The notes under the pieces: generated by a model
Told to the model about the DNA's origin: nothing
The model's input: only the letters and a program-made list of their open reading frames with translations
The model's database searches: none
Assembly (NCBI GenBank): GCA_029287195.1
Contig: JARFRN010000039.1
Coordinates: 1,927 to 65,926 of the forward strand
DNA: 64,000 bases
Source of the DNA: Acidimicrobiia bacterium
Lineage (GTDB): Bacteria > Actinomycetota > Acidimicrobiia > Spongiisociales > UBA5794
Direction of reading: 5' to 3'
Part shown: positions 1 through 64,000 of the stretch, piece after piece
Layout: the number at the start of each line of letters is the position of its first letter
Numbering within the stretch: the stretch's first letter is position 1
Program-made: the position numbers and the translations under genes

Positions 1-1
1 C

Positions 2-370
2 AGTGGCGGCAAACTCCCCGGTGAAGTCGATCGTGAAATCGGTGCCTGCGGGCATCCCCTCGACGCCGGCGATGACGAACGACCCCTCCATCCTGCCGGA
101 CGTCGCTTGCCCGCTTTGGGAGATTGCGGCCAACAGCGGGGAGTCGCCGGTAGCGGCCGGCGCCGCGGTGGTCGGAGCCGCAGTGGTTGGGGGCGCGCTC
201 GTCGTCTCCGGTGCCGCCGTGGTCTCAGCGGGCTGAGCCTCCGTCGTCGCCGTCTCTCCGCTTTCCGTCGTGGCTGCGGTTGTCGTCGGCGCTTCTGCTT
301 CTTCACCGTCGCCGCCACAGGATGCAGCGATCAGCGCGAACAAGACAAGAACAGCGAGGAATCTGCGCAT
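2..370 (-). CDS. putative lipoprotein, N-terminal part only (gene runs off the left edge)
   Basis: Not in the supplied ORF track. The reverse complement from ATG 370..368 reads MRRFLAVLVLFALIAASCGGDGEEAEAPTTTAATTE... and stays open to position 2. It has a signal peptide, a lipobox (LIAAS-C) and a Thr/Ala/Pro-rich linker, with GC-rich third positions. It competes with + ORF 3..236, which is low-complexity Ala/Gly/Val. Confidence 0.6.
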   Translation of the reverse strand, partial: MRRFLAVLVLFALIAASCGGDGEEAEAPTTTAATTESGETATTEAQPAETTAAPETTSAPPTTAAPTTAAPAATGDSPLLAAISQSGQATSGRMEGSFVIAGVEGMPAGTDFTIDFTGEFAAT

Positions 371-437
371 GAGTACCCCCAAATCGGCTTCGCCGGAACG
401 CTAGTCATCTTATCCGCATATGGACCGCCGACCCGAC

Positions 438-456
438 GTTTGACAAAAAGTCAAAC
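438..456. promoter_or_regulatory. perfect 19-bp palindrome GTTTGAC-AAAAA-GTCAAAC (candidate operator, contains a TTGACA -35-like hexamer) upstream of the block A operon
   Basis: Read directly: gtttgacaaaaagtcaaac. It is AT-rich in a GC-rich background and lies 40-55 nt upstream of the 495/498 start, in the divergent gap between the lipoprotein gene and the hydroxylase gene. Confidence 0.45.
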
Positions 457-494
457 CTCTAGGATGGTTGCGGTAGTTCTAGTGAGGAGGAGGT

Positions 495-3077
495 GTGATG
501 GCGGAGACCACGTCTTTCTCTGTCAATGGGCATGATGTCGAGGTCCACAGCGACCATCCCCACCTACTCTCGGCGCTGCGCGAGGAGCTCGGTATCACGT
601 CGCCCAAGGATGGCTGTTCCCCCTCCGGCCAATGCGGGGCATGCACGGTTCTCCTCGATGGAAGAGCCATTCAGAGCTGTCTTGTCAGCATGGACAAAGC
701 AGATGGCAAGCAAGTCACGACTCTCGAGGGCTTCGATCCCGAGGAGCGGGATCGTCTTGGTAAGGCGTTTGCGGTAACCGGGGCGCTGCAGTGCGGATTC
801 TGCACCCCCGGCATTCTCGTGCGCACCAAATCCCTCTTTGACCAGAAGGGTCAGTCGGGCGTGACCTCCGATGTGGCAGCCGGGCGCCTCGGCGCGCATC
901 TCTGCCGCTGCACTGGATATACCAAGATCCTCGAAGCGGTGGAACTTCTGGCGTCGGGCGACATTCCCGACCCTGCCACTCCGCAGAAGATCGGTGAAAA
1001 CGGCGCCAAATACGAAGCGTTCGATCTGGCTCTGGGGGACAGAGGCTACGTCGACGACATGCATCCTGCCGGGATGCTGCATGGCGCCTTGCGACTCACC
1101 GATCACGCTCGCGCCGATGTGCTCAGGATCGACACCAGCGAGGCAAGAGCCGCCGAGGGGGTTGTCGGAGTGTTCACCGGCGCCGATGTTCCCGGAGAGC
1201 TCCGTGTCGGGATAATCGACACCGATTGGCCTGTATTCATACCCGAGGGTGGCCGTACCTCCTACTACGGCGACGTGCTGGCAATCGTCGTAGCCGAGAC
1301 CAAGGCGCAGGCTCGGGCCGCTGCCGAGCTGATCGAGGTCGATTACCGCGTACTCACCCCATTTGCCGATCCGAAGAGCGCCCTTGTGTCGGAGGAAGCT
1401 GCGGTGTGGGGTCTCGAAGGCAACATTCTCTCTACCTCGAAGTATTCGCGGGGCGATGTCGACGCCGCTCTGGCAACGTCTGCTCACACCATCCACGAGG
1501 TGTTCCAGACGCAGCGTGTCGAGCACGCTTTCCTGGAGCCGGAGTCGACACTGGCCGTTCCGGGTCTCGACGGGAGCTTGACGGTCTACTCGGGTGGTCA
1601 GGGTATCTGGGACGATCGCAATCAGATCGCGTCGATGCTCGACATCGATCAAAGCAAGGTCACCGTCGAACTCGTATCCAACGGTGGAGCTTTTGGCGGC
1701 AAGGAGGATATGGCCAATCAGGGCCAGACCGCGCTGGCGGCACATCTCTTGCAGCGCCCCGTCAAGTGCACGTTGTCTCGCGAGGAATCATTCCGCATCC
1801 ACGCCAAGCGACATCCGATAGAGATCGAGGTATGGGCGGGCTGTGACGAAGACGGCAAACTAACCGCCTTGCGCTCGCGCATGATTGGAGACTCCGGTCC
1901 TTACGCCTCCGTCGGGATGAAGGTCCTGGAACGGGCCGCCGGACATATGACCGGGCCGTACGTTACCCAAACCGTTGATGTCGAGGCGATCGCCGTCCGC
2001 ACCAACAACCCGGTATGCGGTGCCTTTCGCGGTTTTGGTGCCAACCAGGCACAGTTTGCGATGGAAGGCATCATGGATCGGCTTGCCGACGCCGTCGGTA
2101 TCACGGGCTGGGAGATGCGCAACCGCAACGTGATCAGCCCGGGTGTCGTTTGGGGTCCCGGCCAAATTATGGACGATGGTTGTCGCGGCGCCAAGGAATG
2201 CCTCGATGCCGTCAAGCCCGCCTACGACCTGGCTCGCGCCGAGGGCAAGGCAGTCGGCATAGGCCTGGCGTTGAAGAACAGCGGCCTGGGTAACGGCTTC
2301 TTGGAGATCTCTCGGGCGGTGGTCCGCTTCGAGGAGGATGGCACCGTCGAGGTGCGTCACTGCTGGACCGAGATGGGCCAGGGCGTGCACACCGTGGCAC
2401 TCCAGGTGGCTGCCGAAGAGCTGCGGGTCGACGCCGACCGGATCAAGGTCATCGTTGATACAACCCGCGAGCTCGGCGCTGGCCAGACCACCGGATCCCG
2501 CGGTACGTTGATGGCTGCCGGAGGCGTTGCCGATGCGTGCAGAGTCGCCAACGAGAACGACCAGAAGCCCGGCATCGACTATGTGGGGGAGTACCGGGTC
2601 GACTGGACCAACGCCCTCGAAGACGGCCTGGAGAACCCAATCATCCACTCGGCATTCGGCTATGCATGCCAGGTCGTCATTGCCGACAAGGCGACCGGCA
2701 AGATCGAAAAGGTCGTCGCAGCTCACGATGTGGGACGTGCCATCAATCCGCTGCTGACGATTGGCCAGGTGGAGGGTGCGGTGCACATGGGCCTCGGCTA
2801 CGCACTGACAGAGGACTTCCCTACCGACGAAGAAGCCAAGCCGACGAATTGGACGTTGCGCAGCCTCGGCATTCTCCGCGCCAAGGACATGCCCGAAGTA
2901 GAGACGATTCTCGTCGAGGTCCCCCAGCCCCGTGCCCCGTATGGGGTCAAGGGCGTCGGTGAGATCGGTCTCGTTCCGACCGCCGGGGCCGTTGCCGGCG
3001 CGTTCTATGAAGTGGATGGCAAGCGTCGCACCCGCGTGCCTTTCAACATCCATCAGCCTTTGGAGGTAGCCAAGTGA
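495..3077 (+). CDS. molybdopterin hydroxylase with fused N-terminal 2x[2Fe-2S] domain and no FAD domain (Desulfovibrio Mop / 'Se-dependent Mo hydroxylase 1' architecture)
   Basis: 860 aa. Canonical Fe-S motifs are present: GCSPSGQCGACTV, LQCGFCTPG, LCRCTGY. These are followed by aldehyde-oxidase/xanthine-dehydrogenase a/b-hammerhead and MoCo-binding regions (GGAFGGKE, CGAFRGFGANQ). A strong SD (GGAGGAGG) lies just upstream. ATG at 498 is an equally plausible start. Confidence 0.9.
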   Translation: MMAETTSFSVNGHDVEVHSDHPHLLSALREELGITSPKDGCSPSGQCGACTVLLDGRAIQSCLVSMDKADGKQVTTLEGFDPEERDRLGKAFAVTGALQCGFCTPGILVRTKSLFDQKGQSGVTSDVAAGRLGAHLCRCTGYTKILEAVELLASGDIPDPATPQKIGENGAKYEAFDLALGDRGYVDDMHPAGMLHGALRLTDHARADVLRIDTSEARAAEGVVGVFTGADVPGELRVGIIDTDWPVFIPEGGRTSYYGDVLAIVVAETKAQARAAAELIEVDYRVLTPFADPKSALVSEEAAVWGLEGNILSTSKYSRGDVDAALATSAHTIHEVFQTQRVEHAFLEPESTLAVPGLDGSLTVYSGGQGIWDDRNQIASMLDIDQSKVTVELVSNGGAFGGKEDMANQGQTALAAHLLQRPVKCTLSREESFRIHAKRHPIEIEVWAGCDEDGKLTALRSRMIGDSGPYASVGMKVLERAAGHMTGPYVTQTVDVEAIAVRTNNPVCGAFRGFGANQAQFAMEGIMDRLADAVGITGWEMRNRNVISPGVVWGPGQIMDDGCRGAKECLDAVKPAYDLARAEGKAVGIGLALKNSGLGNGFLEISRAVVRFEEDGTVEVRHCWTEMGQGVHTVALQVAAEELRVDADRIKVIVDTTRELGAGQTTGSRGTLMAAGGVADACRVANENDQKPGIDYVGEYRVDWTNALEDGLENPIIHSAFGYACQVVIADKATGKIEKVVAAHDVGRAINPLLTIGQVEGAVHMGLGYALTEDFPTDEEAKPTNWTLRSLGILRAKDMPEVETILVEVPQPRAPYGVKGVGEIGLVPTAGAVAGAFYEVDGKRRTRVPFNIHQPLEVAK

Positions 3078-4096
3078 CTGCAACCACACCAGGGCTCGTC
3101 TGTGCCCACCATCACCTGTACTCGGAGCTGGCCCGCGGCATGCCGCCACCACCCAAAGTGGCAACCAACTTCCAGGAAATCCTCGAGCAGATCTGGTGGC
3201 GGCTAGATCGAGCCCTCGACCTCGACATGCTCTATGCGTCGGCGCGGCTGGGCGCACTCGAGGCGCTCGAAGCCGGTACCACCGCCATCGTCGACCACAA
3301 CGAATCGCCCAATGCGATCGAAGGGTCGCTGTCTGTGCTGGCCGAGGCCTGTGAGGAGGTAGGGGTCCGATTGCTTACCGCCTACGGCGTGAGCGACCGC
3401 AACGGCCCGGACCAAGTCGAGCGAGGCCTCGCCGAGAACGAGCGCTTCATCAAGGAAGGCGGCAAGGGATTAGTAGGCATTCACGCCGCCTTCACCTGCA
3501 CCGATGAGTCGCTGGAAGCCGCAGCAGGATTGGCCAAGGATCTGGGGGTGGGCGTCCACATCCATGTTTGCGAGGGCATCGGCGACATCGATGCCCCGCA
3601 GCGTCTGGAAGGCCTTACCGAGGACAACTGGCTCATCAGCCACTGCGTCCATCTCCCCACCGATCACAATCTCAAGGGGACGATCCTGCACAATCCCCGG
3701 TCCAACCTGAACAACGGTGTGGGCTATGCCGATCCAGCCCGATTCTCCAACCCGGTCGCGTTGGGTACCGACGGCATCGGGGCCAACATGATCGAGTCGT
3801 TCCGGCTCGCCTATGTGATGCAACGTTCGGTCGATGTGACCGCAGGGCCCGACCCGGCCTGGTCATGGCTCGAGGAGGGGTGGAACATCGTCCCCGAGGC
3901 CCGCAGCGACCAGGTCACGTGGTCATACGACCCGATGGACCCGTGGCACCTGGCCTTCACCCCCGGTGTCCATCCGCTCGAAGTCAAGGTCGACGGTGAG
4001 GTGGTTTTCGCCGAAGGCAAGCCAACCCGGGTCGACGGCGAGGAGATCCGCGCCAAGGCCAGAGAACAAGCAGAGAGGCTGCACGCAAGACTCTAG
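3074..4096 (+). CDS. ssnA: SsnA-like amidohydrolase (chlorohydrolase/aminohydrolase superfamily), short form
   Basis: 340 aa. GTG start with a GTGA overlap on the upstream stop. LVCAHHHLYSELARGM...IWWRLDRALD...DHNESPNAIEGSLS...HIHVCEG...LGTDGIG parallels the SsnA core as I remember it (PGIVCSHNHFYSGLSRG...LWWRLDRALD...DHHASP). HxH, H and D metal-ligand positions are present. Confidence 0.8.
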   Translation: MTATTPGLVCAHHHLYSELARGMPPPPKVATNFQEILEQIWWRLDRALDLDMLYASARLGALEALEAGTTAIVDHNESPNAIEGSLSVLAEACEEVGVRLLTAYGVSDRNGPDQVERGLAENERFIKEGGKGLVGIHAAFTCTDESLEAAAGLAKDLGVGVHIHVCEGIGDIDAPQRLEGLTEDNWLISHCVHLPTDHNLKGTILHNPRSNLNNGVGYADPARFSNPVALGTDGIGANMIESFRLAYVMQRSVDVTAGPDPAWSWLEEGWNIVPEARSDQVTWSYDPMDPWHLAFTPGVHPLEVKVDGEVVFAEGKPTRVDGEEIRAKAREQAERLHARL

Positions 4097-4127
4097 AAAT
4101 CTAGCTCGAGGCTGAGAGGAGCCGCTG

Positions 4128-7100
4128 ATGTCGGACCGTTTCCATCAAATCCCGATGGAGCAGCTAACGGATTGGGTATTCACGGAACTCGAGGAGAAGG
4201 ACTCGATCTTCGGTATCCCCCGTTCGGCGTTCTTTGTACCTTCCGGGGACGATCGTTTCCGACTCGAGAAGTACGGTCAGCTGCTCGAGACCCCGTTCGG
4301 GGTTGCCGCCGGTCCCCACACCCAGATGGCCCAGAACATCATCGTCTCCTGGTTGGTCGGCGCTCGGTTCCTCGAGCTGAAGACCATCCAGACCCTGGAC
4401 GAGCTGGATGTCAACAAGCCGTGTATCGATCTGGAGGACGAGGGCTACAACGTCGAGTGGTCTCAGGAACTCAAGGTCTTCGAATCGTTCGATGAGTACC
4501 TACGGGCGTGGGTGCTGATTCACGCATTGCATCGCAAACTCGGGTTCCCCGGTGATTCCCCGGGAATGATCTTCAATATGTCGGTTGGCTACAACCTCGA
4601 GGGCATCAAGCAGCCGAATGTCCAGTGGTATTTCGATGCGATGGCCGATGCCTCGCAGTACAAGCAGGCATACGTCGACATCGTGGCGGAGAGGTACCCG
4701 GAGATCCGGGAGATCGACATTCCCGACACCGTCTCGGACACAATCACGCTGTCGACCATGCACGGTTGCCCTCCCGACGAGATCGAGGCGATCGTTCTCT
4801 ATCTACTCAACGAGCGGAAGATTCATACCTCGGTCAAGTGCAATCCGACCCTCCTCGGCTCCGATCGAGTGCGTGGCATCGTGAACGACGATCTCGGCTT
4901 TGCCGATATCCCGGTTCCCGACGAAGCCTTTGGGCACGATCTGAAGTACATCGATGCGGTCCCGATGTTCCACAACTTGCGACGGGTGGCCCGCGCCAAC
5001 GATCTCGTTTTTGGGCTCAAGCTCACCAACACCCTCGAAGTCGAAAACCACCGGCCCGTGTTCGACCGCGACGAGATGATGTACATGTCGGGGCGTTCGC
5101 TGCATGCAGTGACCACCAACCTTGCGCTGCGGTTGTCCGAGGAGTTCAAGGGAGACATGCTGCTGTCTTTTGCCGGCGGGGCGGACGCCTTCAATGTGGC
5201 CGACTTGATGCGTTCCGGCATGACCACCATCACAGTCTGCTCTGATCTGCTCAAGACGGGCGGCTACTTGCGGTTCCCGCAGTACATCGAAGAGCTCAAC
5301 CGGGCGATGGATGCTGCCGGTGCCGATACCCTCCCGGACTTCGTCGCCAACACTGCGGTCGCTCAGGAGAACATGACGGACTTCGTACCGCTGCTGGCCT
5401 ACTCGTCGTTGACCGAGAGCGGGCTCAATCTCAGTGCCGAGCAAGCAGTCGCATTGAGCGAGCGACTGCGCTACGAAACCGGCGGTGAGTCGCCTATTGC
5501 GGTTATCGATGCTTGGGCTGGGGAGAATGGGTTCGATGACGGGCGCACTGCCGTCGTGGTCGAGTTGGCGATCAATGCGCTGAAGCGGGTCAATCTGCGG
5601 CAATATGCCCAGTTCGTGCGAACGGACTGGCGCTACAAAAAGGGATCCTTCCGCACCGATCGCTCGAAGACCGACCGCGCCCTGCACCTGTTCGATTGCA
5701 TTGAGGCGCCATGTGTCGACGAGTGCCCGATCGATCAGGACGTTCCTGCCTACATGCGGGCAGTCCGTGAGGGTGACTTCGCGCGGGCCGTGGCGATCAC
5801 CCGCACGGACAACCCGTTGGGCTCGATGCTGGGTCGGGTATGCGATCACCTGTGCGAGACAACCTGCATCCGGACCCATATGGATGAGCCGCTTGCCATC
5901 CGCGAGATGAAGCGCTTCATCATGGAGCACGAGAACGGCAGTTCGGCGACCAAGTCGGCCGGCACGGCCGGCAAGGTCGCCATCATCGGCGCCGGCCCCG
6001 CGGGCATAGCCGCGGCTCGGGAGCTGGGCCGGGCAGATTTCACGGTGACGGTCTTCGAGCACCACCCCTACGCCGGCGGCATGGCCGGGGGAGCTATCCC
6101 TGAGTACCGGATACCTCAGGCCAACATCGATCAGGACCTCGAAGTGCTCGACCAGCTTGGCGTCGAGATCAAGTACAACACAACGGCGGGTGAGGATTTC
6201 TCCCTGGCCGACCTGCGCGACCAGGGTTACCAGTACACCTTTGTTGCAGTGGGAGCCCAGCTGCCCAAGTATCTCGGCTTCGAGAATGAGGACAGCGAGG
6301 GGGTCATCGATGCCCTTGCCTTTTTGCGGAGCGTCCGGGAAGGCCGACCGATGGAGATCGGACCCCGTGTAGGGGTCGTCGGCGCCGGTGACACGGCAAT
6401 GGATTGCGTGCGCTCGGCGTGGCGGGTTGGGGCTACCGAAACGTCGCTGATTTACCGCCGCACCATCGACCAGATGCCTGCAGATCGGGAGGAGATCCAC
6501 GAGAGCATCGTGGAGGGCGTCAACATCATCGAACTCGCCAATCCACACGCCATCAACGCTGAGGACGGAAAACTGAGTGGGTTGGTGTGCACCAAGACCG
6601 AGTACCGGGGCGAGCGTGATTCATCCGGGCGCAAAATCCCGTTCGATGTTCCCGACTCACAGTTCGAGATCGAGCTGGACACTCTGATCCTCGCCATCAG
6701 CCAGCATTCGCTGCTCGACTTCTTCGATGAGAAACCGGGGCTCACCAATCGGGGATACATAGCGGTCGATCCGGAAACCTACGAGAGTTCCATACCCGGT
6801 GTCTACGCCGGCGGTGACGTGGCGGCTGATGGACCATCATCCATCGTGAAAGCCGCGGCCGACGGCAAGCGGGTAGCCAACGCGATCATCAAGCACGCCA
6901 CCGGGACACCGGTCCCGATGCCGAGCACCTGGAAGCCGCTCGAGCTGAAGCTGCAGGACATGGTCGTGAAGCGAGCTCGACGTGAATACCGGGTGCCGGT
7001 GCGACACTCACCGCTGAATGCACGGGCGAACTTCGATGAGACCATCTACACCTACACGGAGGAAGAGGCGAAAGCGGAGGCTTCCCGTTGTCTCGATTGC

Positions 7101-7700
7101 GACACCATCTGCAGCCTCTGCGTTGGAGTTTGCCCGAACATGGCGTTGCTGACCTACCAAATGGCGCCGTTCCGGGCACAGCTTCCCGCGCTGGCGATCG
7201 CTGGGGGTGACGTCGTCGTTGGTGATGCTGCACAATTTGCAGTCGACCAGTCGTTGCAGATCGCCGTGCTCACGGACTTCTGCAATGAGTGCGGCAACTG
7301 CGTTACCGCCTGCCCCACCTCCGGTGAGCCCTTTCGCGATAAGCCTCGGCTGTACCTGGATCGCCCCGACTTCGAAGCAGAGAAGGACAATGCCTTCTGG
7401 GTAGAGCAGCAGGGCGATACCACCGTTGTCGAAGCGCGCTGGGACGGGGAAACTCACCGCCTCGCGATCAACGGGCAGGTCGAATATTCGGCTCCGGCGC
7501 TGAGAGCAACACTTGCCGCCGACACTCTCGAGCTCATTACGGCGGCTCCCGGTGAGTCGGCTGCCGAAGGGCAGAGCGTGTCGTTGGAGCAGGCCGCACA
7601 GATGTATGCGTTCTGGCGTGGGCTCAGCGGCTCGATGCCGCAGGTACCCACAGCAGGTGTCGAGGGAACCAAGGTGGCCCACCCCGGATACGAGGAATAG
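4128..7700 (+). CDS. ygfK: YgfK-like Fe-S flavoprotein: DPD-like TIM barrel, then GltD-like Fe-S/FAD/NAD(P) module, then C-terminal 2x[4Fe-4S] ferredoxin
   Basis: 1190 aa. N-terminus IFGIPRSAFF...PFGVAAGPHTQMAQNI...ELKTIQ...STMHGCPPDEIE. Cys clusters CIEAPCVDECP and CDHLCETTC. Dinucleotide fold KVAIIGAGPAGIAAA...GGM. Ferredoxin motifs CLDCDTICSLCVGVCP and CNECGNCVTACP. Colinear with E. coli YgfK as recalled, but longer. Confidence 0.88.
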   Translation: MSDRFHQIPMEQLTDWVFTELEEKDSIFGIPRSAFFVPSGDDRFRLEKYGQLLETPFGVAAGPHTQMAQNIIVSWLVGARFLELKTIQTLDELDVNKPCIDLEDEGYNVEWSQELKVFESFDEYLRAWVLIHALHRKLGFPGDSPGMIFNMSVGYNLEGIKQPNVQWYFDAMADASQYKQAYVDIVAERYPEIREIDIPDTVSDTITLSTMHGCPPDEIEAIVLYLLNERKIHTSVKCNPTLLGSDRVRGIVNDDLGFADIPVPDEAFGHDLKYIDAVPMFHNLRRVARANDLVFGLKLTNTLEVENHRPVFDRDEMMYMSGRSLHAVTTNLALRLSEEFKGDMLLSFAGGADAFNVADLMRSGMTTITVCSDLLKTGGYLRFPQYIEELNRAMDAAGADTLPDFVANTAVAQENMTDFVPLLAYSSLTESGLNLSAEQAVALSERLRYETGGESPIAVIDAWAGENGFDDGRTAVVVELAINALKRVNLRQYAQFVRTDWRYKKGSFRTDRSKTDRALHLFDCIEAPCVDECPIDQDVPAYMRAVREGDFARAVAITRTDNPLGSMLGRVCDHLCETTCIRTHMDEPLAIREMKRFIMEHENGSSATKSAGTAGKVAIIGAGPAGIAAARELGRADFTVTVFEHHPYAGGMAGGAIPEYRIPQANIDQDLEVLDQLGVEIKYNTTAGEDFSLADLRDQGYQYTFVAVGAQLPKYLGFENEDSEGVIDALAFLRSVREGRPMEIGPRVGVVGAGDTAMDCVRSAWRVGATETSLIYRRTIDQMPADREEIHESIVEGVNIIELANPHAINAEDGKLSGLVCTKTEYRGERDSSGRKIPFDVPDSQFEIELDTLILAISQHSLLDFFDEKPGLTNRGYIAVDPETYESSIPGVYAGGDVAADGPSSIVKAAADGKRVANAIIKHATGTPVPMPSTWKPLELKLQDMVVKRARREYRVPVRHSPLNARANFDETIYTYTEEEAKAEASRCLDCDTICSLCVGVCPNMALLTYQMAPFRAQLPALAIAGGDVVVGDAAQFAVDQSLQIAVLTDFCNECGNCVTACPTSGEPFRDKPRLYLDRPDFEAEKDNAFWVEQQGDTTVVEARWDGETHRLAINGQVEYSAPALRATLAADTLELITAAPGESAAEGQSVSLEQAAQMYAFWRGLSGSMPQVPTAGVEGTKVAHPGYEE

Positions 7701-8274
7701 CCCTCGCGCCCGTTGCCAGCTGCTTCGGCGAGGCTCCCCCCTCACTGGCTGGTGCCCGCGCTGTTCGAGCCGGCGCAGGCCTCCGGTACGGCGTTGGCTG
7801 CGACATGGGCGAGTTGCCATCCTCGGCATCGCCAGGATGGGTGGCGAGGTGGTAGCCGCCGAACTGGTCCTCGCCGGCTGCTTGGGGATCGGCTGTCGTC
7901 GGCAGCAGGCGCAGCTCATTCTTGACCAGACGTGCCTGCCTCGCGTTTCACGGGGTGACCTTCCCGCGGCTTCAATGATCGATCGGCCCGGGTTGGCTCG
8001 GCTATTGACAATGTCGAGAGACAAACGCCGCTTGTCAGGGCGTAGTGGGTCAGAGGTTGAGGGCGACCAGGGGAACAATGAGTCCGATAGCGATAACTGC
8101 GCCCACGATTGCTCCAAGGAGAAGTGACTCTCGTCTGCTGCGTTCGCTCATTGTTGTTTTCGCTCCGGCTACATGGTGCATCTACCGAATAGACACTAGT
8201 CTGCCGCACATTGAGAGGAAATGCGCACGCACACATGCGCACGGGCGCCAAACGCAAACCGCCGGTGGTGAACA

Positions 8275-8754
8275 GTGACAACCGAGGTCAAAGAGGAATC
8301 AGCAGAAGTCGCCGATAAGCCGGAGCAGGAGAAGTCGTTCTTCGCCCGGGGTGCGTTGCTGGGTCTGGCCGGCGGAGCAGTTGCCGCGATCCTGGTCATC
8401 AGCGTCTTCGGCTCGGTGGTCTCGCTGTTCGATGACCTGTTCGGATCCGGCGAGGAGGCGGCTGCGCCTGCAGAGGAACTCACCGGTGAAGCGCTCCTCA
8501 TCTCCACCGGCGCCAATCTGGCTACGACCAACGGCTGCATTGGGTGCCACTCGGTCAACGGCCTCGACGGCACCGGTCCGACCTGGACCGGTCTGGCGGC
8601 GCGGGTTGACGAGGAGTATCTCCGCCGGGCCATTCTCGACCCCAACGCCGACATTGCGGAAGGCTTCACCGAGGGAGTGATGCCCGTCACCTATGCGGAC
8701 ACCCTGTCGGACGAAGACGTCGACGCCTTGGTCGCGTATATCCAGTCGCTCTAG
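8275..8754 (+). CDS. membrane-anchored class I c-type cytochrome
   Basis: 159 aa. One TM segment (ALLGLAGGAVAAILVISVFGSVV), a heme motif CIGCH, and a distal Met region (GVMPV). Confidence 0.8.
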   Translation: MTTEVKEESAEVADKPEQEKSFFARGALLGLAGGAVAAILVISVFGSVVSLFDDLFGSGEEAAAPAEELTGEALLISTGANLATTNGCIGCHSVNGLDGTGPTWTGLAARVDEEYLRRAILDPNADIAEGFTEGVMPVTYADTLSDEDVDALVAYIQSL

Positions 8755-8758
8755 GCCA

Positions 8759-9190
8759 TCAGAGACCCTCGATCTGGACAAAAGCGTGAAGCTCGACTTC
8801 GGTGATGTGGCGTGTATTCCGGAAGCCGAGGCTTTCGTAGAACTCGTGTTGCGCCGGTAGATCGTCGGTCAGCAACACCTTCTGGCGAACGTGGCTGAAG
8901 CGTTTGAGGCACCTCTGGAGCAGTGCCGTTCCGACGCCCTGCCGCTGCCATTCGGGTCGGACCAGGATGTCTTGCAGGTAGAAGACCGACGCATCGTCAG
9001 ATAGCCCGCGTGCCAGCCCAATGAGTACGCCTGCGACTCGGGCCTCTACCACGTAGGTCGAGTTTGCGATCGCGGTTGCCAGCGCTTTCGGGTCTTTGGT
9101 GTAGGCGCCCCACTCCACTGATGCGTAGAGATCGAGCAAATCCGACCCAGCCACCGAATCGACGTCGCGGATCTCGAGCGCCTCGTTCAC
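8759..9190 (-). CDS. GNAT family N-acetyltransferase
   Basis: 143 aa. Acetyl-CoA loop VRPEWQRQGVGTALL, and the tail motif EFYESLGF. Confidence 0.8.
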   Translation of the reverse strand: MNEALEIRDVDSVAGSDLLDLYASVEWGAYTKDPKALATAIANSTYVVEARVAGVLIGLARGLSDDASVFYLQDILVRPEWQRQGVGTALLQRCLKRFSHVRQKVLLTDDLPAQHEFYESLGFRNTRHITEVELHAFVQIEGL

Positions 9191-9495
9191 GCTCGATCGA
9201 CAACTTCGAACTCGAGCAAGGCAGAGCCGGTTCCGATCGGGGAAGGTCGCGAGGAGTCATCGCCGCCGTGGCCGTGTTGGAATTGCTGTGACTCGAGCCA
9301 GTTCCGGAAAGCTTCTTCCGACCCCCACCGGGTATAGACGAAGTATCGAGTCTCACCTGCGGTGGGTCGCAGCAATTCGAAGCCCTCGAATCCGGGCATT
9401 TGCTCGACCGCACCAAGCCGGGCTGCAAACCTCGCCTCGAGTTCGGGTCCGGCTCCTTCGGGAACGGAGATTGCATTGATCTTCACGACGCTCAT
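9187..9495 (-). CDS. antibiotic-biosynthesis-monooxygenase (ABM/IsdG-like) domain protein
   Basis: 102 aa. MSVVKINAISVPEG...FEGFELLRP...YFVYTRWGSEEAFRNW is a typical ferredoxin-like ABM pattern. 4-nt overlap with the GNAT gene. Confidence 0.7.
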   Translation of the reverse strand: MSVVKINAISVPEGAGPELEARFAARLGAVEQMPGFEGFELLRPTAGETRYFVYTRWGSEEAFRNWLESQQFQHGHGGDDSSRPSPIGTGSALLEFEVVDRA

Positions 9496-9578
9496 GGTTC
9501 GGTGCTCCTGACTTGCGGGAGACGATTATCTCGCATTGCCGGCTTCCTACAGGCAAGCCGGTCTGCGGTCGCAGGTGG

Positions 9579-10799
9579 TCATTGCGTCACGTGCAGTGCG
9601 ACCCCTCCGGCATCGAGGATCTGGGCGGCGCGGTGGGCCAGCGAACCATCGTGAATGTGGCTGTAGAGACTGTCGCCCGGGCATATAGTTGCGGCGTGGT
9701 CGCGATGACCGGTGACCGTCTCGATCGGCACACCAAACTGCAGCGAAGCCCAGGCCGCCAGCTGTACGGTTTTCTCGATCTGCTCGGCAGTCGGCGTGTC
9801 CTCATTGAAGTTTCCCTCTACGACGATCAGGAAGTGTCCTGTGGGGTCATACGCGGTAGCTGTATCGCCGACCGCCGTATACGGCCTGCCCTCGTATACC
9901 TTGCCGTCGCGACCGACGATGAAGTGATAAGCAAGGTCCGGCCAACCGAGATACTGATGCCAGCTCTGCCAGGAACGGAACTGGGCGGGACCGGTAGCCC
10001 CATCGAGACCTCCGGCATGGTGAATGGTTATCTCCTCGATCTCGTGGAAGGTGAACTCGCCTCGAGGCGGTGCCGCGCCCCACATTGAACGCCCCACCAC
10101 GTCCAGGTTGATGGGACGGGGCGGTATCTCGATCGAGTCGAGGCCCAGGGCGCGAGTGAGGAACGTCGCCATTTGAGCTCGAGTTACGTTGGAGCCCGGG
10201 CAGTAGCGATCGTTGTCGGGAGGATCGCATCCAACCGTGATTCCCGCGGCTCTGAGCCGTTCGATCTCGGGCTCGAAGACGCTTCCATCGTCGTCGTCGA
10301 AGCTGTCGCCGTGGGCTGCCGGAAAGTCGAAGCTCCTCACCAGGAATGCCGCCATTTGAGCTCGGGTCACGCTGGAGCTCGGGCAGTAGCGATCGTTGTC
10401 GGGAGGATTGCAGCCCAGAGTTATGCCCGCGGCGGCGAGGCGGTCGATGTCCTGTTCGTGGACGAGCCCGACCGTATCCTCGAATTCGGCAGTCGGAGCG
10501 GGCGGGAGATCGAGGGCCCGAACGAGAAAGGCTGCCATCTGTGCTCGAGTCACCGCCGAGGTTGGGCAGAACCATGTGTTGCTCGGCGGATTGCAGCCGC
10601 TCGTGATGCCGGCAGCAGCGATGGCCTCGATGGAACCTTGGTGAACTGTTAGATCGTCATCTACGAAAGTGCCGCCTGGTGGTACTTCGGCACGGCCGGC
10701 GGCGAGAGGGCTGAATGTCGTCAGCACCATTGAGATGACTGCGAGTTGGATGGCCAAACGCACCGGGCCATCGTAAGGGGTATCGACGAGACCGCCCAA
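9579..10799 (-). CDS. secreted N-acetylmuramoyl-L-alanine amidase (amidase_2/PGRP type) with three SLH-like Cys-containing repeats
   Basis: 406 aa. Hydrophobic N-terminus. Three copies of [I..L.AAGIT.GC.PP.N..(F/Y)CP...VTRAQMA.FL.R]. C-terminal ITIHHAGG...LAYHFIVGRDGKVYEGRP...GHRDH resembles the amidase_2 zinc site. Confidence 0.8.
   Translation of the reverse strand: MGGLVDTPYDGPVRLAIQLAVISMVLTTFSPLAAGRAEVPPGGTFVDDDLTVHQGSIEAIAAAGITSGCNPPSNTWFCPTSAVTRAQMAAFLVRALDLPPAPTAEFEDTVGLVHEQDIDRLAAAGITLGCNPPDNDRYCPSSSVTRAQMAAFLVRSFDFPAAHGDSFDDDDGSVFEPEIERLRAAGITVGCDPPDNDRYCPGSNVTRAQMATFLTRALGLDSIEIPPRPINLDVVGRSMWGAAPPRGEFTFHEIEEITIHHAGGLDGATGPAQFRSWQSWHQYLGWPDLAYHFIVGRDGKVYEGRPYTAVGDTATAYDPTGHFLIVVEGNFNEDTPTAEQIEKTVQLAAWASLQFGVPIETVTGHRDHAATICPGDSLYSHIHDGSLAHRAAQILDAGGVALHVTQ
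10140..10667 (-). repeat. three tandem ~170-bp coding repeats (SLH-like modules) inside the amidase gene
   Basis: Near-identical DNA stretches. For example 10178-10260 gccatttgagctcgagttacgttggagcccgggcagtagcgatcgttgtcgggagg matches 10351-10430 gccatttgagctcgggtcacgctggagctcgggcagtagcgatcgttgtcgggagg. The third copy, around 10531, is more diverged. Confidence 0.8.
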
Positions 10800-10861
10800 G
10801 CATTCTCCAGAATTGGGTCGATCGACCTAAAGATATCGAGCCGGTCGGTCGATGAACCCAA

Positions 10862-11755
10862 GTGCCTGAAGAAACAATCGCTGCCGCAGAAGGAGTCGCC
10901 GAGAAGGAGTTCCCGATTGTGCGCAAGGGATACGACCCCGAGGGGGTCGATGCACACCTTGCCGAGATCGACGTGGCCTTTCGCGAACTCGAGGATTATG
11001 CGGCGCGCCTCAAGCACGAGTTGGCCGAGGCCAAGAACGAAATCAAGCGACTCGAGGCAGCCGAGCAGGAGTCGGTCGACAAGGCCATGCTTGCCGTGTT
11101 CGACGCCAAAGAGCGAGTCCTGGAACGGGCTCGCCAGAAGGCTCGGGATATCGAAAACGAGGCACGAATCGCCGCTGGATTGGCGCCCCTCCTCGAAGAC
11201 GAAAGTACGGACTACGACGATGCGGAACTCGATGAGCTGGCCGGCGTCGTGAAGGCGGACACGCAGCAGCCCGCCCCGATTGTTGTTGAGCAGCCGGTAC
11301 CGGTCGCGGCGCCCGCCCAACCGTCAGTTCCCGGAGCGGGCACGGCTGCATCCGGTCCCGACCCCACCGAGGTTCTGCGCCAGATGCTGCACGAGGCCGA
11401 CGCCATCAGGTCTCAACTGGAGAGCGGCCTGTCGTCGGCATTCGACGAGATAGAGCGCATGCAGCGTACCGCTGAGCAACGGGCGGCGGCGATGCTCGAC
11501 GAAGCCCGTCGCGAGGCCTCGGCGCTGCGCACCGCCGGCAAGGATGGAGGCGATGCCGCCTCGATGATCAACGTCACGCTCGCCGGCGAGGGCAAGGAAG
11601 AGAAGAGATCTCGCTACTCGAAGAACTCGGCGAAGTTACCGAGAATCGGGGAAGACGCGGGAGAGTCCGTGCTGGCGAGCATGAATCAGCTGCGAAACAA
11701 GCTGCGCGAGGCCGAAGCCGTAGCACAGAGGGTTCAGGAACCGTCGGCGTCGTAA
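10862..11755 (+). CDS. DivIVA-domain protein (coiled coil)
   Basis: 297 aa. N-terminal FPIVRKGYDPEGVDAHLAEID is the DivIVA signature, followed by coiled-coil and Ala/Pro-rich regions. Confidence 0.8.
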   Translation: MPEETIAAAEGVAEKEFPIVRKGYDPEGVDAHLAEIDVAFRELEDYAARLKHELAEAKNEIKRLEAAEQESVDKAMLAVFDAKERVLERARQKARDIENEARIAAGLAPLLEDESTDYDDAELDELAGVVKADTQQPAPIVVEQPVPVAAPAQPSVPGAGTAASGPDPTEVLRQMLHEADAIRSQLESGLSSAFDEIERMQRTAEQRAAAMLDEARREASALRTAGKDGGDAASMINVTLAGEGKEEKRSRYSKNSAKLPRIGEDAGESVLASMNQLRNKLREAEAVAQRVQEPSAS

Positions 11756-12143
11756 CCTTCGTCTCGGGCCGCTGCGGGGTCGGCCAAGGATCTCAGAACC
11801 TCTGCGCAGCGGACGGAAGGTCCCAAATGGGTCCATGCAGACCGTGACGATCAAACATGGCTACCGCTTCGGCTTGGGTCCATTTCCGCCAATCGGTGTC
11901 CAGGTAGTGGCCATATCACTCTCGTGCGAAGTGCCAGATCTGCGCAGCCGGGCGTACCTCGCCTTGCGTCTTTCCGTGGCTATCACACCATGGACCGACC
12001 GCTCCGCGATCCCGAAACAGCAACATCCGTCGCACTTGGATATGACGTTGTCCGATGCCCTCGTCATCGGCACCGGGAAATGGATCACGTATTCGGTATC
12101 CAGCAGGCGGCCTCCTTCGATGAAGACCCATAGATGGGCAGCG

Positions 12144-12851
12144 CTAGAGAACCACAGCTGCAGTTCCGGGGCGCAATACCTCGATCGCTGCTTTGAGCCG
12201 GAGCGCCGCCGCCTTCTCCTCGTCGGTGCCGACCTTGGTGATGGCGACGACCACTCTGCTCGCCACAGGGCACGCACTCAGAGCGCCTGCGGGATGCAGC
12301 ACGACGGCGGCGCAATCCGCTGCAGTCAGGACGTGATCGGAACCGGTTTCGAGAAATCTCTGAGCGACCTCGGCGCGGTGGGTTACCTGCGTCAGCGGGT
12401 GTCCCACGGCGTCGATCCCAACGAGGATCACAACGGTGGTGGTGGCCGTGGGTATAACCGGCTCATGTTCGGCCGGGGCCTTGAGAGGTCTTCCCTTGGA
12501 GCCGTCGGCTTCGACGATGACGTAGTCCACGCCGGATGTCGCATAGAGGTCGTCGACTACATCCGGAGGTGGACCGGTCACCTTGTGATCATCGCCGTAG
12601 GTCAGCAGCATCACCGGGCCCGGCTCGTCCAGCGCAGCGGCCACGCAAGCCGTATCGGCCGACCAACAGACCGTGGGAACCGCGAGCACCTGGTCTCGGC
12701 CCATCTTGGTCGTGGTGGTGAGGATCACCTTGTTGCCGGCAGCGGTCAACTCATCGCCCAGCCGGAAGAGCAGGGTCGACTTGCCGCCGCCCCCGACCAG
12801 CGAAACCAGCTCGCGCCGACCCAATCCGAGCTGGCTTGCTACAGGAGTCAC
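12144..12851 (-). CDS. yqeC: YqeC-family putative selenium cofactor biosynthesis protein
   Basis: The ORF track gives 12144..12983. I prefer GTG 12851..12849, which forms a GTGA overlap with the yqeB stop. LGLGRRELVSLVGGGGKSTLLFRL...KVILTTTTKM is a P-loop-like motif plus the TTTT(K/H) signature typical of YqeC. Confidence 0.8.
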   Translation of the reverse strand: MTPVASQLGLGRRELVSLVGGGGKSTLLFRLGDELTAAGNKVILTTTTKMGRDQVLAVPTVCWSADTACVAAALDEPGPVMLLTYGDDHKVTGPPPDVVDDLYATSGVDYVIVEADGSKGRPLKAPAEHEPVIPTATTTVVILVGIDAVGHPLTQVTHRAEVAQRFLETGSDHVLTAADCAAVVLHPAGALSACPVASRVVVAITKVGTDEEKAAALRLKAAIEVLRPGTAAVVL

Positions 12852-13657
12852 TGCGGGCGGGTTCCCATCCAGGTCAGAATGGCCTCGACGACTCCGCCGC
12901 CGATAGCCAGTGCCTTGTCTGAGATCTCGAAGCAAGCCGAGGTGTCGCCGCGTGGATCGATGTCTGCGATCTTCCAATCCCATTCCACCTCGTACCTCGG
13001 CGCCAGCAACCCACGAACCACTCCACCGATGCGCGACCTGACCGGAACCCCGTTGATGTCGCCCAGTACATCACCCGCAGCCACCAAATCGCCGATCGCT
13101 ACTTTCCAGTTGAGAATGCCGAAGGTGGGGGCGCGTACGACGCGCTCGACAGTCTTGCCTCCAACTATCCCGGGTTCACCGGTGTTCGGCGTCGGGCTGC
13201 CCTCCCATATCACCCGGCCGAGGAAATGACCCCGCATGGTTTCGATGACTGCGTGACAGTCCACACCGGCTGTGAAACCGGGTCCCAGACCGACGACAAG
13301 CGGTGCGTCGTGGATCGAGGTGTCGAGGTTCTGCTTCGCCAGGCGGGCGTCGACCACCACCGATGGCTCCCACGGGAGTTGTAGGAGTGACGGGCTGACC
13401 ATCACCGGGATCGCTCCGGACTTCGCTACCTCCAATGCTTCCTCTATGTCCTCGATCAGGATGGCATCCAGGTCTTCGATCAGCGCCCGGCCTTCGATTA
13501 CGGCGGATGCCACTGCCACCGTGCGCCGAATGGCAAGCGGCCGCTCCAACTCGAGTACCAGGATCGGAAAACCGGCGCGCCGCAAGCGAAAGACCGTTCC
13601 CGTGGCGAGATCGCCGCCGCCTCGCACTACCACGAGGTCATCACCGAAGAGCATCAA
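12848..13657 (-). CDS. yqeB: YqeB-family (EF2563-like) SDMH system accessory protein
   Basis: 269 aa. DLVVVRGGGDLATGTVFRLRRAGFPILVLELERPLAIRRTVA is the family N-terminal signature as I recall it. 4-nt overlap with the xdhC stop. Confidence 0.8.
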   Translation of the reverse strand: MMLFGDDLVVVRGGGDLATGTVFRLRRAGFPILVLELERPLAIRRTVAVASAVIEGRALIEDLDAILIEDIEEALEVAKSGAIPVMVSPSLLQLPWEPSVVVDARLAKQNLDTSIHDAPLVVGLGPGFTAGVDCHAVIETMRGHFLGRVIWEGSPTPNTGEPGIVGGKTVERVVRAPTFGILNWKVAIGDLVAAGDVLGDINGVPVRSRIGGVVRGLLAPRYEVEWDWKIADIDPRGDTSACFEISDKALAIGGGVVEAILTWMGTRPQ

Positions 13658-14439
13658 TCGACTTCCGATCGGTTGGTGTTGATTACCTCCGACATTATCG
13701 AAACAGCGATCTCTTCGAGTGTCTCCGCGTTGATTTCAATTCCTATCGGAACATGGAGTCTGTCGAGTTCGTCCGGGTCGACACCGTCGGCAACGAGCTG
13801 ATCACGTGTCGATCGCCAGCGATTGCGGCTCCCCATGACTCCGATGTAGCGAGCTGGTGTATCCAGCAACGACGGAATGATCCGAATGTCCATTTCGGGG
13901 CTTCGGGTCACGACCACGATCGAAGAGTCTTCCGTAACCGGGTGAGACGTCAATGCTTCATCGACCGAACCCGCGAATCGCACGTCGGCGTTCGGCATCG
14001 CCTCGCGGCTGACCAGATCGGGGCGGTCGTCGATGGCGATCGTCCGGTATCCGAGCCAGTGGGCGAGATCCACGACTGTGCGGCCGACATGGCCGCATCC
14101 GATCACGAAGACATTGTGGGGTGGCATATACGGCTCCAAGTAGAGGGTCAGGGAGCCGCCGCAGATGCCGGGATCCCCTTCATTCGGATTGACGAGTTCG
14201 TAGTCGATCAGCTGCGGCTTGTGCGATCGCAAGGTTTCGAGGGCCGCAACAATCGCCTTGGCTTCCATTTCGCCGCCACCGACGGTGCCGCGGGTGGTCC
14301 CGTCCGCAAAGACAAGCATCTTGGTGCCGGCGCGACGCGGCACGGAGCGTTGAGTAGCGACGACCGTCGCGAGCACCACTGCATCACCCCTATCGACCGC
14401 TTCATTCAGATCGCGCAGAACCCGGGCGTTGTCGGTCAC
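13654..14439 (-). CDS. xdhC: XdhC/CoxI-family molybdenum hydroxylase maturation factor
   Basis: The ORF track extends to 14724, but that part overlaps the upstream gene in another frame. GTG 14439..14437 lies immediately after the upstream stop (14441..14443). Motifs: VLATVVATQRSVPRRAGTKMLV...GTVGGGEMEA and Rossmann-like VFVIGCGHVG. Confidence 0.85.
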   Translation of the reverse strand: MTDNARVLRDLNEAVDRGDAVVLATVVATQRSVPRRAGTKMLVFADGTTRGTVGGGEMEAKAIVAALETLRSHKPQLIDYELVNPNEGDPGICGGSLTLYLEPYMPPHNVFVIGCGHVGRTVVDLAHWLGYRTIAIDDRPDLVSREAMPNADVRFAGSVDEALTSHPVTEDSSIVVVTRSPEMDIRIIPSLLDTPARYIGVMGSRNRWRSTRDQLVADGVDPDELDRLHVPIGIEINAETLEEIAVSIMSEVINTNRSEVD

Positions 14440-14440
14440 G

Positions 14441-17353
14441 TCAACTCGTTTGTAGCGCGTCCCATACCCGCTGCGGGGTGAAGGGCAGGTTGTCGATTGG
14501 GACACCGGTTGCGTTGAATATCGCGTTGCGGATCGCCGGGGCAACCCCATCCTTCGGTATCTCCGCGATTGCCTTGGCGCCGAAAGGCCCGGATTTCTCC
14601 ATCGTCTGCACGAGGTAGGCCTCGATGGCGGGCATCTCATCTGCGCGATAGATCTTGTAGGGCCCGAAGCGAGCGTTGACCATGCGGCCGGTCTCGTCGA
14701 GCACCATTTCCTCGCAATGCCCATAGCCGAGTGCCTGCACCATGCCGCCCTCGACCTGGCCTGCGGAGGTCAACGGATTGATCGGCACTCCACAGTCGAC
14801 GGCCATCACCAGCCTCTCCACGGTGACCTGACCGGTCTCGATATCGACTTCGACTTCTGCGAACTGGGCGGCATAGGGGGGTGGGGAGTCCGGAGCCACA
14901 TACGACGCGGTCGCCATTATCTGGTGTTGATCATCCTGGTGCAGCGTGTGGAGGGCGATCTGCTCCAGCGACATCGATCTCCCATCGGGTGCGAAAGCGG
15001 CTCGTTCCTTCAGCTCGATGTCGCCGGGCACATCGACATCGAGTAGCAACGCAGCCCGCGTGATGATCTGCCGGCGCACCTCCTCGGCGGCCTTCTTGAC
15101 GGCCATGCCGGACACGTATGTGGTCGACGATGCGTAGGCGCCGACATCGAAAGGCGTCATGTCGGTATCCGCCGCATACACCACAACGTCGGCGGTAGGA
15201 ACACCGAGCACCTCGGCCGCCATCTGCGCCAGGATCGTATCGGCACCGGTTCCGAGATCGGTGGCTCCGATCAGTAGATTGAACGATCCGTCATCGTTGA
15301 TCTTGATGCTGGCACCACCCATATCGAGCCCTGAGATTGCGCTGCCGTGCATACACATCGCAAAGCCGAGGCCGCGTCGGATGTGGGGGCGGTCGGCGGG
15401 CTGTAGCCAATCAAGCTCGTGCCGGCGGTGCCATCCCACCGCTCGTTGACCCTGAACAACGCATTCGTCCATTCCGCTTGAAGTAACGACTGGGATGAAC
15501 TTCATGTCGGCGGCGCCCTCGCCGAGTTCGGCGGCCACATCCAGCGGGTCTCCCACTTTGGTCCAGTTCTTGCGGCGGAACTCCAGAACATCCATGCCCA
15601 TCTCGGTCGCGATGTCCTCCATATGTGCCTCGAGGGCGAAGAGTGCTTGTGGTGCCCCGTACCCGCGGTAGGCGCCGGCAACCGGCGTGTTGGTGTAGGC
15701 GACGTCGCAATCGAACTTCTTGTTGGGGCAGTTGTAGGTGCTGAGCCCGCGCAGGCCGCTGACCATCTGCACCGTGAGTGCGTGGGTCCCGTAGGGGCCG
15801 GTGTTGCCGACGGTGCGCATCTTCTGTGCGACGAGCGTGCCATCGTTCATGACACCGGTGGTGAAGGTGATTGTCTGCGGGTGACGAGTCCTGCTGGAGA
15901 CGAACTCCTCCTCACGGTTCAACTCGAGACGGACTGGTCGGCCTGTTGCCAGCGCAAGATGACCGACAACGTCTTCGATGAGCATTTCTTGCTTGACTCC
16001 AAAGCCGCCGCCGATGCGTGGCTTCACGATGCGGATGTCGCGCACCGGCATGCCGAGCAACGGCGCCACCATGCGCCGCACGTGGAACGGAACCTGGGTT
16101 GAAGTGCGGATAACCAATCGCTCGTCGCTGTCCAGCCAGGCGATGGCGATGTGGGGTTCAATCGGGCACTGCTGGACTTGGTGAACCCGGAAGCTCTTCT
16201 CGAAAACGCGGTCGGCGCTCTCCAAACCGGCGACGAAGTCTCCGACCTCTGCCTCGATGTGCTGCACGATGTTGCGCGCTGCATCGTGGGCGCCTTCCAT
16301 GTCCGGTTCGTCGTGGATCACGGGGGCATTGCCTGCGATCGCTTCGTTCTCGTCGAACACGGCGGGGAGCACCTCATATTCGACGTTGATCAGCTTGACC
16401 GCTTGCTCGGCGATCTCGATGCTCTCTGCGGCGACGGCCGCCACCCGATCGCCAACGTGCCGAACCTTGTTGTCAAAGCTCACCTGGTCGTAGGGCAGCG
16501 GGTTGGGGTAGCTCTGGCCGCCAGAGGCATACCTCACCCGCTCCACGTTCTCATGATGCAGCACCGCGTGCACCCCGGGCAGTGCCCGGGCTGCCGAGTC
16601 GTCGATACTCATGATGCGAGCGTGTGCGTGCGGGCTGTAGAGCATCTTGGCGTACAACATGCCGCGCCGCTCGATGTCGTCGACGAATGCGGCGTGGCCC
16701 TTTGCCAACTTGACCGCGTCGACTTTCCTTTCCGGCTTGCCGACGACGTTGGTCTCTGGCACCTCCGGGCTGGGTATCACGCGGGGCGATAGCGGAGGCA
16801 GGTTGAGTGGGGAGTTGGCGGCTCCCATGTCGGGTGTGCCGCCGGGCTCTACGAGCGGTTCGATCAACGCGGGTTCGACGGGAGCGACTTTTTCGCCACG
16901 CAAGATCGCCGCGGCGCGCAAAACGGCGTGTACCGGACGGAGGTAGCCGGTTTCTCGGTCGAGGATTCCCGACAGCGCGTCCCGGACATCGTCCTCGGTA
17001 GGGTCCGGGTTGCCGTCGATCAGTGCCTTAGCCGCAAGGATCATCGCGGGCGTCGAATAGCCGGATTGGATGGCCCCAGTTTCGACGAACGCCTCCTGGA
17101 TCGGGTGCAGGCCGCGGGGCGGATTGAGCCCTTCGACCGTCTCGATCTCGTGGCCGTCGGCCTGGGCTGCGAGCATGATCTCAGCGGAGATCAGCCGGCC
17201 GTCGCATAGCACTGCGGCCGCTCCGGTTTCGCCGGTCTCGGCACCAAACCGAACGCTGTAGTAGCCCTCGCCCCGCAGCACCGCGCGCAACGACTCATGA
17301 GGCCGGCAGTCGAAGGTCTGCTCGGTGCCGTTGAGGGTGAAAGTGACCTTCAC
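14441..17353 (-). CDS. XdhD-type molybdopterin hydroxylase large protein with a degenerate, Cys-poor 2Fe-2S-like N-domain
   Basis: 970 aa. The MoCo domain is well conserved (HVGDRVAAVAAES, RIGGGFGVKQE, AYRGYGAPQ, GPFGAKAIAEI). The N-domain keeps the ferredoxin-like spacing, but it reads IQSGYSTPAM and SGILDRETGY where the paralog at 495 has QCGFCTPG and CRCTGY. Confidence 0.88.
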   Translation of the reverse strand: MKVTFTLNGTEQTFDCRPHESLRAVLRGEGYYSVRFGAETGETGAAAVLCDGRLISAEIMLAAQADGHEIETVEGLNPPRGLHPIQEAFVETGAIQSGYSTPAMILAAKALIDGNPDPTEDDVRDALSGILDRETGYLRPVHAVLRAAAILRGEKVAPVEPALIEPLVEPGGTPDMGAANSPLNLPPLSPRVIPSPEVPETNVVGKPERKVDAVKLAKGHAAFVDDIERRGMLYAKMLYSPHAHARIMSIDDSAARALPGVHAVLHHENVERVRYASGGQSYPNPLPYDQVSFDNKVRHVGDRVAAVAAESIEIAEQAVKLINVEYEVLPAVFDENEAIAGNAPVIHDEPDMEGAHDAARNIVQHIEAEVGDFVAGLESADRVFEKSFRVHQVQQCPIEPHIAIAWLDSDERLVIRTSTQVPFHVRRMVAPLLGMPVRDIRIVKPRIGGGFGVKQEMLIEDVVGHLALATGRPVRLELNREEEFVSSRTRHPQTITFTTGVMNDGTLVAQKMRTVGNTGPYGTHALTVQMVSGLRGLSTYNCPNKKFDCDVAYTNTPVAGAYRGYGAPQALFALEAHMEDIATEMGMDVLEFRRKNWTKVGDPLDVAAELGEGAADMKFIPVVTSSGMDECVVQGQRAVGWHRRHELDWLQPADRPHIRRGLGFAMCMHGSAISGLDMGGASIKINDDGSFNLLIGATDLGTGADTILAQMAAEVLGVPTADVVVYAADTDMTPFDVGAYASSTTYVSGMAVKKAAEEVRRQIITRAALLLDVDVPGDIELKERAAFAPDGRSMSLEQIALHTLHQDDQHQIMATASYVAPDSPPPYAAQFAEVEVDIETGQVTVERLVMAVDCGVPINPLTSAGQVEGGMVQALGYGHCEEMVLDETGRMVNARFGPYKIYRADEMPAIEAYLVQTMEKSGPFGAKAIAEIPKDGVAPAIRNAIFNATGVPIDNLPFTPQRVWDALQTS

Positions 17354-18093
17354 GCGGTACCTCCCAGTAGGTCGACGATTCTGGTGGTTAGCGTCCCGGC
17401 CAGCTCCTTGCGGTATTCCGGAGTGCCGCGAAAGTCTCCCGGAGGTTCGAGTGACTCCACGTCCGCCGGGTCGATCACAACAGGGTGAGCTGCGACCCCG
17501 GTCAGGCCGAGGCGCACACCGCTCGCCACCACCCTGCCCAATGCAGCAACTATGGACGTGTCCGCCGGGGTGCGACCTGACCGTGCCGAAGCCGTCTCGC
17601 CACTCGGATCGGCCGAAATTGACGTGATGATGCCCCTCTCCGCGAGAGACGAGTCGCCGAGAAGCTCTTCCAGCGACACCTCGACAACGTGATCCGGGAG
17701 TGCAATCTTGACACAGGCGTCGTGGACGAGGAGGGCGGCCACCAGCTCGCTCTCCCAGTGGGCACTTGCCACGGTACCGCCGATGGTGGCCGCGTTGCGT
17801 AACGTGTTGGGTCCCTCGCGTCGCGCAGTCTCAGCGAGGAGTGGAGGAGTGGCGGGATGGTTGATCAAATCCTGGAGCCGCACCATTGCGCCGTAGCGGA
17901 TCCGCGTAGGGCTTGCTTCGATTGAGGCTTCGACACAAGCCTGGATGTCGACAGCTTCGGCTTCTGTCTCCAGGGACCCTGCTCCGATTACAGTGCCGCC
18001 GCCGACGACGACGCTCGTTACATAGTCACGGTTGAGTAGTGCCAGCGCCTCATCCAATCCGCTTGGTCGGTGGTAACCGGTGATTGCCTGCAT
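17350..18093 (-). CDS. FAD-binding subunit of a molybdopterin dehydrogenase (YgfM/CoxM-like)
   Basis: 247 aa. MQAITGYHRPSGLDEALALL...VVGGGT...IRYGAMVRLQDL...RNAATIGGTVA. 4-nt overlap with the downstream hydroxylase gene. SD GGGAG lies 8 nt upstream. Confidence 0.85.
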   Translation of the reverse strand: MQAITGYHRPSGLDEALALLNRDYVTSVVVGGGTVIGAGSLETEAEAVDIQACVEASIEASPTRIRYGAMVRLQDLINHPATPPLLAETARREGPNTLRNAATIGGTVASAHWESELVAALLVHDACVKIALPDHVVEVSLEELLGDSSLAERGIITSISADPSGETASARSGRTPADTSIVAALGRVVASGVRLGLTGVAAHPVVIDPADVESLEPPGDFRGTPEYRKELAGTLTTRIVDLLGGTA

Positions 18094-18183
18094 GGAGAGC
18101 TCCCGTATGTGCGCGGCCGAAACACCAGGATAGTTGGCGGCGCCAATCCTCCCTTCCCGTACCTGCGTAGCCGTCCGGCACAG

Positions 18184-18199
18184 ACCGGCGGCCGCCGGT
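18184..18199. promoter_or_regulatory. perfect 16-bp GC palindrome ACCGGCGGCCGCCGGT in the divergent gap between the block B operon and mocA
   Basis: Read directly. It is self-complementary and centred about 95 nt upstream of the FAD-subunit start and about 45 nt upstream of the likely mocA start. Confidence 0.3.
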
Positions 18200-18238
18200 T
18201 ACACAAGAACGATCTGGGGTATGCACTATCTTTCACTC

Positions 18239-18841
18239 ATGGGCGGTGTTGGCGGAATGATCCTGGCTGCGGGACTGTCGGAGCGGATGAGTGGCCCGGT
18301 GCCAAAGCAGTTGTTGCCGGTTGGTACCGGGACGTTGGCCGCGTTGACCGTCCGCCACGCCGAGGACTCGAGGCTCGAGCCGGTAGTCGTAGTCACCGGC
18401 CACCGGGCATCAGCCGTCGCATCCAGCATTGCCGGCGGAAGGGCTCGCATCGTCGAGAATCTTCGCTACCGGCAGGGGAACATGACCTCGTTCCGGGTGG
18501 GCGCGTTCGCGCTGGCGGAGTGTGATGCCTGCATTGTGCTGTTGGCGGACATGCCCGGAGTAACCAGCGAGATGATCGATCGTCTCATCGACGAATGGGA
18601 GCGGCATCGACCCTGGGCGGCGGTTTGTTCCTATAGGGGGGCCCTGGCCCATCCGCTGCTCCTATCTGCAGAGGCCCTGTTGGAGGCCACCGGAGTTGAC
18701 GGAGCCAAAGGTGTGTGGCGCTTCCTCGAGTCGGCAGGCGATCGGGTAGTTCATGTCCCCTTCGACCGAGCCGTTCCGCTGGACGTCAATACTGCAGCCG
18801 ACTACGAACTCATTGTTGGGGAGTTTCCCGCGTCCGGCTAG
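18239..18841 (+). CDS. mocA: MocA/YgfJ-like molybdenum cofactor cytidylyltransferase
   Basis: The ORF track starts at 18134. Homology-like sequence begins at MGGVGGMILAAGLSERMSGPVPKQLLPVG (ATG 18239 or 18257), which is the LAAG.S.RMG..K.LL nucleotidyltransferase motif. Confidence 0.8.
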   Translation: MGGVGGMILAAGLSERMSGPVPKQLLPVGTGTLAALTVRHAEDSRLEPVVVVTGHRASAVASSIAGGRARIVENLRYRQGNMTSFRVGAFALAECDACIVLLADMPGVTSEMIDRLIDEWERHRPWAAVCSYRGALAHPLLLSAEALLEATGVDGAKGVWRFLESAGDRVVHVPFDRAVPLDVNTAADYELIVGEFPASG

Positions 18842-18844
18842 CAC

Positions 18845-20026
18845 CTAGTTCGCGAGCGGCCGCCGTGTCTCCCGGATGTGGAAGCCCCGAGCGCCCAACT
18901 CGGCGAGCAACTCGTCACCGCTGATCGCGTTCTCCACCTCGATGACCCCCGCACGACATGCTCCGCGGGCGAGGCGATGCATCATGATCGCGGCATGCCA
19001 ACCGGTTGCCGCCTGCATGGCGGTGAACGGCAAACCGGCGGGACGATGATTGACGACGTCCAGTGTGATCTCGGTACGGGTTCCCGCGATGTCGCCAACA
19101 CCCACCACCCGGTTGATCACTACATCGCGGTAGTCCTCACCCGCCCGGATGCGGGGCTCGATCAGTGCGTGGAAAACCGCCCGTGGGCTCACCTCGTGCC
19201 CACCCACCGAGATGGGGTCCTCTTCGAACAAACCTGCATCGCAAAACGCCTTGAACTGTGCTGCATGACCGGGATAGCGGAGGGTCTTGTTCTTCAAGGT
19301 GCGGATCTTCCCTGCGAGGGTCTTGGACAGGGTGGTCAGGCCGCCCGCCGTGGCAAACGCCTCGAGTGTTCCGAATCCCTCGAACTCAACTAATTCGTAT
19401 TCGGCGGGGTCGAACACCTCAACGGCGTGCGGTTTCCCGTCCACTATGTAGAGACCGTGCCCACTGTATTCGTTGGTGAGACCGTCCATGCTAAAGGCAA
19501 GCTCGTAGTGCCACGGCTCCTCGGGCTCCTCGGGGATTCCCCCGTCGTACAACGTCACCGAGTCGATCACATCGAAACCTCTCGTCACGTGGAGCACGAG
19601 ATTGGCTCCGGTCCCGGGAACTTGACCACAATCAGGAACAATGCTGATTCCGCGATCGCGCGCCTGCTGGTTGCGCTCCAGCTGCGCCCACACCACCTCT
19701 GCATTTCCACCTAGATCTACGAAGTGGGTACCGGCATCGATCGCAGCATCGGTGAGGGACTCGTTGAGACGCCAGCTGGCCGCGCCGAGAGCGACGTCAT
19801 AACCTTCCAGCAGAGCGGCGGCGGCGCGCCGGTCGGCCGCATCGACCGTTGTGATATCGATGACGGCGCCGTCCACCAGCGGAGTCAGGGTGGCAGCAGC
19901 ACCGGCGGCCTTGCCGTGGTCTCGATCTGCCAGCACGATGCGGGCTGCCTCGCCTCGCCGTAACAAGTCGTATGCGGCCGCCACCCCCTGGCGACCGGCT
20001 CCGATGACGCAGTAGGAGTAGGTCAA
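18845..20026 (-). CDS. saccharopine dehydrogenase-like NAD(P) oxidoreductase
   Basis: 393 aa. Rossmann YCVIGAGRQGVAAAYDL...IVLADRD, with a C-terminal Sacchrp_dh-like region (GGLT...RYPGH). Confidence 0.65.
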   Translation of the reverse strand: MTYSYCVIGAGRQGVAAAYDLLRRGEAARIVLADRDHGKAAGAAATLTPLVDGAVIDITTVDAADRRAAAALLEGYDVALGAASWRLNESLTDAAIDAGTHFVDLGGNAEVVWAQLERNQQARDRGISIVPDCGQVPGTGANLVLHVTRGFDVIDSVTLYDGGIPEEPEEPWHYELAFSMDGLTNEYSGHGLYIVDGKPHAVEVFDPAEYELVEFEGFGTLEAFATAGGLTTLSKTLAGKIRTLKNKTLRYPGHAAQFKAFCDAGLFEEDPISVGGHEVSPRAVFHALIEPRIRAGEDYRDVVINRVVGVGDIAGTRTEITLDVVNHRPAGLPFTAMQAATGWHAAIMMHRLARGACRAGVIEVENAISGDELLAELGARGFHIRETRRPLAN

Positions 20027-21159
20027 TCCGCAACCTCTTCATCCCGAGCTGCAAGCCAGGCCCGGATCGACTCCCCGTGCTCGTCGAGGAGCGGCGGCGG
20101 GAGGCCGGAACCGATCTTGGCGCCACCCAAGCGGATTGGGGACGACACGCCCCTCACCGTGGTTCCGGCGAAGTCGACGACCGGGCCGAGCCCTTGAGAG
20201 CTAGCCCAGGTGAAGGCCTCGTCGATGCGATTGATGGGCCCGGCCGGTACTCCGGCTCTCCGCAGGACATCGATCCAATACGCGGCGGGCCGGCTCGCGA
20301 ATGTGGCGGCAAGCTCGGTAGTGAGCGGCTCGATATTCTCGAGCCGTAGGGTATTGGTGGCGAACCGGTCATCTCCGGCAAGGTCGTCCCGACCGATGGC
20401 CCGGCACGCGCGTTGCCACATCCGGTCGTTGGCGGCAGCCAGGATGAACTCGCGGTCGGCAGCTCGAAAAGACTCATAGGGCGCAATCGATGGATGGCGA
20501 TTGCCGCGGGCAGATCCAACCTCGCTTGCATTGACGAAAGCCGAACCCTGGTTGAGCAGCGCGTTGAGCGCTGAGTCGAACAGCGAAACCTGCACCAACT
20601 GGCCCTTGCCCGTGCGATTGCGATCCTGCAGGGCCGCCAGCACGCCGATCGTTGCATACAGCCCCGCCGTCATATCGGTTATGGCTGCACCCACTTTGAT
20701 CGGCCGACCGCCGGACTCGCCCGTAACGCTCATCAGCCCGCTCATCGCTTGTATGAGGAGGTCGTAGCCGGCGAGATGGGCGGTGGGTCCATCGGGAGCA
20801 AAGCCGGAGATCGAGCAGTAGATCAAGGCAGGGTTGGCAACCCGGCATTGCTCGTATCCCAACTCGAGATCGTCCATTAGACCAGCCCGGAAGTTCTCCA
20901 CGAGGACATCGGCGCGTTCGATCAGGGTCTGCGCAAGGTCCCGATCATGTTGATCCTTGAGATCTAGTGTGACGCTGCGCTTGCCCCGGTTGAGGCCGAG
21001 GTGATATGTGGAGTCTCCCTCGTGCCACGGAGGTCCCCAAGAGCGGGTGTCGTCGCCGCCGTCGGGTCGCTCCACCTTGATTATGTCGGCACCCAAGTCG
21101 GCCAGGATCGTGGTGACCATGGGCGCCGCCAACACGCGTGAGAAGTCTGCGACGAGCAA
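20023..21159 (-). CDS. family III (CaiB/BaiF/Frc-type) CoA-transferase
   Basis: 378 aa from a TTG start. LVADFSRVLAAPMVTTILADLGADIIKVERP...ADVLVENFRAG is the family signature. In-frame upstream codons read AASPLSG, so the true start may lie a few codons upstream and overlap the preceding stop. Confidence 0.8.
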   Translation of the reverse strand: MLVADFSRVLAAPMVTTILADLGADIIKVERPDGGDDTRSWGPPWHEGDSTYHLGLNRGKRSVTLDLKDQHDRDLAQTLIERADVLVENFRAGLMDDLELGYEQCRVANPALIYCSISGFAPDGPTAHLAGYDLLIQAMSGLMSVTGESGGRPIKVGAAITDMTAGLYATIGVLAALQDRNRTGKGQLVQVSLFDSALNALLNQGSAFVNASEVGSARGNRHPSIAPYESFRAADREFILAAANDRMWQRACRAIGRDDLAGDDRFATNTLRLENIEPLTTELAATFASRPAAYWIDVLRRAGVPAGPINRIDEAFTWASSQGLGPVVDFAGTTVRGVSSPIRLGGAKIGSGLPPPLLDEHGESIRAWLAARDEEVAD

Positions 21160-21179
21160 TCCGGACAGCGGTGAGGCAG

Positions 21180-21554
21180 CTATGCGAGTAACTCGAGAGC
21201 TCGATCCAGCGTTTCGCTGGGATCGAGCAGCTCGACCAGTTCGGGGGCGTCCGGGATCAGCTTCCGCGCTTGCTCGTGAAGGTGACGAGGCACCTCGAGC
21301 AGCAGCGGGATGTCGTAGGTCTTGCAGATGTGGAAGATGTCGCCGGATTGCAGCTCATCGTCCTCCTGCGCCATGATCTTGTGCAGGTAGCCGACCAGGA
21401 GATCGTGGCGTGTCCGGCTGTTCAGCTGAGCTACAGACTGGCCGTGATGATCCAATCCGTTGGAGATTGGGATTGTGTCATACCCGTTCATGATGATGTG
21501 AGTCAGCAGCTTGGAATCCGTGCCTTCGAAGTAGCCGACTGATTTCCTCGTCAT
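21180..21554 (-). CDS. conserved hypothetical 124-aa protein, tandem paralog 1
   Basis: MTRKSVGYFEGTDSKLLT...IFHICKTYDIPLLLEVP...LDRALELLA. About 60% identical, by eye, to the neighbour at 21563..21937. SD GAGG upstream. No family recognised. Confidence 0.7.
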   Translation of the reverse strand: MTRKSVGYFEGTDSKLLTHIIMNGYDTIPISNGLDHHGQSVAQLNSRTRHDLLVGYLHKIMAQEDDELQSGDIFHICKTYDIPLLLEVPRHLHEQARKLIPDAPELVELLDPSETLDRALELLA

Positions 21555-21562
21555 CTGAGCCT

Positions 21563-21937
21563 CTAAGCCAGCAACTCGAGGGCGCGATCGAAGATCTCGC
21601 TGGGGTCGAGAAACTCAACCACCTCGGGCGAATCGGGCATCAGGCGGTGGGCTGCCTCTTTGAGATGCTCCGGCACCTCGAGCAGCAGCGGGATGCTGTA
21701 GGTCTTGCAGATGTGGAAGATCTCCTGATAAGGCAGGTCGTAGTCGACCGGAGCGTAGAGCTTGTGCGGGTAACCGATCAAGATGTCGTACTTCTCTTGT
21801 TGGTTGATGCGGCGCACGTTCTTGCCGTGATGGTCGACCCCGTTCGAGACAGGAAGCGTGTCGTAGCCCGCACAGATGAGGCTGGTCAACAGCAGCGAGT
21901 CTGTGCCCTCGAAGTATCCAACCGACTTTCTAGTCAT
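21563..21937 (-). CDS. conserved hypothetical 124-aa protein, tandem paralog 2
   Basis: MTRKSVGYFEGTDSLLLT...IFHICKTYSIPLLLEVP...FDRALELLA. Same length, same termini, and an 8-nt gap to paralog 1. Confidence 0.7.
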   Translation of the reverse strand: MTRKSVGYFEGTDSLLLTSLICAGYDTLPVSNGVDHHGKNVRRINQQEKYDILIGYPHKLYAPVDYDLPYQEIFHICKTYSIPLLLEVPEHLKEAAHRLMPDSPEVVEFLDPSEIFDRALELLA

Positions 21938-21991
21938 TCATGCCTCCACCGTGTCCGCATTATCGCGGACACAAACAGCCTCCGAATCCTC

Positions 21992-23332
21992 CTATACGAC
22001 GCCCTGGGCGAGCATCGCCTCGGCTACTTTGAGGAAACCGGCGATATTCGCACCGGCTACGTAGTTCCCGGGAGTGCCGTGTGCCTCTGCCGCCTGGTAG
22101 CAGCTCTTGTGGATGTCGACCATGATGTTGCGCAGTTTCTTATCGACCGTGTTGCGATCCCACACTGCGTGGCCGGCGTTCTGTGACATCTCCAGGCCTG
22201 ATGTGGCCACACCGCCCGCATTCGCAGCCTTGCCGGGGCCAAACAATGTCCCCTCATCCTGGAACAACCGAACGCCGTCCGGAACCGTCGGCATGTTGGC
22301 GCCCTCAGCGACCAGAATGACGTTGTTGGAGACGAGGCGCTTTGCGTCCTGCAGGCTCAGCTCGTTCTGCGTGGCACATGGGAATGCGCAATCCGCTTCC
22401 ACAGCCCAGGGGCGCTTACCTTCGAAGTAGTCGACTCCGAATCGCTCGGCGTAATCGCGTATCCGACCGCGCCTGACGTTCTTGAGGTCCTTGACCCAGG
22501 CGAGTTTCTCGTCGTCGATGCCGTCTTTGTCGTAGATGTAGCCTCCGGAGTCCGACAGAGTGACGGCCTTGCCGCCGATGCGGTTGATGTTCTCGACGGC
22601 ATACTGGGCGACGTTGCCCGAACCCGATACCAGGCAACTCTTCTTGTAGATGCTGTCGTCCTTGGCCTTGAGCATCTCTTCGGCGAAGTAGATGGTGCCG
22701 TATCCGGTCGCTTCGGGACGGATGAGGCTCCCGCCCCAGCCGTGACCCTTGCCGGTGAGGACACCCGAGAACTGATTGGCGAGTTTCTTGTACTGGCCGA
22801 ACAAGAATCCGATCTCGCGACTGCCTACTCCGATGTCACCAGCCGGCACGTCGGTGCGGTCTCCGATGTGGCGCCACAGTTCGTTCATGAAGGACTGGCA
22901 GAAGCGCATCACCTCGTTGTCCGACTTGCCCTTGGGGTCGAAGTCCGATCCTCCCTTGCCGCCGCCCAAAGGCAACGTCGTCAACGCGTTCTTGAAGATC
23001 TGCTCGAAGCCGAGGAACTTGAGAATGCCGAGGTTGACCGTTGGGTGGAAACGGAGCCCGCCTTTGTAGGGACCGATGGCGCTGTTCATTTCCACCCGGA
23101 ATCCGCGATTCACCTGGATCTTGCCCGCGTCGTCGACCCATGGCACCCGGAACATGATCACCCTCTCTGGTTCGACCATGCGTTCCATAACGCTGTTGTC
23201 GCGAATGTCGGGGTAGGCGTCGAGTATCGGCTGAATCGACTCGACGACCTCTTGCACCGCTTGGTGGAATTCGGGTTCACCGGGGCTGCGCTGGGCAACC
23301 TGTTCCATGAACGCCGAGACAGAATATGTCAC
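21992..23332 (-). CDS. gdhA: NADP-type hexameric glutamate dehydrogenase
   Basis: 446 aa. GPYKGGLRFHP, LPLGGGKGGSDFDPKG (catalytic Lys loop), GDIGVG, GSGNVAQY. GTG start with GGAGG 9 nt upstream. Confidence 0.95.
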   Translation of the reverse strand: MTYSVSAFMEQVAQRSPGEPEFHQAVQEVVESIQPILDAYPDIRDNSVMERMVEPERVIMFRVPWVDDAGKIQVNRGFRVEMNSAIGPYKGGLRFHPTVNLGILKFLGFEQIFKNALTTLPLGGGKGGSDFDPKGKSDNEVMRFCQSFMNELWRHIGDRTDVPAGDIGVGSREIGFLFGQYKKLANQFSGVLTGKGHGWGGSLIRPEATGYGTIYFAEEMLKAKDDSIYKKSCLVSGSGNVAQYAVENINRIGGKAVTLSDSGGYIYDKDGIDDEKLAWVKDLKNVRRGRIRDYAERFGVDYFEGKRPWAVEADCAFPCATQNELSLQDAKRLVSNNVILVAEGANMPTVPDGVRLFQDEGTLFGPGKAANAGGVATSGLEMSQNAGHAVWDRNTVDKKLRNIMVDIHKSCYQAAEAHGTPGNYVAGANIAGFLKVAEAMLAQGVV

Positions 23333-23420
23333 GCCTTACGCCTCCGTCGTGCGGGTTTCGAAAACGCATCTCTCTTCGCTATCGGCATACGCCGGCGGAC
23401 CATTCACTCGATTGTTATCC

Positions 23421-23444
23421 GGTTCCGGCAGACACGCCGGAACC
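23421..23444. promoter_or_regulatory. perfect inverted repeat GGTTCCGGC-N6-GCCGGAACC upstream of gdhA
   Basis: Read directly: ggttccggcagacacgccggaacc. It lies 90-110 nt upstream of the gdhA start, inside a 322-bp non-coding gap. No U-tract follows on either strand, so it is not a classical terminator. Confidence 0.35.
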
Positions 23445-23654
23445 CGTATGTGAAAGGCTCGGATTGAATCCCAGGAAAGAGAGCACTGGGTACCCATCCA
23501 GTACAGCCTATATGTCCGAAACCGTTTTGGTAGGGACCGTTGTGCCTTGTTGGGCAGGGTCCTTTGACAGATTGTTCACGGCCCGTTCCCTTCCGTTCCT
23601 GCCAAGCCGCCACAGCATTTCGGACTGACACCCGCAGGAATCGTCGTCGTGCGA

Positions 23655-24608
23655 CTATCGCTGTTCGCGGAAGTACGGCAGGCCCAAGGCCGCCGGAGCA
23701 CCCAGGAACCGCGCTCGTTTGCCGCTGGCCAGCACAAGCATGGCGATGATCGCCAGCACGAACGGCAGCATGGCGAGGAGGCTGGAGGGGATGTTGCTCC
23801 ACGGCTCCCCCAGCGTTTGCATCGTGAACCCGATCCGCGTGGCAGCGCCAAACAGGTAGGCCGCAAACAGTGCCCGCCAGGGTCTCCAACTCGCCAATAT
23901 CACCAGGGCAATGGCGATCCAGCCCGATGCTCCGATCGGTTCGTTTTGCCACGTCGGCACCAGGGCCAGCGAGAAGTAAGCACCGCCCGCCCCGGCCAGG
24001 GCTCCCCCCGCCATGATGTGGGCATAACGCACCCGCGCCACATTGACACCGGCGGACTCGGCACTTGCCGGGTCTTCCCCGACGGCGCGCAGCGACAGGC
24101 CCATTCGGGTGTGGAACAGGTAGTAGCTGGCGGCTGCCACGGTGAGCCAGGATACGTAGACCATCAGGTCGTGGCCGAAGATCAGTGGACCGATGACGGG
24201 AATGTCGGCAAGGCCGCCCTCGAGAATCGGTTCGAACGTCGCCTTCGAGGGGTTGCCCACGAGGGGGTCCTCCCCGGCTTCGCCGAGGAAACTGGATAAT
24301 CCGGTCCCGAAGATCGTCAGTGCCAGACCGGAGACTATCTGGCTGACGCGCAGTGACACGGAGGCGAAAGCATGGATGACCGAGAATGCGGCGCCGGCGA
24401 TCATGGCGACGATCACTCCCAGCAACAGGCTCTCGGTGTTGAAGGTTGCCCAGAAACCCGCCACAGCTCCGACCAGCATCATCCCCTGTACTCCCAGATT
24501 GAGGTTGCCGGCTCGCTCCGTGATGATCTCACCGACGGTTGCGAACACGAGTCCGGTGCCCAAGCCGATGGCAGCGACGAGGGTGAGGATGAGGGTTGAA
24601 TCATTCAT
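23655..24608 (-). CDS. ABC transporter permease (BMP/nucleoside-type, second permease)
   Basis: 317 aa, polytopic and Gly/Ala/Leu-rich. 4-nt overlap with the upstream permease. Confidence 0.8.
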   Translation of the reverse strand: MNDSTLILTLVAAIGLGTGLVFATVGEIITERAGNLNLGVQGMMLVGAVAGFWATFNTESLLLGVIVAMIAGAAFSVIHAFASVSLRVSQIVSGLALTIFGTGLSSFLGEAGEDPLVGNPSKATFEPILEGGLADIPVIGPLIFGHDLMVYVSWLTVAAASYYLFHTRMGLSLRAVGEDPASAESAGVNVARVRYAHIMAGGALAGAGGAYFSLALVPTWQNEPIGASGWIAIALVILASWRPWRALFAAYLFGAATRIGFTMQTLGEPWSNIPSSLLAMLPFVLAIIAMLVLASGKRARFLGAPAALGLPYFREQR

Positions 24609-25710
24609 GCTGCACTCACCTCCTCTAGAGCCTCGAGTCTCTTTTCGGGTCTCCGCACCCGGTTGCGGATGAAGAACTCACCGGCCACGGCGAAGATGAG
24701 AATGGCACCCTGCAGCATCGTGACCGTCGCCGCCGGCACCTGGATCGACTGCAGCGCCGGCCCGGCGTTGTTGAGGGCACCCATCAGAATGGCGACCGGA
24801 ATCACCGCCACCGGGTTGAGCCGGGCCAGGGCCGCCACGATGATTCCGGTGAAGCCAAGGCCGAGATCGAGCGATCTCGGGTCGAGGGCCCCTACCGGAC
24901 CGGCCACGTAGAGCGAGCCGGCGAGGCCGGCAAAGGCCCCGGACATCAGAAACACGCCGAGGATCTTCTGGGGAACTCCGATACCGGCGTAGCGGGCGGT
25001 GTTCGCGGAATCGCCGACGACGCGGACTTCGAAGCCCCAGCGAGTCTTGCTGATCAAGAACCAGGCGAGGATGGCGAGCAGGCAGGCGACGATGAAGCCG
25101 TAGTCGAGCCGATTGAAGAATTCGGGAATGCGGCCGCTGTCGGGTATCGGACGGCCGCTCGGAAACTGAGGCACCAGAGGATCACGCCACGGGCTGCTGC
25201 TGCCAAAGATCAGGTAGTTCATGAAGTTGAGGGCGATGAAGTTCAGCATCAGTGTCGTGATGATCTCGTTGGTGCCGAGGTATACCTTGGGAACCGCTGA
25301 GATCGATGCCCAGAAGGCGCCGCCGATCGCGCCGGCGATGATTACGAGCGGAAGAGCGACCGCTGCCGGGCTGCCATCACCCAGCCAGATCCCCATCCCG
25401 GCGGCAAAGATCGCTCCCATGAGGAATTGGCCCTCGGCCCCGATGTTCCACACCAGCATCTTGAACGCCACGGCGGCGGCAACCCCTGTAAGGATGAGCG
25501 GCGTTGCGGAGATGAGTGTCTCGCTGATGCCCCGGCTAGAGCCGAATGAGACGTCGAGCATCTTGACGTAGACCTCGCCGGGGCTGTTGCCGGTGAGCGC
25601 CAGGAAGATCGCGCCGACGATTACTGCCAGCAACACCGACAGCAGGGGAACGGCGAGGATGAGGCCGGTTGATGCCAGGCCGCGAGGTTCAACGATAAAG
25701 CGTCTCGTTG

Positions 25711-25714
<4 letters not shown>
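24605..25714 (-). CDS. ABC transporter permease (BMP/nucleoside-type, first permease)
   Basis: 369 aa, polytopic. 4-nt overlap with the ATPase gene. Confidence 0.8.
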
Positions 25715-27243
<1,529 letters not shown>

Positions 27244-27293
27244 GGCCGTAGCCTAGCCAGTCGGCTGTGCCGGGCCATCCCGTAGACGAGCAG

Positions 27294-27321
27294 AAGGGGC
27301 CCCGCAAACGCGGAGCCCCTT
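27294..27321 (-). terminator. stem-loop between the SBP and ATPase genes (possible attenuator or partial terminator)
   Basis: aaggggc-cccgcaaacgcgga-gcccctt. The outer stem is 7 bp and the inner CCGC/GCGG stem is 4 bp. On the minus strand it is followed by cugcucgucu, a weak U tract. It lies 24 nt downstream of the SBP stop. Confidence 0.4.
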
Positions 27322-27344
27322 GCGTTGATTCTGCGCTTCTCGGA

Positions 27345-28472
27345 TCAGCCGGTTGGGCTGCCGATGACACCCTCGACGAAGTAGTTCATCGAGAAAATGT
27401 CACCCAACTCACGCTCGTTGCCGTCCTGATCCACAATCGGGTCGGGCAGTACGCTGAACGTACCGTCGATGATCTGCTGCTTGCGTTCTTCGATCAGTGC
27501 GATCGTCTCGTCGCTGACCGACTCACCGTACGGGGCCAGGTCGACCATGCCGTCGGCGATGTTCCCGTAGTAGGCCGCCGACTCCCAAGTGCCGGCTGCA
27601 ACCTCTTGCGTCGTCTTCAGGTAGAACGGGCCCCAGTCCCAGATGGGAGCCGTGAGCCAGGCGGTCTCGGCGAACTCGGTCATGTCTGTGTTGTAGCCGA
27701 CCCACTTGGCGCCGGCGGCCTCGGCTGCCTGACCGGGGGCGGCGGAATCCTGGTGCATGGCGATGACGTCGGCTCCGGCATCTAGCAGCGACTCGGCGGC
27801 CGTCTTCTCGACCGGTGGATCGAACCAGGTCGAGGTCCATACCACCTGCACCTGAGCCTCCGGTTTGACCTCGCGGACCCCGAGGGTGAAGGCGTTGATG
27901 CCGCGCAACACCTCGGGGATGGGGAAGGCGGCGACATAGCCGATCAGGTTGGACTCGGTAGCTGCACCGGCTGCCATGCCGGAGAGATAGCGGCCCTCTT
28001 CAGCAGCACCGAAGTAGTTGCCCATGTTCTCCGAGCTCATGAATCCGGTGGCGTGCTCGAAGACGACGTCCGGGTAATTCTCGGCGGCCGCCAGCATCGG
28101 CTCCATGTAGCCGAACGAGGTACCGAAGATCAGCTTGTTGCCGTCTGCGGCGAGATCCTCGAACACGCGCTGCGAATCGGATCCCTCGGGAATGCTTTCC
28201 AGAGTTGTCACCTCGACGTTGGCGTTGGCCTCGAGATACTTGGCGCCCTGGTCGTGGGCCCACGACCAGCCCTTGTCGGAGACGGGGCCAACATGGACGA
28301 AGGCGACCTTGAGCGGTTCCTCGTCGCCGCCGCTGGGAGCTGCCGTCGTCTCTGTTTCGCCGCCTGATGCTTCGGTTGTAGCCGTCTCGTCGTCATCGCC
28401 ACCGCACGCCGCCGCAATCAGCGACAGCGCGAGGGCGAGGATTGCGAGAAACCGCCAGTTCCTAAGGTTCAT
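27345..28472 (-). CDS. BMP-family (PnrA/Med-like) ABC substrate-binding lipoprotein, likely purine nucleoside/base binding
   Basis: The ORF track starts at 28532. I prefer ATG 28472 (MNLRNWRFLAILALALSLIAAC-GG lipobox, AAGGA SD). Body motifs: KVAFVHVGPVSDKGWSWAH...GTSFGY...GYVAAFPIPEV. Confidence 0.85.
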   Translation of the reverse strand: MNLRNWRFLAILALALSLIAAACGGDDDETATTEASGGETETTAAPSGGDEEPLKVAFVHVGPVSDKGWSWAHDQGAKYLEANANVEVTTLESIPEGSDSQRVFEDLAADGNKLIFGTSFGYMEPMLAAAENYPDVVFEHATGFMSSENMGNYFGAAEEGRYLSGMAAGAATESNLIGYVAAFPIPEVLRGINAFTLGVREVKPEAQVQVVWTSTWFDPPVEKTAAESLLDAGADVIAMHQDSAAPGQAAEAAGAKWVGYNTDMTEFAETAWLTAPIWDWGPFYLKTTQEVAAGTWESAAYYGNIADGMVDLAPYGESVSDETIALIEERKQQIIDGTFSVLPDPIVDQDGNERELGDIFSMNYFVEGVIGSPTG

Positions 28473-28681
28473 ACATCCTTCTTTCTGCGGTCGTATCCCG
28501 GTGTTGGGCCGGGACGCCGTCCCGGCCCGCATGCCGGGAGAGAATCTCCTGTACGCTCTCGAAGAGAGCGCCCTGTACTCTAGGTAATGAGTCTGCGTAG
28601 CGCCTAACGGCCGCCCGAGATTGGGACCATTGGAATGGTTTTGGGTCTTGCTTTTCGCGGCCTAGTGGAGCACGTTGGAGA

Positions 28682-29308
28682 TTGGAGACGTGCAAGGAGG
28701 CGTTTGTGATGAGCTTGCAGGAGCGCTTGGGAACGTGCCTGTGGCTGTCCCCAAGACGAAGAAGCGCCATTTGCGGATTCCTGGTTGGTGCGTTGCTCAG
28801 CCTCGTCCTGATCGCGGCGCCCCTGTGGCTGGTTGGTAGCGGGCCGACACCCACGACGCTACGCCCCGGGACCGACGCGACCGCCCTCGCCGCACTCTCC
28901 ACTGAGCCCCTTGCCTCTCCCCAGTTCGACATCTCACCGTTACTGATCGGCGAATGGGCGGGTGAGATCTGTCCAGACGATGGTCAACCCATCCCCGTCA
29001 CGTTTGATTTCGCACATGAATCGAGCGGGGACGTTACCTATGCGCTGACCATCGACGGCGACTTCCAAAGCGCAGGATTGGTAGCGAATGGGGCGTGTGA
29101 CGTCGACGGCGAGAACATCGTTTTTCACTCGTTCCTCGCCATACTCAATGAATGTGACGAGGCCTGCGGGGTTGATCGGCTCTATCGCGGGCACTTCGAA
29201 GAGGGCGCCCTGGTGGGCGACTACCGCGACGTGGTGGGGGACGAAGCGTGTCTGTCCTGTGTAGGGGGCGGCACGTGGTGGCTCGCCCCCGAGCAGCGAG
29301 ATCTCTAG
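28682..29308 (+). CDS. hypothetical membrane-anchored Cys-rich protein
   Basis: 208 aa (alternative start 28709). One TM segment (ICGFLVGALLSLVLIAAPLWLV). The extracytoplasmic part carries several Cys. No family recognised. Confidence 0.45.
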   Translation: METCKEAFVMSLQERLGTCLWLSPRRRSAICGFLVGALLSLVLIAAPLWLVGSGPTPTTLRPGTDATALAALSTEPLASPQFDISPLLIGEWAGEICPDDGQPIPVTFDFAHESSGDVTYALTIDGDFQSAGLVANGACDVDGENIVFHSFLAILNECDEACGVDRLYRGHFEEGALVGDYRDVVGDEACLSCVGGGTWWLAPEQRDL

Positions 29309-30963
29309 GCGCTCTGCCTGAGGTCGCGGTGGTCGAACAGCCATGTCGCGGCTGCGACCAGGATCGCGAAGAGCCCGAGTAGTACGGCGCCGTGGCCCCA
29401 GTCCATCCCGTTGTTGAGGGGGTCGCTGCCCAGGTAGTAGTAGACCGGCGTCCACTTAGCCAGCCCGGCGAGGCTGTCGCTGAGTGGCAGGAAGCCGTCG
29501 GCTACGAAGAACACGAGGGCGACGCCGATCGTGCCAAAGATCGCAATCCGGCTCCTCCCGGTGGCGGCGCTGATTGCCAGCGACAATGCGCCAAACACCA
29601 GCCCGAGGAGCATCCCGAGCGTCGTGGCGGCAGCGATTCGCCCTGGACTCATCCCGAGGCCGCCCAGTATCGAGCCCAACGCCACTCCGGCAAACAGAGC
29701 AAATCCAACGATCAGTGCATAGATCACCATGGCGAAGGTTTTCTCGAGCACCACAGTCGAGCGCTTGATCGGGTTGGCCAGGAGTAGGCCCATCGTCCGG
29801 TTCGCCTCTTCGCCGGCCATAGCCCGAGATCCGATGGTCACGGTAACGAGCATGAAGGCGATCGGCGCCATCAGGCCGAAGGTCTCGATCTGATACCAGC
29901 CCTCAGGTGTCGTCAAGTCGCCCCCTCCGAAGAGCTCCATCATGCCCTCGGGGAAAGCATCACCGATGCTGGCGATGGTGTCGTCGATGAACGTGTACAT
30001 CGGGCCGAGCAACACACCCATGATGAGGAACATGACGTACGAGACGATGATGAGCAGCCCCTGGTGCTCGGAAGCAGTCTTCGTCCAGATGCGAGATACC
30101 CGGGCAGACCCGGCAAGACGGTCGATCGCCTTCTTCGTCAGCGGATGGGTGCGGAGCCGATCCACCAAGCCCGTTCCGGTTGTTCGATCCCTGAGATCAC
30201 GCCGGTTCACGCCGGCTAGGGCAACGACCGCAAAGACGACAATGCCGCCGAGAAGCACGCCGAGGTGGCCCCATGAAACGCCGTTGACGTGGGGTTGGCT
30301 GCCACTGAAGTAGTACCAGGGGAATGCCTTGACACCGTTCTCCAGGCCTTCGATCAGTGGGAGCCAACCCACAGCAAAGAAGGACAGCACCATCACGGCG
30401 ACCGTTGCGCCGGTGGCGAGTCTGGCCTTGCCGGTCCAGGCACTGATGGCCAGAGCCAGGAAGCCATGGAAGACCGCGATGAAGAACATGTGGAGTACCA
30501 GCGCTCCGACGAAGATGCCCGTGATGTCGACGTTGAGTATCTGTGGGACAAGAATCCCGCCGGCCCACAGAACCAATGTCCCCAAACCGGTCAGCAGTAC
30601 AACGTTCACAGCCTTCGAAACCAGGATATGTGTTCGGCTCTTCGGGTTGCCGAGCAGCAGACCCATGGTGCCATCGCGTTCTTCGCCTGCAATCGAGGCC
30701 GAGCCCATGGACAGGGCAAGCGACGCCAGTGTGAGCGCGCCGTAGGACGTATAGATGGCGCCGTAGGCGAGGGCGCCGACATCGGCGTCGGCTGGGATGT
30801 TCACCAGTGATCGGAAGACCTCGGGCAGGTCGGTATAGACGGCCAAGTCGATGTCCCGGTATACGGACATACCCATTAGGAAGAGCAGCACCAGAGTCAA
30901 CACACCGATCGCTTCTCCCTTCCAGCGGTCCCGGAAGGTCTTGGTCATGACGGTCGTGAGCAT
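29305..30963 (-). CDS. ABC-2 type exporter permease (duplicated, ~12 TM)
   Basis: The ORF track runs to 31533, but its first 190 codons overlap the ATPase gene and are Arg/Pro-rich. ATG 30963..30961 shares one nt with the ATPase stop (TGATG). The protein starts MLTTVMTKTFRDRWKGE and has two similar hydrophobic halves. Confidence 0.8.
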   Translation of the reverse strand: MLTTVMTKTFRDRWKGEAIGVLTLVLLFLMGMSVYRDIDLAVYTDLPEVFRSLVNIPADADVGALAYGAIYTSYGALTLASLALSMGSASIAGEERDGTMGLLLGNPKSRTHILVSKAVNVVLLTGLGTLVLWAGGILVPQILNVDITGIFVGALVLHMFFIAVFHGFLALAISAWTGKARLATGATVAVMVLSFFAVGWLPLIEGLENGVKAFPWYYFSGSQPHVNGVSWGHLGVLLGGIVVFAVVALAGVNRRDLRDRTTGTGLVDRLRTHPLTKKAIDRLAGSARVSRIWTKTASEHQGLLIIVSYVMFLIMGVLLGPMYTFIDDTIASIGDAFPEGMMELFGGGDLTTPEGWYQIETFGLMAPIAFMLVTVTIGSRAMAGEEANRTMGLLLANPIKRSTVVLEKTFAMVIYALIVGFALFAGVALGSILGGLGMSPGRIAAATTLGMLLGLVFGALSLAISAATGRSRIAIFGTIGVALVFFVADGFLPLSDSLAGLAKWTPVYYYLGSDPLNNGMDWGHGAVLLGLFAILVAAATWLFDHRDLRQSA

Positions 30964-31859
30964 CAGGCAGACACCTCCTCGTAGTAGGTGAGGAAGATCT
31001 CTTCGAGGTCCGCTTCTTGGGTGGTGATGTCGAGCACATGGAACCGCTCGGTGACCACCTTCAGCAGGGTTTCCATCTGCCCATCGAACGAAAGCATGAC
31101 GTGGTGGTTGTCGACCTTGACGTCGCGAACACCGGGGAGTGGCTTGAAGACATTGCCGTCGACCGGTCCATCGAAGTAGAGGTTGACGGTGCGGATCGCT
31201 TTGGAGCGCAAGTCGGCGACGCCCTCCACCGCGATCAGGCGACCCTGGCGGATAATGCCCACCCGATCGGCTACCCGCTGCACCTCCGACAGTGTGTGGC
31301 TGGAGAGGAACACGGTGCGGCCGTCGGCGGCAACTTCGCGCATCATCTTTTGAAACTCGCGTTGCACCAGCGGGTCGAGACCGGCGCTGGGCTCGTCCAT
31401 GATCAGCACCTCCGGTTTGTTCATGAATGCCTGAATCAGGCCGACCTTCTGCCGGTTGCCGGACGAGAGGTCGCCAACTCTCTTGTCCAAGTCGGCGCCG
31501 AGGCGCTCCCGCAATTGCTCGACGTAGTCCCAATCCACACCGCCGCGCAAGTTGGCGAAGTAGGTGAGGGTGTCCTTCCCGGTGAGATTCGGGTACATGG
31601 CCAGATCGCCGGGCACGTACCCAATGTGATCGCGGATCTCGACCGACTGCAGGTGCGTGTCCATGCCGAGGATCGACGCCTTCCCTGCTGTAGGGCGGAT
31701 CTCGTCGAGGATGGTGCGGATCGTGGTCGTCTTGCCGGCGCCGTTGGGGCCGAGAAACCCAAAGACCTCGCCGGAGTGGATGTCGAGATCAAGGTTCATC
31801 AGTGCCTCGACATCCCCATAGTGCTTGGTGAGGCCTTCGGTGTGGATGGCGATCGTCAT
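30963..31859 (-). CDS. ABC transporter ATP-binding protein (DrrA/ABC-2 type)
   Basis: 298 aa. GPNGAGKTTT, LSSGNRQK, LIMDEPSAGLD. Confidence 0.9.
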   Translation of the reverse strand: MTIAIHTEGLTKHYGDVEALMNLDLDIHSGEVFGFLGPNGAGKTTTIRTILDEIRPTAGKASILGMDTHLQSVEIRDHIGYVPGDLAMYPNLTGKDTLTYFANLRGGVDWDYVEQLRERLGADLDKRVGDLSSGNRQKVGLIQAFMNKPEVLIMDEPSAGLDPLVQREFQKMMREVAADGRTVFLSSHTLSEVQRVADRVGIIRQGRLIAVEGVADLRSKAIRTVNLYFDGPVDGNVFKPLPGVRDVKVDNHHVMLSFDGQMETLLKVVTERFHVLDITTQEADLEEIFLTYYEEVSA

Positions 31860-32515
31860 GCGGTTTCCTTCTCTTCTTCTTGCTGCGAGATGAACGCCTC
31901 GCGGAATAGTCGAACAGTCTTCTCAGTAAGCAAGCCCTCGCCGTAGATCTCGAGGATGGGAGCCATGTAGGCGGAGGCCGCGGTGGGGTCCTGGCTCAAG
32001 TCGGCGGTGATGTCGACCCCGATGAGGCGCTCCAGATGCTCGTGGAGGACCAGAGCCCCAAGGCTCCAAACAGTGAGAATCGCGGCCCGCTCCTGTTCGT
32101 GGTCGCTTGGTTTGATCATCCCCGAGGCGACACCGGCTGATACGTATTCCACTGCGTCGGCGACAATCTCGTCGACCAGTTCGGCGACGTGGGGTGAGCC
32201 GTCGGCCAAAGTGCGCGCCAGGTACTTCGCTGCCGGGATCTCTCCGGCCGTACGGAAGGCTGCGGTGACGTCGAAGGCCCCACCCGAAGCCATCGCTGAT
32301 CCCTTGACGTCCCGGATGATCCTGGCAACGTGTTCGTCGCAGGCAACACGGAGAGCATCCTTGGAGCCAAAGTGATGGATGACCAATCCCGGGGATACCC
32401 CGGCGGCCGTGGCGATGGCGCGGATGCTGGTTCCGTCGACCCCGTTGGCCGCAAACTCGGTGATGGCAGTATCCCGGATCCGAGCGGCGGTGGAGCGGTC
32501 GTCTGTTGAACGCAT
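31856..32515 (-). CDS. TetR family transcriptional regulator
   Basis: HTH RIRDTAITEFAANGVDGTSIRAIATAAGVSPGLVIHHFGSKD. Start ambiguous (32551 or 32515). 4-nt overlap with the ATPase gene. Confidence 0.85.
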   Translation of the reverse strand: MRSTDDRSTAARIRDTAITEFAANGVDGTSIRAIATAAGVSPGLVIHHFGSKDALRVACDEHVARIIRDVKGSAMASGGAFDVTAAFRTAGEIPAAKYLARTLADGSPHVAELVDEIVADAVEYVSAGVASGMIKPSDHEQERAAILTVWSLGALVLHEHLERLIGVDITADLSQDPTAASAYMAPILEIYGEGLLTEKTVRLFREAFISQQEEEKETA

Positions 32516-32635
32516 GTTCAATATACTAAACGATCGTTCAGGCGAATGCAAGATCCTGTCTGCCTACCGAGCCGGGATTGGACCAGAGATTTCGAATCAG
32601 GGAAACTGGTTCTACTGCGAGAGAGAGGGCCGCGG

Positions 32636-33916
32636 GTGGCTCATCAGACCGTAAAGGCGGGACATGAGCAGCTCATCGACCGCCTGAACCGCTTCCCGCA
32701 GGGTGCGCCGCCCGCCGACGTCCTCTACGCCATCTTGAGGATGCTGTTCAGCGAGCGTGAAGCCGGCCTCGTCGCTTTACTCCCGATTCGGCCGTTCACC
32801 GCAAAGCGGGCGGCCCGCGTCTGGAAGATGTCGACCTCCGCCGCTACGGCGATCCTCGAGGAACTAGCCGGCCGAGCCATCCTGCTCGACATCGAAACCG
32901 ACAAGGGCAAGCGGGTGTTCGTGTTGCCGCCGCCGATGGCGGGGTTCTTTGAGTTCTCCTTGATGCGAGTGCGCGGCGACCTCGATCAGAAGGTGCTCTC
33001 CGAGCTGTTCTATCAGTACCTCAACGTCGAAGAGGATTTCATCAGGGCGCTGTTCACCGAGGGTCAAACCCAACTGGGCAGGGTGTTCGTCCAGGAGACG
33101 GTCCTGCCCATCGACAGCGGAATCCAGGTACTCGACTACGAGCGGGCCGGCGAAGTCGTGCGCAGCGCCTCGCACCGCGGGGTGGGTATCTGCTACTGCC
33201 GGCACAAGATGGAGCACAAGGATCGGGCGTGTAATGCACCGCGCCAGATCTGCATGACCTTCAACAACACGGCCGCCTCCCTGATCAATCACGGTTTTGC
33301 CCGGGAGCTCGACGTGGCAGAAGGGCTCGATCTGCTTGCCGAAGCTCAGGAGGGCAATCTGGTCCAATTCGGGGAGAACGTCCAGCGAGGTCCGAACTTC
33401 ATCTGCAACTGCTGCGGCTGCTGTTGCGAGGCAATGATCGCAGCCCGCCGCTTCGGGGTTCTCAATCCAATTCATACCTCGAACTACCTTCCGGAGATCG
33501 ACGCCGAGAAGTGCAACGGCTGCGGCAAGTGTGTCAACGTGTGCCCGGTAGAGGCCATGACCCTGGCGTCGGCCAATGATCCGCATCGCCCCAAGAAGAA
33601 GCGAGCGAAGCTGGATGAGAGCCTCTGCCTCGGCTGTGGAGTATGTGTGCGCAACTGCGATCGAGACGGAATCCGACTCACGGCCCGGCCCGAGCGTGTG
33701 ATTACCCCGGTCGACTCGACGCGGCGGGCGGTGATGATGGCGATCGAACGCGGCAAATTGCAGAACCTGATCTTCGACAACCATGCCCTCGCCAGTCACC
33801 GCGCTATGGCGGCCATCCTCGGTGTCATCTTGAAGGCCCCCCCGGTCAAGCAAACGCTTGCCCGTCGGCAGCTCAAATCGATCTACGTCGACAAGCTGGT
33901 CACGAGCCGGCAATGA
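32636..33916 (+). CDS. Fe-S protein with a CNCCGCCC cluster motif and a 2x[4Fe-4S] ferredoxin domain
   Basis: The ORF track starts at 32546. GTG 32636 has GAGGGC upstream. Motifs: GICYCRHK, FICNCCGCCCEAM, CNGCGKCVNVCP, CLGCGVCVRNC. Confidence 0.65.
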   Translation: MAHQTVKAGHEQLIDRLNRFPQGAPPADVLYAILRMLFSEREAGLVALLPIRPFTAKRAARVWKMSTSAATAILEELAGRAILLDIETDKGKRVFVLPPPMAGFFEFSLMRVRGDLDQKVLSELFYQYLNVEEDFIRALFTEGQTQLGRVFVQETVLPIDSGIQVLDYERAGEVVRSASHRGVGICYCRHKMEHKDRACNAPRQICMTFNNTAASLINHGFARELDVAEGLDLLAEAQEGNLVQFGENVQRGPNFICNCCGCCCEAMIAARRFGVLNPIHTSNYLPEIDAEKCNGCGKCVNVCPVEAMTLASANDPHRPKKKRAKLDESLCLGCGVCVRNCDRDGIRLTARPERVITPVDSTRRAVMMAIERGKLQNLIFDNHALASHRAMAAILGVILKAPPVKQTLARRQLKSIYVDKLVTSRQ

Positions 33917-34089
33917 GCAAGGCGTGACAAGCACAGAACCGGGTCCGACGGAACGCCACTCTCAGAATGCTGGTCTGTGCGGGCACCTCGGATTCTTGCG
34001 TGCCTCGTCCGGCATGTCGTACCCATACCCGCAAGCAGCACAGGGAAAACCGGCAGATTCGTCGTCAGGGCCGCCACCGAGTTTGGGGG

Positions 34090-35298
34090 CTACGACCGTC
34101 CGCCGGCGCCGACCGCTCGTGACGTGCCGGCGCTGGACCGCAGCTTCTCCCAGGAGTCCGCTGCGGGGCCCACGGACAGCCATAGCAGGGCAGTGACGAT
34201 GACGGCCGAGGTCAGGCACCAGGCGCATGTCGCACCGATGACGAACGGCTCGAGGAACGTCAAGTAGATGGAGAACACGACGCCGCCGACCGCGCCCGCA
34301 AGCAATCCGACTCGGGCCCAATCTGAAACTGGATTGTGGTCGGTGCGGGCCACCAGCCATGCGCCTATCACCAGGACATAACCAGCCAGGCCAAGCACGC
34401 CGATGGGAATCAGCCCGAACAGTTCGGCATACTCGCTCTGTTGTACGGCGTTGCAGTCGCCCACCGGCCCACACACGGCCTCGGCGCCGCTCGTCTCGAC
34501 GTAGCTCAGGTAGGCCGCGACGGCGATCCCGACCAGGGCAAGAATCGGGACGGCGACGCTCGGGCGGCTTCCACCAGCGCTGCGGCGCCACAAAACGGTG
34601 ACTCCGATCAAGGAAGCCGCCATCCCGATGAGCACAATCACCGCCAGCGTGTTGCCTGCCGGATCTCTACCGAATCGGTCTGCCACCGAGTCGTTATCGC
34701 CGGTCGGGAGTACCGCTCCACCGGCAGTGGTGGTCGTGGTCGTCACGTCGCCCTCAGGCATCGTCGAGGTCGTGGTGTCGATCGGAGCCGTAGTAGCTGC
34801 GACGGCCGCTTCCACTCCCGAAAGCGACGGCCAATCAATTCCTTCGCCGGCGAGCCCGTCGGCGATCATCCCGGGAAGAGCAGCGGGGATATCAACCGAC
34901 CCGATGTAGACCTGGTCGGCGATGACCATCCGCGGAACTCCGTTGGTGTCGATGTCATAGCGATCAGTGGCCTCTTGGAACAGCACGCTTCCTTCCTCGA
35001 CCGATACGTCGACCAACAAGAACTGCAGCGTTCCGTTGTCGAGTAGATAGAAGGGCGGGCCCATCTCTTCCAACGCGGTGTCGTAGTAGACGTCCCATTG
35101 CCCGCCGTTCTCGGCGAACAGCGGGGGAAGAACGCTCTGGATGACGTACTCGCAGTGACCGCAAGTAGGTGAGAAGAAGAGGATGGCTTTGACCGACGGC
35201 GCATCGTCCTCTTGGGCGCCCGCAGCAGGCATCAACAGCAGGAGCGCCGCAAGCGCTATGAGGATCGCAACCAAACCTGAAGCAATTCGATGGACCAT
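34090..35298 (-). CDS. thioredoxin-like domain fused N-terminally to a VKOR (vitamin K epoxide reductase) membrane domain
   Basis: Preferred start ATG 35298 (MVHRIASGLVAILIALAALLLL). Trx-like FFSPTCGHCEY. Thr-rich linker. VKOR loop Cys pair VCGPVGDCNAVQQSEY and active site ATCAWC in the last TM. Confidence 0.8.
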   Translation of the reverse strand: MVHRIASGLVAILIALAALLLLMPAAGAQEDDAPSVKAILFFSPTCGHCEYVIQSVLPPLFAENGGQWDVYYDTALEEMGPPFYLLDNGTLQFLLVDVSVEEGSVLFQEATDRYDIDTNGVPRMVIADQVYIGSVDIPAALPGMIADGLAGEGIDWPSLSGVEAAVAATTAPIDTTTSTMPEGDVTTTTTTAGGAVLPTGDNDSVADRFGRDPAGNTLAVIVLIGMAASLIGVTVLWRRSAGGSRPSVAVPILALVGIAVAAYLSYVETSGAEAVCGPVGDCNAVQQSEYAELFGLIPIGVLGLAGYVLVIGAWLVARTDHNPVSDWARVGLLAGAVGGVVFSIYLTFLEPFVIGATCAWCLTSAVIVTALLWLSVGPAADSWEKLRSSAGTSRAVGAGGRS

Positions 35299-35572
35299 TG
35301 CGGCACCATGTTCGCACCATTTCTGCTCTAGGAAACAATCCGTCGGCAGCCGGCGGCGGTATGGGCGCTGGCCACGACGGGCTATGGCAGCCGACTCCCA
35401 CAATCTGCTGGCCACGAATAACGCCCGACCCGTGGTGCGTGGGTAGAAGTATGACCATTACGATCGGCCCAGCAACGACCAAAGAGATCCAACATCGGAT
35501 GGTGCCCTGTTGGCATAGGCTCTAGACGGGAACCAGAAGGCTCGGGAGGCCCTGGCTCGCAAGGTTGGGACC

Positions 35573-36085
35573 TTGGCGTATGTCTTTGCGCTGCAGCTCA
35601 GTGCCGGTTCCGACACGGCACACGACATCGCCCAGGACAGCGTGCTCCGCTTCTCTCAGCATCTCGACCGTCTCGATTTGGAGCGCCCCGTGCAGCCGTG
35701 GTTCTGTCAGATCGTGCGGAACCGGGTACGCGATTTGAACCGGCGCAACCGGCTGCGCCATCACGAGTCACTCGACACCTGGTTGGAGCAAGGACGGTCC
35801 GAGATGGCCGACTCCACGGCCGACCCGGCCCGCGAGGCCGAGCGCCACGAGCTGCGACAACGTGTGTGGCGAGCCATGTCGGAGCTGTCGAATTCACACC
35901 CCGAGATAATCGTGCTCCGCGACTATCACGACCTCGCCTATCGGGAGATAGCCGAGGTGCTGTCGATCCCGCAGGGCACCGTAATCTCACGGATGCACGC
36001 AGCCCGGAATAGCCTACGCGCGAGCATTGTGTCCGCAGGCGAATCTCTCCTCGATCAGCCGCCCACCAGGAGGGGCGACCGATGA
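35573..36085 (+). CDS. ECF-type sigma-70 family factor (N-terminus possibly disrupted)
   Basis: 170 aa from TTG. Region 2 DIAQDSVLRF...PWFCQIVRNRVRDL. Region 4 LRDYHDLAYREIAEVLSIPQGTVISRMHAAR. Sigma-like sequence continues upstream across an in-frame TAG at 35516..35518 (see findings). Confidence 0.75.
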   Translation: MAYVFALQLSAGSDTAHDIAQDSVLRFSQHLDRLDLERPVQPWFCQIVRNRVRDLNRRNRLRHHESLDTWLEQGRSEMADSTADPAREAERHELRQRVWRAMSELSNSHPEIIVLRDYHDLAYREIAEVLSIPQGTVISRMHAARNSLRASIVSAGESLLDQPPTRRGDR

Positions 36086-36525
36086 GCAACCCACAACACG
36101 AACTCAACGAAGCGCTGCTGTCTGGCTACCTCGACGGCGAGCTGACTCAAGGCGACGAGCAACGGGTCAGGCTGCATGTCGAGGATTGTGCCGAGTGCAG
36201 GAGCGCGCTCGACGAGCTACACAAACTGAGGGAGGCAACGATGAACGCAGATTCCGAGGTGCCGGAAGATACCCAGTGGGATGAGACGCCTCGCGGTGCG
36301 CTATCGCGATTGCTCCACAACTTCGGCTGGCTCATTGCGGGCCTCTGGGTGGTTGGTATCGCCGCCTACCTGGTGTGGCAGATCAACACCGATTCCGAAT
36401 CAATCCAGTCGGGAGCCATGCTCGGATTTGGGCTGATGCTGGCCTTTGCCCTGATCACTATCTCGGCTTTGATCGACCGACTGCAGACACGGAAGAACGA
36501 TCCATATAGGAGGGTCAAGAAGTGA
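36082..36525 (+). CDS. zinc-binding (ZAS, H-x3-C-x2-C) anti-sigma factor, membrane-anchored
   Basis: 147 aa. LSGYLDGEL...HVEDCAECRSAL. Two TM segments. 4-nt overlap with the sigma gene. Confidence 0.8.
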   Translation: MSNPQHELNEALLSGYLDGELTQGDEQRVRLHVEDCAECRSALDELHKLREATMNADSEVPEDTQWDETPRGALSRLLHNFGWLIAGLWVVGIAAYLVWQINTDSESIQSGAMLGFGLMLAFALITISALIDRLQTRKNDPYRRVKK

Positions 36526-36842
36526 TTGTCTCGACGAGCGAAACCGTTGCGGGCCACCGCATCACCAAGACGCTGGGTCTTGTCCGCGGCAACACGATTC
36601 GGGCCCGCCACATCGGCCGTGACGTGAAGGCATTGGGGAGGAATATCGTCGGAGGTGAGATCTCCGAGTACACAAAGCTGCTCGCCGAGGCTCGTGAGCA
36701 AGCTCTCGATCGCATGCTCGAAGAAGCGAAAGGGCTCGGTGCCAATGCAATTGTCACGACGCGGTTTGCGACGTCGATGGTCACCAGTGGCGGCGCCGAG
36801 TTGCTCGCATTTGGCACGGCGGTCGTTGTTGAGCCGGAATAG
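36522..36842 (+). CDS. YbjQ/UPF0145 family protein
   Basis: 106 aa. GHRITKTLGLVRGNTIRARHIGRDV...GGEI..Y...L...R..A..RM...A..LGANAIV..RF matches the family across its full length. Confidence 0.85.
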   Translation: MIVSTSETVAGHRITKTLGLVRGNTIRARHIGRDVKALGRNIVGGEISEYTKLLAEAREQALDRMLEEAKGLGANAIVTTRFATSMVTSGGAELLAFGTAVVVEPE

Positions 36843-37017
36843 GAGTTGGGGATCCGCAGGTCGGTACGGAAGCCGCAGCTGTTCTGGTCGGTGGATCCTG
36901 CTTGGGTTATGGCAGGCTTCCATGTCGCCTTAGCGTTCGGCCCTCCGAGAGGAGAGCACGCCTACGGCGACCGCGGCAAGTCCAGCGGTGGCCGTGTCGG
37001 ATCCTCAACTGATCCGG

Positions 37018-37995
37018 CTACGGAAGCCGGCCGAACCAGGCGAGCGATGCCACGCCTGCCAGAGCGAGCAGGGCCAACGTCGCTCCGGTGAACCACTCGG
37101 TGACCTCCGTCTGTGTCACCTCGATCTGCACGCTGCGACCCAGGTCTTCGTAGACCTGGCTGAGTTCCTGTGCAGTGAGTGCGCTCAGCGACCGGCCGTC
37201 GGTCTGGAATGCCAGCTGCTCCAGGGCCTGCCGATTGACCGGCACTGCGATCTGTTCTCCCAACGCGCCCTCGACGAAGCCGTCATCGGTTCCGAACGCG
37301 ATCGTGTGCACCGGCACGTTGCGCGATCGGGCTTCCGAAGCCGCTTCATCGTTGGGGCGACCCATCGTCGTGTCGCCATCCGACAGCAACACGATGGTGC
37401 CGACCGGCTTTGCCTCGTCCAAACCTTCGTTGTCGACGCGCGCCGCGGCGTCGTCGATCGCGTCCAACGCAAGGAAAACAGCCTCGCCGATAGCGGTCCC
37501 CTCACCGAGATCGCTGTCACGGTCGATGGTGCGGCGCACCGCATCGAGCCGGGTCGTCGGGGAGATCAACAGCCGGGCCCGGCCATCGAATCCGACCACG
37601 CCGACGGCAACCCCCTCGGGAACCGTATCGAGGAAGACGCCGGCGGCTTCCCGGGCCGCAACGGCGCGAGTCGGGGCCACATCCTCGGCCTCCATCGACA
37701 ACGACATGTCGATTGCCAGCACCACTATCTGCTGCGCTTCCTTGACCTCGCCGGCCACTACGGGTCTGGCGAATGCCAGCGTTGCGGCAACTACCGCCAA
37801 CAGCACGGCAAAAGCGGCTATGTGCCTGCGCCACCCGGGACGGTCCGGCGCGATCTCATCCAAGAGGTCGATGGTGGTGAAGCGGATCGCGTAGCGGCGG
37901 CGGCGGGCCTGGGTGAGTAGATACCCGATACCGAGCGCTGCCGGGATCAGCAACGCGATCAACCGTAGCGGTGACAAGAAAGCGAACCCGTCCAT
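37018..37995 (-). CDS. VWA domain protein (BatA-like) with terminal TM anchors
   Basis: Preferred ATG 37995 shares one nt with the upstream stop. MIDAS motif VLAIDMSLSM, and VLLSDGDTT. Confidence 0.8.
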   Translation of the reverse strand: MDGFAFLSPLRLIALLIPAALGIGYLLTQARRRRYAIRFTTIDLLDEIAPDRPGWRRHIAAFAVLLAVVAATLAFARPVVAGEVKEAQQIVVLAIDMSLSMEAEDVAPTRAVAAREAAGVFLDTVPEGVAVGVVGFDGRARLLISPTTRLDAVRRTIDRDSDLGEGTAIGEAVFLALDAIDDAAARVDNEGLDEAKPVGTIVLLSDGDTTMGRPNDEAASEARSRNVPVHTIAFGTDDGFVEGALGEQIAVPVNRQALEQLAFQTDGRSLSALTAQELSQVYEDLGRSVQIEVTQTEVTEWFTGATLALLALAGVASLAWFGRLP

Positions 37996-38960
37996 CAGCG
38001 CGACCCCGCAGCTGCCAGCAGTCGACTGCGCCGAATGGCCACGAACCGGACGAAGTCGAGGACCCAATCACGGTCTGTGCGCAAGGTCAGATGATCGGCG
38101 CCACACCCGGCGAGTTTTGCCGAAATATTGGAGCGGCGGGCAGTGGCCGCGGCTGCGTACCGATCCCTGGTCTCTGCCTCGGCGGTATCGACCAATCGCC
38201 TCCGCCCGGTTTCGGGGTCCACCAGTGACACCAGCCCCACGTCGGGGAGCTCGATCTCGCGCGGATCTACCACTTCCACCGCAACTAATTCATGGCGCTG
38301 ACCAAGCGCTCGCAATGGGCGTACCCAATCGTCTGGTCCGAGGAAATCAGATACCACAACTGCCATTCCTCTCCGGTGGGAGGAACGCCGCACCATGTCG
38401 ATGGCCGCTGCCAGATCGCCCGTCTCTCCCTCAGCAGGGGTGCGTTGCAGGGCCGTCAGCACTCCGCCAACGTGTCGCGAGCCGCTGCGAGCGGGCACCA
38501 GATGCGGTCTGCTTCTTGCCCCGTTCGGTGTCGAGCGCACCGCCCCTATCCGATTCCCGCCTGAAGCGGCCAGCAGGGCAAACGCGCCGGCAGCAGACCA
38601 GGCGATTTCGTGCTTGGTGGCCAGGGCCGTACCGAAGGCAAGGCTCGATGATGTATCCAGCACCAACCACAATTCGAGCTCGTGGTCTGCAATGGTGTCG
38701 CGTACGTGGGGTTCATTGGTTCGAGCGGTGACGGCCCAGTCGATATGGCGCGGGTCGTCCCCCGCTACATATGGTCGTGCCTCTCCAAACTCGGTGCCAT
38801 GACCGGGGAAGAGCCCTGCATGGTCGCCGGCGAGCAGACCGTCGAGTCGACGCAGCACCGTGATCTTGAGCCTATCGATCGGCGCTTGAGACGGAGTCGT
38901 GGTCCGGGCTGCGCTGGGCAGCTCCTGAACCCCCGATGGGCGGCCGGGTCGCTTCCACAT
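37995..38960 (-). CDS. DUF58 domain protein
   Basis: GTEFGEARPYVAGDDPRHIDW is the DUF58 hallmark. Preferred start ATG 38960, one nt after the MoxR stop. Confidence 0.8.
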   Translation of the reverse strand: MWKRPGRPSGVQELPSAARTTTPSQAPIDRLKITVLRRLDGLLAGDHAGLFPGHGTEFGEARPYVAGDDPRHIDWAVTARTNEPHVRDTIADHELELWLVLDTSSSLAFGTALATKHEIAWSAAGAFALLAASGGNRIGAVRSTPNGARSRPHLVPARSGSRHVGGVLTALQRTPAEGETGDLAAAIDMVRRSSHRRGMAVVVSDFLGPDDWVRPLRALGQRHELVAVEVVDPREIELPDVGLVSLVDPETGRRRLVDTAEAETRDRYAAAATARRSNISAKLAGCGADHLTLRTDRDWVLDFVRFVAIRRSRLLAAAGSR

Positions 38961-38961
38961 C

Positions 38962-40014
38962 TCAGCCTCGCATCGCTTGGGCCCGCCCACTCAGCTGAGA
39001 GGACGACAGCCGAGGTGCCACCACCGTCGTCAACACTTCGACGAGGACATCGTCGACCGTGACGCCGTCGGCGATAGCGTCGAATGAGGGCACGAGTCGA
39101 TGATTGAGCACGTCATAGGCGACGTCGTAAACGTCCTGTGGCAGCAGGTGATCTCGTCCTCGCATCAAAGCCAGAGCCCGGCCGGCGTGGATGAGACCGA
39201 TGCTGGCCCGCGGGCTGGCGCCGTAGGCCAGGAGGCCGTCGATGGCGACGCCGTGCTCGGCCGGATGTCGGGTAGCGAGAACCAGTCGGATCGCGTAGTC
39301 CTGAACTACGGGATCCACATGGACGGAGGCCGCAGCCTTCTGCAGGTTCTCCACATCGTCTGTCGACAGAACGCCGTTGGGACTAGCTGCGGTGTGGCTG
39401 GCGCGCTCGACGATTTCGTGCTCCTCTTCCGCCGTCGGGTAGTCGACCGGGATTCGCATCAGAAAGCGGTCGCGCTGCGCCTCCGGGAGGGGATAGACAC
39501 CCTCCGACTCAATAGGGTTCTGCGTGGCTAGGACGAGGAACGGCGACGGAAGGGTATGGGTGACGCCACCGAGAGAGACCTGATGCTCGGCCATGACCTC
39601 GAGCAACGCCGACTGCACCTTGGCCGGGGCCCGGTTGATCTCATCGGTGAGCACGAAGTTGGCGAATACCGGTCCTAGCTCGACATCGAATGTCTCGGTC
39701 GACGGCCGGTAGATCCGGGTTCCCACGATGTCCGAGGGGAGCAGGTCCGGGGTGAACTGGATCCGAGCAAAGGTACCGCCGAGCGTCCTGGCGAGCGTCG
39801 ATACGGTAAGGGTCTTGCCAATCCCGGGTACACCCTCGAGAAGACAGTGCCCACCCGCCAGCAAAGCCACCAGCACGCGCTCGAGCACTCGCTCCTGGCC
39901 GACGACGACCCGATGCATCTCCGCCAAGACCTGCCGAAGCTGCACACTCGCCAGCGTCAGGTCTGGTGGCGGTGCTGCAGGCTGGATGGGTAGTGGTTGC
40001 TCTACCGTCGTCAT
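38962..40014 (-). CDS. MoxR-family AAA+ ATPase
   Basis: 350 aa. Walker A LLEGVPGIGKT. Walker B VLTDEINRA. LATQNPIE..G.YPLPEAQ.DRF. Confidence 0.92.
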   Translation of the reverse strand: MTTVEQPLPIQPAAPPPDLTLASVQLRQVLAEMHRVVVGQERVLERVLVALLAGGHCLLEGVPGIGKTLTVSTLARTLGGTFARIQFTPDLLPSDIVGTRIYRPSTETFDVELGPVFANFVLTDEINRAPAKVQSALLEVMAEHQVSLGGVTHTLPSPFLVLATQNPIESEGVYPLPEAQRDRFLMRIPVDYPTAEEEHEIVERASHTAASPNGVLSTDDVENLQKAAASVHVDPVVQDYAIRLVLATRHPAEHGVAIDGLLAYGASPRASIGLIHAGRALALMRGRDHLLPQDVYDVAYDVLNHRLVPSFDAIADGVTVDDVLVEVLTTVVAPRLSSSQLSGRAQAMRG

Positions 40015-41327
40015 GTCCCGCCGCCTTCGCTCTCAGGGATGGTGCCCGCAACTCCGAACATCTCGTCGAGGAGTTGTTGCAGTTCGGGGGGAACCAGCTC
40101 CGGTCCAAACAGCTCGTCCAGCAGCTCATCCAACCCGGGCAGCTGGTCCAGGGGCTCGCCCGAAGTGCCCGGGCCGAAGAAGAACTCGTCGAGCATCTCC
40201 TCGAGACCGGGCAGCGGCTCCGGTTGCAGCGGACCGGGGCTCGGATCGAGTTGGCCGCCGGACGGGAAGAGTTCCTCCATCAGATCCTCGAGGCCGGGGA
40301 GTAGCTCGTCGAGTCCCGGCAACAGGTCGTCAAGGCCGGGGAACAGGCCATCCAATCCGGAGCCTTCAGGGGCCGGCACTGCAGGGGCGTCGATGCCGCC
40401 GTTGGCCTCGACTTCCTCGAGCAACGACGCAAACGCTTCGACCGGAACGGCGAAACCGACGCCGTCATTACCCCCCGACATCGACGCAATTGCAGTGTTG
40501 ATGCCGATGACCTTCGCCTCGGCGTCGGCCAGCGGCCCGCCGGAGTTGCCCGGGTTGATCGGAGCGTCCGTCTGGATCAGGCCGGTCAGCAGCCCTACTG
40601 GGGTTTCGAGCTCGCGGTCGAGCCCCGAGATGATCCCGGCCGTTACCGATTGCTGGAATCCGAACGGGCTGCCGAGGGCGAATGCCGGCTCACCCACTTC
40701 GACGGTGTCGGGTTCTGCAATGGGAGCCTCGACGAGATCGCTGGGGTCTTCGAGAGCAACGACGGCAAGGTCCCGCTCCGGAGCCCGCCCGACAACCCTG
40801 CCGTTGAATGTGCGGTCATCGAAGGTGCGAACCGAGACTTCCTCGGTGAACGACACGACGTGGTGGGCGGTGAGTACCAGGCCTGCTGTGTCGTAGATAA
40901 CGCCTGAGCCGACACCACCTCCGGCGTCCAGGCCGCCGAGGATGTCGATCTGCACTACCGCAGGGCCGAGGGCGGCGGCCACCGAACCGGGGGTGCTGCT
41001 TGCCGGGGCAACGGTGGGGGTCACGGGCTCTTCGGCCGAGAACACCCGGTTGCCGAGGAACAGAATCATCGCCGCCACCACGATGCCGACGCCGATGCCG
41101 ACCAGCGCAAATTTGAGTCGACGGCGTTTGGGCGGAGGGGCCGGGGCGTCAACCGGGGGTAGTTCAATCGTGGGCGCCGTCGCTACCGGGTCTACGGCGT
41201 ATTGCGGGATCTCGTCCGCAACAGGCGGCGAGGCGGGTAAATCGCGCCAGGACCGGTGTTGCGTTCGTTCCTCCCGGGTGTCGAGCTGTGTCAAGGGATC
41301 CTCCGAGATGCGTTGCGGGAGCAACAT
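40011..41327 (-). CDS. membrane-anchored trypsin-like (S1C/HtrA-type) serine protease without a PDZ domain, with a C-terminal acidic PGL-D/E-LL repeat tail
   Basis: 438 aa. TM segment FALVGIGVGIVVAAMILFL. Catalytic triad context TAHHVV, RDLAVVAL, GNSGGPL. C-terminal ~100 aa: GLFPGLDDLLPGLDELLPGLEDLMEELF...LPGLEEMLDEFF...LPGLDELLDELF... Confidence 0.8.
   Translation of the reverse strand: MLLPQRISEDPLTQLDTREERTQHRSWRDLPASPPVADEIPQYAVDPVATAPTIELPPVDAPAPPPKRRRLKFALVGIGVGIVVAAMILFLGNRVFSAEEPVTPTVAPASSTPGSVAAALGPAVVQIDILGGLDAGGGVGSGVIYDTAGLVLTAHHVVSFTEEVSVRTFDDRTFNGRVVGRAPERDLAVVALEDPSDLVEAPIAEPDTVEVGEPAFALGSPFGFQQSVTAGIISGLDRELETPVGLLTGLIQTDAPINPGNSGGPLADAEAKVIGINTAIASMSGGNDGVGFAVPVEAFASLLEEVEANGGIDAPAVPAPEGSGLDGLFPGLDDLLPGLDELLPGLEDLMEELFPSGGQLDPSPGPLQPEPLPGLEEMLDEFFFGPGTSGEPLDQLPGLDELLDELFGPELVPPELQQLLDEMFGVAGTIPESEGGGT
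40056..40361 (-). repeat. degenerate tandem coding repeats (PGL[DE][DE][LM]L) in the protease C-terminus
   Basis: At least five copies of the motif can be read in the translation. The DNA shows recurring ccgggc/ctcgtcgag-type units. Confidence 0.6.
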
Positions 41328-41351
41328 ACGAAGGGACGCATAAAGCGGGCG

Positions 41352-42467
41352 TCAAGCCGGGATCGGGCCCTTTTGCCATGGCATCGCCGCCGGGTGGATG
41401 GCGTCTTGCGCAACGACGTCCTTGCGATCGGAGTCAGTGTCCAGCGGGAGCCAGAGGGCAAATACCGAACCGCCGCCCTCCTCCGAGTCGATCGTGACCA
41501 ACCCCCCCTGTGCCTCTGTGAGCTGGCGGGCGATGGTAAGTCCCAGTCCGCCGCGGCCGGCAGTGGCGCGGTCCCGATCATGGCGACCCTGCCACCCCCG
41601 CTCGAATATCCGAGCGTGCAGTTCCTGAGGGAGGCCTGGCCCTTCGTCACCTACGGCAATCCATCCCCATCCGGCAGTGCTTCCCCAGTCCAGCGAGATG
41701 GTCGATCCGCTCGGGGCGAGCCGGACGGCATTGCCCACGAAGTTTCCGACGGCGGTTCTCACGGCCGCCGGGTCGACTTCGGAGACAACTACCGGAGTGG
41801 TGCCGATGGCTATCAGATGCAGACCTCGGGATCGAGCAGGCCCGGCAAACTCGGCGATTACTTCGCCGGCCAGTGTTGCCAGGTCGACCTCGCGGTCGTC
41901 GGTCTCAACGGCGAGGCGGCCGTGTCCGGCGAGGTCGTCGACGGTGCGACCCATTCTGACGGCAGCACGACGAGCCGCCTCGATGTAGTCCGCAGGCTTT
42001 CCGTCCTGCGCCGCCAGTTCGAGATTGGTGCCCATCACCGCAAGTGGTGTGCGCAGTTCGTGCACCACCTCTTGCAGCCGGCGCTCCCGCTCCTCATCTG
42101 CTGTCTCGATATCGGCCAGAGCACTGTCGACGGCTCTGAGCATCCGACCGGCGGCAAACCAACCAACTCCGATAGCGGGTAGGAGCGATACCGCAAGCGC
42201 AATCAAACTCCAGCGCAGCGTGTCGCTGCGGGCCTGTGCGGCGGCCGCGGCCGCCCCCTCGTCCGCCACGATGACGACGGTCACATCCTCTCCGACACGT
42301 GCTGCTCCGGCGCGCGTGCCGTCATCTGTGTTGCGGGATTGCCACCCGGCGATCACCGTTGCGCCGATCGCGATCGTCGCCGCCACGAGCAGCGTCGATA
42401 TGGTCAAGCCAACCGCAAGCCGACCTCGCAGGAGGCGGCGGTTCTTGCGCAGACTCGAGACCGTCAT
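41352..42467 (-). CDS. sensor histidine kinase
   Basis: 371 aa. Two TM segments. H-box VVHELRTPLAV. G-boxes GDEGPGL and GGLGLTIARQL. Confidence 0.88.
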   Translation of the reverse strand: MTVSSLRKNRRLLRGRLAVGLTISTLLVAATIAIGATVIAGWQSRNTDDGTRAGAARVGEDVTVVIVADEGAAAAAAQARSDTLRWSLIALAVSLLPAIGVGWFAAGRMLRAVDSALADIETADEERERRLQEVVHELRTPLAVMGTNLELAAQDGKPADYIEAARRAAVRMGRTVDDLAGHGRLAVETDDREVDLATLAGEVIAEFAGPARSRGLHLIAIGTTPVVVSEVDPAAVRTAVGNFVGNAVRLAPSGSTISLDWGSTAGWGWIAVGDEGPGLPQELHARIFERGWQGRHDRDRATAGRGGLGLTIARQLTEAQGGLVTIDSEEGGGSVFALWLPLDTDSDRKDVVAQDAIHPAAMPWQKGPIPA

Positions 42468-43162
42468 GATGGGCTCCGCAGAATGTAGCCGCGCCCGGGG
42501 AACGTTTCGATGGGCTGCTCGCCTGCGGCGTCGGCCAGCTTGCGGCGCAGGTTGGAGATCGTCATCCGGACCGTATTGGTGAATGGATCGGCGTGTTCAT
42601 CCCACACGTGTTCCAGGAGCCGCTCGGCGCTGTGGATCTCGTCGGGGTGGAGCAAGAACCAACGCAGCAGGGCGAATTCCTTGACGGTCAGATCAACCGG
42701 CTCGTTTCGATAGGTGACCTCGTGGCGGGCGGTGTCCATCTCGATACCGGCCTGTGCGATCACAGACCTTCCATTGGCGGTGTCGCGCCGCAAGAGAGCG
42801 CGGACGCGGGCGTTGAGTTCGTCTAGGGAGAAGGGTTTCACGAGGTAGTCATCCGCTCCGCTATCGAGTCCTGTAATCCGGTCGTCGACGCTGCCGCGGG
42901 CGGTCAACATGATGACCTTCGGCTGTGTCCTCCCAGAAGTGCCGGCGTAGCCGGAGCCGGCGACGACCTGGCGGCACACATCGAGGCCGTCCCCGTCGGG
43001 CAGGTTCAGGTCGAGGCAAACCAGATCGTACTCGTTGACGGCGGCGCGATCGAGGGCGGTTGCGCCGTCGGCCGCCAGGTCGACTGCGTAGCCGCTGCTG
43101 CGAAGACTGGTTGCGATCGCGGTGGCAAGGTCTCTCTCGTCTTCGACGATCAGAATCCGCAT
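42464..43162 (-). CDS. OmpR/PhoB-type response regulator
   Basis: Preferred start MRILIVEDERDLA (ATG 43162). Receiver Asp context LVCLDLNLPDGDG. Winged-helix TVRMTISNLRRKL. Confidence 0.9.
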   Translation of the reverse strand: MRILIVEDERDLATAIATSLRSSGYAVDLAADGATALDRAAVNEYDLVCLDLNLPDGDGLDVCRQVVAGSGYAGTSGRTQPKVIMLTARGSVDDRITGLDSGADDYLVKPFSLDELNARVRALLRRDTANGRSVIAQAGIEMDTARHEVTYRNEPVDLTVKEFALLRWFLLHPDEIHSAERLLEHVWDEHADPFTNTVRMTISNLRRKLADAAGEQPIETFPGRGYILRSPS

Positions 43163-43323
43163 TACAACGTCCGATCGGGCGCGTCGGCAGCAGCGACCCA
43201 GGCGTCGCGATGTAATGATCGCTGTGCGTACGCGCTGATTTCCAGATACATCTTCAGCACTTAGACGCAACAGGAGCCCATTGAGTTCCCTGGAGTACGG
43301 GAACCGCCGCTCTACGCTGGACT

Positions 43324-44133
43324 GTGATGGAGCGGAATCTGAACGGCCGGCGGGAGCGAACCCGCCACATCATCTTCGATCACAACACGCCGGAGTCGCG
43401 AGCCTTCGACGTTGGCCTGATGGCGCTGATCGTCTTCAGCGTCCTGCTCGTGATGCTGGAGACCGTTGAGGAGGTCGACGCCCGCCATGGCGCGTTGCTG
43501 CTGGTCCTGGAATGGATCGTCACCATCCTGTTCACCATCGAATACATCGCCCGGCTGTGGACTGCCGACGACAGGGTCCGTTACGCCAGGAGCTTCTTTG
43601 GAGTCGTAGATCTCATGGCGATTCTGCCCGTCTACCTCAGCCTGTTCTTCCCGGGGGCGCAGTCGCTGTTGGTGATTCGCTCACTGCGTTTGCTGCGCGT
43701 GTTCCGGGTGTTCAAGATGGCCCGCTGGCTCAGCGAGGCCAACTACCTGATCCGGGCGATTCGGGCGAGCTCACGCAAGATCGTTGTTTTCCTCGTCGTT
43801 GTCATTTTGATCAACGTGATTGTCGGATCGAGCATGTACTTGATCGAGGGCCCGGAGAACGGGTTCGACTCGATGTTCCGCGGGCTCTACTGGTCTATCG
43901 TCACGATGAGTACGGTGGGCTTCGGCGATATCGCGCCGTCGACGCCACCAGGCCAGGTGCTGGCGGCAATCCTGATGATCACCGGCTACAGCATCATCGC
44001 GGTCCCGACCGGGATTGTGTCGGCCGAGGTCGCCGTCGCCGGTCAGCGCGAGAGGTCCTGCCCCGGCTGCGGTTCCGCGGTGCACTCGAGGTCGGCGCGG
44101 TTCTGCGACGCCTGCGGTACCGAGCTGCCTTAA
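43324..44133 (+). CDS. voltage-gated (6-TM, Kv-type) potassium channel with a C-terminal zinc-ribbon
   Basis: 269 aa. S4 RSLRLLRVFRVFKMARW. Selectivity filter TMSTVGFGD. Tail CPGCGSAVHSRSARFCDACG. Confidence 0.85.
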   Translation: MMERNLNGRRERTRHIIFDHNTPESRAFDVGLMALIVFSVLLVMLETVEEVDARHGALLLVLEWIVTILFTIEYIARLWTADDRVRYARSFFGVVDLMAILPVYLSLFFPGAQSLLVIRSLRLLRVFRVFKMARWLSEANYLIRAIRASSRKIVVFLVVVILINVIVGSSMYLIEGPENGFDSMFRGLYWSIVTMSTVGFGDIAPSTPPGQVLAAILMITGYSIIAVPTGIVSAEVAVAGQRERSCPGCGSAVHSRSARFCDACGTELP

Positions 44134-44138
44134 CCGGC

Positions 44139-44915
44139 TCAGCCAGGAGCGATACGGCCCCAATCCTGCGTGTCGTACTCCCGCTCCTGGGGTGGCACCC
44201 CGACGAGCTGATCCTGTGATTCGGCGGGCAGGTCGGCGGGCCAGAAGCCCCTCTCTCCATCGTCCCGGATCGATGAGATCGCCAGCGGGGCGTTGTGCCA
44301 TGGAACGGCGACGGCGTACTCGACGACACCCGGATCGCCGTCGTAGCCGATGTTGGCATCCCAACCTTCCTCGTCGAACAGGGCTTCTCGAGCCGACGGG
44401 TCGGATCCACGCCGACAACACCAATCGAATCCGTGAACCAGTTCCCAGACCGAGCCGGATCTCGCATACTCCGCTGAACCGAGCGCCGCCGAGGAATGCA
44501 AGATGGATACCTGATCGTCACCGGCAATCACTACGTTGACCGCGCCGATAGTCTCTCCGGTGACTCCCAGGTACAGAATCTCATCGCGGTACATGAAATG
44601 AGCGGTCGCACCATCGGACATCAACACAGCAGCCGCTGCCGACCACTCTTCCGCCTCCATGACACCGTCGATGATCGGTGGCTCGGCACGAGGTGCGGCC
44701 AGCGTGGAGGAGGCGGTGGCGACGGTGGCGATCGTGGCGGTCGTTGTTCCCGGAAGCGTTGTCGCCGGGGCCAGGGTTGTCGGCGAGATAGCCGTCGTTG
44801 GTGCGGTTGAGCCGGCAACCGCCGACTGGATCTCTGAAGAGGGAACGGCGGGATTCGAGCCTCCACATGCTGCGAGGAGGAAGGCAAGCACTAGGAGCGG
44901 CGCCTTGGTGAGCAT
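44139..44915 (-). CDS. hypothetical lipoprotein
   Basis: The ORF track extends to 45182. ATG 44915 gives MLTKAPLLVLAFLLAAC-GG (lipobox), then a Thr/Ala-rich linker and a ~170-aa domain of unknown family. Confidence 0.6.
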   Translation of the reverse strand: MLTKAPLLVLAFLLAACGGSNPAVPSSEIQSAVAGSTAPTTAISPTTLAPATTLPGTTTATIATVATASSTLAAPRAEPPIIDGVMEAEEWSAAAAVLMSDGATAHFMYRDEILYLGVTGETIGAVNVVIAGDDQVSILHSSAALGSAEYARSGSVWELVHGFDWCCRRGSDPSAREALFDEEGWDANIGYDGDPGVVEYAVAVPWHNAPLAISSIRDDGERGFWPADLPAESQDQLVGVPPQEREYDTQDWGRIAPG

Positions 44916-44990
44916 GACCTCTCTAGAGAGACATCTCCAACCATAGCCGCCAACGCGATACGCTCTGCCTTGGAACAGAAGAAGGGATCG

Positions 44991-46025
44991 ATGCGAGCGT
45001 ACGAGCTCTCCAGACCGGGCCCGGTAGAGGTGCCTCGCTTGCATGCGGCGGATCGGCTCGACTTCGAACCGGCTGCCGGCGAGGTGTCCATCGATGTCGC
45101 TGTCTGTGCAGTCTGTCGAACCGATCTGCAGATCGTCGAGGGAGACCTCACCGCACGTCGGCTGCCTATCGTCCCCGGTCATCAGGCAGTCGGTCGGGTG
45201 CGCGCGATCGGTCCGGGAGTTGAAGGGTGGCAGCCGGGCGACCGGGTTGGCGTGGCCTGGCTGGGTGGAGCCTGCGGATCATGCCCGCGGTGTGACGAGG
45301 GGCTGGAGAACCTTTGCGAGCAGGCGAAATTCACCGGGTGGGACCGCGACGGTGGCTTCGCCGAGTCGATGTCCGCCCGGGCAGATTACGTCTATCGCAT
45401 CCCCCCGGCCTTCAGCGATGCCGAGGCGGCGCCACTGTTATGCGGCGGCATAATCGGCTATCGATCGCTCCGTATCGCAGGTATCGAACCGGGGGGCCGG
45501 CTCGGGCTGTATGGCTTCGGCGCCTCGGCGCTGCTTGCGCTGCAGGTTGCCCGCCACTGGGGGTGTGAGCTCTTCGTCGCGACCCGGTCACGGGCCGAGC
45601 AGGCGCGGGCATTGGAGATGGGTGCGGTGTGGGCGGGCTCCTACCACGAGCAGCCCCCGGTGGCACTCGACGCTGTAGTCACCTTTGCCCCAGTTGGGTT
45701 TGTCGCAATCGAGGCCCTCAAGGCGCTACGCCCCGGCGGCACCGTCGCCATCAACGCAATTCACCTCGACACGGTGCCGGAATTCCCCTACGAGTTGCTG
45801 TGGATGGAGCGAGGGATTCGCAGCGTCGCCAATTTCAGCAGGCGGGACGCCGAGGAGTTCCTCCGGCTCGCCGCCGAGATACCCATAACGACCGTGGTCG
45901 ATCCCTACCCGTTGGCCGATGTGAACGTTGCCTTGCGTCGACTCAAGACGGGCGAGGTCGAAGGAGCGGCAGTGCTCGTCACGAAGCAGCACCGTTCAGG
46001 TCGAATCGGTGGATTGCCGGTCTAG
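44991..46025 (+). CDS. zinc-dependent medium-chain alcohol dehydrogenase/reductase
   Basis: CAVCRTDLQIVEG, GHQAVGRV, structural-zinc CGSCPRCDEGLENLC, and Rossmann LYGFGASA. The start could be 44970. Confidence 0.88.
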   Translation: MRAYELSRPGPVEVPRLHAADRLDFEPAAGEVSIDVAVCAVCRTDLQIVEGDLTARRLPIVPGHQAVGRVRAIGPGVEGWQPGDRVGVAWLGGACGSCPRCDEGLENLCEQAKFTGWDRDGGFAESMSARADYVYRIPPAFSDAEAAPLLCGGIIGYRSLRIAGIEPGGRLGLYGFGASALLALQVARHWGCELFVATRSRAEQARALEMGAVWAGSYHEQPPVALDAVVTFAPVGFVAIEALKALRPGGTVAINAIHLDTVPEFPYELLWMERGIRSVANFSRRDAEEFLRLAAEIPITTVVDPYPLADVNVALRRLKTGEVEGAAVLVTKQHRSGRIGGLPV

Positions 46026-47114
46026 CGCAACTGCACCTGCGAGGAAGATCGGTACCAATGCGAATGCATAGCGAATCTCGATGACTCGATCGAGCACGCC
46101 AAGCAAGGTCGGCGTCACCGTGATCGCTACTCCCGAGGCAAAGGCCGCCAGTGCGATGAGCCGTGGTTCGGGCAGCGCCGGGTCGTCGAGAAGACGCGCC
46201 AGTGACACCGGGTAGAGAACTGCGATTCCCAATCCGGCGAGCGTCATCGCTACGACCAGGAGCTGTGCCGGTAGATCGGGTATCACCACCAGGGCCGCAG
46301 CCCCGCAGACGAGCGCCCCCAATGCGACCGGGTCGAGCCGTCCCAAGGATCGAGGCCCGATGAGCCGGCCCACCGCCATTCCGATGGCAAAGGAGGCTGC
46401 CAGTCCGCTCGCTGCATCCACCTCGACCCCGGAGTCGACCAAGCGAGCTGCCCCCCAGGTCCAGAAGCAGAATTCTGCCGATACGGCGAGGACGATGACC
46501 GACCAACGTCGCCAGGTGTTTGCGGTCATCCTTTCAGCTTTTACCGCTTCATTTGCAGAAGGGCGGTCGATTCCGAGTCCCTCCGAAGCGCGCACCCGAC
46601 GGACCGCCACTATCACCAACCAGAACGCGGGCACGATCAGACCAACGCGGCCGGTCGTGAACCGTCGATCGGAGAGAGCAATCACCGCCGGGGCCGCCAG
46701 CCCGGCGATCGACGAGACTCCGACCGCCATGGCAAGTCGCCCGGCGCGATGCTCGACGCCGATGAGCGCCGGGGTCGCTATCAAGAACGCCGCACAGCCT
46801 ATGCCTTGAAGTAGTCCACCGGCAACGAGCAGCGGAACGGTGCTTCCGAAACCGAGCAGCAGCACGCCGGCAGTCACGACGACGGCTCCGACCCGGGTGA
46901 CCGGTTCCGCCCCGTGGCTGAGGATGCGGCGCCCCAGGAATCCCGCCCCGAGCAGCCCAAATCCGAATGCGGAGCCCAGCCATGCGAGTTGATATCGCGG
47001 GACATCGAGATCGCGCGCGCCGAGCACGAGTACCGGCCCTAGTCCGCCGATGCACCAGCCGATGGCAGCTTGGATCGCGAGGGCGTGGCGATCGCGGGCA
47101 ATCCGCTGCAACAT
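45996..47114 (-). CDS. MFS transporter
   Basis: About 12 hydrophobic segments. Preferred start MLQRIARDRHALAI (47114); the ORF track goes to 47264. The 3' end overlaps the convergent ADH gene by 30 nt. Confidence 0.7.
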   Translation of the reverse strand: MLQRIARDRHALAIQAAIGWCIGGLGPVLVLGARDLDVPRYQLAWLGSAFGFGLLGAGFLGRRILSHGAEPVTRVGAVVVTAGVLLLGFGSTVPLLVAGGLLQGIGCAAFLIATPALIGVEHRAGRLAMAVGVSSIAGLAAPAVIALSDRRFTTGRVGLIVPAFWLVIVAVRRVRASEGLGIDRPSANEAVKAERMTANTWRRWSVIVLAVSAEFCFWTWGAARLVDSGVEVDAASGLAASFAIGMAVGRLIGPRSLGRLDPVALGALVCGAAALVVIPDLPAQLLVVAMTLAGLGIAVLYPVSLARLLDDPALPEPRLIALAAFASGVAITVTPTLLGVLDRVIEIRYAFALVPIFLAGAVALDRQSTDST

Positions 47115-47296
47115 TGTCACCGACACCGACCCTCGAGGCGCATGATTGCGAGTGTAAGGCACGGCCTTTGCGGGTCGGTTGCCAAGGACCTCGATCCGGC
47201 GGCAGGGCCCGGGTGGCCTTCCCTCGCCGTTCTTGCGTGACTGGTGGCCGGCGATATCGGCCATGCCCTATCGCGCGCCCGCTCCGCAGGAACGGA

Positions 47297-48757
47297 TCAA
47301 TCGAGTCCGACGCGCTCGTTGAACTGCTCGATGAGTTCGTCGATGGGGTCGGCCAGGGCTTGGATGCTGGTCCAGTACTCGGGGTCGTACCACTGCGCCT
47401 GGATCTCCTCGTAGGTCTTGCCCTGCTGTTCGACCCAGGTGTAGTACTTCAGGTTGTGAACCCGCTTCTTGTCGTAATAGGTCCACTCCTGGACATGGTC
47501 GATCCCAGTCCCATACAGGTAGCGAGCCGCGGTGGCCGTAGCATCCATCCTCGTGTACTCGCCCCGCTCCTCGGTGAGCTCACCAAGACGTGACCCGTAC
47601 ATCTCCATCGAGTCGGTACCAAGCGTCACGATGACGTCGTTGCCGGTCAATTCGTAGTACTTGGCCATCTTGATGGCCATCAGCATGTTGCCCACGCCGG
47701 AGATCCCGAGCAGCCGCAGGTTTTCGACGAGATCTGAGTCAACACCCATGTCGGCCAGAAACTCTTGGCCGTTCGGCTCGTTGAACAACCGGATGATCGA
47801 CATCGTCGCCTCGTCGTCGATGCCGATCGCCAGATCGGTGTTCTTGACGTTGTGGATCCACGGGATGTGCTTGTCCCCGATGCCCTCGATGCGGTGCTCG
47901 CCGAACCCGTTGTACAGAATCGTCGGGCACTGCACTGCCTCACCGGCGGCGATCTTCGACGTTGGGTACAGCTGCTTCAGGTAATCGCCAGACGCGATTG
48001 TCCCGGCAGAACCGGTGGTCAAGGTAACTCCGGCGAACCTGTCGTTTTCACCCAGTACCTCGTTGAGCACCTCGACCATGGCCGGGCCGGTGATCGAGTA
48101 GTGCCACAGGTAGTTGCCGAACTCTTCGAACTGGTTGAAGATCACCAGGTCTTCGCCCGATTGCCGTAGCTCGTTGCACTTGTCGAAGATCTCCTTGACG
48201 TTCGACTCTGTGCCCGGTGTCTTGATGATCTCGCCGGCAACGCTGTCCAACCACTGGAAGCGCTCGGCACTCATGCCTGCCGGCAGGATGGCGATCGACT
48301 CGCACGCCAATAGATTGGAGTCGTAGGCCCCGCCGCGGCAGTAGTTGCCGGTTGACGGCCACACCGCCTTCTGGGTGACCGGATCGAATTGACCCGTCAC
48401 CAGACGAGGAACAAGGCAGCCAAACGCTGCACCCACCTTGTGGGCTCCGGTCGGGAACCACTTGCCCTCCAGCATGATGATCCTGGCGTCTACGCCGCTG
48501 ATTTCAGAAGGAATCTCCAGGTAGTTGACCGGCCCGAACCCGCCACCATGTGGAGTGGGTTCGTTGTGCCAGTTGATACGAAACAGGTTCAGGGGATCCA
48601 GATCCCACAAGCCAATGTTCTCGAGTTGGGTCTTGATCGAATTGGGAATCAGCGAAGGATCGCGCATCTGCTTGAACGTCGGGATCCGGATCGATCTTTC
48701 GTGAGCTCGGCTTGCTGCCGACTCCAGCGTCGCCTCATGCATCGTGAGATCGATCAT
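47297..48757 (-). CDS. fold-type-II PLP enzyme, long form (TrpB/cysteine-synthase superfamily; OrtB-like by recollection)
   Basis: 486 aa. GKWFPTGAHKVGAAFGCLVP (Schiff-base Lys context), WPSTGNYCRGGAY, TTGSAGT (phosphate loop). Confidence 0.7.
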   Translation of the reverse strand: MIDLTMHEATLESAASRAHERSIRIPTFKQMRDPSLIPNSIKTQLENIGLWDLDPLNLFRINWHNEPTPHGGGFGPVNYLEIPSEISGVDARIIMLEGKWFPTGAHKVGAAFGCLVPRLVTGQFDPVTQKAVWPSTGNYCRGGAYDSNLLACESIAILPAGMSAERFQWLDSVAGEIIKTPGTESNVKEIFDKCNELRQSGEDLVIFNQFEEFGNYLWHYSITGPAMVEVLNEVLGENDRFAGVTLTTGSAGTIASGDYLKQLYPTSKIAAGEAVQCPTILYNGFGEHRIEGIGDKHIPWIHNVKNTDLAIGIDDEATMSIIRLFNEPNGQEFLADMGVDSDLVENLRLLGISGVGNMLMAIKMAKYYELTGNDVIVTLGTDSMEMYGSRLGELTEERGEYTRMDATATAARYLYGTGIDHVQEWTYYDKKRVHNLKYYTWVEQQGKTYEEIQAQWYDPEYWTSIQALADPIDELIEQFNERVGLD

Positions 48758-48770
48758 GTTTCTTGTCCCT

Positions 48771-50027
48771 TCATTGGTGTCCCAATGCTTCTTTGAGTGC
48801 GTCCAGGGTGGGGTCGATGTACATCGGTTTGGTGCCGGCGGCGGTCACCGCCTTCATCGCCGAGGCAACGTCTTTTAGTCCGCTACCCGTTGAGAGTACG
48901 ACAACTTCGTCGCTTGGGGAGACCAGACCCCGGTCGACCGCTGCGATCAACCCGGCGTATGCCGCAGCCCCGGCAGGCTCGGCAAAGACGCCGGCGCCAC
49001 CTGCCATTGCCGGCACCGCATCCAGGATGTCATCATCGCTTACTCGAATGTAAGCGCCGCCGGTTTCTGTGACCGCCCGCATCGCCTTGATGCGGTCGCG
49101 GGGTAGATCGGCACTGATCGAGTCGGCGACGGTGTCGGCTGCGATGGGCGGCTTGGTCAGAACGTCGTCTCCCGATTCGTAGGCCTGCACCATGTAGTCG
49201 CTGCCCGCCGATTGGATGCCGTACAGGCGCGGTGGCTCGTCGATCCAGCCCAGGCTGAGGGCGTCTCTCATCGCCTTGTGCACGCCGCCGATGATCGAGC
49301 CATCGCCGACACTGACAAAGATGGCGTCGGGGGTGCTCCATTCCAGATCTTCGAGTATCTCGAAACCGGCGGTCTTCTTGCCCTCGGTCATGAATGGGTT
49401 GAAACCGGTGTTGCGGTTGTACCAGCCGTACGCTTCCGCGGCGAGCATGCAGAGCTCGAAGCTCGCGTTGTAGTTGCCGTTGACCAGGGCGACGGTGGAG
49501 CCGTAGGCGAGTAGCTGGGCGATCTTGGCCTCGGGCGCAGTCTTGGGGACGAAGATGACGTTCTTCTGCCCGACACTCGCTGAGATCCCCGCAAGCGCCG
49601 CCGCCGCGTTCCCGGTGCTGGCCGTCGTGATGACCCCGGCGCGGCGTTCTTGGGCCTTGACCACGGCCATCGCGGAAGCGCGATCCTTGAGCGACGCCGT
49701 TGGCTGGCGTCCCTCGTCCTTGACCCACACCTTGGCGATGCCGAGATCGGCAGCGAGCGGTGCCGCGTCGTACATCGGAGTTCCGCCAACGGTGAGCGGC
49801 GGGACTGAAGCGTCGGGCCGCACCGGCAACAGCGGCCGGTAGCGCCACATGGTGCGATTGCGGTTGGCGTCGAGATCTTTCTTGGTCCAGCTGCTGGCAA
49901 TCCGCTCGTAGTCGTAGCGGACGTCGAGGATGCCCTCATTGCCATGATCAGTACAGACGTACCCGGCGAAATCCGCCGGGTACGTCTTGTCACAAATCAC
50001 ACAGGCGAAGCCTGTGACATTGCTCAT
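48771..50027 (-). CDS. threonine-synthase-like PLP enzyme with an N-terminal zinc-ribbon
   Basis: 418 aa. FACVICDKTY...YVCTDHG. PTASLKDRAS (PLP Lys). TASTGNAAAALA. STGSGLKD. 4-nt overlap with the carbamate kinase gene. Confidence 0.8.
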   Translation of the reverse strand: MSNVTGFACVICDKTYPADFAGYVCTDHGNEGILDVRYDYERIASSWTKKDLDANRNRTMWRYRPLLPVRPDASVPPLTVGGTPMYDAAPLAADLGIAKVWVKDEGRQPTASLKDRASAMAVVKAQERRAGVITTASTGNAAAALAGISASVGQKNVIFVPKTAPEAKIAQLLAYGSTVALVNGNYNASFELCMLAAEAYGWYNRNTGFNPFMTEGKKTAGFEILEDLEWSTPDAIFVSVGDGSIIGGVHKAMRDALSLGWIDEPPRLYGIQSAGSDYMVQAYESGDDVLTKPPIAADTVADSISADLPRDRIKAMRAVTETGGAYIRVSDDDILDAVPAMAGGAGVFAEPAGAAAYAGLIAAVDRGLVSPSDEVVVLSTGSGLKDVASAMKAVTAAGTKPMYIDPTLDALKEALGHQ

Positions 50028-50965
50028 CGCACGATCCGAGTTCCAGTTTCGCCGGCCATGGCCCGTTCCAGGTTCTCCGGATTGGTGATCAAGGCCTCCT
50101 TGCCACCGGCCTCGAGGAACTGCACGACGGCACGCATCTTCGGCGCCATCGAGCCCTCGGCGAAATGACCTCCCTCGGCGAGGTACTGCTTGACCTCATC
50201 GAGGGTGAACTGCGCAACCCACTCCTCGTTCTCCTTCCCGAAATTGAGCGCTACCTGCTCGACCGCAGTCGAGATCAGTAGCAGGTCGGCATCCACCTGG
50301 CTGGCCAGCAGCGCCGAGGCCAGGTCCTTGTCGATCACGGCGGGGATTCCCCGCAAGTCGCCGTTCTCGTCGGCGACGACGGGTATCCCACCGCCGCCGA
50401 CGGCGATGGTGACGACGCCGGCGTCGAGTAGTTGCTTGATCACCTCGAGTTCGACGATGCGCATCGGCCTGGGTGAAGCGACGACTCGGCGCCAGCCGCG
50501 GCCGGCGTCCTCCTTGACGTCCCAGCCATCCTCGTCGCGCCGCTTGATGGCCTGGGCCTCGTCCATGAACGAGCCGATCGGCTTACTCGGGCTGTCGAAG
50601 GCGGGATCCGTGGCGTCGACCTCGACCTGGGTGACGACCGTGGCGACACTCTTGTTGACGCCCCGCTGGCGGAAATCGTTCACTAGGTTCTGCTGCAGCA
50701 TGTAGCCGATGGCGCCCTGGGTGTCGGCTCCGCAGTAGTCGAGCGGGATCTCGTGGAGCTCGCTGCTGGCCATCTCGGAACGGCGGAGGATGAAACCAAC
50801 CTGCGGGCCGTTGCCGTGCGAAATCGCCACGTCCCAGCCCGCCTCTACGAGCGATGCAATGTGTTCATCGGTCTCCGCCGCAGCCAGGTACTGGTCCTGT
50901 ACCGACGTGTGATCGGCATCGGGGATCAGCGAGTTGCCGCCGATGGCGATTACGGCCCGTGGCAT
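50024..50965 (-). CDS. arcC: carbamate kinase
   Basis: The ORF track extends to 51550 through an Arg-rich overlap. ATG 50965..50963 shares one nt with the upstream stop. MPRAVIAIGGNSL...ISHGNGPQVG...GGGGIPV. Confidence 0.9.
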   Translation of the reverse strand: MPRAVIAIGGNSLIPDADHTSVQDQYLAAAETDEHIASLVEAGWDVAISHGNGPQVGFILRRSEMASSELHEIPLDYCGADTQGAIGYMLQQNLVNDFRQRGVNKSVATVVTQVEVDATDPAFDSPSKPIGSFMDEAQAIKRRDEDGWDVKEDAGRGWRRVVASPRPMRIVELEVIKQLLDAGVVTIAVGGGGIPVVADENGDLRGIPAVIDKDLASALLASQVDADLLLISTAVEQVALNFGKENEEWVAQFTLDEVKQYLAEGGHFAEGSMAPKMRAVVQFLEAGGKEALITNPENLERAMAGETGTRIVR

Positions 50966-51915
50966 TACTCCCACACTCCGAGGATGGAGGACAGGAGCGC
51001 CATACGCATGACGACCCCGTTGTACGCCTCTTGCCAGTAGCGGGCATGCTTGAGGTCGTCGACCTCGGGAAGCAGTTCGTCCCGGCGGGGGAGCGAGTGC
51101 AGCACGATCGAGCTGCCCTTCGCCTTCTTCATGACCTCCTGGGTCACCTGGTAATTGGCTGCGGTTCGGGCATAGACCTCGGCCTTGTCCTGACGAGCCT
51201 TCGTGTAGTCGGGTTGGACGACCGGTTCCATGTAGATGACGTCGGTGTCGGCGATTGCCTCGTCGATGTGCTCGACGATGCGATAGTTGGTGCCCTTCTC
51301 GTCGAGTTCGGCAAGGAACTCGGGGAGTGGCGACATCTCGTCCGGCGCCAGGATGACCATCTCGGCATCGAACTGCGACAGCGCATAGCCGAGTGAATGC
51401 ATGGTGCGCATACGGTGGTCTCCCACGGCGAGAAAGCTCTTGCCGTCGACCGAGCCCATCTCCTTGGTAACGGTGTAGAGGTCGGTGAGAACCTGTGTGG
51501 GGTGTTCGCCCCAGCCGTCGCCGCCGTTGATGACGGGGATGGAGGACCACTTGGCGGCTTCATGCGGGGCACCCTGGTCGTAGTGGCGCATGACGATGAC
51601 GTCACCGTAGAACTCCAGCATGTGCACGGTGTCCTTGATCGACTCCTGATAGAAGTCGCCGGCTCGGGTCATTTTGGCGTCGGCGAAGCCTGTGACGTGA
51701 CCGCCGAGGCGATGCATGGCAGCCTCATGGGCGAGCCGGGTTCGCGTCGACGGCTGATAGAAGGCTGTGACGAGAGTCTTGTGAGCGAGCATGTCGGAAT
51801 TGCGACGCTCGCGAGCGATGGGCTCCACCCGGTCGGCAATCTCGAACAGGTGCATGAACTCGTTGCGTTCGAAATCTTTCAAAGACAGGATGTCCCGTCC
51901 CGCAAAACTGCGCAT
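50965..51915 (-). CDS. aspartate/ornithine carbamoyltransferase family protein, PyrB-like but with a divergent second-substrate loop
   Basis: 316 aa. FYQPSTRTR, MRH, GEHPTQVLTDL, HSLPR. It has MTRAGDFYQESIKDT where ATCases carry the S..KGE...DT loop. Confidence 0.8.
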   Translation of the reverse strand: MRSFAGRDILSLKDFERNEFMHLFEIADRVEPIARERRNSDMLAHKTLVTAFYQPSTRTRLAHEAAMHRLGGHVTGFADAKMTRAGDFYQESIKDTVHMLEFYGDVIVMRHYDQGAPHEAAKWSSIPVINGGDGWGEHPTQVLTDLYTVTKEMGSVDGKSFLAVGDHRMRTMHSLGYALSQFDAEMVILAPDEMSPLPEFLAELDEKGTNYRIVEHIDEAIADTDVIYMEPVVQPDYTKARQDKAEVYARTAANYQVTQEVMKKAKGSSIVLHSLPRRDELLPEVDDLKHARYWQEAYNGVVMRMALLSSILGVWE

Positions 51916-52028
51916 TTCGTCGGCCCTCCTTAAGAGCGTGGAATGACACGATTTGTGCCACGAGCCTCGTCTTCAGGCTCGGCCCGTCGGAGTGTGGCAT
52001 TTGCACTCCTTTTGGGGTCTTGTTCAAT

Positions 52029-52055
52029 TGGTCATACTATACTACAATATGATCA
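52029..52055. promoter_or_regulatory. AT-rich inverted repeat TGGTCATA-N11-TATGATCA (candidate GntR/HutC operator) in the divergent promoter region
   Basis: tggtcatactatactacaatatgatca. The arms match 7/8 and contain GT..TA..AC-like half sites. It lies 25 nt upstream of the gntR start and about 115 nt upstream of the carbamoyltransferase start. This is the most AT-rich stretch I saw in the window. Confidence 0.5.
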
Positions 52056-52080
52056 CAGTACTGGCTAGTCCCGATTTCAG

Positions 52081-52809
52081 ATGATCACTCGAAACCCGTC
52101 ACTCACCGATCAGGTCAAGGCTCACATCAAAGAGCAGATCGTCAATGATGAGTTCGCAGACGGGCGAATACCGCCGGAAGCCACCCTGGCTGAGGATCTT
52201 GGCGTTAGCCGAACCACGATTCGGGACGCGCTCGGCAAGCTCGAGCACGAAGGTGCCATCTACCGCAAGCAGGGCGCCGGGACCTTCGTCAATCAGGCCG
52301 GCCTCCAGATCAAGTCCCGGCTCGAGGAGATCTGGTCCTATGAACAGGTACTCGAGGACCACGGCTACAAGCCTTCGGTAAGGGTGCTCACCGACGAGAT
52401 TTTCCCGGTCAACCCAGAGACCGCCGAGGCGCTGCAGTTGGATGAGGGCGACGAGGTGCTGGTGATCGAGAAGGTCTTCCTGGAGAACTCGACCCCGGTC
52501 GTGCTGACGCGGAACCGGATTCCGGCAGCCTTGCTCTTGGGATCCGATCGCAAGCGGAAGGACCTCCCCATCTATGAGTACTTGGAGGAGTACTGCGACC
52601 GCCGCCTCAGCTATTACCTGTCTGAGATCGTGCCTGTATCTCTAGATGCAGATCAGGCGGCGAAGCTCGGGGTGAAGGAGGGAACTCTCGGGCTCTCGTT
52701 CGTCGAGGTGGGATATGACCAGAACAACGAGGCGATCGTGCATGCCACCTCCTACTTCCGAGATGACTTGCTCCGTTTCCGTCTGATTCGACGAAGGGCC
52801 GGGGCTTAG
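52081..52809 (+). CDS. GntR family regulator, HutC/UTRA subfamily
   Basis: 242 aa. HTH LPPEATLAEDLGVSRTTIRDALGKLEHEGAIYRKQGAGTFV. C-terminal UTRA-like domain. Confidence 0.88.
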   Translation: MITRNPSLTDQVKAHIKEQIVNDEFADGRIPPEATLAEDLGVSRTTIRDALGKLEHEGAIYRKQGAGTFVNQAGLQIKSRLEEIWSYEQVLEDHGYKPSVRVLTDEIFPVNPETAEALQLDEGDEVLVIEKVFLENSTPVVLTRNRIPAALLLGSDRKRKDLPIYEYLEEYCDRRLSYYLSEIVPVSLDADQAAKLGVKEGTLGLSFVEVGYDQNNEAIVHATSYFRDDLLRFRLIRRRAGA

Positions 52810-52846
52810 GGCAATGAGAACGGCAAACCGCAAAGGAGAGCAGTAA

Positions 52847-53821
52847 ATGCAGACACATCTGCATGGTCGTGACATGATCACGACCCAGGAATGGACCAAG
52901 GACGAGCTCGACACGATCATCGATGTCGCGCTGGATCTGAAGCGGCGCCGGGCTCTCGGCGAGCAGCATGCGTTGCTGGACAACAAGGTGTTGGCGATGC
53001 TGTTCTTCTTCTCGAGCACCCGGACCCGAGCCAGCTTCGAGGCCGGCATGGCTCAACTCGGAGGGCATGCGATGTTCCTCGACTCGACCAGCACCCAAAT
53101 CGGCCACGGTGATACGTGGAAGGAGATCGGCGAAATCCTCGGCCGCTACAACGACGGCATCGCCATCCGCAACGTCGACTGGGACATCGGCAACAAGTAC
53201 ATCCGCGCCGTTGCCGAGGCCAGCCGGACTCCGGTGCTCAACATGCAGTGCGACTGGTATCACCCGTTCCAGGCGCTTGCCGACCTGTTGACCGTCATCG
53301 AGCAGAAGGGCGATCCCCGCAAGCTGACGTTCAACATGAGCTACGCCTATGCGGCCAGCTATCAGAAGCCGATCAGTGTCCCGCAGTCGGTCATTCTGCT
53401 GATGACTCGCTACGGCGCCAATGTGCGGCTGACCCGCCCGCCTGAATTCAAGCTGTATCCGGAGATCGTTTCCCAGGCCGAGGAGAATGCCAAGAAGGCT
53501 CACGGCAGCTTCGAGATCTTCGAGGACTTCGAGGAGGGCATGGCCGGCGCGGATGTTGTCTATGCCAAGGCGTGGGGCTCGATGCTGACCACCTCCGACC
53601 ATGAGGAGTCGGCGAAGATCTCCGAGAAGTACACGGACTGGATCGTCGATGCCCGCCGTATGGAGATGGCCGATGAGGACGCCATCTACATGCACCCGCT
53701 GCCGGCGGACCGCAATATCGAGGTTGCAGACGAGGTCATCGACGGCCGCTGGAGCCGGGTCTTCGACCAGGCCGAGAACCGGCTGCATGCGCAGAAGGCC
53801 GTCATGGCTTTGACCATGTAG
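52847..53821 (+). CDS. ygeW: YgeW-like carbamoyltransferase (short form)
   Basis: 324 aa. FFFSSTRTR, QCDWYHPFQALADL. YAYAASYQKPISVPQSVILLMTRYG closely parallels the YgeW region I recall (WAYSPSYGKPLSVPQGIIGLMTRFG). MHPLPADR. AAGGAGAG SD. Lies 37 nt after gntR. Confidence 0.75.
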   Translation: MQTHLHGRDMITTQEWTKDELDTIIDVALDLKRRRALGEQHALLDNKVLAMLFFFSSTRTRASFEAGMAQLGGHAMFLDSTSTQIGHGDTWKEIGEILGRYNDGIAIRNVDWDIGNKYIRAVAEASRTPVLNMQCDWYHPFQALADLLTVIEQKGDPRKLTFNMSYAYAASYQKPISVPQSVILLMTRYGANVRLTRPPEFKLYPEIVSQAEENAKKAHGSFEIFEDFEEGMAGADVVYAKAWGSMLTTSDHEESAKISEKYTDWIVDARRMEMADEDAIYMHPLPADRNIEVADEVIDGRWSRVFDQAENRLHAQKAVMALTM

Positions 53822-53939
53822 CGCAACCAGTGGTTCTGGCGTCTAAGACCGGAATATCTTCCGCTCCGGGACCAAAGCTACGCACAGGAAGCCAGGGCAG
53901 GGGCCCCGGCTTCCCTTGAAACAGGGTCTGAGATCGCTG

Positions 53940-54280
53940 CTACTCGCCGTAGAGCGTTGCCTCGGTGACGCTCTTGTACAAAGCGTTGGTCCAGTTTTCG
54001 GACTGCTGATCCGAGAACGACACATGCTCATTCATGAGCCGGCCGTACGCGCTGTCGGGGTCCTTCCCGGCGACTGCCAGCTCATCCTGGGTGCCGTAGC
54101 TGGCCATCTCGACGAGCGTATGAACAGATCCGACACCTTCTGGGCGTAAATGGCGAAGTAGGTTCCGATGTACTTCGCTCCGGGCGGATGGGAATTGGCG
54201 AGTTCCCTCTCGTTGGCATCGAGCCACTCCTGGAATTCTCTCGACTTGCCTTCTGTGAGATCGCCTGCGATGTGCGCGAT
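53940..54280 (-). pseudogene. decayed small alpha/beta-barrel (Dabb/EthD-like) gene: no canonical start and a frameshift
   Basis: The frame after TAG 54338 reads ...GFIAHIAGDLTEGKSREFQEWLDANERELANSHPPGAKYIGTYFAIYAQ. Around 54135-54146 the sensible reading shifts frame to EGVGSVHTLVEMASYGTQDELAVAGKDPDSAYGRLMNEHVSF...LYGE*. The only start-like codon is ATC at 54280. Confidence 0.4.
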
Positions 54281-54710
54281 GAATCCCGTACTCGTTCTCT
54301 CCCTTCCTTGCGAGCCGCTTGCCCGCTCCGATCGAACCTACAGGGTGACCGCCGCAAATGGGTAGTGACCTGAGGGTGAGAACGTCTGTATCGTGGCGCC
54401 GCCCGCAGTACGGATCGGAGAAGGCATGTACGGATCGATCGGCCAGATTGTTGGCGTGCCCGGGAAGTGGGGCGGACCAGCCGCCGGCTTCGCCTGCATA
54501 GGATCGGCGCCGTTTGTATGAGCAATATGATCACCAACGGCTCGAAGGATCCAGACTCCCTTTTGCCTACCGAGGGTTGGGATGGCAAGCAGGCACTTGC
54601 AGATCCGCGGGGAATCCCCGAGGTGGAAGCTGCGATCGTCGATGTACGCCCGCTGATCGCCGGGTCGGGAAGCCCCATTGAGACCGAGCCAACCGGGGGT
54701 TAGGGCTGGG

Positions 54711-55685
54711 ATGAAGGTCGTCGACTGGCTGCTGGACCCGGAAGACTCGGACCCGGCCATTCGCTGGCAGGTGATGAGGGATCTCCTCGGCTGCCCAGAG
54801 GCCGATTGGTCGGTGGAGCGAGCCAAGGTCGAGACCGAGGGTTGGGGAGCGCGCCTTGTGGCGCTCCACGACGAAGATGGGCAGTGGGCGGGCGGTGCCT
54901 ATTTTCCCGGTGACTTCGATTTCGACGGTCCGGAGGCCCTTCCTGGTGCCGGCCAACCCTGGACCGCTACCACCTACTCACTGTCGCAGCTCCGCGACTT
55001 CGGTCTGGATCCAGAGTCCGCGTCCGCTCAACGATTCGTGCAACTGATTGGCGAGAACTCTCGCTGGGAAGAGGGGAATCAGCCTTACTGGGAAGGCGAG
55101 GTCGAGCCGTGCATCAACGGGATCACCGTTGCCAACGGGTCCTACTTCGGGGTCGATGTCTCGTCGATCGTCGATCGGCTCCTGGGCGAGCGACTCGATG
55201 ATGGCGGTTGGAACTGCGAGGCGGTCAATGGTTCCGTCCGCTCTTCGTACGACACGACGATCAATGTACTCGAGGGTCTGCTCGAGTTTGAGCGTGCCAC
55301 CGGTGGGACGGCAGAAGAGCGCAACGCACGCCACGCCGCCGAGGAATTTTTGCTGGAACGACAACTCTTTCTCCGGCTAAGCACCGGGGAGCCGGCCGAC
55401 GGCGATTTCTTGCTGTTCCGCAACCCGTCCCGCTGGCAGTACGACATCCTCCGTGCCCTCGATTATTTCCGCAGTGCCGGTGTGCTCACGGGCACCGATC
55501 CCGACCCGCGCCTCGCAGCGGCGGTCGAGCACGTCCGCTCGAAGCGCAACGGCAACGGCAGGTGGAAGCTCGACAAGAGTCCCAAGGGACGAGTTTGGTT
55601 CGGCATCGACGACGGGCCGGGGAAGCCGTCGCGCTGGGTGACCCTACGGGCGCGGCGTGTCCTCGACTGGGTGGGTGTGGATTGA
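54711..55685 (+). CDS. prenyltransferase/squalene-oxidase-repeat (alpha/alpha toroid) protein of unknown function
   Basis: The ORF track starts at 54678; I prefer MKVVDWLL. Repeated D(G/E)GxW motifs (DEDGQWAGG, DDGGWNCE, GNGRWKL) are typical of terpenoid-cyclase/prenyltransferase repeats. Confidence 0.65.
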   Translation: MKVVDWLLDPEDSDPAIRWQVMRDLLGCPEADWSVERAKVETEGWGARLVALHDEDGQWAGGAYFPGDFDFDGPEALPGAGQPWTATTYSLSQLRDFGLDPESASAQRFVQLIGENSRWEEGNQPYWEGEVEPCINGITVANGSYFGVDVSSIVDRLLGERLDDGGWNCEAVNGSVRSSYDTTINVLEGLLEFERATGGTAEERNARHAAEEFLLERQLFLRLSTGEPADGDFLLFRNPSRWQYDILRALDYFRSAGVLTGTDPDPRLAAAVEHVRSKRNGNGRWKLDKSPKGRVWFGIDDGPGKPSRWVTLRARRVLDWVGVD

Positions 55686-55765
55686 GCCGGCCGCTGGTGT
55701 TTCGAACGACCAACCAGAGGACGACCTCGACTCTCTCGCCGGCTCAGTAGCCTTGTTGGTACACC

Positions 55766-56962
55766 GTGACACACCATCCCCTCGGCACTGACGGGTCGGG
55801 AGCATTCACCCGGGACCGCCTCACCTTCCTGGCCTACGGGATGGCGCTCACCTTCGGCTATGCAGTGGCTGCACTCGGGCCTGCCATGCCCCTGCTTCGT
55901 GAGGACCTCGGCATCAGTCGTACTGTCGGAGGGCTTCATTTCACGGTGCTGGCGGCAGGTTCGGTGCTGACGGGACTAGTGGTGGGAAGGATCGTTCCCG
56001 TGTGGGGGCGCCGGAGGTTGTTCTGGACGGGGGGAGCCGGGGTAGCCGCAGGATCGCTTCTGATCGGCGCCGGGTGGCATCCGACAATCACGATGGCGGG
56101 ATGCCTTGTTGTGGGAGCGTCGGGTAGCGCCACAGTCATTACCGTTCAGGCTTCGCTGTCCGACCGCCATTCCTCGCACCGCCCCGTGGCTCTCACGGAG
56201 GCAAACATGAGCATGAGCGTCGGCACCGTCATTCCCGCTTTAGTGATCGGCGCTTCCGTCGCTGTCGGGGCCGGTTGGCGGCCCGCGTTCGTCGCACCTG
56301 CCGCGCTCTGGATCACGCTCTTGCTGCTGCTGCGATCTGAGGTGTTCCCTGCGGCGGCTGCGACCGGTCAACCCGGACACCGCCGGGCATTGCCCGGGGC
56401 CTACTGGTGGTTCTGGGCAGCCTTTATCCCGGCAGTCGGCGCCGAGTGGTCCGTCGGCGCCTGGGGTGCCGACTACCTGGTGAGCGTTGCCGGGACCAAG
56501 GAAGGAGCGGCCTCATTCCTCATGTCGGGTTTCTTCGGAGCCATGGTTCTCGGTCGATTCCTCGGGGGAAGGGTCGCCCGGAGGACCAAACCGTTTCCCC
56601 TTTTGCTGGGAACGACGACTCTGGGGCTGGGTGGTGCATTCTTGTTGTGGGGCTCCGGTTCCCGGCCTCTTGTCGTATGCGGCCTCTTCGTTACCGGGCT
56701 GGGCATCTCGATGCTATTCCCGATGCTGCTGTCGCTGGCGATAGGCATTGTTTCGGATCGACCCGACGTTGCGGCGGCCCGGATCTCCATCGCAGCAGGT
56801 GGCTCGGTGATCGTGGCGCCGCTTACCCTGGGCGCCCTGGCGGATCAGATCGGGATTCGTGGTGCCTTTGGCCTCGTGCCCGGGCTGCTGGTGTTTGTCG
56901 TTCTGTTTGCCGCACTCGGGCGGCGGGCGAGCGTTGGGCAAGAGCCGTCCGTCCCGGTCTGA
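55766..56962 (+). CDS. MFS transporter
   Basis: 398 aa. About 12 TM segments, with a GRI.P.WGRRR loop between TM2 and TM3. Confidence 0.75.
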   Translation: MTHHPLGTDGSGAFTRDRLTFLAYGMALTFGYAVAALGPAMPLLREDLGISRTVGGLHFTVLAAGSVLTGLVVGRIVPVWGRRRLFWTGGAGVAAGSLLIGAGWHPTITMAGCLVVGASGSATVITVQASLSDRHSSHRPVALTEANMSMSVGTVIPALVIGASVAVGAGWRPAFVAPAALWITLLLLLRSEVFPAAAATGQPGHRRALPGAYWWFWAAFIPAVGAEWSVGAWGADYLVSVAGTKEGAASFLMSGFFGAMVLGRFLGGRVARRTKPFPLLLGTTTLGLGGAFLLWGSGSRPLVVCGLFVTGLGISMLFPMLLSLAIGIVSDRPDVAAARISIAAGGSVIVAPLTLGALADQIGIRGAFGLVPGLLVFVVLFAALGRRASVGQEPSVPV

Positions 56963-56992
56963 TACGGTGAGCGGTCCAACCAGGAGGAAGTT

Positions 56993-57448
56993 GTGCGCGT
57001 AACGCTTCACGCAGATGTGGACTCTGAGGTCGACCCGGAGCTCATCCGCAAGGCATTGCTCGACTTCACAGATCGTCGGCCCGATATCTGGCCCCAGCTC
57101 GATCGAAAGACATATGAGCTGCACTGGCTCGGCGAAACCGGAGCAGAGGTCACGGAAGGAAGCCCCTTCCCCAGGGTCTGGTCGCGCGAGCGCTACGACT
57201 GGTCACACCCGACGAAGATCACCTGGACGGCAGTCGAGTCGAACTTCTGCACGCCGGGCAGTCACATCTCGATGGACGTCACCCCAAACGGCTCCGGAGG
57301 CAGCCGGGTCGCCGTCACCTGGGATCGGACGGCGGCAAATCTGCGTGGGCGAATCAACCTTGCCGTAATCGCTGTTGGAGGGAACCGTTTGCTGCGCTGG
57401 GCAACCCACAAATCGCTGCGGGATGTGGCAAAGGCCTACAGCGAGTGA
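56993..57448 (+). CDS. SRPBCC (START/polyketide-cyclase-like) family protein
   Basis: 151 aa. The general pattern is ...ALLDFTDRRPDIWP...W....V........GS......V.P.G.GGSRVAVTWDR. Weak call by eye. Confidence 0.5.
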   Translation: MRVTLHADVDSEVDPELIRKALLDFTDRRPDIWPQLDRKTYELHWLGETGAEVTEGSPFPRVWSRERYDWSHPTKITWTAVESNFCTPGSHISMDVTPNGSGGSRVAVTWDRTAANLRGRINLAVIAVGGNRLLRWATHKSLRDVAKAYSE

Positions 57449-57472
57449 GAGATTGCGATGTGCGCCACGCGG

Positions 57473-57946
57473 TCAGACGCCGACGATCGGCAGGGCCGAC
57501 TCCGGAAAGACCCACAACGCCTCGTTGAACATGGCAAACGCCTTGGCTCCGGGCTCACCCTCGGGGAATTCGTACTCTGGGAGTTCGGCGCAGGCCTCGA
57601 GCGCCTTCTTCGCGTCGTCTTCTGCCGCGCCGGTTATGTCATCGGCGGCTATCTCATCACCATCGGCTTCTTCATCGCCGGGGGCTCGGGCGCACTGCTG
57701 CAAGTGGCCGAACGGGATTCCGTAGTAATCCTTGATGCGCTTCCCGTAGGCCATGGCCCATTCGGGTGGCCCGCCCTTCGTCTTCTCGCCATCCGGAGTC
57801 CCTACGTCACCGGCGACGGTGTTGTCGGCGGACTTGCCGTGGCCGGGCGGTGGCCCGGGAACACCACCCGGTGCTGCACTCACGGGCACTGCACCTACCA
57901 GCAGCAGCGCTACGGTGGCTACCAGCACGATCAATCGGTTTCTCAT
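57473..57946 (-). CDS. secreted hypothetical protein
   Basis: 157 aa. Signal peptide MRNRLIVLVATVALLLVGAVPVSA-AP. Gly/Pro-rich, then an acidic domain. It is the last gene of the ECF sigma/anti-sigma operon. Confidence 0.6.
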   Translation of the reverse strand: MRNRLIVLVATVALLLVGAVPVSAAPGGVPGPPPGHGKSADNTVAGDVGTPDGEKTKGGPPEWAMAYGKRIKDYYGIPFGHLQQCARAPGDEEADGDEIAADDITGAAEDDAKKALEACAELPEYEFPEGEPGAKAFAMFNEALWVFPESALPIVGV

Positions 57947-57959
57947 TCGGTTCCTTTCC

Positions 57960-58874
57960 TCAAGGTTGATTGCCGGGCGGATCCGGCCGTCCGGGCTTGG
58001 AATCGCTCAGGCCCGGTGGATTGGCAGGGACATCATCTCGTTCTCCCGACTCCTTGTCGGAGAGACGCGGTGGGTCCGTCGAGGTTTCAGTAGGCGTGAC
58101 GGGATCCCGATCGGAGAGGCCGGGTGGGTCTACCCGGCCATGGGCGGGCGGCCCGGGAGCTGCGGACTTCGGTCGATCTTCTGGCCCGCCGATCTGACGA
58201 GCGAGCTCTGCGACACGGGCGCCGTCGACATCGCCGACGTTCTCCGAAATGTAGGTGAGTAGGCCCGCAACTCCTTCGCGGGTTGTCGCCGATGGAGCGG
58301 CACCAGCATGACCTACGCGAGTCGCCGCATCCATCAGTGCCTCTGCTGCCGCGCCACCGTTCGATTCGTTCTCTTCCAGTGTCTCGGCGGCATGTTGCAA
58401 GCCAAGATCGACTTCGCCGGAGTCGACGAGCGCTGCGGCTTCGCTCAATCGTTCTTGCTCGGCACCCGCCCCGATGCCAATGGTTTCGAACGCACGGTCG
58501 ATGCCGTAGAGGGCATCGCCGGGCTTGGCGTTGTCGGCGGCAACGGCCAGGCCGCTGGTCCCACCCAAGAAAACGGCGGTAGCCACCGTGACGGTGGCCG
58601 CCCGGCCTCGCAATGCGGGGATCAGCGACCATCCTCGCTGTGGTGTATCCACCGGCGAGGCGACGGGTGTTTCCGCCGACGACGCGGCTGCGGCCACATA
58701 TGCGGCAACCGCGTCATCTGCAAGTTCGCCACCGGCGCGTAGCACGGCGAAGAGGTCGGTAAGCGGCTGCAGGTCCTCGCCGACATCAGGCGCACCCGTA
58801 AGTAACCGCTCGATCTCAGCATCGGAGGTCCAAATCCTGTCCATCTCATCTAGGTAATCGCCAAAGGCGCTCAT
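57960..58874 (-). CDS. membrane-spanning anti-sigma-like protein (DUF5667-like extracytoplasmic domain) with PPGLSD repeats
   Basis: 304 aa. 4-nt overlap with the sigma gene. Single TM segment ATVTVATAVFLGGTSGLAVAA. C-terminus DPPGLSDRD...DPPRLSDKE...NPPGLSDSK. Confidence 0.6.
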   Translation of the reverse strand: MSAFGDYLDEMDRIWTSDAEIERLLTGAPDVGEDLQPLTDLFAVLRAGGELADDAVAAYVAAAASSAETPVASPVDTPQRGWSLIPALRGRAATVTVATAVFLGGTSGLAVAADNAKPGDALYGIDRAFETIGIGAGAEQERLSEAAALVDSGEVDLGLQHAAETLEENESNGGAAAEALMDAATRVGHAGAAPSATTREGVAGLLTYISENVGDVDGARVAELARQIGGPEDRPKSAAPGPPAHGRVDPPGLSDRDPVTPTETSTDPPRLSDKESGERDDVPANPPGLSDSKPGRPDPPGNQP

Positions 58875-59596
58875 TTGGATACGCCCTCCGACAAGAGCAT
58901 TCTGCGTAGCTTCGAGATAGCCCGCCGTTGCAGACCTTTGACTGCACCCACCGGCCTTCCCATGATGGCTGCGGTTTCTGCCAGGGTGAGCCCGGCGATG
59001 ACCCGCAACGAAATCGCATCCCGCTGACTCTCAGTGAGGACATCCAACATTCGCTCGGCGTCGGCAGTTCCAAGAATCTGCAGCGCTTCGTCCTCGGCGC
59101 TGGGGGTCAACTCGCTCGACAGGGCCACGTCAACCAGTTGGGTCTCTCGAGGGCGGCGGCGCAGTCGGCGGCGCTCGTCGGACAGGCGCCGGTAGGCGAT
59201 TACGAACACCCACGAGCGAAACGAGGATTGCTCTCCGGTAAACGTGCCGATGTTGCGGGCCATGTCCACGAGTACTTCGCCGACCAACGCGTCGGGATCC
59301 GCCATGCCGCGGATCTGGAAGAAACGTCTCAGGTTGGGCGCGTAGCCACGGACGATGATTTCCCACGCCCAATCGGAGCCCTCCTGGGCGGCGGCGAGAA
59401 CTCCTTCGAAGCCGGATATCGTCAACGGCAGTCTTTCCTGGCGGAACGGCTTTATGACATCGGCTCCACGAGGCGAAGCCTTGAACGGCGACAATCTTCT
59501 CAGCCGGTCGCTCACCGGTACCGGCCGGGCCGACTCTTCCTGAATCCGTGTGAACGCCGTGCTCGGCGCGAATGGGCTCCCGCAGGTCGTTTGCAT
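58871..59596 (-). CDS. ECF-type sigma-70 family factor
   Basis: Region 2 FRSWVFVIAYRRLSDERR. Region 4 LRVIAGLTLAETAAIMGRPVGAVKGLQRRA. Start uncertain (ATG 59596 or GTG 59515). Confidence 0.8.
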   Translation of the reverse strand: MQTTCGSPFAPSTAFTRIQEESARPVPVSDRLRRLSPFKASPRGADVIKPFRQERLPLTISGFEGVLAAAQEGSDWAWEIIVRGYAPNLRRFFQIRGMADPDALVGEVLVDMARNIGTFTGEQSSFRSWVFVIAYRRLSDERRRLRRRPRETQLVDVALSSELTPSAEDEALQILGTADAERMLDVLTESQRDAISLRVIAGLTLAETAAIMGRPVGAVKGLQRRAISKLRRMLLSEGVSK

Positions 59597-59818
59597 TGGG
59601 AAGTGGGTGGAGCGGCAGGAAGCAGACCTGGAGAAATCGAACTCCGCTCGAGGCGGGGTTCCCTTGGATACGGCCGAGAAGAGAGTAGTTAGCGAAGGTT
59701 GCAGAGTCCGCGCAAGAAGAGATCGGCGACGCCAACAACGGCGGCCGCCTCACCTCCTACCGACTCCGGCCTGTTACGTCTGACCGGTAACTAGTCGCGA
59801 ATCCCGAGCCAGCGGGGG

Positions 59819-60793
59819 TCACCGCTGTAGCAGCAGCTCGATCTCTTCCATCTGCGCTGTAGTCAGCGGCCCGAAGTGCATTGCCGTCGCGTTCTCCCGG
59901 GCTTGCGCAACGGTGCGGATGCCGGGGATAGGGATGTTGACCTTTGACCGAGCCCACAGCCAGGCGATGGCGCCTTGGACCAGCGACCGACCCTCCGACG
60001 TGAGAACCTCACGAACCGAATCCAACATATCGAGGAACTGCGGCGTGGGCACCCCGTCGTCGAAGTAGCGCAACCAATCGGGGGAGAGGTTGCGAATGTC
60101 ACCTTCGGCGATCTTCGAGTCGGCCGTGTACTTGCCGGTGAGCAATCCCATCGCCAGCGGCCCCCGGTTGAGGCAGGCGAGCCCGTTCCTCTCGGCAACG
60201 GCAATGACATCTGCATTGTCGGCGAGCACGTTTATCTCGGCTTGGACTGCCCTGTAGCCGGGGCCACCCAGCCAGCGCTGCGCTCGATCGGCGTGATCGG
60301 TGCTCCATCCGTAGGCTCGGATCTTGCCTTCGTCTACGAGGGTCTCGAGGGCGGCGCGCAGATCGTCTACTTCCGGTCCGGCGTAATCGTTGAGATGGAA
60401 CTGGTACAGATCGATGTAGTCGGTAGCGAGGCGCTGCAGCGAACCCTCCAGCGAGCGTCGCACGTTCGCAACCGACCCGTCGGAGCCGTCGAGGACCCGG
60501 GTCTCTTCGACCATGGTGTTGCCCCACTTCGTTGCCAGCACGATCTCGTCACGCCTTCCGGCGAGCGCCCGGGCCAGCACCTTCTCGGAACGTCCCGCCC
60601 CATAAACGTTGGCCGTGTCGAACAGTGTGATTCCCGCATCGAAAGCGGCGCGGACGGCAGCGATCGACTCCTCGTCATCGACCTCGCCCCAGCCGAATGG
60701 TTCACCCGTCGGGCTGAAGAAGGGCCCGCCGATGGCCCAGCTCCCAAACCCCATTGGGCTCACCGCGATGTTTCCAATCTTGCGTTGGTCCAT
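59819..60793 (-). CDS. aldo/keto reductase
   Basis: 324 aa. MGFGSWAIGG, FDTANVYG.GRSE, and IDLYQFH match the family across its full length. Confidence 0.88.
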   Translation of the reverse strand: MDQRKIGNIAVSPMGFGSWAIGGPFFSPTGEPFGWGEVDDEESIAAVRAAFDAGITLFDTANVYGAGRSEKVLARALAGRRDEIVLATKWGNTMVEETRVLDGSDGSVANVRRSLEGSLQRLATDYIDLYQFHLNDYAGPEVDDLRAALETLVDEGKIRAYGWSTDHADRAQRWLGGPGYRAVQAEINVLADNADVIAVAERNGLACLNRGPLAMGLLTGKYTADSKIAEGDIRNLSPDWLRYFDDGVPTPQFLDMLDSVREVLTSEGRSLVQGAIAWLWARSKVNIPIPGIRTVAQARENATAMHFGPLTTAQMEEIELLLQR

Positions 60794-60891
60794 GGGTGTG
60801 ATGCTAGGCGTTGGGATACTTCGGGACGTTGGCCACTAGCGGGCGGGGTTTGCTGCGACTCAGTATCTCTAGATCCAAGACAGGAGCTCCA

Positions 60892-61356
60892 GTGACGCTT
60901 CCCACAACCGCAGACGAGATTTGGCCCCACATCGAGAAGTGGCCGTTCGCCGTTCTCAGCTTCGTTACGCCCAAAGGCGAATCGCGCAGCGCCGGGGTCA
61001 TGTACAAGGTCAAGGACCGTAAGCTCTATGTCCTGACGGGGCCAAACACTTGGAAGGCTAAGCACATCAAGGCCAATCCGAACGTGTCGGTGACTGTGAC
61101 GGTCCAACGGTTGCCGATCCGTATCAGGCAGGCGCCTCCGGCTGTCATCACCTTCCCCGGCGTTGCGATGGTGCTCGAACTGGACCAGGTCGACGCCGAT
61201 CTGCGTAGGGAATTGACCCGAGGCCTCGGGGAGATGCCGGACACGTGTGTGATTCGTATCGATCCCACCGGGCGCTTTGTCACGTACGGCATCGGAATAC
61301 CGATGCGGCAGATGCGTCACCCGGAGCGATCGTTGGCGCGAGTCCCGGTTGTATGA
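60892..61356 (+). CDS. pyridoxamine 5'-phosphate oxidase-like (split-barrel flavin/F420-binding) protein
   Basis: GTG 60892 is preceded by AGGAG; the ORF track starts at 60811. WPFAVLSFVTPKGESRSAGVMY...LYVLTGPNTWKAKHIKANPNVSVTV. Confidence 0.6.
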   Translation: MTLPTTADEIWPHIEKWPFAVLSFVTPKGESRSAGVMYKVKDRKLYVLTGPNTWKAKHIKANPNVSVTVTVQRLPIRIRQAPPAVITFPGVAMVLELDQVDADLRRELTRGLGEMPDTCVIRIDPTGRFVTYGIGIPMRQMRHPERSLARVPVV

Positions 61357-61464
61357 ACGCGCTCCTGCTCCGGCTCGAGTGATTCGGGTTGCGGGTCCCT
61401 CGGATCCTGTGGCAATGGGTGATCAGGGCCGAGGCAAAACGTTCTGGCAAAGAACTCGAGTGGT

Positions 61465-62171
61465 TCACTCCCAACCACCATCGGGTCCGTGACTGCTGTT
61501 ACCGAGATTGCGGCCGCGGGATCTCCGGTAGCTGCGGAGCACCTGGGTGGTGCGGCGGGACTGGATGAGGGTCGCGATCGGCATGATGATGCCGATGTCT
61601 TTCAATCCGTCACATCCCTGGGATGTCAGAAACATGTCGACGGCGTCCTCGACGAGGCGTAGCCAGCGATCGCCGCCGGGATCGTTGGCCACCTGCTGGT
61701 TCGCTGGGCCGCTGGTGAGTGCAGTCCATAGGTCTGCGGGAGCTTCGTCCTCAATGCCGATGAAGGTCATGTAGCCCCGCATCTTCTGCAGATTGGCTAC
61801 GGCAACCGCATATGCCTCGGGGGAGGGTTGCCAGCCCGGTATCGAGTGCTGGAACAGCAGCTGGAAGCGGGCAGGGTCCGCATCGCAGAACTCGATGAAC
61901 CGGCGCGCCGCCTCGATGGTGTTTGGCGCGCGGATAGCCCCTCCATCGACTCCAGGTACCGGTAATCGTCGCCGAGGGCTTTGTTTCCTTGGATGAACAT
62001 GGCGTCGTAGATGGCATCCTTACCGTCGAAGTACTCGTATAGGGAGGAGGCTGCCATGCCGAGTTTGGCGGCCAACTCCCGCATCCCGATCTGCTCCAGC
62101 CCGCTCTCGTGGGCCAGGTCTCAGGCCGCTTCGAGGATTGCCTCCCGTGTTGCCGCCCGTCGCTTTGCCAC
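61465..62171 (-). pseudogene. TetR family regulator disrupted by an in-frame TGA and a frameshift
   Basis: From GTG 62171: VAKRRAATREAILEAA-TGA(62123..62121)-DLAHESGLEQIGMRELAAKLGMAASSLYEYFDGKDAIYDAMF (HTH). Near the CCCC run at 61938..61941 the sensible frame shifts to ...NTIEAARRFIEFCDADPARFQLLFQ...DLWTALTSGPANQQ... Confidence 0.6.
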
Positions 62172-62236
62172 CCGACTTGTTGCCAGACTCCAAGAGGGGC
62201 CACATGTCGAATTACCACTCGAACGCGGTGTCTCAG

Positions 62237-62866
62237 CTAGTTCCTGATGTCGATCGACGAGGCGCCGCTGCTATCGACTTCGACACTCGAAGGGTCCCCA
62301 TAAACGTCGAGGCTCGAGGCTCCTGATACCGATCCACTCACGACGCCGCCGGCTGCGACTTCAACGCTCGAGGCGCCGCTCACATCGAGTTCGACATCAG
62401 TCACAGTCAGGTCCCGGAGATCGACGCTGGACGCGCCGGACGTGTCGAGACTGAGAGCAGTCGCGGAGCCGGTGACCTTGACATTGCTGGCACCGCTGGC
62501 ATCCAGGGCGACGAGTTGCTTCATCGTGACCGCAATCATGCGATCGGCACCGCCGGTGAGGTTGACGCTGCCGTCGATGTCGAGAACGAGCGTGTTGCCG
62601 CTGACCCGGGTGACGACCATCGCGATGATGTTGTCGTCGAAGGTCACATTGACCGACTGTGCGGCGTTGGGGTCGACGATCACATCCAGGTCGAGCGCGC
62701 TCCCGACGTCGATGGAGTCGAAATCCGCGACATCCCGGCTCTCGGTAACCAAGTTGCCGGAACCCCGCTCACCGGTTCCGAGGACGTCCTCGTCGCAGGC
62801 CACGAGCAGGGTCGACGCGAAGACAATGAGCAGCAGTGTGGGCAATCGGAGCCGGCTCGGGCGCAT
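62237..62866 (-). CDS. DUF2807-like (head-GIN / beta-helical) lipoprotein
   Basis: 209 aa. Lipobox LLVAC-D. Repeated SGAS.(V/I).(V/L) beta-strand units. Confidence 0.7.
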   Translation of the reverse strand: MRPSRLRLPTLLLIVFASTLLVACDEDVLGTGERGSGNLVTESRDVADFDSIDVGSALDLDVIVDPNAAQSVNVTFDDNIIAMVVTRVSGNTLVLDIDGSVNLTGGADRMIAVTMKQLVALDASGASNVKVTGSATALSLDTSGASSVDLRDLTVTDVELDVSGASSVEVAAGGVVSGSVSGASSLDVYGDPSSVEVDSSGASSIDIRN

Positions 62867-63053
62867 GTGCGTTCCGTTTCGTCGCTACGCCCCAAGCTAC
62901 CCGATGGCCATTGAAGTGGCCCGATGGCCGGCAGTGACCGTTCCTGACTAGATCCGGCAGACCCGGTGCTCCGGACTCACGCGCCAACAGACATCCTGGT
63001 GGCGCTGCGGTGATGGCGGTACCCTGCGGACGACGATCCAGCCGGAGGTTCGC

Positions 63054-63815
63054 ATGGAGATTGCAGGCACCGCAGCGGTGGTCACGGGGGGCGCATCGGG
63101 GTTGGGTGCAGCTACGGCCAGGCGGCTCGCTGCCGCCGAGGTCAAGGTCGTCGTCCTGGATCTACAGGATGATCTTGGTGACGCCATCGCCGACCAGGTC
63201 GGCGGCGCTTACGTTCACGCCGATGTCACCGACGAGAAGCAGGTGGAGGCGGCGGTCCTCGCCGCAACGGAAATGGGTCCGTTGCGGATTCTGGTCAACT
63301 GTGCGGGGATTGCGCCGCCGGCGCGGACGGTGAGTCGTGACGGTGTACCGCACGATCTGCGCCAGTTCGAAAAGGTCATAGCCGTCAACTTGGTGGGCAC
63401 ATTCAACTGCATCCGCCTGGTGGCGGCCGCGATGGCGAAGACCGATCCGCTCGACCATGGGGAGCGTGGGGCGATAGTCAATACCGCGTCGGTCGCTGCC
63501 TTCGACGGGCAGATCGGCCAGGCCGCCTACTCGGCTTCGAAGAGCGGCATCGTTGGGCTGACCTTGCCGATTGCCCGCGACCTGTCATCCATCGGGGTGA
63601 GGGTGAACACCATCGCTCCCGGCATCGTGGATACGCCGATGCTGGCTGGTCTCCCCGAGAAGGCGAAGGAATCGCTGGGACATCAGGTTCTCTTCCCGCA
63701 GCGGCTTGGTACGACTACCGAGTACGCCGAGCTGGCGCACTTCATCGTCACTCATTCCTACATGAACGGGGAGACGGTGCGGATGGACGGCGGCATTCGG
63801 ATGGCCCCAAAATAG
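63054..63815 (+). CDS. short-chain dehydrogenase/reductase (HSD10/3-hydroxyacyl-CoA dehydrogenase type II-like)
   Basis: 253 aa. TGGASGLG, NCAGI, catalytic YSASK, PGIVDTPM. Confidence 0.88.
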   Translation: MEIAGTAAVVTGGASGLGAATARRLAAAEVKVVVLDLQDDLGDAIADQVGGAYVHADVTDEKQVEAAVLAATEMGPLRILVNCAGIAPPARTVSRDGVPHDLRQFEKVIAVNLVGTFNCIRLVAAAMAKTDPLDHGERGAIVNTASVAAFDGQIGQAAYSASKSGIVGLTLPIARDLSSIGVRVNTIAPGIVDTPMLAGLPEKAKESLGHQVLFPQRLGTTTEYAELAHFIVTHSYMNGETVRMDGGIRMAPK

Positions 63816-63904
63816 GTATTGCAATCGATTATCTAGTCGGATTGCTCTAGAGTCTCTGGCTCACGGTTGCTCAACATCGGGCGTTGTCTGCCGACTGGAT
63901 ACGT

Positions 63905-64000
63905 ATGAAGCCTGTGATCGCCGTTTCGGCGCAAACAGCAATCTCCGAGTCGAAGCACTACGGAGAACAGAGGCTCACCAGCCTCTACGACCTCTACGTC
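63905..64000 (+). CDS. start of an unidentified CDS (runs off the right edge)
   Basis: ATG 63905 gives MKPVIAVSAQTAISESKHYGEQRLTSLYDLYV, open to the window end. It is faintly reminiscent of peptidase C26/GATase N-termini. The sequence is too short to call. Confidence 0.3.
   Translation, partial: MKPVIAVSAQTAISESKHYGEQRLTSLYDLYV

Follow-up and report, generated by a model that had tools for sequence, protein, structure and literature searches.

A divergent six-gene unit in an Acidimicrobiia genome, probably a variant form of the lower reductive uric-acid pathway

The locus and its surroundings

The window, the whole stretch of 64,000 nucleotides analyzed here, comes from a metagenome-assembled genome (MAG) of an Acidimicrobiia bacterium that is 83% complete with 2.4% contamination. 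It contains a divergent unit of six genes (Table 1): a carbamoyltransferase, a carbamate kinase and two PLP enzymes, A to D, on one strand, and a GntR-type regulator and a further carbamoyltransferase, G, on the other. All six ORFs lie where a previous reading, made from the sequence alone, had placed them, and Pfam and NCBIfam searches agree with its assignments. Gene B is coupled on both sides. With C it shares an ATGA at 50027–50024, as that reading had it, and with A it overlaps by one nucleotide, in a TAATG (stop TAA 50967–50965, ATG 50965–50963) rather than the TGATG that had been reported. The 13-nt gap from the stop codon of C (48773–48771) to the ATG of D (48757–48755) was also read correctly. 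An MFS transporter gene starts 32 nt downstream of D and is possibly co-transcribed with it; no such gene was found in the homologous loci examined, and it does not belong to the conserved module.

The regulator matches Pfam GntR (60.9 bits) and UTRA (88.4 bits), and is the divergent partner in four further loci (L006, L007, L068 and L069) at 62–67% identity. The spacer between it and A contains an operator-like element, ATTGGTCATACTATACTACAAT, at about 52027–52049, and this is conserved in the corresponding spacers of the same four loci. A genome search that allowed up to 3–4 mismatches returned no second copy, and hence none near other pathway genes. Modules in Chloroflexota are likewise accompanied by GntR/UTRA genes, and the protein is probably a local repressor of the module.

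Table 1. Genes and control region of the module, and purine-catabolism genes in the same window
Feature	Positions	Strand	Length	Match
Se-dependent-XDH-like Mo enzyme	495–3077	+		TIGR03311 825 bits (cut-off 830)
Short SsnA	3074–4096	+		NF005540 260 bits, profile positions 58–334
YgfK	4128–7700	+		TIGR03315 907 bits (cut-off 835)
XdhD-like molybdenum hydroxylase	14441–17353	-		TIGR03313 712 bits
YgfM-like FAD subunit	17350–18093	-		TIGR03312 63.8 bits
MFS transporter	45996–47264	-		Pfam MFS_1 46 bits
D: CysK-fold PLP enzyme	47297–48757	-	486 aa	Pfam PALP
C: ThrC-fold PLP enzyme, N-terminal Cys ribbon	48771–50027	-	418 aa	Pfam PALP
B: carbamate kinase	50024–50965	-	313 aa	NF009007, TIGR00746
A: PyrB-like, ATCase-derived carbamoyltransferase	50965–51915	-	316 aa	Pfam OTCace_N + OTCace
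Divergent control region between A and GntR gene	51916–52080		165-bp spacer
GntR/HutC-type regulator	52081–52809	+	242 aa	Pfam GntR + UTRA
G: compact YgeW-family carbamoyltransferase	52847–53821	+	324 aa	YgeW clade

The same window holds a second set of genes of interest, the XDH, SsnA, YgfK and XdhD genes at 495–18093, which the sequence-only reading did not tie to the module. The Se-XDH-like, SsnA and YgfK genes form one operon (495–7700, plus strand) and are matched by tblastn also. The XdhD-like protein is 36.7% identical to E. coli XdhD across 997 aligned columns; the YgfK-, SsnA- and HyuA-type proteins are 30.8%, 32.6% and 41% identical, respectively, to those of E. coli. Together, the XdhD-like and YgfM-like proteins are candidates for the reductase that converts urate to 2,8-dioxopurine. 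Neither a hydantoinase nor YgeY is encoded in the window, as previously stated; a HyuA hydantoinase (544 bits, cut-off 393) is encoded elsewhere in the genome. A genome-wide search for YgeY gave 61 bits at best and we count it as absent, and the genome yielded no arcA (arginine deiminase) either. Because the MAG is incomplete, such absences are soft. A true YgeX is present on another contig, adjoining a purine nucleoside phosphorylase, and the genome also has an argF-type gene. Pathway genes are split over at least four loci, and the module, under its own regulator, stands some 30 kb from the closest upper-pathway gene.

The enzymes and their distribution

A scores 260.8 bits on TIGR00670, above the cut-off of 236.95, and 237 bits on NF002032, below the cut-off of 263. 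Its closest solved structure is the P. abyssi ATCase, our tree places it inside the ATCase clade with 100/100 support, and its identity to E. coli PyrB (37%) exceeds that of the genome's canonical PyrB. Its substrate loop, as had been noticed, is not that of an ATCase: the R229/Q231 loop reads YMEPVVQPDYTK where E. coli PyrB reads YMTRVQKER. HPLPR has become HSLPR, the 80s loop reads KMTRAGDFYQESIKD, and these features are kept in 23 family members; in every one of the 23 the R229 loop has changed to EPVVQPDY. A does retain R167. Judged from these residues, A has kept the arginine that serves the alpha-carboxylate and lost the one that serves the beta-carboxylate of aspartate, and ureidosuccinate is therefore an unlikely substrate. 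Nor is A the only pyrB of the genome, a doubt that the earlier reading had raised against itself: a canonical pyrB lies on another contig in a pyrR-pyrB-pyrC operon.

B is the sole carbamate kinase of the genome. It is 50.5% identical to E. coli YqeA, and exceeds the cut-offs of both NF009007 (388.8 bits, cut-off 266) and the arcC family TIGR00746 (377.9 bits, cut-off 358.25). G, in contrast, falls under every NCBIfam cut-off: OTC 271 (306), AOTC 241 (288) and YgeW 178 (453). Although the YgeW cut-off is missed, tree and motifs bear out its description as YgeW-like. G and YgeW form one clade separate from the OTCases (97/93 support), they share the motifs AYxxSYxKPxSVPQ, YxKxW, QIxHG and HxLPAD, and G is the top match of E. 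coli YgeW in the genome, at 35% identity. In Actinomycetota of family f10, otherwise canonical clusters have a G-family gene flanked by SsnA and YgeX, YgeY and HyuA being close by. G is most likely the equivalent of YgeW, then, and fills its slot.

C comes close to the threonine synthase families (NF006050 287 bits, cut-off 303; TIGR00260 166.6 bits, cut-off 167.1). We rejected that assignment, however: the phosphate-binding arginine of the ThrC motif NPxR(I/L)EGQK is replaced by methionine in C and is missing in 59/59 family members examined, and the genome has a separate ThrC (contig C263) that retains it. D is more distant still from named families; its top score is 74 bits, against cysK (cut-off 351). 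Around the core it carries some 75 extra N-terminal and 100 extra C-terminal residues, helical in an AF2 model (pLDDT 89, pTM 0.92), and a structure search with that model matches the core to CysK/CBS enzymes at a target TM of about 0.8 and 22–25% identity. The D family shows no variation in the PLP lysine (AHK107), the STGN and GSAGT loops or NQF; it occurs in at least 597 species genomes and founds a large branch of the CysK fold.

These genes keep consistent company. A, or A with G and the kinase, is clustered with the zinc-ribbon PLP enzyme, D, SsnA, XDH and an F420/YgfK reductase in four other Actinomycetota genomes, and in many loci of Chloroflexota, Desulfobacterota, Bacillota, Acidobacteriota and SAR324. 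HyuA is also among the direct neighbors of homologous modules in many phyla; nucleoside ABC importers occur among the neighbors too. Of 45 loci with D flanked by 6 kb or more in both directions, 32 have a purine-pathway marker within 10 kb of D. An SsnA-like gene occurs in 17/17 D-bearing Actinomycetota, as against about 37/301 genomes overall, and the zinc-ribbon enzyme partners D in 15/16 loci.

The pattern of absences is equally regular, with the proviso that the genomes are related and the patterns represent few independent events. YgeY is absent from 7/7 A-bearing Actinomycetota and present in 8/8 genomes that have a G-like gene but no A; one family, f38, displays both states. Across phyla, A occurs in 11 of the 45 loci and true YgeY in 5, with zero overlap. 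Since A is never found alongside YgeY, it probably replaces that hydrolase, acting by phosphorolysis and so yielding a second carbamoyl phosphate and ATP. The same strict exclusivity supports the earlier deduction that two transferases imply two carbamoylated intermediates.

C and YgeX show a similar relationship, with C in 33 of the 45 loci, YgeX in 3, and both in none. YgeX is found in 0/16 other D-bearing genomes, as against 13/15 SsnA-positive genomes without D, and two YgeX-less genomes have C-type genes within their SsnA clusters. This distribution suggests that C likely stands in for the diaminopropionate ammonia-lyase YgeX. The present genome differs from the 16 others in carrying a true YgeX, and so C and D are not strictly required here as a substitute. 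Both PLP enzymes had been assigned to the YgeX slot; this holds for C, but D must have an additional function. It adjoins true YgeX in three Bacillota MAGs, and is accordingly more than a replacement for it. The usual companions of D are C-type or X-type lyases, rarely YgeX, and many Acidimicrobiia have a D–X pair without any carbamoyltransferase.

A proposed route from urate, and its rivals

The sequence-only reading saw in this module the logic of E. coli ygeW-ygeX-ygeY-hyuA-yqeA, tied to anaerobic urate use but executed with different parts. Comparative genomics supports it, and more strongly than that reading could foresee: upper genes are present in the same window and syntenic modules occur in many phyla. 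The reductive urate pathway received its full biochemistry in preprints of 2025, following genetic studies in 2023, and in our judgment the six-gene unit is probably a variant form of the lower half of this reductive (2,8-dioxopurine) pathway. The chemistry needed is provided by the known pathway. In the literature searched we found no description of such a variant.

Substrates, order of steps, ATP yield and regulation we infer from gene identities, folds, motifs, synteny and distributions. The XdhD/YgfM-like proteins, YgfK, the short SsnA and HyuA would convert urate to 2,3-diureidopropionate, from which G would remove one ureido group by phosphorolysis, the reaction that YgeW catalyzes. A would phosphorolyze the other ureido group, most likely the 2- (alpha) group, in place of YgeY, its candidate substrates being 3-amino-2-ureidopropionate and 2,3-diureidopropionate. 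It counts against the scheme that the intermediates were published with the R (D) configuration, whereas the substrate of ATCases is L-aspartate. B would serve both carbamoyl phosphates, making ATP and carbamate from each with ADP. C, with D, would then convert diaminopropionate to pyruvate and ammonia, D acting alongside C on a C3 amino acid, either diaminopropionate or albizziin. The GntR/HutC protein would repress the unit from the conserved operator in the 165-bp spacer. If all of this is true, urate would yield up to two ATP, not one.

Could the module degrade some other ureido compound, such as pyrimidine-derived N-carbamoyl-beta-alanine or ureidosuccinate, allantoin-derived oxalurate, or a citrulline-like amino acid, with the purine genes adjacent by association only? 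Pairs of carbamoyltransferase and carbamate kinase are used in several ureide routes, the module stands apart from SsnA and YgfK under a separate regulator and operator, and ureidosuccinate-like substrates are conceivable for an enzyme as ATCase-like as A. We think this improbable, nonetheless, given the repeated adjacency to SsnA, XDH, YgfK/F420 reductase and HyuA across phyla, a distribution complementary to that of YgeY and YgeX, both specific to the urate route, the loss of the beta-carboxylate arginine from A and the lack of arcA. That only G is catabolic, and A synthetic, passing the carbamoyl group of carbamoyl phosphate to another amino acceptor in a kind of salvage shunt, with no second ATP gained, we consider distinctly improbable. 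ATCases normally run in the carbamoylation direction, A exceeds the TIGR00670 cut-off, and phosphorolysis is thermodynamically unfavorable, as has been noted for YgeW; but translation of A is coupled to that of a carbamate kinase, in a genome with pyrB and argF-type genes of its own, and its occurrence exactly where YgeY is missing argues for the same substrate and the same direction.

The whole cluster might run in reverse, the kinase making carbamoyl phosphate and A, G and the PLP enzymes building a ureido or diamino amino acid, perhaps an albizziin-like or diaminopropionate-derived metabolite. As a rule, enzymes of the CysK and ThrC folds are synthases—DcsD, a relative of CysK, produces O-ureidoserine—and the module has no conserved transporter. 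This reading is very unlikely when set against a HutC-type regulator, typical of catabolic operons, a kinase of the catabolic-type arcC family, a neighborhood of nucleoside ABC importers and genes of purine catabolism, and the finding of zero NRPS or other tailoring genes among about 100 loci. Scarcely credible, finally, is that A serves pyrimidine synthesis as a divergent extra ATCase among unrelated neighbors. The TIGR00670 score and the identity to E. coli PyrB point that way, but they are countered by the canonical pyrB in its operon, the loss of R229 in all 23 members, the lack of a nearby pyrI, and an order of kinase and PLP genes that is conserved across phyla.

Comparison with known systems

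In its fold, its carbamoyl-phosphate motifs (STRTR, HPTQ and R105) and R167, A resembles PyrB (P. abyssi 1ml4, E. coli 1d09), but its 80s loop is remodeled, K84 is not conserved, and it is coupled to a carbamate kinase outside any pyrI or pyr operon context. C shares fold type II of the PLP enzymes with YgeX/DpaL and occupies the cluster position of YgeX; it differs in its ThrC fold and zinc-ribbon-like N-terminus, scores only 27.7 bits on TIGR01747, and is almost always accompanied by D. With CysK and CBS, D has in common the PLP lysine, the asparagine loop for the substrate carboxylate (STGN), NQF and a glycine-rich phosphate loop, but it has about 175 additional residues, a TrpB-like lysine motif, AHK, and a setting of purine catabolism.

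As in the arginine deiminase, agmatine deiminase and oxalurate routes, a ureido group would be phosphorolyzed and ATP gained through carbamate kinase. The catabolic transferases of those routes are OTCase, PTCase and OXTCase; here there is no deiminase in the genome, A and G both fall under the OTC/PTC cut-offs, and one kinase attends two transferases. A close parallel is the E. coli urate pathway, in which, as proposed here, a ureido group of 2,3-diureidopropionate is turned to ATP by a transferase and a carbamate kinase. The present module has a G of 324 aa without the inserts of YgeW (396 aa), a second, ATCase-derived transferase where YgeY is missing, ThrC-fold and 486-aa CysK-fold enzymes instead of YgeX, and a GntR/HutC regulator in place of the sigma-54 activator YgeV—and it comes from an environmental Acidimicrobiia MAG rather than from a gut anaerobe.

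The module and the host genome

The six genes of the module lie where the sequence-only reading had placed them: A, a PyrB-like transferase; B, a carbamate kinase; C, a ThrC-like PLP enzyme; D, a long PLP enzyme; and, divergent from these, a regulator and G, a second, YgeW-like transferase (see the table). Inspection of the sequence confirmed that an ATGA overlap lies at 50027-50024 and that D is preceded by a gap of 13 nt. The TGATG described for the A/B junction proved to be TAATG (50963-50967), a TAA stop and an ATG overlapping by 1 nt. An MFS gene begins 32 nt past D, and this is not conserved in relatives. B exceeds both cut-offs for its family (TIGR00746, 377.9 bits against 358.25; NF009007, 388.8 bits against 266) and is the only carbamate kinase in the host genome. 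Arginine deiminase can be ruled out as the reason for its presence, since no arcA was found in that genome.

Module and upper-pathway genes in the window
Feature	Position	Strand	Description
A	50965-51915	minus	316 aa; both carbamoyltransferase domains (Pfam/NCBIfam)
B	50024-50965	minus	313 aa; carbamate kinase
C	48771-50027	minus	418 aa; ThrC-like
D	47297-48757	minus	486 aa; weak PALP/CysK match
Regulator	52081-52809	plus	GntR and UTRA domains
G	52847-53821	plus	324 aa; both carbamoyltransferase domains (Pfam/NCBIfam)
Se-dependent-XDH-like enzyme	495-3077		TIGR03311, 825 bits
Short SsnA	3074-4096		NF005540, 260 bits (cut-off 444), covering profile positions 58-334 only
YgfK	4128-7700		TIGR03315, 907 bits (cut-off 835)
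XdhD-like enzyme	14441-17353		TIGR03313, 712 bits; 36.7% identity to E. coli XdhD
YgfM-like FAD subunit	17350-18093		

The regulator has the architecture of the HutC subfamily, an N-terminal GntR winged helix (PF00392, 60.9 bits) and a C-terminal UTRA domain (PF07702, 88.4 bits). The same gene order—G, GntR, then divergent A, kinase, C and D—recurs among unrelated flanking genes on two long Acidimicrobiia-type contigs and in two MAGs, those of loci L068 and L069. The 165-bp spacer between the regulator and A contains an operator-like element, ATTGGTCATACTATACTACAAT, at about 52027-52049, and this is kept in four homologous spacers (L006:6711-6805, L007:6741-6841, and those of L068 and L069) with a consensus of about TTGTAGTATAGTATGACCAAT. 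When the whole genome was searched at up to 3-4 mismatches, the module's own site was the sole match. Because there is no second copy, the regulator appears to be local, and it supplies no link to other purine genes.

The reductive (2,8-dioxopurine) pathway of urate breakdown has been established in E. coli and gut clostridia by two 2025 preprints and a commentary, and has been characterized as a property of selected anaerobes. According to these sources, XdhD-YgfM or XdhAC converts urate to 2,8-dioxopurine; YgfK or UacX reduces the ring; HyuA yields 2,3-diureidopropionate; YgeW phosphorolyses one of the ureido groups, the two groups of authors differing over which; YqeA makes ATP from carbamoyl phosphate; YgeY hydrolyses the remaining ureido group; and YgeX converts diaminopropionate to pyruvate. 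The phosphorolytic attack on 2,3-diureidopropionate at one of its ureido groups, and the ensuing ATP formation by the kinase, have been demonstrated for E. coli YgeW and YqeA alone. Gene content, synteny and distribution support the view that the module is the lower half of this pathway. The upper-pathway set (XdhD/YgfM, YgfK and SsnA) is present in the window, at 495-7700 and 14441-18093, and in relatives such a set, in which UacX or an F420 reductase may replace YgfK, directly adjoins the lower module.

The host MAG (305 contigs, 3.59 Mb in total) has a completeness of 83%. We searched it by tblastn with proteins from related loci and then with those of E. coli K-12. There is no hydantoinase in the window, as had been observed from the sequence alone; a HyuA-type enzyme lies elsewhere, at C291:3420-4817 (TIGR02033, 543.8 bits, cut-off 393.25; 41% identity to E. 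coli HyuA), some 1.8 kb from an adenosine-deaminase-like gene (C291:237-4817). A true YgeX is also encoded outside the module, at C297:13302-14570 (TIGR01747, 467 bits, cut-off 274; 47% identity to E. coli YgeX), directly after a DeoD-type purine nucleoside phosphorylase (C297:12525-14570). YgeY was not found in this 83%-complete genome: the best match to TIGR03526 scored 61.4 bits (cut-off 321.5), and tblastn with E. coli YgeY returned nothing.

The pathway genes of the host are spread over at least four loci. Just beyond the end of the window, on contig C12 (window-equivalent 64738-69635), is an 8-oxoguanine deaminase that shares 49% identity with its counterpart in the cluster of genome G130; after it come the genes for a third enzyme of the XDH family, made of three subunits (FAD, [2Fe-2S] and molybdenum). 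The short form of SsnA, whose match to the profile covers only positions 58 to about 340, occurs in the host and in 13 other Actinomycetota genomes, and 12 of these 14 also carry D.

Distribution in relatives

Among 301 species genomes of Actinomycetota, 17 encode D. An SsnA-like gene is present in all 17, versus about 37 of the 301 overall. In 15 of the 16 D-bearing genomes other than the host, D adjoins a PLP partner with a zinc-ribbon-like N-terminus, which is either of the C-type or of a more divergent kind, the X-type, whose lysine motif is SGSHKARH. (Genes in these GC-rich loci were called with a GC3-based caller.) In six D-bearing Actinomycetota the PLP pair is clustered with Se-XDH and SsnA, and around it are found an F420-dependent LLM oxidoreductase, an XdhB-type FAD subunit, 8-oxoguanine deaminase and adenosine deaminase; four of the six clusters include A, two the kinase, and one G. 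The neighbors of the D-X pair in Acidimicrobiia of family f6 are housekeeping genes (ClpP, ComM-like, DUF2461, GGDEF/EAL) and are functionally uninformative. LLM-class F420-dependent oxidoreductases occupy the place of YgfK in several SsnA clusters of Actinomycetota (L026:14315-15256, L029:2524-3597, L058, L059, L062 and L063); an F420 reductase in that place has been reported for Chloroflexota by a 2025 preprint.

A differently built lower half seems to be common in environmental bacteria, for D alone is carried by at least 597 species genomes in a scan of 185,579 with the D alignment. The best 80 of these are mostly Chloroflexota (Anaerolineae), and the rest of the 80 are Desulfobacterota, Bacillota (including an isolate, Vallitalea maricola), Acidobacteriota, Myxococcota, SAR324, Thermotogota, Synergistota and KSB1; Acidimicrobiia are also among the carriers. 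The order met most often in these operons is [A] G kinase [BMP-type ABC importer] C D HyuA, and often nearby are SsnA, XDH, YgfK or F420 reductase, adenine deaminase, and GntR/UTRA regulators. In the 45 loci that extend at least 6 kb on either side of D, an upper-pathway or HyuA gene lies within 10 kb of D in 32. Interleaved with the operon genes in Anaerolineae are two lineage-specific ones, for a GT2 glycosyltransferase and for a 192-aa protein lacking any Pfam match, which we judged to be unrelated.

The D family divides into two deep clades. Type 1, which includes the host D, is distributed over many phyla and has C-type enzymes as partners; type 2, whose partners are X-type enzymes, was seen only in Actinomycetota. 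Acquisition of the module from Chloroflexota by horizontal transfer is not supported, the Acidimicrobiia copies of D being basal in the multi-phylum type-1 clade.

The PLP enzymes C and D

C resembles threonine synthase, but can be ruled out as one. It falls below both cut-offs (NF006050, 287 bits against 303; TIGR00260, 166.6 bits against 167.1), and it has lost the arginine of the NPxR(I/L)EGQK motif, which we take, from the T. thermophilus structures, to bind the substrate phosphate. In C its place is taken by Met, and in the 59 family members, without exception, by T, M or L; the four solved ThrCs with which C was aligned and the host's own ThrC retain the arginine. What C might do instead is suggested by its distribution. 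YgeX is found in none of the 16 other D-bearing Actinomycetota, versus 13 of 15 SsnA-positive genomes that lack D, and the two exceptions (genomes G120 and G028) have a C-type gene within the cluster. Across phyla, C (33 loci) and YgeX (three loci) never share a locus among the 45. This mutual replacement of YgeX by C- or X-type enzymes makes C the best candidate for the enzyme that converts diaminopropionate to pyruvate. The host itself differs from the 16 other D-bearing Actinomycetota in that it carries YgeX as well as the C/D pair.

D is harder to place. Its best family profile is that of cysK (TIGR01139), at 74.3 bits, far under the cut-off of 350.95. An AF2 model (pLDDT 89, pTM 0.92) used for a fold search has a CysK/CBS-like core (target TM 0.76-0.84, 22-25% identity) to which about 175 residues are added as N- and C-terminal helical extensions; neither this search nor a D-family profile search of solved structures found a closer solved relative than CysK. 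Invariant in the family are the PLP lysine K107, S135-T-G-N138, N208-Q-F and G249-S-A-G-T. With its lysine, STGN, NQF and glycine loop all conserved, D should bind an alpha-amino acid, and its chemistry should be beta-elimination or beta-replacement.

The sequence-only reading had put both PLP enzymes in the place of YgeX. This holds well enough for C, which is never co-located with YgeX, but not for D, which accompanies C-type or X-type lyases and, in three MAGs of Bacillota (L111, L112 and L143, at about 10001-13000), sits between HyuA and a true YgeX (44-47% identity to E. coli YgeX). D must therefore be more than a YgeX substitute. These three clusters are otherwise canonical (carbamate kinase, SsnA, YgfK, XDH), except that they have no YgeY, and a true YgeW only in L112. 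Several roles for D are possible: a racemase for a D-configured C3 amino acid; a lyase that eliminates urea or ammonia from albizziin or diaminopropionate; an enzyme whose beta-replacement product is passed to C; or a subunit of a C-D complex.

Transferases, ureido cleavage and the known pathway

In a maximum-likelihood tree whose outside references number three (E. coli PyrB, ArgI and YgeW), the G family forms one clade with E. coli and gut-actinobacterial YgeW (97/93), apart from the OTCases, and the A family falls within the ATCase side (100/100). G is compact: it has 324 aa to the 396 of YgeW, whose insertions it lacks, and it misses the cut-offs for YgeW (NF005538, 178.4 bits against 453; TIGR03316, 166.9 against 500), for OTC (TIGR00658, 255.7 against 280.85), and for AOTC and PTC as well. 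The label 'YgeW-like' is nevertheless phylogenetically right, for besides the clade the two have loops in common: AYxxSYxKPxSVPQ, YxKxW, QIxHG(E/D)T and HxLPAD. In seven genomes of Actinomycetota (family f10), moreover, the position between SsnA and YgeX, which is the slot of YgeW, is taken by a member of the G family, and YgeY and HyuA are close by. These observations support the assignment of G as the compact, YgeW-clade transferase of the lower module.

A scores 260.8 bits against one PyrB profile (TIGR00670, cut-off 236.95) and 237 bits against another (NF002032, cut-off 263). It lies outside any pyr operon context; the pyrimidine ATCase of the genome is a separate, canonical pyrB (311 bits) in a pyrR-pyrB-pyrC operon on contig C292. 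A is thus ruled out as the sole pyrB, and the objection to which the sequence-only reading had held itself open, that A might be the only one, does not apply. In ATCase, R167 is a ligand of the alpha-carboxylate of aspartate, and the loop with R229 and Q231 holds the beta-carboxylate. A retains the carbamoyl-phosphate residues and R167. R229 and Q231 are gone, with a YMEPVVQPDY / EPVVQPDYTK loop in their place; HPLPR has become HSLPR; and the 80s loop is remodelled. These changes are identical in 23 of 23 family members from several phyla; an ordinary pyrB found by chance within one of the loci retains YVTRVQKER and HPLPR. Such a pocket would fit an alpha-N-carbamoyl amino acid without a beta-carboxylate, namely 3-amino-2-ureidopropionate.

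Distribution points the same way, as drawn from related genomes, the host MAG being incomplete. YgeY is missing from seven of seven A-bearing Actinomycetota, and is above cut-off in eight of eight genomes that have a G-like gene and no A; one family, f38, includes both states. In the cross-phylum set of 45 loci, 11 have A and five have a true YgeY, and none has both. From this mutual exclusion we infer that A performs the YgeY step, by phosphorolysis rather than hydrolysis, and a pocket fitted to 3-amino-2-ureidopropionate would favor removal of the 3-ureido group first. A difficulty for this reading is that a D configuration has been proposed for the intermediates. Other solutions seem to exist. 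Relatives of the same order or family have one or two nitrilase-superfamily genes (CN_hydrolase, beta-ureidopropionase-like) and a BMP-type binding protein beside Se-XDH/SsnA (L028:6210-9208, L027:13324-14256, L025:13865-16340), and neither a carbamoyltransferase nor YgeY was found in these genomes; here both ureido groups may be removed purely by hydrolysis. The cluster of genome G028 (L060:6784-16055) has two tandem G-like transferases, a kinase, HyuA, 8-oxoguanine deaminase, and an ordinary CysK (316 bits) adjoining a C-type gene, in a genome without YgeY or YgeX. Here a two-transferase solution seems to have been reached independently, with a normal CysK in the position that D would occupy.

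To return to the module itself, in the boldest reading G would act on the 3-ureido group of 2,3-diureidopropionate and A then on the 2-ureido group, both by phosphorolysis, such that in this widespread environmental version of the pathway the one carbamate kinase would make two ATP per urate. The reaction of D might be the inversion of D-diaminopropionate to its L form or the elimination of urea from albizziin, a step that a lyase of the ThrC fold would need and YgeX would not. That all three parts hold together—a two-transferase, 2-ATP route, the 3-ureido-first order, and a new reaction class of the CysK fold in D—strikes us as possible but rather doubtful. Should the reading of the module as a variant lower half hold, the substrate-level ATP yield of purine fermentation is doubled; three families now mislabelled in databases as aspartate carbamoyltransferase, threonine synthase and cysteine synthase are identified; there is a direct handle on two questions raised about the pathway, namely which ureido group is cleaved first and how the C3 intermediates are configured; and alternative enzymes become available for engineered urate-degrading probiotics.

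The two 2025 preprints do not mention transferases of the ATCase type, or threonine-synthase-like or cysteine-synthase-like enzymes, and a search of a literature library gave nothing more. The survey of variants in one of them scored neighborhoods by Pfam alone, with PF00185 taken as 'YgeW' and PF00291 as 'YgeX'. The sequence-only reading had seen in the module the logic of E. coli ygeW-ygeX-ygeY-hyuA-yqeA with different parts; the junction of A and B apart, its observations were borne out, and its interpretation is supported and sharpened. Set beside the E. coli pathway, the lower half proposed here would have an ATCase-derived A in place of YgeY, a ThrC-fold C in the role of YgeX, a CysK-fold D as an extra enzyme, and a compact G from the clade of YgeW. 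G and YgeW have YxKxW where OTCases have DVWxSMG; and where ornithine carbamoyltransferase has a DxxxSMG loop and HCLP, G has YAKAWGSML and HPLPAD, instead.
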